IMG/VR virus record: IMGVR_UViG_3300020050_008099
Source of the DNA: an uncultured virus (IMG/VR IMGVR_UViG_3300020050_008099)
Lineage: Duplodnaviria; Heunggongvirae; Uroviricota; Caudoviricetes
Direction: 5' to 3' (one strand)
DNA length: 20,000 bases
Part shown: piece by piece, positions 1 to 20,000 of the stretch
Layout of the letters: every line of letters begins with the position of its first letter
How positions within the stretch are numbered: the stretch's first letter is position 1
Made by a program: the position numbers and the translations under genes
The notes under the pieces: generated by a model
Told to the model about the DNA's origin: nothing
The model's database searches: none
The model's input: the letters and a program-made list of their open reading frames with translations, nothing else

Positions 1-273
1 TGCTTGGTCGATGATCAGGGTGAAGTCTTCGTCGATGATGTCTTGCGGCTGGATAACTTTACCGCGCGAATAGGGACGGATTTGGATGTCCGGTTCGCGG
101 ATAATTTTAACCGAGTCACCGAAACTGGCAATTTCGCCAAAAAAATCGGTGTTAGTAACAGCTTGGACAACCGACGAACGCCGGAAAGCCAATTGAGCCT
201 TTTTAGAATAGATAACGGGCGAAAAATTGCCGTTAGGCAGGTTATTATGACCTGCAGCCGAAGGAAAAGCCAT
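1..273 (-). CDS. Major capsid protein, N-terminal part (runs off window)
   Basis: Not in ORF track. Manual translation from ATG at 273: MAFPSAAGHNNLPNGNFSPVIYSKKAQLAFRRSSVVQAVTNTDFFGEIASFGDSVKIIREPDIQIRPYSRGKVIQPQDIIDEDFTLIIDQA. AAGGA RBS upstream; follows scaffold; the 'GEI..GDSVKI..P' pattern is typical of P22-coat-like capsid N-termini. Confidence 0.88.
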   Translation of the reverse strand, partial: MAFPSAAGHNNLPNGNFSPVIYSKKAQLAFRRSSVVQAVTNTDFFGEIASFGDSVKIIREPDIQIRPYSRGKVIQPQDIIDEDFTLIIDQA

Positions 274-315
274 CTTTTTATCCTTTTGTTGATGGAATTA
301 GGATTTACGACCATC

Positions 316-399
316 AACACGCAAGGGCCATCTTTTCAAGGGTGGAGATTTCTATGCCTAGAATCTCGGCCTTTATTCATATGGGTAGTCTCTTGTGTT
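316..399 (-). promoter_or_regulatory. Structured leader upstream of capsid gene (long interrupted hairpin)
   Basis: Minus-strand nested helices CCAU/AUGG, AAGG/CCUU and GAGAUU/AAUCUC, with asymmetric internal loops CUAC x CC and CC x CAC, in the scaffold-capsid intergenic gap. Confidence 0.5.
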
Positions 400-434
400 T
401 TATTGGTAAGACTTGATCAACGTCTTGTCTTGTC

Positions 435-1217
435 TTACCGCGCCGCACCTGAGAGGTCGTAGACGAAAGAGCCATTACGAATTGCTGTTTGAATAGCCTC
501 TTCGTTTTTCTCATACTCAGCGAGCGACATTCTGCTAACTTGCGATTCCCTGTAAACGGTTTTATTACCTTCCGGGGGCACACTAGTTCCAGTCTTCTTA
601 ACTGCTAAAGCAGCTTCTTTATTGGTATCAACAGGTTTATCAAGAGTTTTCTTGTACTGTTTGATTGCCCAAATTACGTCATCAGCCTTATTCCCAAAAA
701 CCATATCTTGAATTGGTTTTGGTTGGCTGTTAGCCCAAGAGTGAAAATCCTCATCCTCGACTACTTCATCAAAGTCTGGGACGGCTTTTCTAATCTGGGT
801 CTCTTGTTTAATTTTGTGTACTTCAAGTTGAACTTTAGAAAGTTCTTTATTTGGTTCCTCAACCTCACCAAGAGCAATTGCTCTGATAATAGAGGCCGCT
901 TTGGGGTTAGCTCTTGCCCACTCCTCTGCCTCATCCGCACTAGGTAAGCTAGTTTTAGATTTTTCTGAAAGTTGCTTACGCAAAGCTTCAATCTCATCTA
1001 AGTGCGTTTGTTTTTCCTTTTCAGCAAAACGTCTCAAATCAGAATAACGTTTCTTAAAAGTCTCTTCGTCTTTATCGAGGGGTTTAGTCTCAACCTCAAC
1101 CTGAGGTTTTTGTTCGACCTCAACCCCCTCTTCCTTGATCTCGTTGGTGTTAACACCTTCGAGTTTTGCAATTTCATCTTCCAACGAAGAGATGTAGCGC
1201 GGAATAATAGCGTTCAT
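435..1217 (-). CDS. Capsid scaffolding/assembly protein
   Basis: 260 aa, acidic and coiled-coil rich (EETFKKRYSDLRR). C-terminal 'MSLAEYEKNEEAIQTAIRNG' helix of scaffold type; directly upstream of capsid; AAAGG RBS. Confidence 0.8.
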   Translation of the reverse strand: MNAIIPRYISSLEDEIAKLEGVNTNEIKEEGVEVEQKPQVEVETKPLDKDEETFKKRYSDLRRFAEKEKQTHLDEIEALRKQLSEKSKTSLPSADEAEEWARANPKAASIIRAIALGEVEEPNKELSKVQLEVHKIKQETQIRKAVPDFDEVVEDEDFHSWANSQPKPIQDMVFGNKADDVIWAIKQYKKTLDKPVDTNKEAALAVKKTGTSVPPEGNKTVYRESQVSRMSLAEYEKNEEAIQTAIRNGSFVYDLSGAAR

Positions 1218-1256
1218 AGTAACCTTTCTGGGGCCAACATTTGTTGGGTAGCCATA

Positions 1257-2081
1257 TTATTTTGAATTCTTTTTGTCTTTTTCAGACTTTGTGGGTTCTT
1301 TATCTTCTTTTTTAGGTGTAGGTTCTTTACGTTGAATAATACCTGTTTGTTGTGCTACATCTTTTACAATAGCAGCCCCAGCCCCAAGCATTCCACCTCT
1401 TTGTGGTTTGTAATCACCAGCACCCTTAAGACGATCATACGATTTTTGTAATTGTCCGACTTGATCTGGGGTAAGTTTATTACCTTGTAAGTCAGTTCCG
1501 TTTTTTAACATCTCTTCCATTTTAGTTGGAACAGTGTTATTTAAATAGTTTTGTCTAGCCCTCATGGCCAAACCCCCAAGTGGGACGGAGCCAACCAGAC
1601 CCTCAATAACTCGGTTTGGAGTTGAACCTAAGTTGTTTGCATAATCATTAAAATTTTTGTAAGACCATTTATCAACACTTCCTGCTAATCCTGTAACAGG
1701 TTCATGTGTCGATTCTCTACGACCATTTTGATTACCAATCATCCAAGGTGGAAGCTCTTCATTAGGAACCTCAATGGGTTTTGCAGCAATTTGGGGTTGC
1801 ACAAGACCCCCAGCAGCCATTTTTATAGGCTCTTCTTGAGTCGGGGCTCCAGAGACTTGCAACTCCTCCTCTTTAAAGGGTAGGTCATCACCAGTCATTT
1901 GTGCAAGGGCTTCTTTAGCTCTTGCTACAAGAGATTCAATTTTTTCTAGCCCAAGGTAACGAACGACATTAGCAGGGATGATATATTCACCTTCACTAAC
2001 TTTTGCGTCAACATCATCTCTAACTTCTTTTGGCATTGCCCCCGGAGGAACTGGATTCCCACTAATTTTATCTACTTCCAC
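1257..2081 (-). CDS. Hypothetical virion-associated protein
   Basis: 274 aa ORF in the head operon with N-terminal PPGAMPKEVRDDVDAKVSEGEYIIPANVVR motif; overlaps the upstream stop. Confidence 0.7.
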   Translation of the reverse strand: MEVDKISGNPVPPGAMPKEVRDDVDAKVSEGEYIIPANVVRYLGLEKIESLVARAKEALAQMTGDDLPFKEEELQVSGAPTQEEPIKMAAGGLVQPQIAAKPIEVPNEELPPWMIGNQNGRRESTHEPVTGLAGSVDKWSYKNFNDYANNLGSTPNRVIEGLVGSVPLGGLAMRARQNYLNNTVPTKMEEMLKNGTDLQGNKLTPDQVGQLQKSYDRLKGAGDYKPQRGGMLGAGAAIVKDVAQQTGIIQRKEPTPKKEDKEPTKSEKDKKNSK

Positions 2082-3691
2082 GGCTTCTTCTTTCTAGTGT
2101 TGGCCCAATTCTCATTCTCTATCAAGAGATTATTTAAGACCTTTTTGAAATCATAGTGATCAAACAAAGTCGATAAATTCTTGTCATAGTCATTTTTAGG
2201 ATGTCTGAGAGAACGTTGTTCAGGGGTTAGCTTTCTACGGTTTGCAGTGGCTCTTGCCTCTGCCTCCCCAATATCCCGTTCGTACAAATCGAACGATAAC
2301 TCTTTTAATTCTGCTTGTTTGTCACTGGGAATGGCTGGAAAATAGCTATAAGTTCCTCGTCTCATACCACCAGAATAATAATTAGTTAGGTCTGAAAACT
2401 GATCTAAAGCATCCAAAAATTCCTCTGACAAACGACTCTTATAGACTTCACGCTCTTCAGTTATTTTTTTAAAGAATCTATCCCAGTCTTCCGCTAAAAC
2501 GTCTGGGGTATCCCCCCACAAATCATCTTCCCCAGCAATTCCCCAACCTTTTGGGGATTTTTGATTTAAAACTTCTTGTCGAAGTTCTAGGTTTTTATAC
2601 TGTTGGTGGAAAAGTTTGGAGTCTAATAAGTATTCTAAAGCATCTCTAGGAAGTTGTGAAAGGGTTTTATCTAAAGCTATTTGAACACCCTCTGGATTAC
2701 TGCCAACCCCAAGGACACCACCATCGGCTGTTTGCTCTAAGTGTTGCAACTCGTGCAGGAGGGTTTTCTTTAGGTCTTCCTCAGACAAAGCCTCAACTTC
2801 TATGTCACCAGTGTTTGGATTAAACAAACCGGAGTTTACATCATCCTTAGAGAGTTTTAAATCATTCGGGCCGATTTGTGAGCTAAAATGACTTTTAGTG
2901 TTTAGGGCATCCCAAAACTCTGGGTGGTCCACCATTTGGGTTGTATTTCCCGTGACAGTTAAACCTTTGGATTGGTTTTTCCACGCTTTAAGCAGTTGTG
3001 GACTAATCTCCATCTTATCATCAGAGATTTCAAATCTCCAACCATTAGGACTATTCCACCAACCAGTCCTCATCCAAATCTCTTCGTCTGAGTAATTACC
3101 TTGGTTTACCATCTTCTCAGCTTCTGCCAAAGCAACTTTATCAGCTTTAGGAGAATTGGGTCCAAAGAACATCCTTACGACAGTGGGGTCATAGCTCTTG
3201 GCAAGGACTTTCCCAGCCTCTTGGAGACCTTTTGAGATGGCCTTACCACCGGGGAGGGCTTCTGCTACACTAAGGGCAGTATTAGCCGCTCCTGCGGCCA
3301 TTTGGCCCTTGTCCCCAGCTTCCCAACCCTCTTTAAATTGTTTACCACCCTCCTCGGCACCAAAGATAACTCCAAGAGGGGTTAAATCAGCCGCTCCAAC
3401 AGGGTTATTAGGATTTGTTCCAGCAAGGTTAGAGGAAATTCTATAAGCTTCTCCTTTTGGTAAACCTAAATCTTCACCAATTGTTTGGAGATTACTTTGA
3501 AAATTTTCTCTTCTAGTCGGGGTGTAAGCAGTTAGCGTATCTGTAGTTTGGTAATTAGGGTCTGGTTGAGACGGAGTGAACCACCCCGCCTCTTCCAGTT
3601 CCTGTTTTGTATACCCAGCCGCATAGAGGTCTTCCTCATCCGCGCCTTCGCCAATGTAGGATAGCAGGCTATTAAGACGTTTCTCGTCCAT
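2072..3691 (-). CDS. LPD23-like domain + zincin (HExxH) metallopeptidase-like protein
   Basis: IWMRTGWWNSPNGWRFEISD resembles large-polyvalent-protein domain 23. LLHELQHLEQ and YERDIGEAEARAT resemble the zincin motifs of polyvalent proteins. Confidence 0.7.
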   Translation of the reverse strand: MDEKRLNSLLSYIGEGADEEDLYAAGYTKQELEEAGWFTPSQPDPNYQTTDTLTAYTPTRRENFQSNLQTIGEDLGLPKGEAYRISSNLAGTNPNNPVGAADLTPLGVIFGAEEGGKQFKEGWEAGDKGQMAAGAANTALSVAEALPGGKAISKGLQEAGKVLAKSYDPTVVRMFFGPNSPKADKVALAEAEKMVNQGNYSDEEIWMRTGWWNSPNGWRFEISDDKMEISPQLLKAWKNQSKGLTVTGNTTQMVDHPEFWDALNTKSHFSSQIGPNDLKLSKDDVNSGLFNPNTGDIEVEALSEEDLKKTLLHELQHLEQTADGGVLGVGSNPEGVQIALDKTLSQLPRDALEYLLDSKLFHQQYKNLELRQEVLNQKSPKGWGIAGEDDLWGDTPDVLAEDWDRFFKKITEEREVYKSRLSEEFLDALDQFSDLTNYYSGGMRRGTYSYFPAIPSDKQAELKELSFDLYERDIGEAEARATANRRKLTPEQRSLRHPKNDYDKNLSTLFDHYDFKKVLNNLLIENENWANTRKKKPWK

Positions 3692-3875
3692 TTAATTCAT
3701 CCCTCAACCGTTCCATACGTTTGTAAGCAGTTAGTTGACCCTGCAGTCTGTAAATAATGTGTGGGTCAACAGCCCCTTCAAGTTGGAGACGAAGTTCAAT
3801 GATACGAGAATTGACCCATTTGTGAAAATCTTCTTTCACCAAAGGTGTGTTAAGTGCTTGTTTAAGAAATTCCAC
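3672..3875 (-). CDS. Small hypothetical protein after portal
   Basis: 67 aa helical ORF (IYRLQGQL) overlapping both neighbours in the operon. Confidence 0.7.
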   Translation of the reverse strand: MEFLKQALNTPLVKEDFHKWVNSRIIELRLQLEGAVDPHIIYRLQGQLTAYKRMERLRDELNGRETS

Positions 3876-5934
3876 TCACAGCCCCTGTATTTGCGCTAAA
3901 ACCAGATTCTCCGGGTGTTGGGACAGTTCCTGTGCCCATCATACCTCCACCAGAACCTTGTGTATCACCAACCTGCGCTCCGGGAGGAGGGGCTTGTTGT
4001 GAACCACCAGCGGGGGGCATAAAACTCTTAAGCATTTCAGCTTGAAGAGCTGCATCAGCAAGGGAGTTTGTAACCTTATCCTCGTCCAGATCAAGGGCCT
4101 TTGCAATTTCTCTGACAATAATATCAAGCTTTGCAAAAGGTGCAAGAATTGGGTTAGAAACAACCCCCAAGAATTGCATGAGACGTTGGCTTCTGACTTC
4201 ATTAGCCATTAAGCTTTCTGTGCCACGAGCAGAAACCTCAAGATCACCTTTGATTTCTGGGTCATAATCAAACTGCATATTGAATGCAAAGAAAGATTTC
4301 CCAATAGGAGCAAGCAAATAGTCGTCAAGGTTTTTAACAACTGTCCTGATGCTACCATTAGCAGCATTCATTAGCATAGAGATGCCAGAAGCTGTTCTAC
4401 CAACCCCTTGAATACCTGTTTGCCCATAAGAGTAAGAAGGAAGGCCCGTACTTTCATCTGCTAAAACACGAGCTTTGTCAAACAGAGCTAAGTTTTGTTG
4501 AGCCACATTTGGATATTCAGTCGCAAAAAGAGCTTGTCCGGGAGCACCAGCTTGCCTACGAATAACCTTGCCGGGGTACATTTTCAAGTCTTGTCCGGGG
4601 ACAAGGTTAGTCTCGTCTACTTCAAAGACAAGGTTGCCAGAAAGCGCAGCATTATCCACTGCCATACGCATAAAGCCATTCATCAGCATTTGCGTGTCTT
4701 CCATATTTTCAGCAACACCTACACCAAAGAAGCTGTAAGGGTTCATCTCATATGGGGCAGCATGATAAGGAATACGAGCTGGGTGAAAAGGGTTAATTAC
4801 ACAACGAAGAACTCGATTATTGCAAACCCAAATATTTGCGCTGACAATCTTATCGTCTTTGATTGCTTTATCTAGCTTAACACCACGTTCACGAAGGAAA
4901 CGGGCTTCTACATATCCCCAATATTCTAAAACTTCCCAACGTTCTACATCAGGATGGTTTACACCATCTTCCATGTAGCTTTCCCAATATTCACGAACGT
5001 AGTTGGCCCCCATATCAATGGCGTCTTCAACTTCTTCATCCCTAAACATAGGTCTTTTAGAAAGGTCTTTCAAATCACGTCTCGACATCTTATGTCGTTC
5101 GATAATGTATTCAGCTTGATCCATGTTAATGGCATCAGGGTCTGGATAAAAATTCCAGATAGAGACATGAGAAAGTGTGGGAACAGTTTTGAAGATTGGT
5201 TTATATTCTCCGCCATCCTCCCACTTAGGGTATTCTTTATTAAGGGCTAGAGGGCCTTTAACAATACCTGTACCAAACAGTGCACACTCAAAAGCCGAAG
5301 AACGAAGATGTTTAGAAGCCCCACACTCATCGAGTTGGTCTTTGATTTTCTTTTCCATCTTTTTGGCAGCAATATGTGCCGGATGGAAAGTCACAGCCGT
5401 AGGACTTGTTCCGGGGCCAAGAACTAATTTATCTGAGACAGGAGCTAGTTTTTCTTTTAACGGGCCTGTAAGATTATGTACTGTTGAGCCGGGCTTTAAA
5501 CTAGGTCCATCTTTAGTTCCAAAGGGACTAACAGGGGCTGAATTAGCTCCTGCTGGATTTTGCGGGTCAAAATGCACATTATCTGCGACACCCTCGGGTA
5601 ATTTAGTTTGGTCTACTGCAATGGGGAATTCCCCGCCACCAAAAAGAACCTCTACAATTTGTCCGTAAGCGGCTAAAACTTTTGTCTTGGTTACCTTTAC
5701 AAAAACCCTAGATTTCTCTGTATCTGTGAAAGCTAATGAAGGATCATACAACCCTCTATAGTTTCTATAAGACAACAGAAATCGTTGTTCATCTGCGTAT
5801 TTCTTTAATTTTGCTCTAAGAAAACGCTCCTCTACAAAAGAGGCGAGTTCGTCATAGGGTTTGGAATCATCTTCAAGAGATTCTGCATCTACATTCTCAG
5901 AGAGATATTCACTTTGAAGCTGTTCTTCGTCCAT
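3862..5934 (-). CDS. Portal protein
   Basis: 690 aa immediately after TerL. Motifs include SIWNFYPDP, PYEMNPYSFFGVGVAE, RMAVDNAALSGN and GRTASGISML (P22/podovirus-type portal). GGAAG RBS. Confidence 0.9.
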   Translation of the reverse strand: MDEEQLQSEYLSENVDAESLEDDSKPYDELASFVEERFLRAKLKKYADEQRFLLSYRNYRGLYDPSLAFTDTEKSRVFVKVTKTKVLAAYGQIVEVLFGGGEFPIAVDQTKLPEGVADNVHFDPQNPAGANSAPVSPFGTKDGPSLKPGSTVHNLTGPLKEKLAPVSDKLVLGPGTSPTAVTFHPAHIAAKKMEKKIKDQLDECGASKHLRSSAFECALFGTGIVKGPLALNKEYPKWEDGGEYKPIFKTVPTLSHVSIWNFYPDPDAINMDQAEYIIERHKMSRRDLKDLSKRPMFRDEEVEDAIDMGANYVREYWESYMEDGVNHPDVERWEVLEYWGYVEARFLRERGVKLDKAIKDDKIVSANIWVCNNRVLRCVINPFHPARIPYHAAPYEMNPYSFFGVGVAENMEDTQMLMNGFMRMAVDNAALSGNLVFEVDETNLVPGQDLKMYPGKVIRRQAGAPGQALFATEYPNVAQQNLALFDKARVLADESTGLPSYSYGQTGIQGVGRTASGISMLMNAANGSIRTVVKNLDDYLLAPIGKSFFAFNMQFDYDPEIKGDLEVSARGTESLMANEVRSQRLMQFLGVVSNPILAPFAKLDIIVREIAKALDLDEDKVTNSLADAALQAEMLKSFMPPAGGSQQAPPPGAQVGDTQGSGGGMMGTGTVPTPGESGFSANTGAVSGIS

Positions 5935-5949
5935 ATTTCTTCCTGTGTA

Positions 5950-7383
5950 TTAGTAACCCAAAACCGGGTCAAAAGGTTCGTAAGATTTTTGACTTCTAAT
6001 ATCAATATCCCAAATACTTGATCTAGGACGAGACATACAACCATAACGAATAGCGTCGTAAATGTGGTCTTCTGACTTAGTATCAACATCTTCTGGGTTG
6101 TTTTTGTCAAGTGGGATTACTGGCAACTGCGCAATTGCATGTGTACAAGTGTTAAAAAAGACAAGCCCCGGTTCCCCAGTGTAATCATCTACTTGAAGTC
6201 TTTTATGAACTTGGTTTTTACCACTAATTCTAGCACCACGGCTTCGGTCAGAAGGTCTCCAACGACATCCTCTTGCAATCATACGTTCTGCAATAGAGGG
6301 TCCAGTATCACCTCTTTGATGCCAGCAAGAGCTGTCAAGAACACCATAAGAGATTGGACCATCATCCTCTTCTAAATAAAGGATTATGTCTGCTAAGTCT
6401 TCTGCCAAAACTTTGTGTACGTACAATTCACGATAGACTATTAATTGGTCTTCTTCGTCTACAGCAAACCAAATAACTGCAGAGTGACTTCCATAACCAT
6501 AGTCACAAGCTCTGAAACGTCTCCACTGTCTAGGGATGTCAAAAGGTTCTACTACGTGAACGTTTCTGTTAAATTCAGGGAAAGCATTCCCTTCAATAAC
6601 ATCCCAATCTCCGTCAAGGAGTTTCCTACGTTCTGCCTCTCCAAGAGAGAGTAGGTTTGCCTCATAATCGCCAGAATCATACAAATAAGGGTTGTCAGAA
6701 AGTTTTGCCGGGATAAAACGTCTTTTAAAGAGGGGCTGACCCTCCTTAGAATGACCTTTTGGTCTTTTTAAAACTTCCCCTGTTTCAATGTCAGTCGCCC
6801 AAAAAGCTTTTCCCCAAGGTGCGGGGTCAACGAACATTTTTTTAACCCAGTTGTGGCCCGGACCTCCGGGGTTAGTCGTAGCCCGCATATACAGCTTTAA
6901 ATCTGTAGCGGTAGTTCTAAGACGAGAACGCATATAGTTCCACGTAAAAGGTGTCGGCCACTGGGTCAACTCATCAAAAGCAATGTACGTAAATGCTTGC
7001 CCTTGGTAACGAGAAACGTCTTGGTCTCTTTCAAGATATGACATCCACAATGTAGCACCAGAAGGGGCTGTCCATTGCATTTTTCGTTCAGACCAAGTAA
7101 TTCCCGGATAAGCTCTGGGGTAGAGTTCTTGGCTTTTCTGCACAAGTTCCCTTAATTCTTCAGTTGTTCTTCGGACAATTAGCCCTCTAAACTGCGGATG
7201 GGTCATATCTCTGAGTGCATCCGCTAAAATAGCGTAAGATTTACCACCCCCAGCGGCACCACCATACAAGACTTCTCGCTCATTTGCTGCAAGAAAGGTT
7301 GTTTGTGGGCCGGGGTTTGGTTTAAAAATCACATCTTTCTCAGCAATCTCCTCTGAGAAGACGTATTCAGGCAGAATCTCCAT
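5950..7383 (-). CDS. terL: Terminase large subunit (start uncertain: 7383 or 7509)
   Basis: Walker A YGGAAGGGKS, Walker B YIAFDE, coupling motif ATTNPGG, and RNase H-like nuclease motifs ACDYG and EDHIYDAIRY. Confidence 0.95.
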   Translation of the reverse strand: MEILPEYVFSEEIAEKDVIFKPNPGPQTTFLAANEREVLYGGAAGGGKSYAILADALRDMTHPQFRGLIVRRTTEELRELVQKSQELYPRAYPGITWSERKMQWTAPSGATLWMSYLERDQDVSRYQGQAFTYIAFDELTQWPTPFTWNYMRSRLRTTATDLKLYMRATTNPGGPGHNWVKKMFVDPAPWGKAFWATDIETGEVLKRPKGHSKEGQPLFKRRFIPAKLSDNPYLYDSGDYEANLLSLGEAERRKLLDGDWDVIEGNAFPEFNRNVHVVEPFDIPRQWRRFRACDYGYGSHSAVIWFAVDEEDQLIVYRELYVHKVLAEDLADIILYLEEDDGPISYGVLDSSCWHQRGDTGPSIAERMIARGCRWRPSDRSRGARISGKNQVHKRLQVDDYTGEPGLVFFNTCTHAIAQLPVIPLDKNNPEDVDTKSEDHIYDAIRYGCMSRPRSSIWDIDIRSQKSYEPFDPVLGY

Positions 7384-7744
7384 CGTCGGTTTGGGTGATT
7401 TTGGCTCCGATGTGGTCTTCTTCGAGCTGACGGATTTTTTCTTCGATCTTTTTGGTCCGTTCGGCCCAGTGTTTAAGAGAAGTTGCTCTTCGTTGCCTAG
7501 TTCGTTCACTTGCTAACCTTTTTCTTAAGCCTTCGTTAGAAATATACCTTCCGGTAATGTCAGTTAGCCAATTAGCTACTTCTCTTAACGAAAAACTTTT
7601 TACATGTTGTCTGGCTTTTTCTAAAGCCTCTAACTCAAAAGGGATTGGCAGGAGAATATCTGGGTCTTCTGGGTCTTCTTTGTAGCCAAAAGGGATTGTC
7701 CTAGAGATACGAGGGATTTTAAACCACTTCGTGTCTTCTGCCAT
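7367..7744 (-). CDS. DNA-binding protein upstream of TerL (PFGY + HTH-like)
   Basis: IPRISRTIPFGY...SLREVANWL...ISNEGLRKRL resembles recombinase-type winged-HTH DNA-binding segments. Confidence 0.7.
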   Translation of the reverse strand: MAEDTKWFKIPRISRTIPFGYKEDPEDPDILLPIPFELEALEKARQHVKSFSLREVANWLTDITGRYISNEGLRKRLASERTRQRRATSLKHWAERTKKIEEKIRQLEEDHIGAKITQTDDGDSA

Positions 7745-8203
7745 CTATTTACTCCAACTTAAGATTTTATCACACCAACCCAAAAGATCATCCTTATCTC
7801 TGTCAAGTTTCATGATATTAACTCTACGACAAACAAGCTGGATATTTCCCTCTTCGTAACCAAGGTCAGAGTTAATACGATCTATAGAGATATTAGTATC
7901 TATTTTACCTTGTCCACAAGTGTACGTCATTTTGACGCCAGAAATAGCACATAGTCCTTCTTGTGTGTTGTAAACAGATTTCAGATAGTCTAAAGTTAAG
8001 TGCCTACGTTCGGACTTTTTAACACACAAAGATTTTAAAAAATTTTCTACAGACCGTCCCCTATGAACAACACTGTACTTATGTTTATACACATATTTTG
8101 TTCTATAAGAAACACCACAAGTTTTACCACAAAAAATTTGAGTTTTTCTGCTTGGATTTTGTATAAACACTTTAGAGCAATATTTACACTCTTTTTCTTG
8201 CAT
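7745..8203 (-). CDS. His-Me finger (HNH-like) homing endonuclease with N-terminal Cys cluster
   Basis: CKYC..FCGKTC Zn motif plus GLCAISG...SIDRINSDLGYEEGNIQLVCRRVNIMK beta-beta-alpha nuclease pattern. Confidence 0.8.
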   Translation of the reverse strand: MQEKECKYCSKVFIQNPSRKTQIFCGKTCGVSYRTKYVYKHKYSVVHRGRSVENFLKSLCVKKSERRHLTLDYLKSVYNTQEGLCAISGVKMTYTCGQGKIDTNISIDRINSDLGYEEGNIQLVCRRVNIMKLDRDKDDLLGWCDKILSWSK

Positions 8204-8204
8204 A

Positions 8205-8455
8205 CTAGGACCGTTTAGGTTGGCGTCTGCGATTTACTGCCCTCGAAACAATTCTGAGATTAGAGGGGGAATTATCACGGGGCCGAAAATTTTTGTGGTC
8301 AATTTCTTTACCGTCGCCTTTATGAACCTTGCCAGATTTCATGGCCTCTCGTCTTGCTTTATTACGAGCAGCACGATCTTTTTTACCTTTTTCGGTTCCG
8401 TGAGTTGCTTGGTATTCTTTTCGAGCTACTGATAGTCGCGCTTACGCTCGGCCAT
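8205..8455 (-). pseudogene. Small HNH endonuclease interrupted by an 8-nt insertion/frameshift
   Basis: GGAGG RBS, then ATG frame MAERKRDYQ*. The body in another frame reads RKEYQATHGTEKGKKDRAARNKARR...GDGKEIDHKNFRPRDNSPSNLRIVSRAVNRRR*. Removing CAGTAGCT restores RDYRKEY and an 80-aa HNH protein. Confidence 0.75.
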
Positions 8456-9086
8456 CTCTTACCTCCAATCTCTCTGGGTTATTGTTAGCAACTGCTCGAC
8501 AAATTTCAATAAACTTATCAAGTGGTATATCGGACCTCCAAGAGTTTACGGCCCGACACACAAGTTGTATATTATCAGTCGTATAAGATTGGCCTGCATT
8601 AACTCTATCTACAGAAGCATTAGACCAATATTTAGTTCCGTTAGTCAATAAACAAGTTAAGGGAAGGCCACTAATAGCACACTTACCACCTTGTTTGTGT
8701 AGTAGGGCTAGTAGGTCATCTCTCTTAAGACCGTCCCTTTTCCTCCCAGACGAGTATAGTAGTCGAGAAAGATACCTAGACCAATTACCAGATATGTTTT
8801 CATACTGACTTTCCGTCGTCACAGAATCTGTAACGTATTTCCAACGGCCTTTGCAAGAGGGATTACAAAATTTTTGTTTTGTAGTTTTTGCGTTAAAAAT
8901 TCTCTGACAAACAGGGCAAGTTTTTTCCTCTTTAGGGAGGGTTAACTGAGCATCTAATCTCGCTTGACAAGCTTCTTTATAGGTTTCAAAAACACCAAGA
9001 TGTGTTTTTACACCCTTGTAAGACACAAAAGCAGCCCATTTTTTGCCTTTTGAGAAGACCCCTGCCACACGTTCTTTACTTGGCAA
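8442..9086 (-). CDS. AP2-domain + Cys-cluster + HNH-like homing endonuclease
   Basis: N-terminal GV...KKWAAFV...HLGVFETYKEACQAR (AP2-like), CPVC/FCNPSC, and GKCAISG...SVDRVNAGQSYTTDNIQLVCRAVN. TTG start with GAGG upstream. Confidence 0.8.
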   Translation of the reverse strand: MPSKERVAGVFSKGKKWAAFVSYKGVKTHLGVFETYKEACQARLDAQLTLPKEEKTCPVCQRIFNAKTTKQKFCNPSCKGRWKYVTDSVTTESQYENISGNWSRYLSRLLYSSGRKRDGLKRDDLLALLHKQGGKCAISGLPLTCLLTNGTKYWSNASVDRVNAGQSYTTDNIQLVCRAVNSWRSDIPLDKFIEICRAVANNNPERLEVRDGRA

Positions 9087-9088
9087 GG

Positions 9089-9448
9089 TTATTCCCCCTC
9101 TTTTGCGGGGAGGATGAAGATTCCATTACTTGTAATGTCAATCTTTTCTGTTTTAACTACCCCAGCTCTGTCTAACACCTCTTTAGAGGCTGCTAGAATC
9201 TCTTTATTTCCAAGAGCCATAGGTGTGTCTAAAATACCCACCATTTTTACAGCAGCTTTAGGACCATTTCTGGCAATGAAGTCTTTTGTCGCTTCAATAA
9301 TCTCGTCTTGTAAGACTTTTACAAGCTGTGTAGTTGGGTAGGTGTCTGAGTAACCAGCAAGTCTTTTTGCTTCTACCACATTTCCGGCAGCTTGGTCAAA
9401 CAGAACCTCTAAAAATAGTTTTTGCTGGTCACTCAGTTTTCTTGTCAT
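9089..9448 (-). CDS. Probable terminase small subunit
   Basis: LSDQQKLFLE...EAKRLAGYS HTH N-terminus and AASKEVLDRAG C-terminal motif typical of TerS; located in the packaging cluster. Confidence 0.7.
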   Translation of the reverse strand: MTRKLSDQQKLFLEVLFDQAAGNVVEAKRLAGYSDTYPTTQLVKVLQDEIIEATKDFIARNGPKAAVKMVGILDTPMALGNKEILAASKEVLDRAGVVKTEKIDITSNGIFILPAKEGE

Positions 9449-9984
9449 TTTTTGTACTTTAACAAACGAGCCTTAGCAGCAGCTCTTTTAGCTGCGTCTT
9501 TTTCGGCCTCAAGCTTAGGATTAGTTCCATTAAGGATAGCTCTTCCAAGAGCGGCACCGGGAACAGGGGTTTTGTTGACAGTGGCTTCATCAACCCTGTT
9601 AAGGGCTTTTGTTGCACGATCTGTAATAGCTTTAACACCTGCGTTCTTAACTGCAAGAGAGCGGCTACGCTGTGATTTGGAAGAGGGCGTAACACCTTGC
9701 TTAGGAATGGGCATTGTTGCAACATCCCCTTTTTTATAACCTTTTGCAGCGTCTTTGGCTACGGGGGTTTTTGCTTTAGGCTTGCTAGCAGATTTTGTTG
9801 CTGGTGCAGCAGTGGGTTCGGGGGCTTTTAAGATATTTTTTACTTTATCCGAACCACTCCAAATTTTTCCATTTGCGTTATAACCGCCCACAGAACCACC
9901 ACTTTTATTTTGTACGGAATCGCCTTTAACGACGTATCCAGCAGCTTCTAAAGCTGCTTTTTGAGATTTTGAGATTTTAGCCAT
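9445..9984 (-). CDS. Lys/Ala-rich basic hypothetical protein
   Basis: ORF track gives 9445-10053. The ATG at 9984 (MAKISKSQK) has a purine-rich upstream sequence and lies in the AT-rich backbone; ATGA overlap with TerS. Confidence 0.7.
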   Translation of the reverse strand: MAKISKSQKAALEAAGYVVKGDSVQNKSGGSVGGYNANGKIWSGSDKVKNILKAPEPTAAPATKSASKPKAKTPVAKDAAKGYKKGDVATMPIPKQGVTPSSKSQRSRSLAVKNAGVKAITDRATKALNRVDEATVNKTPVPGAALGRAILNGTNPKLEAEKDAAKRAAAKARLLKYKK

Positions 9985-10069
9985 TTTTTCTCTTTCAATT
10001 TCAGGCTCAATGCCCATGTTCCGAAGCGCCGACTCGACCTGTTCTCGCTGCACGATGAACCCCTGAATT

Positions 10070-10150
10070 TGGTGGAGCAGGAGGGTCGCGTGGTCCCCCT
10101 CTCACGGCTGCGTCTGCCTACCGCGCCCCCTTCCCGCTTGAGGCTGCCCC
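10070..10150 (-). ncRNA. tRNA-like cloverleaf with alanine acceptor identity (G3:U70, A73, CCA)
   Basis: RNA reads GGGGCAG CCUC-AAGCGGGAA-GGGG G CGCGGU-AGGCAGACGCA-GCCGUG A GAGGG-GGACCACGCGA-CCCUC CUGCUCC ACCA. No canonical T-loop or 7-nt anticodon loop. Confidence 0.6.
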
Positions 10151-10385
10151 GAAGGTTCGGTTCCTCTTATTGAGCCACCGAAAAGCCGTCATCGTCCCTG
10201 CTTTCGCGCTATTGCCTGCCCGTGCCGTTCGGCCCCGGACTCACGCTGGGGATGGACGCTCCCCGCTGCCTCAGTCGCGGTCCTTCCCCTTGACCCGGCA
10301 GTCGAGGAAGGGCGCGGCAGGGGCACCGGGGCTTGTGTAGAACGGCGTCACGCTGCCGGGTGCGATCTGGTCATAGTTGATGTTT
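10151..10385 (-). ncRNA. GC-rich structured RNA downstream of the tail fibre gene
   Basis: Long-range helices GCCGUUC/GAACGGC and GCCCCGG/CCGGGGC, an inner hairpin CUUCC-UCGAC/GUCAA-GGAAG, ACCCGGCA/UGCCGGGU complementarity and a GCGAAAGC tetraloop on the minus strand. Confidence 0.5.
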
Positions 10386-10392
10386 TGGGTCA

Positions 10393-13104
10393 TCAGAACC
10401 ACCTTCCGATTGCCGTGAGTGAAACAGTCCGATCAGCGGCTACCACTTCGCTGGTGATCGTTGTCGCATGCCAAAAACACCGCGTCGCGCTATCTGGATA
10501 GGCGTTAGCCCCAAACGCTGTGGAATTTCTGACCGACACAAGTACCGCAACCTCTGCTGATACAAAATTCGCCGGGTACGTCCAAAGTTGCCCGGGTGTG
10601 CGAAACCCGCCGTGAAGCGCCATTGTGCTGGCGAGGCTTTCGGTTTCCGTCTGCCAACAAATCTGGGTGCCGTCGGCGAAGCGGACGTACTCGCCTGCCC
10701 CCGTCACTCCGCGCTGCACGATGCCGCCCGTCGGCACACCGCCGCTTTGGCTCACCGGAGCGACGATGTTGCCCTGATTGTAGACCATATGCCCGTCGGT
10801 CGCCGCTGCCGGAACGCCGTCCAGCACGCGCAGTTCCGACGCATTGGCCCAGAGCCGCACGTCGCCGTATTGGCGGGGGGCCACGAATGTGCCCAAGGCG
10901 TTGTCACCGGCGGCGTCGATATCCCAGAGCGGCCCGTTGACCGCGCCGGATTGGGCCGATGTGCCCTTGAACACGCCCTTCATCATTCCCCAAAGGATGC
11001 GCGATGTAAGGCCGTTGATCGTGACCGATTGGGTATCCGCAGGAACTTCGCAGTGCTGGACAAACCAGCAGTTTGCGTAATGCTCGCCGACCGTCGTGTC
11101 GGTCAGGGTCAGGCTGTATCGCGGCCCGCCCATGACGATGACCGCCTCGTCCGGGGCGCAGGCGCAGACCTCCTGATGATACTGGTGGATCGTGTTGCTG
11201 CGGCAATCGCTAATGATCGCGGGGCCGCTCTTGGTGAGGTAAACATCGTCGCCATGAATTTTGATCTGGGACAGATAGGCGTTGGTGCCCGCGCCAAGAA
11301 ACAACCCGCCGCCGTAGTGCTGCTCGATCTGGATCGCGCTGAACTCGATATCGTTGACGGGCGGCCCAGGTTGATCGGCGTATTCTGCGGGCTGCGGGCC
11401 GCAGTGCAACGTCATCGAGGTGGTGAACACGCCGCTGGTGCTGCGGGTCGCCGCAACCGCAAGGCGCGCCGTCGATGCGTCGATTACTTCGGCGATGGTC
11501 GTGTGCAGGGTGCGGCCATCGTCCCCGGCGTTGACTAGCCAGACCATTCGGCCAACGTCGCCATCGTCCAGGACTTCCGCGTCCAGCGTGATTTCGTCCG
11601 ACGCGGCGGTGCTGGTGAAGCGGGCCTGCGCGAAGTGGATCGCGGCGCTGGAACTTGACGCAAACGGCGCGGTTTCAAAGGTTCCCGTCGTGGCACTGGT
11701 GACGGTCGCAATCCTGTTCGCCATCCCCCTGCTGTCCGAAGAACTTTCGGGATAGGTCGGCACGGCCTTGGTCAGGATGATGGCCGCGCCCACGTCATCC
11801 GCCGAGACCGTGCCGCTCGAAAGGGTGAAGTTCAGGCTGCTGGCGGTGATCGACGCAACCAGTTCATCGTCCCGGCGCAGGTACTGTGTGCCGCCCGACC
11901 CCAGCCGCATGTTATAACCGTCGCTGTTGAACGAACGCGTCAGGTAAAGCGCCGAGCCGCCGTAGTATGTGATGTTGAAATTTGCCAGCGTCCAGCCCAG
12001 GTTGTTGACCCCGAGGATGCCATTCGATGTGTCTTTTGTCAGCGTGGAGTAGTAGCCCCTGGCTGTCCAGTTGCGCAGGATTACATCTTCGCTATCTTCG
12101 GTGGACCCCATCCAGTTAAATTTCATCCACCACTGATCGCAACCCATCCGTTCCCACCGGATTTCGCAGCCCTTATCGCTGTCGCCGTAGATGGTGATGC
12201 CACTGGCCGCAACAGTTTCGCCTTGAGTGAAATCCAATTCAGCGGAGCAGCGATAAATCTTGTCAACGTATCCAACTTTCGCCACGCGGGCGACGTAATC
12301 CGCCCACTCCAACAGCGCCGGTGTGTCCAGCGCAACGTTGTTGCCGGGCGCGCCGAAATCTCCCGGCGTCACTACCCCGGCTGGCCTCCATTTCCGCCCG
12401 TTATTCGCCGTGATAGGCCCGTCCGCATCTGCCACCCAAACGCGCCCCTCAACTACAGCCGTGTTGACCGGTTCAGGCAGGTTGGCCGCAATAAAGCTTG
12501 CCCGTGTGTCAAAATCCGCCCGGTTGCCTTCATCAAACGGGATAGGCCGGGGCACCAGATAGGAGACACGATCACCGACGCGCAGCGCCTCGTTGAACGT
12601 CACCTCATCGCCCGCGACGGTGTAACCAACACCGTAGGTCTCAAACACCCCGTTGCGCGTCAGGATAAGCTTGTGATTGCCCGGATCAAAGGCCAGCGGG
12701 AACACCGCGCCCGCCGTCTCGACTACGAAGCTGTGAACCTCGTTCAAGGCCATGCTGGCAAGGACGTCGGCGGCAGCGGCAGCTGCCAGCGCATCGTCAG
12801 CGGCGTCTCCGGCATAGCCCTGCGCTTCATCGCGGGCGGTTTCAGCCAGCAAGCGATCAGCCTCTGCGGCGGCGGCATCCAGCCCGGTTTGCACACGGTC
12901 CGCTGCGGTTGCCGTGCGGTCAAGGCCGGTCTGAACCCGGTCAGCGGCGGTGGCGGAAACATCAAGGCCGGTCTGCACCCGATCTGCGCCAGTGGCCGTC
13001 GCATCCGCGCCCGCCTTGGCCGCGTTAGCCTCTACATCCGAAAGGATGTTATTAATTTTTGACCTGACAGAAGCTCCGGTCTCACCATTCTCAATTTGTG
13101 TCAT
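10393..13104 (-). CDS. Tail fibre/tailspike receptor-binding protein
   Basis: 903 aa. N-terminal 14-aa coiled-coil repeats, VTPGDFGAPGN..DTPAL entry to a pectate-lyase-like beta-helix, and C-terminal GEYVRFADGTQICW...LTAIGRWF fibre-tip domain. Confidence 0.85.
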   Translation of the reverse strand: MTQIENGETGASVRSKINNILSDVEANAAKAGADATATGADRVQTGLDVSATAADRVQTGLDRTATAADRVQTGLDAAAAEADRLLAETARDEAQGYAGDAADDALAAAAAADVLASMALNEVHSFVVETAGAVFPLAFDPGNHKLILTRNGVFETYGVGYTVAGDEVTFNEALRVGDRVSYLVPRPIPFDEGNRADFDTRASFIAANLPEPVNTAVVEGRVWVADADGPITANNGRKWRPAGVVTPGDFGAPGNNVALDTPALLEWADYVARVAKVGYVDKIYRCSAELDFTQGETVAASGITIYGDSDKGCEIRWERMGCDQWWMKFNWMGSTEDSEDVILRNWTARGYYSTLTKDTSNGILGVNNLGWTLANFNITYYGGSALYLTRSFNSDGYNMRLGSGGTQYLRRDDELVASITASSLNFTLSSGTVSADDVGAAIILTKAVPTYPESSSDSRGMANRIATVTSATTGTFETAPFASSSSAAIHFAQARFTSTAASDEITLDAEVLDDGDVGRMVWLVNAGDDGRTLHTTIAEVIDASTARLAVAATRSTSGVFTTSMTLHCGPQPAEYADQPGPPVNDIEFSAIQIEQHYGGGLFLGAGTNAYLSQIKIHGDDVYLTKSGPAIISDCRSNTIHQYHQEVCACAPDEAVIVMGGPRYSLTLTDTTVGEHYANCWFVQHCEVPADTQSVTINGLTSRILWGMMKGVFKGTSAQSGAVNGPLWDIDAAGDNALGTFVAPRQYGDVRLWANASELRVLDGVPAAATDGHMVYNQGNIVAPVSQSGGVPTGGIVQRGVTGAGEYVRFADGTQICWQTETESLASTMALHGGFRTPGQLWTYPANFVSAEVAVLVSVRNSTAFGANAYPDSATRCFWHATTITSEVVAADRTVSLTAIGRWF
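12855..12995 (-). repeat. Three and a part 42-nt (14-aa) tandem repeats AT(A/G)ADRVQTGLD
   Basis: Protein reads ATGADRVQTGLDVS-ATAADRVQTGLDRT-ATAADRVQTGLDAA-AAEADR. Confidence 0.85.
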
Positions 13105-13107
13105 TAA

Positions 13108-13293
13108 TTAGTCTTCCCAAACATATTCATCATTCCAGCCCGTGTCATCACTCCAAATATGGTCTACCACCTTTGGAACATAAGCAGTTGTTCTGCTCAC
13201 CCTTTGATAAGAGGTCTTTAATGACAATCTCTCTGAATTGGAGAGGGTAACGGTTTTAGGAAATTCACCTAATTGATCAACGAAACAGCCCAT
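13108..13293 (-). CDS. Small hypothetical protein
   Basis: ATG at 13293 with GAGGG upstream; ends WSDDTGWNDEYVWED just before the fibre gene. Confidence 0.55.
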   Translation of the reverse strand: MGCFVDQLGEFPKTVTLSNSERLSLKTSYQRVSRTTAYVPKVVDHIWSDDTGWNDEYVWED

Positions 13294-13317
13294 AACCAAC
13301 CCTCATCAAATTCATCC

Positions 13318-13464
13318 TTACCTGTAAACTTTTGCAGGGGTGCGAAGCTTTTCCACTTTTCTAATTAATAGTTCCCACTGGTCTTTTGTGGGGGCGTCTT
13401 GCTTAAACACGGTGAGAGCTTCTACAAACCCATCAAACCAATTTACAAATTCTGTTTGTGTCAT
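13318..13464 (-). CDS. Small hypothetical phage protein (48 aa)
   Basis: Manual translation MTQTEFVNWFDGFVEALTVFKQDAPTKDQWELLIRKVEKLRTPAKVYR; the F..W..GF.E....PT..QW pattern recurs in small phage proteins. Confidence 0.65.
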   Translation of the reverse strand: MTQTEFVNWFDGFVEALTVFKQDAPTKDQWELLIRKVEKLRTPAKVYR

Positions 13465-13563
13465 CTAAATTCTTTCTGAGGGAATAAGCAAGTTTGCTAC
13501 GGGCATCCGCCCAATCTAGTATATTTTATCGAAGTAAGCAGACTTTTCGCCACTCAAGAAATC

Positions 13564-13638
13564 TGGTGCTCTCACCCAGAGTTGAACTGAGTTCTACGGG
13601 TTACAAATCCGTTGCATCACCTTCAATGCTTTAAGAGC
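13564..13638 (-). tRNA. tRNA-Thr(UGU)
   Basis: GCTCTTA AA GCAT-TGAAGGTG-ATGC A ACGGA-TTTGTAA-CCCGT AGAA CTCAG-TTCAACT-CTGGG TGAGAGC ACCA. Confidence 0.9.
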
Positions 13639-14111
13639 AAGTTCTTTATATTCCATATGGTTTCGTTACACTACACTCATATGTATTACTATTAATATTT
13701 CTTAATATATTACTGGGGGCGTAACTAAGGTTTTTCTCTCAACCCCCTACCCCCAATACTATATGGCACTTTTTAGGGGTTTTGTTCCTTGAAAATAAAA
13801 AAATATTTTTTAACCCTCGTTTAAAATACTTTTTTGATCGAATATCGTCGAAGCAAAGCGTTGCTTCTCCTCTTACGTAAACAAGAGGACGAAAAAGGAA
13901 AGAGGGCTATATTTCTCAACCATAGCGAAGGAGCTTGGAGCCTTGTGTCGAAGTGGTTGTCAATGAAAAACCCATTTCTGTGGGAAAGTGTATATATAAC
14001 AACGCCTTAACCCCCCTTGGCCCATACCCCCCATACCCCCTATGCCTGTTTGCATACATAATCCCGAGTGATTTAGTCGGGTATTTGACTACACCTCTCC
14101 CCTCTCCACTG

Positions 14112-14201
14112 TAATTCAACGTTAAACAATCCAGAGAAAACTAGTTTAGTGCTAAACAATCTGCCCTATCCGCCGATAGACTAGTTTAACATTAAACTAT
14201 C
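14112..14201. repeat. Three 20-bp quasi-palindromic repeats (GTTTA-N4-TAAAC core)
   Basis: taattcaacgttaaacaatc (14112), tagtttagtgctaaacaatc (14142), tagtttaacattaaactatc (14182). Confidence 0.7.
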
Positions 14202-14769
14202 TATTGCCTGATTAGGTCAATGCTATTGCCCGACCTTCATACGCCCCATTAAAACCGCTTTGAAAATGCGTCTAAGCCTTTCGGCCATCACACCCTAAAA
14301 CAAATCGACTTGACACATAGGCGAACAATTCCGGTTTTCCCTATGTGATTCGCTATGTCCAGACACAAACCCTAGTATACCTTGTTATAGCATCACATCA
14401 CAGATTCCCCTATTTGTTACATCCTTTGTAACATTCCGTTACAATGCCTCTTTACTAGGCGATATTTATTTGAAGCCCCATTGCAGATTCCCTTCGACAG
14501 AGAATCCGCCCATATCTGATTCGTCCCTTCCTTTTCGTTCCTATCACATTCCCCTTGACGAATCGCTTGCTTTATGTCACGCGCAGGCCCGTTTTTTCCG
14601 CATGATCAAAAGATAACATTCTAAACTAATCAGTTCAAAAATAGGGCTATGCGAATCGTTTCCGTTCTGTCAAACAGGCTTCACCGGACGGCAGGCTAGC
14701 CGGAAGGGACTAGGGCCATGGGCTCTATGGAAAGGGGAAAGGGCGCTGGCCATAATAGCGCGAAAGGGC

Positions 14770-14803
14770 TTGACATAAGAGGCGAATCGCCTTAGGTGTT
14801 AAG
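14770..14803 (+). promoter_or_regulatory. Putative sigma70-type early promoter with GANTC in the spacer
   Basis: TTGACA at 14770, CGAATCG inside the spacer, TAGGTG/GTTAAG -10 candidates; upstream of the first rightward ORF. Confidence 0.5.
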
Positions 14804-14970
14804 TCAGCGAGAGGAAAGCTGGATTAGCTAAGACGGGCTTAGGCTTGTGGGCTAGGAAGGCTGGAAAGCTTGCAAATATATGGCAAAGCGCAAGCTTTGT
14901 TTGTTCTTTAAGAAACAATAGAACATATGTTCTATTCATGGCTATGGGATAGCTAGAAAAGGGGAATGCC

Positions 14971-15375
14971 ATGGCGACTCTGTCGTCTAAGGACAAGCTC
15001 ACTTTGAAACTGTCTGCCCAACGGGTGGAACGGTGGAATTGTGAGCGAATGAAACCTGCGAAGGATGTTTCCCGTTGCAAAGGCATTGTCTTTGCGCCGG
15101 GGCAGGAAAAGGAATCTCTGGAATATGGTGACAAAGATGTCATTGTTTCCAGTGGTGACAAGATGCGGAATGCTGATGCCAAGACGGCAAGGCAATTCGT
15201 GCGGCGTCATATGGGGTTTTCTGACTATACCCCCGATGCCAGCGAGATTCAGCCCATTGGCGCAGGCAAGCGCAAGAATAAGCTTGTCTATGTCGTGGGC
15301 GCTGACCGGGCTTCTGACAAGCCCAACAAGGCTTCGGCCTTCAAGAAAATTCCTTGGAAAACTCGGGGGGCATAA
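14971..15375 (+). CDS. Early hypothetical protein (134 aa)
   Basis: AAAGGGG RBS, ATG start, followed by a terminator-like hairpin. Confidence 0.75.
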   Translation: MATLSSKDKLTLKLSAQRVERWNCERMKPAKDVSRCKGIVFAPGQEKESLEYGDKDVIVSSGDKMRNADAKTARQFVRRHMGFSDYTPDASEIQPIGAGKRKNKLVYVVGADRASDKPNKASAFKKIPWKTRGA

Positions 15376-15397
15376 GCCCCCCTTCCCTTCCCTTTTC
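15365..15397 (+). terminator. Possible intrinsic terminator
   Basis: GGGGGC-ATAA-GCCCCC hairpin followed by TTCCCTTCCCTTTT. Confidence 0.5.
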
Positions 15398-15399
15398 TA

Positions 15400-16075
15400 G
15401 CTAGGCTTTGTAAGGACATTTGATTGTGTCTTTACATGGCCTTCCTACGGCCTTTTGAGAAATGTCTGGCAGGGATTATTCCCTTCCTAGAGAGACCTGT
15501 TGACGCCCAAGGCTAACGCTAAGGGGTCATAGAAGGGGCTTGACGGGAATCTGTGGAATGCTGCCAGCAACGCTAGGATAGCGTTAAATATCCCTTGGCG
15601 TCACGCGATAGCGCAAGTGACAGCGAAGCCCCAGTAGGGCTAGCTGTTCATGGCTAATCCGATGTATCGGGCAGCTTGCGTAAAAGGCGGACAAAAATAG
15701 ACGCCAATGTGGTGCAGAGGAAATGCTGCACCAATACCACATAAACAATCCCTTAACGATAAGATTAACGGTTTAGGACAAGAATTCCTATTATCATGGA
15801 ATGTTGCGCCTTCTCGTCAGTGCTGATTCGGGCAGGATTGGAACAACTGAAAGGGAGGGGAAACCCTCTTTAACGGAAGTTTGTGTGGAAAGCAACGCAA
15901 TTGGCTAGCCCCTCCTTAAGAGGGCCAACCCTTTACACTGGTGAGTGTAGGGGAGGGGCTGGCCTTGCATTGATGAACCTTCTAATCTTCTTCGCTTCAA
16001 CCTTCTTGAAAGAAACCGATAATTTATGGTGTGTAGGTCTTGAAGCTTGTTGAGGGTGGAGGGTTCTTCCATGCA
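15400..16075 (+). ncRNA. Large structured non-coding region (~670 nt)
   Basis: No credible ORF. Helices include TGTAAGGACAT/GTGTCTTTACA, CTGGCAG/CTGCCAG, TGACGCC-CAAGG/CCTTGGCGTCA, GGTGCAG/CTGCACC, GGCTAGCCCCTCC/GGAGGGGCTGGCC and GAACCTTCTA/TGGAGGGTTC. Confidence 0.55.
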
Positions 16076-16086
16076 AGGGGGTTAAA

Positions 16087-16272
16087 ATGAGACATGTGAC
16101 AATTACTGACCATTTTGGAGAGGGTCTTTGTGTTTATGAGGCCACCTACGAATCGCCTGAAACATACAAGGGCGATGATCTGAGAAAGATTGCTGGCCCT
16201 TTTGAAAGCTGGTCTGAGGCGGAGGAAGAGGCAGAGACCTACGCGAATGGGGATGAAATCTGCATCCTCTGA
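16087..16272 (+). CDS. Small acidic hypothetical protein (61 aa)
   Basis: AAGGGG RBS; GPFESWSEAEEEA motif. Confidence 0.7.
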   Translation: MRHVTITDHFGEGLCVYEATYESPETYKGDDLRKIAGPFESWSEAEEEAETYANGDEICIL

Positions 16273-16355
16273 CATTCCAGCGGACAAGGCACCAAAACAT
16301 GGTGCCTTGCTAGATGCAATGTCGCATCCTGCCAAAGCATTGAAGAGGTGTTATC

Positions 16356-16988
16356 ATGGCAAAAGAAAAAGGGCCTGCCAAGGCCAGCTTCGTTGATCAG
16401 GTCAACGACTATTGGGGCCGTCGGTCGGCCAATGGCACCGAAGGGCTGGCCCTTGTGGGCAAGCTGATGCTTCGGTTTGCCGACTATGGGGATTGGGATG
16501 CTCTGGCCCGGTTCGTCGTCAAGGCGGGCCAGCACGGCCAGCGTGAAAAGGTGGTGAAGATCATCCGGGCCGGGTTCGGCAATCATGTCACCTTCAAGAC
16601 CAATGCCAAGCACCCGGCGGGCGGGGAGTTTATCAAGGTGAACTGGACCGGGGAAAAGTTCCCCATCCGTCAGAGCAACACCTTCGGCATCGTCAAGGCG
16701 GCCATCGACAAGGGCCTGTCGTGGGACGACAGGGATTTTCAGAGGGAACTGCCCTCGGCTGACAAGAAGGCCCGGCAGGTTTCGGATGAGGCCACCAAGA
16801 AGGTGGTCAAGCATCTGGAAACCTATTGTGGCAAGCTGGCCGCTGATGGTTTCAATGTGGGTGAGGTTCTGGCCGCTTTGCAGAAGGAACTGGCGGCCAA
16901 GGTGAAGGCGGCCACCCCTGTCCAGAAAGCAGCACCTGTCCAGAAGTCGATGGTCAACGGTGTCACCGTCTATGAACCCAGCTTCTAA
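16356..16988 (+). CDS. Early hypothetical protein (210 aa)
   Basis: GAGGTG RBS; strongly GC3-biased codons suggest high expression. Confidence 0.85.
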   Translation: MAKEKGPAKASFVDQVNDYWGRRSANGTEGLALVGKLMLRFADYGDWDALARFVVKAGQHGQREKVVKIIRAGFGNHVTFKTNAKHPAGGEFIKVNWTGEKFPIRQSNTFGIVKAAIDKGLSWDDRDFQRELPSADKKARQVSDEATKKVVKHLETYCGKLAADGFNVGEVLAALQKELAAKVKAATPVQKAAPVQKSMVNGVTVYEPSF

Positions 16989-17024
16989 TGCTGGGGGATA
17001 GTGACAAGGTGCAATACCTAAAGG

Positions 17025-17054
17025 AACAGGGGGGCATTCGCTCCCCTGTCTCTT
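17025..17054 (+). terminator. Possible terminator hairpin
   Basis: ACAGGGG-GGCATTCGCT-CCCCTGT followed by CTCTT, after the 210-aa gene. Confidence 0.4.
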
Positions 17055-17152
17055 GGGTTACGTGGGCTTTGGAGAGGCATTCCAAGGGCTACCAAGTGTT
17101 GCTGATGGAAGAGAAAATCCTCATCTATCGGCTTCTTTCGTAGGAGAATACT

Positions 17153-17278
17153 ATGAGTGCAGAATTTAACCCGACTTTGGTGTGGTTCATCGGGGCTTGT
17201 TCCTGTTGGTATCACGGGGTGGGATTTTGGATGGGACTCTTCTGGCCTTGGTATCTTGGAGGGGTCTTCCTGCCCTAG
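17153..17278 (+). CDS. 41-aa Trp/Gly-rich membrane peptide
   Basis: AGGAG RBS; MSAEFNPTLVWFIGACSCWYHGVGFWMGLFWPWYLGGVFLP. Confidence 0.6.
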   Translation: MSAEFNPTLVWFIGACSCWYHGVGFWMGLFWPWYLGGVFLP

Positions 17279-17303
17279 GTTAAACACCCTCCCCATTTAG
17301 TTT

Positions 17304-17393
17304 GCCTGTGTAGTCATTAAGGGGCCGCCCTTCTTGCAGGGTTGGGCAGCGTAGCCTGCAACTACGTCGCACGTTCAAATCGTGGCACAGGCA
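17304..17393 (+). ncRNA. Aberrant tRNA-like RNA / pseudo-tRNA
   Basis: Acceptor GCCTGTG/CACAGGC-A, TA at positions 8-9, D-like GTC..GGC, T-arm CACG-TTCAAAT-CGTG, two central hairpins with TGC-containing loops; no encoded CCA. Confidence 0.65.
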
Positions 17394-17398
17394 ATTTT

Positions 17399-17697
17399 AA
17401 TGGGGAGACCTATCATCAATCTTCCGTGCTGTAGTGTTCAGTTACTTCTTTGAGCGAAATAACACTGGACACGAATTGTTGCCGGAACATTCTAGAATGT
17501 CTTTCCCCTAGGGGTGGGCATATTCAGAGTTTATTGGGGTGTCTCTGTGTAGAAATAAAACCCCTCCAAACTAGTTGGATAACTTATAAATAGGTGCCTT
17601 GGTGAACCACTGGCGTTCCATGTGGGTGTAAGGATCACCCGAACAAAACTCCTCAGGGCTTGGATGAGTCCAACTACCCTTGGCTAACTCCCCCATA
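17399..17697 (+). ncRNA. Multibranched structured domain (~300 nt)
   Basis: Closing helix ATGGGGAG/CTCCCCCAT, ACCTAT/ATAGGT, and hairpins TAGTGTT/AACACTG, TCCAA/TTGGA, GGGTG/CACCC, TTGGA/TCCAA. Confidence 0.45.
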
Positions 17698-17964
17698 TAC
17701 TTGACTAACCTTTTAAATCCTTGTGAGGAATCCTCTGTGAGAAACATCAGAGACGGCCCGTAGCTGATTTTTTAATTTTCTTAATGGCGAGGAACGGTAA
17801 TGGGAATACTGCGATCTACTGAAGGTTGGAGCTAACCGTCATAAAAAAGCTCCTCAGTCTTAGTGCAGTCCTGTAAATAAGCACACAGATCGGCTGAGTT
17901 TTTAATTTTAGAGTCTCATAATGTAAAACTGTGTCCTGAGCATGACAAGAAAAGGCTCTCCTAT

Positions 17965-18042
17965 GGCGGTGTGAAGGGAATTGGTATACCTTTCTCTCTT
18001 AAAAAGAGAAGTCTGTCGGTTCGAGTCCGACCACCGCTACCA
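17965..18042 (+). tRNA. tRNA-Leu(UAA), short variable arm
   Basis: GGCGGTG TG AAGG-GAATTGGTATA-CCTT TCTCT-CTTAAAA-AGAGA AGTCT GTCGG-TTCGAGT-CCGAC CACCGCT ACCA. Confidence 0.92.
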
Positions 18043-18049
18043 ATTGCAT

Positions 18050-18412
18050 TTTGGCGGAAAGACAGACCTAAGCGTGCTGACCCCACGTTAAGCCATAGAT
18101 GGCGGTAGTCTTTCCCCCTGAGTGTGGTTAAGGCGAAAGAACGCAAGACCCTACTTGTCAAGGGAGATAACGGCCAAGGTAAAGCTCGCCCGTTTAGGGG
18201 ATGTACGGCGCAACCGTTGAAAGAGTGACCCGAGGTGGGGCAATGGCCCCTTAAAATTATGACAAGACTGCACTCAACCTGTCCCCTATAAAATGGGGTC
18301 TGCCGCGCTAATCTCGTCGCGGGGTATAAGTCCGTATAGAGCCTTTAATTAGGTCAGGTATACGGGGTCATGAGTCCTCTGTCCAAACGGGGACGGCTAA
18401 CGGGATGCCAAA
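18050..18412 (+). ncRNA. Large pseudoknotted RNA (~365 nt), unidentified
   Basis: Closed by TTTGGC/GCCAAA. Domains GGAAAGAC/GTCTTTCC and TGAGTGTGGTT/GACTGCACTCA, plus three hairpin loops complementary to distal segments. Confidence 0.65.
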
Positions 18413-18430
18413 TCAACAATGGAGGATGAA

Positions 18431-18559
18431 ATGAACAAAGGTTGGGCTTGGGCCATGGCTGTTAACATTGTTCATGGGTTTCATATGAGGGGCTTTGACC
18501 CTGAAGAGGAACAGTTCGAGGTTGAATGTTTCCTCGTAAGTGGGACTGTTAACACCTAA
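18431..18559 (+). CDS. 42-aa hypothetical peptide
   Basis: GGAGG RBS; MNKGWAWAMAVNIVHGFHMRGFDPEEEQFEVECFLVSGTVNT; the stop abuts the hammerhead. Confidence 0.55.
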   Translation: MNKGWAWAMAVNIVHGFHMRGFDPEEEQFEVECFLVSGTVNT

Positions 18560-18614
18560 GCACCACTGATGAGTCTTGAAGAGACGAAACCAAGAGTCTT
18601 TCTTGGTATGGTGC
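18560..18614 (+). ncRNA. Type I hammerhead ribozyme
   Basis: GCACCA CTGATGA GTCT-TGAAG-AGAC GAAA CCAAGA-GTCTT-TCTTGG TA TGGTGC. Full CUGANGA/GAAA core, three perfect stems, GUA triplet; predicted cleavage after A18608. Confidence 0.93.
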
Positions 18615-18860
18615 CGAGTCTTGAACGTGTAACATAAGATATGGGCGCATTAGGGGCGGGTGGCCACCTTAACCTAATGATTTATGACCCAAAAGGGGTG
18701 TTACATGCTATGGTTCCTTAAGCCTCCGAGGAATTTCCTCTGGGGAAGCTGGTGATTTTGCAATAAGCCAGTGAGTCAAGAACTCCCAACCCAAACACCT
18801 CGCAGATTGTAGGTATGTTTGCGATAGAGAAAAGTCCCTCAAGTTGGTGGGGGCATCTGT

Positions 18861-18936
18861 TCTGATGTAGCTCAATTGGCAGAGCAAAAGATTGTTAATC
18901 TTTAGGTTATAGGTTCGAGTCCTATCATCAGAGCCA
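18861..18936 (+). tRNA. tRNA-Asn(GUU)
   Basis: TCTGATG TA GCTC-AATTGGCA-GAGC A AAAGA-TTGTTAA-TCTTT AGGTT ATAGG-TTCGAGT-CCTAT CATCAGA GCCA. Confidence 0.95.
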
Positions 18937-19005
18937 CTACATTTTATTGGGCAGACTACGGCCCGTTGCGTAGTCAATCAAACTGAATGTAGCAAAGGAA
19001 ACCCC

Positions 19006-19128
19006 ATGAAATTTCGTATGAACGCCTCTGGTCATAAGGTTACCACCAACGCTGGCACTGAAGAGGTCAAAGAGCAAGACTGGTGGGCAATGCTCAAACG
19101 TCAAGTGGTGGCTTCTCAAAAAGCTTGA
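19006..19128 (+). CDS. 40-aa hypothetical peptide
   Basis: AAAGGA RBS; MKFRMNASGHKVTTNAGTEEVKEQDWWAMLKRQVVASQKA. Confidence 0.55.
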   Translation: MKFRMNASGHKVTTNAGTEEVKEQDWWAMLKRQVVASQKA

Positions 19129-19152
19129 AAAACGCATGATTGAGGTGAAGCC

Positions 19153-19398
19153 ATGACCGACCTGACCAAAATCGACCAGCCTTTCGGATCGCTGGACATT
19201 GAGACGAAGCTGGCGCTGCACCGTGCCCAATACGAGGGGAAGGTGATTGAGTGCATAAGCAGCAGTCACAACAAGTGGGGCATAACCATAACCCCTGCGT
19301 GGTGGCCGCAGTTCACCTACCGCCTCCAACCCGAACCCCTGCGCGACATCAACATGCCTTGGAACGAGAGCCTGATCCGCCGCCCGGAGGGTGTGTGA
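19153..19398 (+). CDS. Hypothetical protein (81 aa)
   Basis: GAGGTG RBS; P.W....TYRLQP motif; TGATG coupling to the next gene. Confidence 0.75.
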   Translation: MTDLTKIDQPFGSLDIETKLALHRAQYEGKVIECISSSHNKWGITITPAWWPQFTYRLQPEPLRDINMPWNESLIRRPEGV

Positions 19399-19628
19399 TG
19401 GGCGAACTGGCCAAGTTTTTGCAGTGGGTCATTTCTGACGAAGCGCCGGAGTGGGTTAGCCTCATTGCTGGTGGGATCGCCTCGGCGCTAGTTGTGTCCG
19501 CTTTTATGGGTGCGTTTTTACTTTTTGTTATCCTTGCGGCCACCGGACATTACGCCCTTATGGCTCTCATGTTTCCGGGCGCACCAGTGGCGATTTGCTA
19601 CGTGGCCTATCGGAGGGCGACGAAATGA
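19398..19628 (+). CDS. Small membrane protein (76 aa, two hydrophobic segments)
   Basis: GGAGG RBS, ATG overlapping the upstream TGA; MGELAKFLQW...ICYVAYRRATK. Confidence 0.7.
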   Translation: MGELAKFLQWVISDEAPEWVSLIAGGIASALVVSAFMGAFLLFVILAATGHYALMALMFPGAPVAICYVAYRRATK

Positions 19629-20000
19629 CCCATCGCTTTACGAACTGTACCTTTGATCTTCGCGGCGCAGACTATGCCTGCGTTTCACGCGGCGACGAAT
19701 TTGAGATCGGTTACATCGGGGAAGGCGACCGCGTGTTGATCGACGGCGACACGCTGGACTTTACCGGCCTGCATATCCTTGGGCCTGTCGCGCTGGCCGA
19801 CCGTATCAAGGCGGCGATTGCTCTGGAATGCTACGCGATGACGACTGAGCGCCAAGCCGCGATGGAGAAGGCGTTCTGCATGGGGCGGGATGCGGCGGCT
19901 GCATGGCATACAATGCAAGCGGAGACCGCCATGGGGGCGCTTTGCTGCGGAAGCGATAACTACGAAATTCGTCGCGCAGGGCGGGTTAGTGACATGCACC
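19625..20000 (+). CDS. Hypothetical protein (partial, runs off window)
   Basis: GGAGG RBS, ATGA overlap; MTHRFTNCTFDLRGADYACVSRGDEFEIGY... stays open to the window end. Confidence 0.7.
   Translation, partial: MTHRFTNCTFDLRGADYACVSRGDEFEIGYIGEGDRVLIDGDTLDFTGLHILGPVALADRIKAAIALECYAMTTERQAAMEKAFCMGRDAAAAWHTMQAETAMGALCCGSDNYEIRRAGRVSDMH

Follow-up and report, generated by a model that had tools for sequence, protein, structure and literature searches.

In phage T4, a tRNA gene cluster and small stable RNAs are processed from polycistronic precursors, and the leader of the gene 32 mRNA contains a pseudoknot that serves as a translational operator. Hammerhead ribozymes are described as flanking prophage genes and are proposed to process long phage transcripts (Perreault et al., 2011, PMC3088659), and theta (HDV-like) ribozymes are reported to abut the 3´ end of phage tRNAs and cut the trailer (PMC10879173). 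The large RNAs GOLLD and ROOL are described in phages with tRNAs nearby (PMC5737381), and structured RNAs are reported beside PhoH2 genes (bioRxiv 10.64898/2026.10.21.760802). The stretch of DNA analysed here (20,000 nt; hereafter the window) belongs to an HMO-2011-like podophage found in wastewater, the TerL of which is 72% identical to TerL of Puniceispirillum phage HMO-2011. In positions 15376-19005 of the window we describe an array of short ORFs, tRNAs, conserved structured elements and a hammerhead (Table 1), which is probably read as an early polycistronic transcript combining cis-acting structured leaders, tRNAs and a self-cleaving ribozyme.

The portal, terminase and tail fibre genes are located on the - strand (435-13104). 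From 14971 onward every ORF and RNA lies on the + strand, consistent with an earlier note on this DNA, which had placed all elements on that strand. The divergent region just upstream (13640-14970) carries iterons and conserved blocks. In eight metagenome loci, the gene order is tRNA-Thr (- strand), ORF134, a gap, ORF210 and then tRNA-Leu(taa). An assembly chimera was excluded as the source of the layout by overlapping contigs from other samples (13644-15543, 15516-17142, 16978-17694 and 17421-19165). No sequencing run catalogued as RNA contains the stretch. Between 13600 and 19200, promoter-like sites (9, versus 5.7 ± 2.2 in shuffles) and terminator-like sites (9, versus 6.5 ± 3.1) are not above the shuffled level. 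The segment contains little credible coding sequence, as the earlier note had stated. Four gaps (15376-16086, 17279-17964, 18043-18418 and 18560-18860) have TAA, TAG and TGA in all six frames, with 2-17 stops per frame, so that neither small ORFs nor an altered genetic code can fill them. Among 182 stop-to-stop frames of at least 25 aa (13100-20000) compared with the relatives' loci, none of those wholly inside 15400-16240 or 17150-18900 has a match.

Table 1. Features of positions 15376-19005 and the adjoining hairpin.
Feature	Position	Strand	Evidence or remark
GC hairpin GGGGGGC-AUAA-GCCCCCC, then U/C-rich run	15365-15383	+	directly after ORF134 stop codon
Large structured RNA, ORF134 to ORF61/ORF210	15440-15975	+	fold z, alignments with relatives
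Core domain: CGAUAG, 7-bp helix, GGCUAAUCC, hairpin, AAAAGGCGG	15598-15708	+	model R1
Three-way junction: long closing stem, hairpin GGGCCAACCC, hairpin UUACAC..GUGUAG, junction UUAAGA	15902-15966	+	model R2
ORF61	16087-16272	+	doubtful or accessory gene
Pseudoknotted leader element, 57 nt	16272-16328	+	28 nt upstream of ORF210 start codon
ORF210	16356-16988	+	conserved early protein
ORF51	16988-17143	+	tblastn matches in 3 of 9 loci, E 3e-7 to 2e-4
ORF41	17153-17278	+	tblastn: no match in 9 loci
Hairpin, 9-bp closing stem (17289-17297 with 17399-17407)	17289-17407	+	drawn by fold
Variable non-coding spacer	17408-17964	+	z ~0 in sliding windows
tRNA-Leu(UAA)	17965-18042	+	ARAGORN; Rfam tRNA 53.4 bits (cut-off 29)
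~120-nt multi-helix motif, then GC hairpin 18237-18250 and UUAAAAUU	18126-18259	+	recurrence in phages
ORF46	18419-18559	+	GGAGG ribosome-binding site 5 nt upstream
Type I hammerhead	18544-18634	+	core 18560-18614
Non-coding spacer, hammerhead to tRNA-Asn	18615-18860	+	whole-gap fold z -0.68; 48 of 200 shuffles as stable
tRNA-Asn(GUU)	18861-18936	+	ARAGORN; Rfam tRNA 74.1 bits (cut-off 29)

The non-coding DNA had been described as near-continuous hairpins and long-range helices, but exceptional structure was observed in only the first of four gaps. The whole-gap fold of 15386-16086 has a z of -5.89 (0 of 20 shuffles as stable), whereas the other gaps range from -0.7 to -1.1 (17279-17964, z -1.02, 3 of 20 shuffles as stable; 18043-18418, z -1.12, 10 of 100; 18615-18860, Table 1). 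Sliding 150-nt windows agree with these values, and about half of the seemingly empty DNA is without sign of structure. Strong structure is likewise seen at 16951-17175 (z -4.6 to -4.9).

The hairpin that follows ORF134 looks like a terminator or processing hairpin; the 150-nt window 15301-15450 reaches a z of -6.09, and a similar copy of the hairpin is found at 17029-17047. Downstream, the first gap is occupied by a diverged version of a ~0.55-kb RNA that is conserved in related phages, with conserved blocks visible in the alignments. The + strand of 15386-16086 folds at -273.8 kcal/mol and is more stable by 49 kcal/mol than the - strand (-224.7 kcal/mol, z -3.75). The relatives' versions have z-scores of -7.01 (L009) and -6.74 (L003), and that of L009 ends with a 16-pair terminator-like hairpin. 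The 5´ domain contains further covarying helices. The 5´ hairpin of the large RNA includes a promoter-like CTTGAC...TTAGGT, which recurs at 14309 and 14769.

Two modules of this RNA were modelled. The core domain is the best match of model R1 within 13600-19100, a weak one at 10.8 bits (E 0.024 with filters off over 5.5 kb; E 2.2 with default filters). In the six relatives from which alone R1 was built, 83.4% of cells are paired and 10 of 26 pairs show compensatory changes, values that 0 of 500 shuffles reach; such shuffle controls overstate significance because the covariation sets hold just 5 to 7 related sequences. The three-way junction is recognised more clearly. Model R2, built from only L003, L004, L005, L006 and L008 and without the window, detects it in the window at 38.7 bits (E 6.5e-10; 119 kb searched), and the minimum-free-energy fold of the whole first gap draws the same junction. 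In a six-sequence alignment fitted to the model, 87.5% of cells are paired with compensatory changes at 11 of 19 pairs (0 of 500 shuffles reach these values), and the junction and loop bases are invariant.

A possible but unlikely alternative is that the large RNA, and perhaps the 120-nt motif as well, is a free-standing trans-acting RNA of a new class comparable to GOLLD and ROOL, which, once freed from the precursor, would act on either the host or a phage protein such as ORF210, for example in host takeover, anti-defence or an RNA-protein particle. The size of ~0.55 kb, the z-scores of -6.7 to -7.0 in relatives, several multi-stem junctions, GNRA-type loops and CUAAG...UAGG sequences reminiscent of tetraloop receptors are consistent with such a role. 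In L007 and L009 a terminator-like hairpin ends the RNA before the ORF210 leader, and tRNAs lie nearby, as described for GOLLD and ROOL (PMC5737381). However, no large-RNA family of Rfam 15, GOLLD and ROOL included, matches any element of the stretch, and a link to these two RNAs, which the earlier note had cited as occurring beside phage tRNAs, is not supported; the large RNA, the pseudoknot and the 120-nt motif are all without a match in Rfam 15. The RNA starts at the stop codon of the ORF134 homolog, where no promoter was called, and its 5´ hairpin covaries and is therefore itself transcribed. Its modules do not all occur together: the three-way junction is missing from L007, L009 and L010 in the R2 search, and the window retains the core in a form that is hard to recognise. 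Because two same-strand ORFs enclose it, the large RNA may be a leader or intercistronic RNA rather than a separate gene.

ORF61, which follows, falls in no Pfam or PHROG family and is unmatched in the loci of relatives, and one wastewater relative carries 13 nt in place of 16081-16337, a segment that includes the pseudoknot. In the pseudoknot, hairpin S1 is formed by 16285-16293 with 16301-16309 and hairpin S3 by 16313-16317 with 16324-16328, and the S3 loop (16318-16322) pairs with 16272-16276 to form the knot helix. In seven sequences (six distinct), 95.6% of cells are paired (98.9% without L004), compared with 30-47% in slid controls. Compensatory changes occur at 10 of 19 pairs, including three of the five pairs in the knot helix, and G.U pairs are kept on the + strand. 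None of 500 shuffles reaches the paired percentage, the compensatory counts or the covariation score; the number of further pair types is reached by 166 of the 500. ORF210 has 29 homologs and an AlphaFold2 model with a mean pLDDT of 87.6. Foldseek returned no match at E ≤ 0.001 and the best VIA-align Z was 5.1, so these searches gave no recognisable fold or nucleic-acid-binding domain; the protein atlas lists solely phage hypothetical proteins for it.

The ~120-nt motif is also present as one copy in a 169-kb phage record and one in a 50-kb phage record, with 76% identity across three otherwise unrelated phages, and is intergenic in all three. Its long-range helix reads CCCUUGG/CCAAGGG in one and UCCUGCG/CGCAGGA in the other, and five of the seven pairs of the closing helix form in the window. 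In wastewater contigs, 18205 A>G together with 18217 U>C converts the closing A-U pair of a hairpin to G-C, which is a compensatory change. The fold of the window's copy gains no stability over shuffles (z +0.54; in the homologs, -0.90 and -0.30). In one phage (L027), a TTGACA-17-TATAAT promoter lies ~25 nt before the start of the motif, and phoH comes after the motif. We regard 18126-18259 as a candidate cis-regulatory leader. No family was found for the following ORF46 in Pfam or PHROG. Conservation and covariation in homologous phage loci, which the earlier note had named as a check, are seen in the large RNA, the pseudoknot and the 120-nt motif. The several structured RNAs that it had proposed are retained as these three elements, but not for 17408-17964 and 18615-18860, which show neither excess structure nor a homolog and contain indels in near relatives.

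Both tRNAs read earlier were recovered by ARAGORN and, above cut-off, by the Rfam tRNA model. Both encode CCA; tRNA-Leu is without a long variable arm, and 6 of 8 loci keep it after the ORF210 homolog. The supposed pseudo-tRNA is weaker. Within the 17289-17407 hairpin, ARAGORN draws a 90-nt tRNA-Cys(gca) (17304-17393) with lowered thresholds only, two U.U mismatches lie in the anticodon stem, and the Rfam tRNA model returns nothing there at E ≤ 10, which leaves a degenerate tRNA-like element. One near relative is without exactly 17278-17407. The adjoining spacer carries a 14-nt look-alike of the tRNA-Asn 3´ end (17405-17418) and a 17-nt direct repeat (17763 and 17893), and relatives carry other sequence in place of 17652-17706 and 17774-17919. 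In more distant relatives, small ORFs with ribosome-binding sites fill the space between ORF210 and tRNA-Leu. In the second spacer, 18677-18905 is replaced by GT in one relative. Both segments look like fast-changing spacer with tRNA debris or relics.

The hammerhead is borne out as a motif. The descriptor search found every core base (CUGAUGA, GAAA and A15.1-U16.1) and uninterrupted stems of 6, 5 and 8 pairs, with a predicted cleavage at GUA|U between 18608 and 18609; a distal extension of stem I pairs 18544-18551 with 18628-18634. The same junction of three helices appears in the minimum-free-energy fold of 18540-18640, and a stem sum of at least 15 occurs in 1 of 600 strand shuffles, compared with 19 in the real sequence. 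The motif stays under the Rfam cut-offs for Hammerhead_1 (18.4 bits versus 34), HH9 and RAGATH-1 (22.0 bits versus 56.3). It is absent from all ten other loci scanned (L001-L010; L002 stops short of the region), and one wastewater relative appears to be without 18402-18851, including ORF46 and the ribozyme.

It is improbable that the whole segment is an ordinary early region. On that view, gene decay, leftover tRNAs and recombination scars would account for the gaps, terminators or RNase III/RNase E processing hairpins such as occur between the early genes of many phages would account for the structured pieces, and the hammerhead would be carried along incidentally or without activity. This reading would fit the lack of excess structure in two of the four gaps, the near-relative indels at 17278-17407, 17652-17706, 17774-17919 and 18677-18905, the tRNA-like debris and direct repeats, the small ORFs of more distant relatives and the unconserved hammerhead. 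Simple hairpins do not account for a three-way junction that is conserved with invariant bases, a pseudoknot with compensated knot-helix pairs or a motif shared by otherwise unrelated phages, and the complete hammerhead core with three uninterrupted stems also argues against it. A role of the conserved elements at the DNA level, such as origin of replication, hairpin promoter or binding site for proteins, is very improbable: the upstream iterons and conserved blocks and the repeated promoter-like sequence would suit it, but the G.U (T.G) pairs kept on the + strand would be A.C on the other, the + strand folds better, pseudoknots and three-way junctions are without known double-stranded DNA counterparts, and the elements lie in 5´ untranslated positions.

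A long precursor cut by the ribozyme and tRNA-processing enzymes is a reasonable model, since the elements share one strand, the tRNAs and the hammerhead core are real and three elements covary. From these sequence features, conservation and covariation we infer co-transcription, self-cleavage and cis-regulatory roles. The last fit at least as well as free stable RNAs, because the conserved elements directly precede ORFs. In the polycistronic reading that we favour, 15376-19005 would be the promoter-proximal part of a rightward (early) transcription unit, and its long + strand RNA would alternate short early ORFs with elements functional as RNA. The 0.5-0.6-kb structured RNA would link ORF134 to the next ORFs, with core and three-way-junction modules common to the phage family, and the pseudoknot would most likely control ORF210 as an operator of translation or stability. 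Both tRNAs would be freed by host RNase P together with 3´ processing enzymes. The 120-nt leader and the terminator-like hairpin before ORF46 are probably an attenuator or riboswitch-like switch, as another phage has the same motif at the start of a phoH transcript. Cleavage after A18608 by the hammerhead, which begins at the ORF46 stop codon, would yield two RNAs: the ORF46 message, its 3´ end capped by ribozyme stems II and III, and a downstream piece that contains tRNA-Asn and has a 5´-OH.

Compared with the T4 tRNA cluster, the locus shares co-oriented tRNAs and small RNAs and a putative early/middle transcript cut by host RNases; it has just two tRNAs, ORFs between them and a ribozyme, and the likeness does not extend to small-RNA stability. 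The ORF210 pseudoknot has no sequence relation to that of gene 32, and ORF210 shows no recognisable nucleic-acid-binding domain; the operator role is putative. Like riboswitch and attenuator leaders, the 120-nt motif folds compactly into several helices at a transcript 5´ end and is followed by a hairpin and a U-rich run; the three genes downstream of its copies are unrelated, and a riboswitch role is putative. Its likeness to the PhoH2-adjacent RNAs, as described in bioRxiv 10.64898/2026.10.21.760802, is by description only: the motif precedes phoH in one phage, and the encoded protein has the PhoH domain only and is not PhoH2. The large RNA resembles GOLLD and ROOL (as described in PMC5737381) as a structured phage RNA of ~0.5-0.6 kb with tRNAs in the neighbourhood, but it matches neither Rfam model in sequence or structure and is so far found in one phage family only. 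The hammerhead has in common with the theta ribozymes described in PMC10879173 its place in the tRNA region of a phage and its putative self-cleavage, features that suggest RNA processing aided by a ribozyme. It belongs to another ribozyme class, with 517 nt separating it from tRNA-Leu upstream and 252 nt from tRNA-Asn downstream; because of these distances, a theta-type role in tRNA-end processing was ruled out. In comparison with the prophage and phage hammerheads described in PMC3088659, the ribozyme of the window occurs once, is of type I and sits right where an ORF of 46 codons ends, within a tRNA-bearing stretch; it was recognised from sequence and scores below the Hammerhead_1, HH9 and RAGATH-1 cut-offs, and it shares with those hammerheads the full core, the intergenic position in a phage operon and the proposed cutting of the transcript into gene-length pieces.

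The island at 15376-19005 belongs to a real RNA-rich early region of the phage, in which known parts (tRNAs, a hammerhead and leaders) lie beside three or more RNA motifs that are apparently undescribed. In the model with the best support, the region is read early as one long + strand transcript that contains RNA parts of four kinds; we infer its transcription, cleavage and regulation as follows. Structured leader and intercistronic RNAs would work in cis on ORF61/ORF210 and ORF46, host enzymes would cut out the tRNAs, and the hammerhead would cut after A18608, separating the ORF46 message from the downstream RNA with tRNA-Asn. The fourth kind of part would be spacer.

The gene layout places the island within this scheme. 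The - strand ORFs of the window (435-13104) include an SU10-type portal, a large terminase with 72% identity to Puniceispirillum phage HMO-2011 and Roseobacter CRP phages, HNH endonucleases and a tail fibre. Every ORF from 14971 onward is on the + strand. The island therefore covers the start of a rightward, presumably early, gene block. Overlapping contigs of four wastewater/activated-sludge runs, probably derived from DNA, span 13644-19165 in the same order, so the layout is not an assembly artefact. None of the runs listed as containing the stretch is recorded as RNA. Eight metagenome loci, retrieved via an alignment of ORF210 homologs, have a common order of tRNA-Thr (-), ORF134 (the + strand gene before the first gap), an ORF-poor gap of 0.6-1.0 kb, ORF210 and tRNA-Leu(UAA). 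Among named phages, the sole blastn match to 13100-19200 is the tRNA-Thr region (1% of the query), and the annotated features of a Manatee Spring HMO-2011-type genome include no obvious counterpart of the island. Protein scans of IMG/VR yielded no locus for ORF134 and one weak locus for ORF210, and when contigs were scanned with the alignment of ORF210, two partial matches came up, both weak (E 6e-5 and 9e-5). The nearest record, G001, is identical to the window across 1-10332 only. The GC content is ~0.40 at 1-10000, rises to 0.58-0.65 at 10001-13000 (the tail fibre gene) and then falls back; given this jump and the end of the nearest record at 10332, the tail fibre module looks exchanged. 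At the other end, the GC-rich segment 19084-20000 with small ORFs matches contigs at a depth of 290-650 versus ~10 elsewhere in one wastewater run, so its genes are shared with far more abundant phages.

Features of the region and their positions in the window
Feature	Position	Strand	Remark
tRNA-Thr(UGU)	13564-13638	-	
Four gaps	15376-16086, 17279-17964, 18043-18418, 18560-18860		sum 2.07 kb
Pseudoknot leader	16272-16328	+	9-pair hairpin and 5-pair hairpin; the loop of the latter pairs with the element's 5´ end
ORF210	16356-16988	+	29 homologs
Hairpin with 9-pair closing stem	17289-17407	+	encloses the 90-nt tRNA-like fold 17304-17393
tRNA-Leu	17965-18042	+	53.4 bits (Rfam RF00005)
Type I hammerhead	18560-18614	+	descriptor search
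tRNA-Asn	18861-18936	+	74.1 bits (Rfam RF00005)

Homology in the first gap is visible only via multiple alignments and covariance models; pairwise blastn finds nothing in it, and multiple alignment reveals long conserved blocks. The gap RNAs of relatives are far more stable than shuffled sequence (z -7.01 and -6.74; 0 of 100 shuffles as stable for each), and a helix scan of an alignment of the relatives only identified several helices changed on both sides, including a 5´ hairpin and a CCGUC/GACGG long-range helix. In the core domain of six relatives, 83.4% of the alignment cells are paired, as against 30-44% in slid controls, with compensatory changes in 10 of 26 pairs. With the window left out of its training set, a covariance model of the core finds only a weak match in the window, at the syntenic position 15598-15708 (10.8 bits; E 0.024 over 5.5 kb when filters are off and E 2.2 under default filters). 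The 3´ module, a three-way junction, is much clearer than the core: the model from five relatives scores 15902-15966 at 38.7 bits (E 6.5e-10). In a six-sequence alignment fitted to this model, from which three weak matches (E 0.26 to 0.69) had been left out, 87.5% of cells are paired and 11 of 19 pairs are compensatory. The junction is absent from three of the compared loci (L007, L009 and L010), and in L009 the large RNA ends in a 16-pair terminator-like hairpin. In IMG/VR, the junction pattern returned only the contig of locus L003, and the core-domain pattern gave four matches, of which three were false (SSB genes) and the fourth was the same contig. The + strand of the first gap in the window is 49 kcal/mol more stable than the - strand; this better folding and the conserved G.U pairs indicate that the element works as + strand RNA.

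The main rival to the model concerns this element: the 0.55-kb RNA would be a large non-coding RNA that acts in trans and represents a new class. It shares its size and its phage/tRNA context with GOLLD and ROOL (PMC5737381) but does not match their family models. Neither GOLLD or ROOL nor another large RNA of Rfam 15 matches the window at E<=10 or the loci of eight relatives at E<=1. We consider the trans-acting reading unlikely, and prefer structured RNAs that would act in cis on a long early transcript.

Several observations were made upstream of the large RNA. The ORF134 leader (14640-14970) also has strong + strand structure (z -3.6 and -3.8), is rich in GAAAGG motifs and ends in a terminator-like hairpin at 14882-14901. 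L007 (E 5.7e-4) and L009 (E 0.008) have weak matches to the core-domain model at the ORF134-leader position. A promoter-like sequence, CTTGAC..GCGAATC..TTAGG, recurs at 14309 and 14769 of the window and in L003, L004 and L007; in relatives it also folds as the 5´ hairpin of the large RNA, which covaries. The 1.3 kb at 13640-14970 between the divergent gene blocks lacks credible ORFs and may be a regulatory or origin region. It contains two blocks conserved in relatives (13789-14038 and 14293-14447) and three 20-23-nt iterons at 14112-14202, and three wastewater relatives carry deletions of ~300 nt (14159/14202 to 14486/14528).

The second new element is the pseudoknot before ORF210. Across seven sequences (six distinct), 95.6% of cells are paired, or 98.9% without L004, the pseudoknot of which lacks the second hairpin. 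Ten of the 19 pairs are changed on both sides, three of them in the 5-pair knot helix. In percentage paired, compensatory counts and covariation score alike, none of 500 shuffles matched the element, and slid partners reached 30-47%; the count of further pair types was attained by 166 of 500 shuffles. L006 and L008 have no counterpart in the 130 nt before the gene and were left out of the count, and one near relative has 13 nt in place of 16081-16337. Many members of the family thus have the element, yet it is dispensable.

The third element, a 120-nt motif at 18126-18259, came to notice through a short contig of very high depth that covers 18125-18277. It also occurs in a 50-kb phage and in a 169-kb phage, the latter represented by four identical contigs, at one copy per genome in pattern searches and with 76% identity to the window motif over 86-119 nt; the genomes are otherwise unrelated. 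The IMG/VR patterns returned the true matches and five false ones in coding DNA (L025, L029, L030, L032 and L034). In all three phages the motif is intergenic and is followed on its 3´ side by a hairpin and a U-rich run, and the downstream genes differ (ORF46, a 67-aa ORF and phoH). In the window it lies between tRNA-Leu and ORF46. In the 169-kb phage a winged-helix ORF precedes it and a small ORF and tRNA-Asn follow, and in the 50-kb phage it begins ~25 nt past a perfect TTGACA-17-TATAAT promoter, upstream of phoH.

The motifs of the two other phages have the same fold architecture, and three positions of the 7-pair closing helix differ between them with pairing kept. The helices of the motif were read by coordinates. 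Hairpins P5 and P6 covary, with compensatory changes in P1, P5 and P6 among three sequence types and one wastewater variant, a set too small for statistics; in wastewater contigs, 18205 A>G accompanies 18217 U>C, a compensatory change that affects P6 at its closing pair. Two points weigh against a functional reading: the window's closing helix has two mismatches, and in each of the three phages the fold is no more stable than its shuffles. The motif has no Rfam match. With low to moderate confidence, we regard it as a candidate leader with a cis-regulatory role, of the attenuator or riboswitch kind. A preprint on PhoH2-associated RNAs (bioRxiv 10.64898/2026.10.21.760802) may bear on it.

The hammerhead starts on the very next base after the ORF46 stop codon. 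Its core is complete (CUGAUGA at 18566-18572 and GAAA at 18586-18589), with stems of 6, 5 and 8 pairs, of which stems II and III are closed and stem I is open. The A15.1-U16.1 pair is A18589-U18607, base 17 is A18608 rather than G, the cleavage triplet is GUA and stem II is closed by a G-C pair. The minimum-free-energy fold of 18540-18640 gives the same three-helix junction, and in this fold stem I resumes beyond an internal loop as a distal helix of 7 bp. A tertiary contact of stem I with loop II is putative, a single sequence of the ribozyme being known. Among 600 shuffled strands, seven contained any hammerhead with stems of >=3 pairs and one had a stem sum >=15 versus 19 in the real sequence. 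The hammerhead of the earlier note stands on its defining features, with self-cleavage putative, yet it misses every Rfam gathering cut-off: 18.4 versus 34 bits for Hammerhead_1, the model of which sets stem III wrongly in its alignment, 22.0 versus 56.3 for the RAGATH-1 hammerhead and 17.5 versus 52 for HH9. A descriptor search of the compared loci (L001-L010, of which L002 stops short of this region) found no hammerhead of comparable quality; it gave just one other match, a weak candidate of type II whose stems have 3, 3 and 5 pairs. The exact 26-nt hammerhead pattern has no match in IMG/VR. The region is kept in one near relative, the contig of which spans 17920-18676 and differs at 63 places, while 18402-18851 seems to be missing from another. 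The heptamer GAGUCUU occurs three times in 18573-18630, namely in stem II, in the stem III loop and just 3´ of stem I.

Both tRNAs were confirmed: the tRNA-Leu cloverleaf and tRNA-Asn pass ARAGORN and the RF00005 cut-off. The tRNA with anticodon UAA (Leu) measures only 75-83 nt in the window, L003 and L006-L010 and lacks a long variable arm. The usual bacterial tRNA-Leu differs in having this arm; the phage tRNA-Leu has A73 and an encoded CCA. The proposed pseudo-tRNA has an acceptor stem and a T arm (loop UUCAAAU), but it fails default ARAGORN and RF00005. ARAGORN accepts the 90-nt fold only at lowered thresholds (-ps), as tRNA-Cys(gca), and RF00005 gives no match at E<=10. One near relative is missing exactly 17278-17407, and 17405-17418, adjoining the hairpin, repeats 13 of 14 bases of the tRNA-Asn 3´ end. 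The hairpin and its surroundings thus have the look of tRNA debris. In L018, which belongs to the 169-kb phage, a tRNA-like match at 4353-4417 directly follows tRNA-Thr (26.4 bits versus a cut-off of 29).

The estimate of about 1.1 kb of coding sequence in the island proved fair. TAA, TAG and TGA are all present in all six frames of each gap, so the gaps are non-coding under any stop-codon reassignment, and an alternative genetic code or hidden small ORFs are ruled out. Comparison with the relatives' loci found no protein-level conservation in the gaps, and blastn against nine loci found no DNA-level conservation in 15400-16290 or 17000-18860 besides tRNA-Asn. ORF210 has no Pfam or PHROG family, and fold searches and a protein atlas were uninformative on its function. 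ORF51 has weak matches in three of nine loci; ORF61, ORF41 and ORF46 have no match in the nine loci and no Pfam/PHROG family.

Near-continuous structure, as the earlier note had it, did not hold up. Only the first gap is far beyond its shuffles (z -5.89; 0 of 20 as stable), the other three have z of -1.02, -1.12 and -0.68, and sliding windows are consistent with these values. The segment 16951-17175 (ORF51 and surroundings) is strongly structured (z -4.6 to -4.9) and contains, at 17029-17047, a near copy of the GC hairpin 3´ of ORF134. Consensus scans for promoters and terminators gave no excess of sites over shuffled sequence, single plausible sites apart. We treat 17408-17964 and 18615-18860 as variable spacer: no homolog and no excess structure was seen for them, and near relatives show several indels there, one deletion falling between two 17-nt direct repeats, and in more distant relatives the matching space is occupied by small ORFs. 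The overall picture of the earlier note was right in outline and overstated in extent.

The sequences, conservation and covariation of the elements were observed directly. Rfam 15 contains none of the three new elements, namely the large RNA that includes the three-way junction, the leader pseudoknot and the 120-nt motif. All three nevertheless have conservation and compensatory changes of the sort that functional RNA should display; a non-exhaustive search found no description of them in the literature or Rfam 15. It is doubtful, though conceivable, that the 0.55-kb RNA between ORF134 and ORF210 is a new trans-acting large ornate class, perhaps acting with ORF210, and that the 120-nt motif is also a new riboswitch- or ribozyme-like class moving between phages. 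If so, the island would be a concentrated source of undescribed functional RNA families. Gene-packed genomes are the norm in phages, so an early operon that opens with two kb of conserved non-coding RNA is unusual. According to the host names in phage records, HMO-2011-type phages infect abundant aquatic Alphaproteobacteria, and new devices for RNA control or host takeover in this group would thus matter to phage biology and would also give riboswitch and ribozyme research new candidates.

Parts of the island may have functional analogues in phage T4, namely its tRNA cluster and the pseudoknot operator of gene 32. The hammerhead, located at a stop codon in a tRNA-bearing transcript, would be a convenient test case for the role of phage hammerheads. 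It does not fit the theta ribozymes that abut tRNAs (PMC10879173) and fits the hammerheads of prophages (PMC3088659).

Follow-up and report, generated by a model that had tools for sequence, protein, structure and literature searches.

Folded RNA modules that may be released from a tRNA operon in an uncultured wastewater phage

Directly behind the tRNA-Leu(UAA) gene of an uncultured tailed phage (roughly 64 kb, from wastewater) lies a stretch of DNA that is non-coding and matches no catalogued RNA family. Its appearance is that of several RNA pieces in a row, each folding by itself, a modular reading that draws on contig boundaries and on a handful of substitutions. One of these pieces, domain B (module B), behaves as a separable module, with boundaries shown by contigs assembled from public sequencing runs. 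The interpretation tentatively preferred here, held with somewhat less than even confidence, is that separable folded modules sit within a + strand tRNA operon, from which they would be freed by maturation of the tRNA-Leu 3' end on one side and by a hammerhead ribozyme on the other. Positions are those of the window, that is, the whole stretch of 20,000 nucleotides that was analysed, and the features of the island are collected in Table 1.

Table 1. Features of the tRNA island, in window coordinates.
Feature	Position	Strand	Description	Source
tRNA-Leu(UAA)	17965..18042	+	78 nt, encoded CCA; upstream border of the element	ARAGORN; Rfam tRNA 53.4 bits
Gene-free stretch (contains the initially annotated 18050-18412)	18043..18418	+	Terminal 6-bp pairing 18050-55/18407-12	
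Terminal pairing	18050-55/18407-12		TTTGGC/GCCAAA	Read in sequence
Module A	18056..18115	+	8-bp stem and three-way junction; hairpins 18071-89 (loop CUGACCC) and 18092-18103	
Domain A stem	18056-63/18108-15		GGAAAGAC/GTCTTTCC	Read in sequence
Proposed pseudoknot A	18078-84/18364-70		TGACCCC/GGGGTCA	Read in sequence
Module B	18114..18276	+	~160 nt, closed by helix 18119-29/18266-76; also stands alone elsewhere	
11-bp helix of domain B	18119-29/18266-76		8 Watson-Crick and 3 G-U pairs	
Hairpin	18149-64		CCCT-ACTTGTCA-AGGG	Read in sequence
Proposed pseudoknot B	18154-60/18260-66		CTTGTCA/TGACAAG	Read in sequence
Proposed pseudoknot C	18195-202/18281-88		TAGGGGAT/GTCCCCTA	Read in sequence
Hairpin	18205..18217	+	ACGG-CGCAA-CCGU, inside module B; compensatory change	
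Further hairpins			GGGGC/GCCCC, CCGCG/CGCGG, CCGTATA/TATACGG	Read in sequence
3' hairpin set	18281..18412	+	18283-98, 18303-22, 18332-65, 18374-96 and the 3' strand of the terminal pairing	
Small orphan ORF (candidate)	18431..18559	+	42 aa from ATG 18431; GGAGGA 18421-26; stop 18557-59	
Type I hammerhead motif	18560..18614	+	Starts on the base after the ORF stop codon	
Hammerhead stem I	18560-65/18609-14	+	Open stem I	
Hammerhead core	18566-72; 18586-88; 18608	+	CUGAUGA; GAA; H17 = A18608	
Hammerhead stem II	18573-76/18582-85	+	GUCU/AGAC	
Hammerhead stem III	18589-95/18601-07	+	A15.1-U16.1	
tRNA-Asn(GUU)	18861..18936	+	Downstream border of the RNA island	ARAGORN; Rfam 74.1 bits

The phage encodes its SU10-type portal (3862-5934), large terminase (5950-7509) and tail-fibre protein (10393-13104) on the minus strand, and from about position 14,900 on ORFs are found on the + strand only. 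All genes flanking the element, as well as both tRNAs, lie on the same + strand as the element itself, and no terminator-like site was found on that strand between 17196 and 18835. The runs that share 31-letter words with the stretch are mostly labelled as wastewater or sludge metagenomes; the virus record G001 is identical to positions 1-10332 of the window and ends there, short of the element. The small ORF beside the element is recorded on a contig of 64,093 nt, a size in line with the 64-65 kb of the contigs that carry the syntenic relatives. Record G001 contains a junction near 10,020, inside the ORF 9445-10053, where the G+C content passes from ~40% to ~62%, remaining high through the tail-fibre gene and returning to ~40% at 13,100; this jump reflects either mosaicism of the tail-fibre module or a join made in assembly. 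In the 1.3-kb gene-free gap between the divergent minus- and plus-strand gene blocks, three copies of a 20-nt unit, spaced 30-40 nt (14112-14202) and containing the small palindrome TAGTTTA-N5/6-TAAACTA, look in their sequence like operator or iteron sites. At 17289-17407 (+ strand), a cloverleaf-like fold is predicted that has a T-loop-like hairpin, GTTCAAATC, and is closed by an inverted repeat of 22 nt (86% complementary); its folding z-score is -4.9 (0 of 200 shuffles as good). Neither ARAGORN nor Rfam (E≤5) makes a call at these positions, and the modelled fold is a possible tRNA-like RNA heading the island. The tRNA-Leu(UAA) gene has a short variable region where bacterial tRNA-Leu usually has a long arm, and 59 nt of it share 83-90% identity with tRNA-Leu from phages of Acinetobacter and Klebsiella.

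The stretch 18043-18418 has no usable ORF, with stops in five of the six reading frames. All three + frames and two of the minus frames hold several stops of all kinds each, and the sixth (minus) is open from 18346 to 17961, has a start codon only from 18161 and runs antisense through tRNA-Leu. An alternative genetic code was considered and rejected, given that recoding a stop opens no frame and that most frames contain every one of the three stop types, as was a decayed gene, since the translated ORFs of relatives give no tblastn match within 17,565-18,870. The differences seen among natural variants follow no period of three bases; in the high-depth copy, 13 positions are distributed 3/5/5 across the phases.

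Searched against Rfam 15, positions 18043-18420 reach no family at gathering level, and none at E≤10 when placed in a 2-kb query. With 386 nt searched alone at E≤10, the only row is RAGATH-26 on the minus strand, at 14 bits against a gathering level of 86.3 (E 5.5), which was judged meaningless. GOLLD, ROOL, manA, Y RNA, RNase P, tmRNA and group I and II introns thus have no Rfam 15 match at E≤10, and ARAGORN reports no tmRNA in the window, in agreement with the initial annotation, which had been unable to assign the element to RNase P, tmRNA or an intron and had proposed the Rfam search as a check. Sequence comparison by blastn gave no match for the stretch among 50,697 phage records (E≤10), and thus none to T4 RNAC or RNAD, nor among 72,556 plasmids (E≤1). 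Exact-pattern scans of viral contigs with a module A 32-mer, a 25-mer from the tRNA-Leu 3' end, two domain B stretches, the flank of the high-depth domain B copy and a hammerhead 25-mer returned no homologue; neither did genome contigs scanned with the two domain B stretches, nor 50 records from relatives of the terminase. With a covariance model built from the one domain B sequence and run over 35 sources (444 kb), the only matches were domain B itself and one of 10 bits (E 2.3). No printed description of the element was found in a search of the full-text literature, which yielded general works only; the supplements of PMC10690425 list ~10,000 candidate viral RNAs, among which it may have a match. 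The stretch is probably transcribed into RNA; the RNA run X19 gives no cover over the element, which bears neither way.

The initial annotation had described the element as one compact RNA of ~365 nt, in which a terminal helix and three loop-to-distal pseudoknots of 7-8 bp would build a tertiary fold like those of ribozymes. All the pairings that it listed are indeed present in the sequence, and the nested helices are all recovered in the minimum-energy fold, which leaves the loop segments of pseudoknots A and B free. TGACCCC/GGGGTCA carries no change among the differences listed. Complementary words are also frequent when the stretch is compared with its own shuffles: 31 complementary 6-mers against 15.6±5 (p ~0.006) and 9 complementary 7-mers against 3.8±2.5 (1000 dinucleotide shuffles; fraction reaching 9 = 0.051), with a single 8-mer against 0.93. 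However, shuffling is too lenient a control in this case, given the abundance of G-runs and C-runs in the stretch, and among windows of 363 nt taken every 25 nt along this 20 kb, which are mostly protein-coding, 21% have at least nine complementary 7-mers and 13% at least 31 complementary 6-mers. The folding energy of the whole stretch (-127.2 kcal/mol) corresponds to a z-score of -1.44, with 11 of 100 shuffles as good, and the reverse complement, at -2.21, does no worse than the + strand.

Two of the three proposed pseudoknots, B and C, are not supported by the natural variants. TGACCCC has an equally good rival partner (GACCCCA 18079-85/TGGGGTC 18294-300), and the additional 7-mer matches GACCTAA/TTAGGTC and CCCGTTT/AAACGGG are not all compatible at once; the former of these two bears 18065 G>A with no listed change at 18355. 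In the loop of pseudoknot B, the high-depth copies have 18158 T>C, while its partner 18262 is without a listed change, and pseudoknot C has its partner strand (18281-88) beyond the segment that domain B has in common with its free-standing copies. Since the long-range pairings occur at background frequency, they are no evidence of a tertiary fold, and the single compact RNA is considered very unlikely. What is supported of that description is a non-coding element on the tRNA strand behind tRNA-Leu; the single ribozyme-like fold is not supported.

Taken separately, the pieces of the stretch differ in their folding stability. Domain A (18050-18118) has a z-score of -3.8, with 0 of 200 shuffles as good, and ranks 13th of 867 natural 69-nt windows (top 1.5%). 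Domain B by itself is no better than its shuffles (z -0.7). Within the 3' hairpin set, which is defined by the minimum-energy fold, the hairpin 18326-72 is fairly unusual (z -2.5) and the 3' part as a whole reaches -1.1.

The module boundaries come from natural variants, found as contigs of four public runs, a kind of evidence that gives sequence differences and not transcription, RNA ends or levels. The longest view is provided by X5 record 12 (1346 nt), from a variant phage, which contains 17920-18676 in one piece with 63 differences (~92% identity) and is devoid of 17652-17706, 17774-17919 and 18677-18905; thus the block formed by tRNA-Leu, the element, the small ORF and the hammerhead is kept and its surroundings are not. 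The last of these deletions joins 18676 to 18906, by which the 5' part of tRNA-Asn is gone and its 3' part left. In variant contigs from other wastewater or sludge runs, the same three segments are replaced by 14, 15 and 2 letters, respectively. The sequence GCTGA(T/G)TTTTTAATTTT occurs twice, at 17763, on the left edge of the 17774-17919 deletion, and at 17893, inside it. A further contig, X6 record 20, covers 18048-18136 with 13 differences (~85% identity) and leaves out tRNA-Leu through a weak joint (side 30).

Two other contigs match the window only from 18114 or 18126 to 18276: X5 record 14, which is 355 nt long and has a depth of 34, and X6 record 21, which is 189 nt long and has a depth of 344. 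They have 18 and 16 differences, respectively (~89-90% identity), and unlike flanks, and their depths are well above the 4-9 of the contigs specific to the phage in these runs. Their right border, 18276, is the final base of the 11-bp helix that closes domain B. A border at the helix end, together with the unlike flanks, indicates that domain B is a self-contained unit, one that exists elsewhere too. Short contigs of high depth usually mark repeats, and domain B probably occurs in several contexts.

Among the differences listed, the support for structure consists of one compensatory pair and five one-sided changes. The compensatory pair, 18205 A>G with 18217 T>C, turns an A-U into a G-C pair and is present in three contigs (two of X5 and one of X6). 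In the closing helix, the changes listed all keep pairing: 18269 T>C makes a G-C of a G-U pair, and 18272 A>G makes a U-G of a U-A pair. Pairing is also kept by 18184 G>A, 18374 G>A and 18393 A>G elsewhere, with the caveat that a G-U pair stays paired after a transition in any case. In the hairpin 18332-65, the innermost A-U pair is lost through 18359 T>C. The three G-U pairs of the closing helix would be mismatches on the opposite strand and, along with the pair-keeping changes, they favour a + strand RNA over an inverted repeat at the DNA level. A DNA-level MITE was accordingly rejected for domain B, with no target duplication seen and a helix of the wobble type.

Downstream of the element lies a type I hammerhead motif, which would fix the transcribed strand. 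Each of its core positions is of the expected kind (C3 U4 G5 A6 N7 G8 A9, G12 A13 A14, A15.1-U16.1 and an H17 that is not G), and G10.1-C11.1 and the three stems are present as well. When the window and 90 loci were scanned on both strands by a script that requires the core and three stems, this site was the single full match. Its Rfam scores are weak and short of gathering, at 22 bits against 56.3 for the RAGATH-1 hammerhead (E 1.1) and 17.5 against 52 for HH9 (E 0.6). From its sequence, the motif is predicted to cut between 18608 and 18609. The sequence GAGTCTTGAA is found twice, at 18571 and at 18615, the latter just past stem I.

Between the element and the hammerhead is an ORF of 42 aa that is possibly genuine, and with it comes another explanation, according to which the element would be the structured 5' leader of a single-gene mRNA for this peptide, stabilising the mRNA or gating its translation, with the 5' end of the message set by tRNA processing and its 3' end by the hammerhead. 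The arrangement suits such a message, as GGAGGA lies 4 nt before the ATG, stem I of the hammerhead begins on the very next base after the stop codon, two of the three listed substitutions near the ORF 3' end are synonymous (18541 and 18556, the third, 18545, being Thr>Ala), and prophage hammerheads that flank single genes are known (PMC3088659). Against this, the ORF matches only itself among 5.8 billion proteins, the variant contig has 18425 G>A within GGAGGA and 18428 G>A in the spacer to the ATG, a leader of 375 nt would be unusual for a phage gene, and module B is found elsewhere without this ORF. A leader function is thus regarded as unlikely, although it is compatible with the release of folded modules from the tRNA operon, the two readings not being mutually exclusive.

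The conservation of the element was assessed through the 210-aa ORF located 1 kb upstream of it, which has 28 relatives besides itself. An alignment of these proteins led to eight metagenome loci, and the ORF itself to one weak viral-contig locus. Six of the nine loci scanned share an arrangement in which the 210-aa gene is preceded by tRNA-Thr (minus strand) or other tRNAs and followed by tRNA-Leu(UAA). What comes straight behind tRNA-Leu varies, being small ORFs with ribosome-binding sites in L083, L086 and L088, tRNA-Arg in L087 and L089, and a tRNA remnant followed by tRNA-Ile in L090. The element was not found in the relatives' loci by blastn, by tblastn with all ORFs or with the domain B covariance model. 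Missing from relatives at 40-56% neighbour-protein identity, it is therefore not conserved, and its absence from six syntenic relatives makes it dispensable, and young or mobile. As for other features of these loci, L090 contains a lone tRNA 3' half (10698-10722; T arm, acceptor strand and CCA) and a stretch of ~100 nt with a 9-bp acceptor-like stem and an ACCA end (10826-10941), both followed by the same CACCAAGTTAGATGTG. A motif upstream of the tRNA genes, GTTACTTCTTTG..GAAA.TACAC, is shared between the window (17426-17465) and L088 (5120-5159) with 72% identity, and GGTTACTTC is found again in L088 at ~5376.

A further reading is that the element is filler devoid of function, a spacer of the tRNA island scarred by recombination, in which domain B would be a captured repeat and the hairpins would have arisen by chance or serve merely as nuclease stops. 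Its absence from all six syntenic relatives speaks for this. The many insertions and deletions of the island among variants and the unremarkable overall folding energy point the same way, as does a decayed near-complement of the domain B helix strand upstream of tRNA-Leu. There, 17855-17874 is 80% complementary over 20 nt to 18262-18281 and pairs with 18266-76 at 10 of 11 positions by Watson-Crick pairs, better than the helix's own 5' strand; judged by sequence, it is possibly a relic of another copy. However, the variant phage retains 17920-18676 entire while losing neighbouring pieces, the compensatory pair and the wobble-type changes speak for pairing, module A ranks among the most stable windows of its size, and the hammerhead motif directly downstream is intact. 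Mere filler is held to be fairly improbable.

The preferred reading, release of folded modules from the tRNA operon, can be laid out as follows. Positions 18043-18608 would form the central part, with little or no translation, of a + strand operon of tRNAs and early genes, made up of a chain of stem-closed RNA pieces (module A, module B and the 3' hairpins), each folding separately, with module B (18119-18276) also circulating alone in other genomes of the same habitats. Host enzymes of tRNA maturation would make a first cut in the polycistronic transcript, at the tRNA-Leu 3' end, and the type I hammerhead a second one, at 18608/18609, to free an RNA of ~565 nt with a 2',3'-cyclic phosphate end. 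The modules may then persist as stable passenger RNAs, or act as folding insulators between tRNAs, like T4 RNAC and RNAD. A bolder version, which we regard as a long shot, would make domain B the conserved core of an uncatalogued RNA module, horizontally mobile and abundant among wastewater viromes, that is here grafted between module A and the 3' hairpins, with at least TGACCCC/GGGGTCA and the terminal helix being real, and the whole being a new class of large folded phage RNA, hammerhead-released from a tRNA operon.

Phage tRNA clusters repeatedly yield folded RNAs to which no role is assigned, such as T4 RNAC and RNAD, GOLLD and ROOL. In the present case, a piece of ~160 nt appears to travel between genomes on its own, the whole block is kept in a variant phage and a self-cleaving ribozyme motif stands at its end. 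The segment 17965-18640 is a small, concrete construct for asking whether the modules are made, excised and stable, and the element can serve as a seed for finding its family in larger metagenome collections. If it were mere filler, it would still be a reminder that 7-bp loop-to-distal matches within 360 nt are background.

Several known systems invite comparison. Like RNase P RNA, tmRNA and group I introns, the stretch has a length of ~360 nt, a terminal pairing that would join its ends, potential crossing long-range helices and a link to tRNA. An identity as RNase P, a resemblance with no Rfam match at E≤10, was rejected. In RNase P, helix P4 involves pairing with the 3'-terminal strand, whereas GGAAAGAC pairs locally, 45 nt downstream; and, unlike group I introns, the stretch is flanked by no split host gene. 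GOLLD and ROOL are described in PMC12286853 as large non-coding RNAs of phages and prophages, of unknown function, often near tRNA islands and with many pseudoknots. The stretch differs from them in being shorter, in that neither Rfam model matches it at E≤10, and in that its long-range pairings are unsupported, with no sign of a conserved ornate fold or of multimers. Regarding the hammerhead, Perreault et al. 2011 (PMC3088659) report that prophage hammerheads flank genes and propose the processing of long transcripts. Like the type I hammerheads of prophages and phages, 18560-18614 has a full CUGAUGA/GAA core and is intergenic, beside a short gene, but it scores only 17.5-22 bits against gathering levels of 52-56. 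This likeness concerns a neighbour of the flagged stretch, and not the stretch itself. Finally, phage T4 makes two stable RNAs, RNAC and RNAD (species 1 and 2), of 139 and 119 nt. They derive from the T4 tRNA region and their roles are unknown, according to Uzan and Miller 2010 (PMC3014915). The present stretch has no sequence similarity to them (blastn against cultured phage records, E≤10), and it is longer, modular and followed by a hammerhead and a small ORF. It resembles them in being a non-tRNA, non-coding sequence on the tRNA strand inside a tRNA cluster (17965-18042 to 18861-18936), and for both the T4 RNAs and this stretch, co-transcription with the tRNAs and excision alongside them are presumed.

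What the first reader, a model, noticed from the sequence alone, without database searches (positions are those of the whole stretch)
18551..18633. Canonical hammerhead ribozyme at the stop codon of a 42-aa ORF, upstream of tRNA-Asn
Seen: intact core and GUA cleavage site at 18608. Stem I starts at the base after the TAA and may extend through ACAC/GTGT around an internal loop. GAGTCTT occurs three times (18571, 18594, 18616), hinting at alternative folds. Known: hammerheads self-cleave, leaving a 2',3'-cyclic phosphate and a 5'-OH. Inference: it separates the upstream RNA/mRNA from the downstream structured RNA-tRNA-Asn unit, analogous to tRNA-associated ribozymes in other phages.
Basis: partly seen in the sequence, partly recalled or inferred. 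Interest (0 to 1): 0.75.

Follow-up and report, generated by a model that had tools for sequence, protein, structure and literature searches.

The report
Phage hammerhead ribozyme after small gene
A complete self-cutting hammerhead RNA motif sits directly after the stop codon of a small phage gene, a placement that proves common among phage hammerheads, so it is a clean but ordinary example of a known RNA class.

Summary
Window 18560-18614 (+) is a complete type I hammerhead. It has a 6-bp stem I, the CUGAUGA core, a 5-bp stem II, GAAA and a 7-bp stem III, with a GUA cleavage site between 18608 and 18609. The motif starts on the base after the TAA of a 42-aa ORF.

Rfam models score it below threshold (18-22 bits). 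A covariance model I built from 37 unrelated viral type I hammerheads scores it 49.1 bits (rough E 1.8e-13), and the next best hit in the window is 10.6 bits. Chance is effectively excluded.

The stop-codon placement is not special. In 18 of 54 viral type I hammerheads an ORF ends 0-6 nt before stem I, against 4.8% of random positions.

The tRNA link is weak. tRNA-Asn lies 252 nt downstream, and only 4 of 80 viral hammerhead loci have a tRNA within 800 nt.

The most likely role is self-cleavage of an early polycistronic transcript, which gives the upstream small-gene mRNA a defined, structured 3' end. Cleavage itself and covariation in relatives could not be tested.

This is a new member of a known kind, of modest interest.

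The parts
18431..18559 (+). Small ORF (42 aa, or 46 aa from the ATG at 18419) that ends in TAA at 18557-18559
   Evidence: A ~90% identical contig (X7 record 24) carries 25 substitutions in the ORF. Of 18 changed codons, 10 are synonymous, 8 are non-synonymous (several between similar residues) and none is a stop. The other two frames give 3 of 19 and 1 of 19 synonymous. No Pfam or PHROG family matches.
18560..18614 (+). Type I hammerhead ribozyme motif, whole
   Evidence: Model R1 scores it 49.1 bits (rough E 1.8e-13) over model positions 1-53 of 53.
18560..18565 (+). Stem I, 5' strand; pairs with 18609-18614
18566..18572 (+). Core C3-A9 (CUGAUGA)
   Evidence: core criteria taken from PMC3088659
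18573..18585 (+). Stem II hairpin (GUCUU / GAGAC, 3-nt loop as folded)
18586..18589 (+). G12 A13 A14 and A15.1
18589..18607 (+). Stem III hairpin, 7 bp including A15.1-U16.1, with a 5-nt loop
18608..18609 (+). Predicted cleavage site: after A18608 (H17 of the GUA triplet) and before U18609
   Evidence: Follows from the hammerhead numbering applied. Cleavage was not tested.
18609..18614 (+). Stem I, 3' strand
18616..18625 (+). Second copy of the 10-nt repeat GAGTCTTGAA (first copy at 18571-18580), in the 3' flank of stem I
   Evidence: Its function is unknown. It has a modest effect on the predicted hammerhead-fold probability.
18509..18634 (+). Stretch kept in a strain variant that has different sequence upstream
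   Evidence: The X3 contig joins 18278 to 18509 with 99 other letters in between. X1 record 2 aligns only over 18509-18634. In X7, 22 listed differences fall in 18450-18508 against 3 in 18509-18556.
18609..18860 (+). Predicted 3' cleavage product up to the tRNA: 252 nt with no family match and no convincing ORF
   Evidence: One search gave no Rfam match at E<=10. One search gave a fold z-score of -0.97. One search found no Shine-Dalgarno-led ORF start within 60 nt.
18861..18936 (+). tRNA-Asn (GTT)
   Evidence: (74.1 bits)
17965..18042 (+). tRNA-Leu (TAA), upstream on the same strand

Best explanation
Window 18560-18614 encodes a genuine type I hammerhead ribozyme on the + strand. This is the strand of the flanking tRNA-Leu, the small ORF, tRNA-Asn and the downstream small ORFs.

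Mechanism. Once stem I is transcribed, the RNA folds into the three-way junction. It cuts itself between A18608 and U18609 by internal transesterification.
- The 5' product carries the 42-aa ORF plus a 49-nt tail made of stems II and III. It ends in a 2',3'-cyclic phosphate.
- The 3' product starts with a 5'-OH. It carries 252 nt of untranslated RNA, then tRNA-Asn, and probably the genes beyond it.

The most likely role is intercistronic processing of a phage early polycistronic transcript. Cleavage gives the upstream message a defined, structured 3' end and uncouples its fate from the downstream RNA.

Shown: the motif, its fold, its family resemblance, its strand, and the general placement of such ribozymes at gene ends.
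Inferred: that cleavage occurs, the chemistry of the ends (established hammerhead chemistry), co-transcription of the flanking genes, and the biological role.
For: - The core is complete and all three helices form. Every position that PMC3088659 treats as disqualifying if mutated is present.
- The hammerhead junction is the minimum-free-energy fold of both the 96-nt and the 216-nt contexts. Its ensemble probability is 0.19-0.40 in local transcripts starting at 18505 or 18555 and ending by 18720.
- Chance expectation is 0.003 per window under loose settings and 0 of 3000 under strict settings. Only 3 of 109 core-pattern matches in two large collections form all three stems.
- Model R1, built from 37 viral type I hammerheads without the window, scores the site 49.1 bits. 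The next best hit in 20 kb is 10.6 bits.
- The architecture is typical of that set. Stem I is exactly 6 bp in 32 of 56, an A precedes stem I in 45 of 54, and GUA is the triplet in 4 of 56.
- Placement fits a gene-end device. An ORF stop lies 0-6 nt before stem I in 18 of 54 against 114 of 2379 random positions. A Shine-Dalgarno-led start follows within 40 nt in 20 of 54 against 234 of 2392.
- An estuary contig (X5 record 18) is identical over 18558-18708. The same run's contig over 18355-18505 has 5 differences.
- The three listed variant substitutions nearby are compatible with the predicted pairing: 18541 is unpaired, and 18545 and 18556 change to G-U and U-G.
- No sigma-70-like promoter was found on the + strand in 16900-19300, and terminator-like sites are at chance level. 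This is consistent with read-through transcription.
Against: - No Rfam hammerhead model reaches its gathering score. Hammerhead_1 gives 18.4 bits against 34, and RAGATH-1 gives 22 against 56.3. Hammerhead_1 mis-registers the long stem III, and RAGATH-1 expects a 1-bp stem II.
- No covariation could be shown. No relative was found in the phage records, viral contigs, metagenome contigs or species genomes. The read-laying table did not show the differences inside the motif.
- Relatives by large terminase (80 loci, 63-76% identity) show no hammerhead.
- In long equilibrium folds, such as 18431-18720, competing long-range pairings reduce the hammerhead probability to about 0.
- There is no RNA evidence. 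All runs laid were assembled contigs, which cannot show RNA ends.
- Unlike 20 of 54 viral examples, no ORF start follows the motif here.
- R1 was built from sequences chosen with a stem II pattern that the window also carries, so its score is partly by construction.
Confidence: 0.75

Rival explanations
1. The hammerhead and RNase P together excise a discrete 252-nt non-coding RNA (18609-18860). The ribozyme makes its 5'-OH end, and RNase P cleavage at the 5' end of tRNA-Asn makes its 3' end. On this reading the ribozyme mainly serves a ribozyme-RNA-tRNA cassette and not the upstream mRNA.
For: - The layout is hammerhead, then 252 nt without a Shine-Dalgarno-led ORF, then tRNA-Asn on one strand.
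- Four viral loci have co-oriented tRNAs 133-371 nt after a type I hammerhead.
- Contigs from three runs are identical to the window over parts of this spacer (X3 18628-18849, X1 18663-18940, X5 18558-18708).
- Earlier scan notes describe similar layouts in other phages. These are leads only.
Against: - The spacer folds no better than shuffles (z -0.97) and matches no Rfam family at E<=10.
- It shows no similarity to the spacers of the four tRNA-linked viral loci. BLAST hits cover only the ribozyme core.
- The ~90% identical contig X7 stops being colinear at 18676.
- The identical contigs may come from the window's own strain.
- tRNAs occur within 800 nt in only 4 of 80 viral hammerhead loci.
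Confidence: 0.12
2. The ribozyme acts in tRNA-Asn maturation. It trims the long 5' leader so that the phage tRNA precursor is freed from the mRNA.
For: The site lies in a tRNA-bearing early region between tRNA-Leu and tRNA-Asn on the same strand. A precedent exists of phage ribozymes tied to tRNA processing, the theta ribozymes (PMC10879173, passages).
Against: - Cleavage leaves a 252-nt leader, so RNase P is still needed and sufficient for the mature 5' end (established tRNA biology).
- Theta ribozymes are postulated to cut the tRNA 3' trailer. This motif starts 518 nt after tRNA-Leu.
- Most viral type I hammerheads have no tRNA nearby (76 of 80 loci; 14 of 14 other hammerhead-pattern loci).
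Confidence: 0.08
3. The motif is a chance or decayed look-alike with no activity.
For: Scores are below threshold with every Rfam hammerhead model. There is no demonstrated covariation and no RNA data.
Against: - All core positions are intact and the helices are 6, 5 and 7 bp.
- No strict hit occurred in 3000 shuffles.
- The independent model gives 49.1 bits.
- Only 3 of 109 core-pattern matches in the two large-collection scans form all three stems.
Confidence: 0.04

Closest known systems
Type I hammerhead ribozymes encoded in bacterial and phage DNA (Perreault et al. 2011, PMC3088659; noted again in PMC13725137)
   Same: The core consensus is identical and stem I is open. Helix III is long, unlike the short helix III of eukaryotic retroelement type I hammerheads (PMC13725137 passage). 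The motif lies between genes of a polycistronic phage region. It scores 49.1 bits against a model of 37 viral examples.
   Different: The sequence is not close to any example fetched, since similarity is confined to the core. The triplet is GUA, where 50 of 56 have GUC. The 3' flank is CG, not the common AA. It is followed by 252 nt and a tRNA, not by a gene start.
Rfam Hammerhead_1 (RF00163)
   Same: The topology and core are the same. The model aligns the core and stem II correctly.
   Different: The score is 18.4 bits against a gathering score of 34. As printed, the model shows 2 helix III pairs around a short hidden segment. It forces a wrong register here, taking UGGUAU as the 3' strand of stem I.
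RAGATH-1 hammerhead (RF03152)
   Same: This is the best-scoring Rfam hit (22 bits). Its long helix III and stem I align in the right register, and a small hairpin lies upstream (18539-18555).
   Different: The score is far below the gathering score of 56.3. RAGATH-1 has a 1-bp stem II in the model, whereas this RNA has a regular 5-bp stem II.
Theta (minimal HDV-like) ribozymes next to phage tRNAs (PMC10879173)
   Same: Both are self-cleaving RNAs in phage regions that carry tRNAs.
   Different: The fold class is different. The authors postulate that theta ribozymes process tRNA 3' trailers. This motif starts 518 nt after one tRNA and cuts 252 nt before the next.
Hammerheads flanking genes in polycistronic RNAs, such as the triple arrangement around ardA in Agrobacterium tumefaciens (PMC3088659, passage)
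   Same: The ribozyme is placed between cistrons so that one long transcript is cut into pieces.
   Different: Only one hammerhead was found in this window. I did not read the ribozyme types of that arrangement.

Membership tests
Hammerhead ribozyme, type I | Core nucleotides C3 U4 G5 A6 N7 G8 A9 G12 A13 A14 A15.1 U16.1 H17 (criteria in PMC3088659) | tested here: met
   All are present at 18566-18572, 18586-18589, 18607 and 18608. Criteria were read.
Hammerhead ribozyme, type I | Three helices around the core, with stems II and III closed by loops and stem I open | tested here: met
   Helices of 6, 5 and 7 bp. This is the minimum-free-energy structure in two contexts and the only descriptor hit in the window.
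Hammerhead ribozyme, type I | Score at or above the curated Rfam gathering threshold | tested here: not met
   Hammerhead_1 gives 18.4 bits against 34. There was no hit in gathering mode. The printed alignment is in the wrong register for stem III and stem I.
Hammerhead ribozyme, type I | Match to a structure-and-sequence profile of independent viral type I hammerheads | tested here: met
   R1 was built from 37 of 56 distinct viral examples. The 19 dropped had stem I under 6 bp or misaligned 3' ends. The window scores 49.1 bits (rough E 1.8e-13) over the full length.
Hammerhead ribozyme, type I | Conservation of the core with compensatory changes in the stems among relatives | tested here: inconclusive
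   Variant contigs exist and are colinear without indels, but the differences inside 18560-18614 were not displayed. No relatives were found in the other collections.
Hammerhead ribozyme, type I | Tertiary contact between stem I (or its flanks) and loop II that gives fast cleavage at low Mg2+ | not testable with these tools
   There is only an indirect hint. The 5' AA flank is shared with 26 of 54 viral examples.
Hammerhead ribozyme, type I | Site-specific self-cleavage that gives 2',3'-cyclic phosphate and 5'-OH ends | not testable with these tools
   All sequencing runs laid were assembled contigs, which cannot show RNA ends.
RAGATH-1 hammerhead variant | Rfam RF03152 profile with stem II reduced to one pair plus a 5' hairpin | tested here: not met
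   22 bits against a gathering score of 56.3. Stem II here is 5 bp.
tRNA-associated theta ribozymes | HDV-like fold placed beside a tRNA, with postulated 3'-trailer processing | tested here: not met
   No HDV-like Rfam match at E<=10 in 18040-18990. The motif starts 518 nt from tRNA-Leu and cuts 252 nt before tRNA-Asn. The family description comes from PMC10879173 passages.

The most novel reading that the evidence does not exclude
Stop-codon-abutting type I hammerheads may be a general phage device in which translation gates RNA cleavage. A ribosome terminating at the TAA would cover the 5' strand of stem I and part of the core. The ribozyme could then fold and cut only when the upstream ORF is not being translated, or only after ribosome release. 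That would couple the decay or 3'-end formation of each cistron to its own translation.

The window's motif would be one instance. Its stop codon touches stem I. The last 17 codons lie in a stretch kept in a variant whose upstream sequence differs. An upstream helix within the ORF (18539-18543) can sequester stem I in a competing fold.
Probability: 0.12. Interest if true: 0.6.

Novelty: new member of a known kind. Interest (0 to 1): 0.3.

Why it matters
It adds a well-formed example of a type I hammerhead in an uncultured wastewater-type phage that the curated Rfam models miss. This shows that long-helix-III phage hammerheads are under-detected by RF00163.

The side result may be of more use. 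Viral type I hammerheads often begin within a few bases of an upstream stop codon and lie shortly before the next gene start. That makes the idea of hammerheads as intercistronic cutting marks directly testable.

For this locus alone, the finding is ordinary.

Tried and rejected
Relatives of the locus:
- BLASTN of 17900-19000 and of 13100-17900 against phage records found only tRNA matches.
- Exact and gapped patterns from the motif found 0 loci in viral contigs.
- The neighbouring 210-aa protein gave one weak viral locus.
- A 20-nt anchor from the conserved stretch upstream found 0 loci in metagenome contigs.
- A fixed-spacing core pattern found 6 viral, 79 metagenome and 30 species-genome loci, none related to the window.

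The window's own assembly is not held. The nearest record, G001, is identical to window 1-10332 only and ends there, so it lacks the locus. A loose hammerhead pattern on G001 matched as often as its reversed control (32 against 31), so it gives no sign of further hammerheads.

Large-terminase relatives:
- 80 loci had no hammerhead by my descriptor.
- Pattern hits in 5 whole records did not score as ribozymes. Two loci were checked with Rfam.
- Those relatives carry almost no tRNAs: 1 tRNA in 13 loci scanned (11 terminase loci plus the two pattern-hit loci).

Sequencing runs:
- 16 runs hold parts of the stretch, mostly wastewater, with a best share of 0.53.
- Four were laid. All are contigs, so no RNA ends, strand or cleavage can be read from them.
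- The table of differences showed nothing beyond 18556 (33 rows were not shown), so covariation inside the motif could not be read.

Other points:
- A first covariance-model attempt from six hammerheads was dropped because MAFFT misaligned them.
- I rejected the long-range duplex between the ORF body (18450-18504) and 18650-18716 seen in one fold as a feature. In the X7 relative the 5' arm is heavily substituted and colinearity ends at 18676.
- I considered a hidden tRNA in 18636-18680, suggested by the X7 joint to a T-arm-like piece. I rejected it because ARAGORN and Rfam find none and the stretch folds as a plain hairpin.
- No other ribozyme class was found in 13100-20000 at E<=1, or in 18040-18990 at E<=10.
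- Literature searches returned no paper on hammerheads abutting stop codons in phages or on hammerhead-tRNA units. This rests on those five searches only.

Full report
**What is there**

The window is from a tailed phage. It has an SU10-type portal at 3862-5934 (-), a T4-type large terminase at 5950-7509 (-) and a tail-fibre-like 903-aa ORF at 10393-13104 (-). From about 15 kb onward the genes and tRNAs run on the + strand:
- small ORFs;
- tRNA-Leu(TAA) at 17965-18042;
- a 42-aa ORF at 18431-18559;
- tRNA-Asn(GTT) at 18861-18936;
- more small ORFs.

The sequence at 18560-18614 reads as a complete type I hammerhead:

| Element | Coordinates |
|---|---|
| Stem I | GCACCA 18560-18565 / UGGUGC 18609-18614 |
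| Core CUGAUGA | 18566-18572 |
| Stem II | GUCUU 18573-18577 / GAGAC 18581-18585 |
| GAAA | 18586-18589 |
| Stem III | ACCAAGA 18589-18595 / UCUUGGU 18601-18607 |
| H17 | A18608 |

The TAA of the ORF (18557-18559) touches stem I. GAGTCTT occurs three times, and two of the copies form a 10-nt exact repeat.

**Is it more than chance?**

- The three-way junction is the minimum-free-energy fold of 18545-18640 (-24.3 kcal/mol, z -2.0). It persists in the fold of 18505-18720 (-69.7 kcal/mol, z -2.6, 3 of 200 shuffles as good).
- My own descriptor for type I hammerheads finds exactly this site and nothing else on either strand. First-order shuffles of the window give 0.003 loose hits per 20 kb, and none in 3000 at the observed stem lengths.
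- As an empirical null, I searched a pattern of the 17 fixed core bases at this motif's spacing. It matched 79 metagenome loci and 30 loci in species genomes. Only 2 of 79 and 1 of 30 also formed all three helices in register, and those are evident hammerheads.

A chance origin is not credible.

**Why Rfam misses it, and an independent family test**

In gathering mode Rfam reports only the three tRNAs. In E-value mode the best matches are RAGATH-1 hammerhead (22 bits, gathering score 56.3) and Hammerhead_1 (18.4 bits, gathering score 34).

The printed Hammerhead_1 alignment is out of register. It shows 2 helix III pairs around a short hidden segment, and it takes UGGUAU as the 3' strand of stem I. 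The RAGATH-1 model aligns stems I and III correctly but expects a 1-bp stem II. A passage in PMC13725137 says that most type I hammerheads come from eukaryotic retroelements with a short helix III. It adds that a longer helix III resembles those of bacteria and phages.

I therefore collected viral hammerheads with a core-plus-stem-II pattern.
- My descriptor called 63 of the 82 matches type I, 13 type III and 6 neither.
- This gave 56 distinct type I sequences.
- I aligned 37 of them. The 19 dropped had stem I under 6 bp or misaligned ends.
- A covariance model built from these, without the window, scores 18560-18614 at 49.1 bits with a rough E of 1.8e-13, end to end. The next best hit in the window is 10.6 bits.

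One caveat applies. The training set was chosen with a stem II pattern that the window shares.

**Relatives and variation**

No relative of the locus turned up in phage records, viral contigs, metagenome contigs or species genomes. The window's assembly is not held. The nearest record equals window 1-10332 and stops there. Phages related by terminase (63-76% identity, 80 loci) show no hammerhead and almost no tRNAs.

Public runs, mostly wastewater, do hold variants. Four were laid:
- An estuary contig is identical over 18558-18708, while its neighbour over 18355-18505 has 5 differences.
- One variant (X3, and probably X1 record 2) replaces 18279-18508 with 99 other letters but keeps 18509 onward, with 5 differences. 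Three of them are listed (18541, 18545, 18556).
- A ~90% identical contig (X7) is colinear over 18040-18676, with 61 differences and no indels.

The table of differences showed nothing beyond 18556, so I cannot say which bases change inside the ribozyme. Covariation remains untested. The three listed changes are compatible with the predicted pairing: one is unpaired, and two become G-U or U-G.

**The ORF is probably real**

In X7 the ORF carries 25 substitutions. Of 18 changed codons, 10 are synonymous and 8 are non-synonymous, several of them between similar residues. No stop codon is introduced. The other two frames give 3 of 19 and 1 of 19 synonymous. No family matches it.

**What the placement means**

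Among 54 viral type I hammerheads with enough flank:
- An A precedes stem I in 45, and AA in 26.
- An ORF of at least 30 codons ends 0-6 nt before stem I in 18, against 114 of 2379 random positions in the same loci (binomial p 3e-11). In 7 of these the stop codon touches stem I, as it does here.
- A Shine-Dalgarno-led start of an ORF of at least 30 codons follows within 40 nt in 20 of 54, against 234 of 2392 (p 8e-8).

Near-duplicates are not phylogenetically independent, and the control is random positions, not intergenic ones.

With those limits, the picture is that phage type I hammerheads fill short gaps between cistrons. The window fits on the upstream side. On the downstream side it differs, because 252 nt without a Shine-Dalgarno-led ORF and then tRNA-Asn follow.

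**The tRNA link**

Only 4 of 80 viral hammerhead loci have a tRNA within 800 nt. All four are co-oriented, and two lie inside tRNA arrays. None of 14 other hammerhead-pattern loci has one.

The theta ribozyme authors postulate that those ribozymes process tRNA 3' trailers (PMC10879173, passages). This motif is 518 nt from tRNA-Leu and 252 nt from tRNA-Asn. RNase P would still have to make the mature 5' end, which is established biology.

Earlier notes from this scan describe hammerhead-RNA-tRNA layouts in other phages. I treated them as leads. My counts show that such layouts exist but are a minority.

**Mechanism and odds**

The most likely reading, at about 0.75, is a working ribozyme that cuts the early polycistronic transcript at 18608/18609. 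The small-gene mRNA would keep a 49-nt structured tail with a cyclic phosphate. The downstream RNA would start with a 5'-OH.

Local transcripts are predicted to populate the active fold at 0.19-0.40. Long equilibrium folds favour competitors. Such competitors matter less if folding is co-transcriptional, which is an inference.

Rival readings:
- a ribozyme-RNA-tRNA cassette that releases a 252-nt RNA (0.12);
- a role in tRNA-Asn maturation (0.08);
- an inactive look-alike (0.04).

**Novelty**

Type I hammerheads in phage and bacterial DNA are known (PMC3088659, abstract and passages; PMC13725137, passages). So are hammerheads between genes of polycistronic RNAs (PMC3088659 passage). This is a new member of a known kind.

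The stop-codon adjacency statistic did not turn up in five literature searches. That does not show it is unpublished. I did not read the supplements of PMC3088659, which hold its alignments and gene contexts, and they may bear on this point.

Noticed in passing
window 10332-13104: The nearest held virus record is 100% identical to window 1-10332 and ends exactly there. At that point G+C jumps from about 42% to about 63% across the tail-fibre-like 903-aa ORF (10393-13104, -). This could be a swapped host-range module, a strain-variable breakpoint or an assembly joint.
   Followed up: partly
window 13100-16350: About 3 kb has very low coding density, with no ORF over 134 aa and none matching a family. 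It lies between the leftward structural genes and the rightward small-gene region. No Rfam match at E<=1 apart from tRNA-Thr.
   Followed up: partly
window 14950-14963 and 15390-15403: A perfect 14-nt inverted repeat brackets the 134-aa ORF at 14971-15375.
   Followed up: no
window 18279-18508: In one strain variant this 230-nt stretch is replaced by 99 other letters, while 18509 onward is kept. It includes the 5' two-thirds of the small ORF and a 93-nt stretch (18279-18371) with no listed differences in the ~90% identical contig.
   Followed up: partly
window 18676 / 18906: The ~90% identical contig (X7 record 24) leaves colinearity at 18676 and continues with 35 nt that resemble the T-arm part of tRNA-Asn. 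This suggests a different or closer tRNA in that relative. It is a low-confidence joint.
   Followed up: no
window 17948-17960 and 18828-18840: A 13-nt motif (85% identical copies) lies 5 nt before tRNA-Leu and 21 nt before tRNA-Asn. It may be a shared processing or promoter-proximal signal, or chance.
   Followed up: no
L003, L005/L008, L228, L253 (viral contigs): Several viral contigs carry two type I hammerheads on one strand, 236-490 nt apart. These are paired ribozymes that would release a short RNA segment.
   Followed up: no
L217, L219, L269, L288 (viral contigs): One type I hammerhead subfamily has the same stem I and a CG 3' flank, with similar sequence just downstream in L269 and L288. 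In those two loci it sits inside tRNA arrays. In L288 its core pattern begins 12 nt after tRNA-Asp, so stem I begins about 6 nt after it.
   Followed up: partly
54 viral type I hammerheads (loci L210-L288): An ORF stop lies 0-6 nt before stem I in 18 of 54, against 4.8% of random positions. A Shine-Dalgarno-led start lies within 40 nt after stem I in 20 of 54, against 9.8%.
   Followed up: yes
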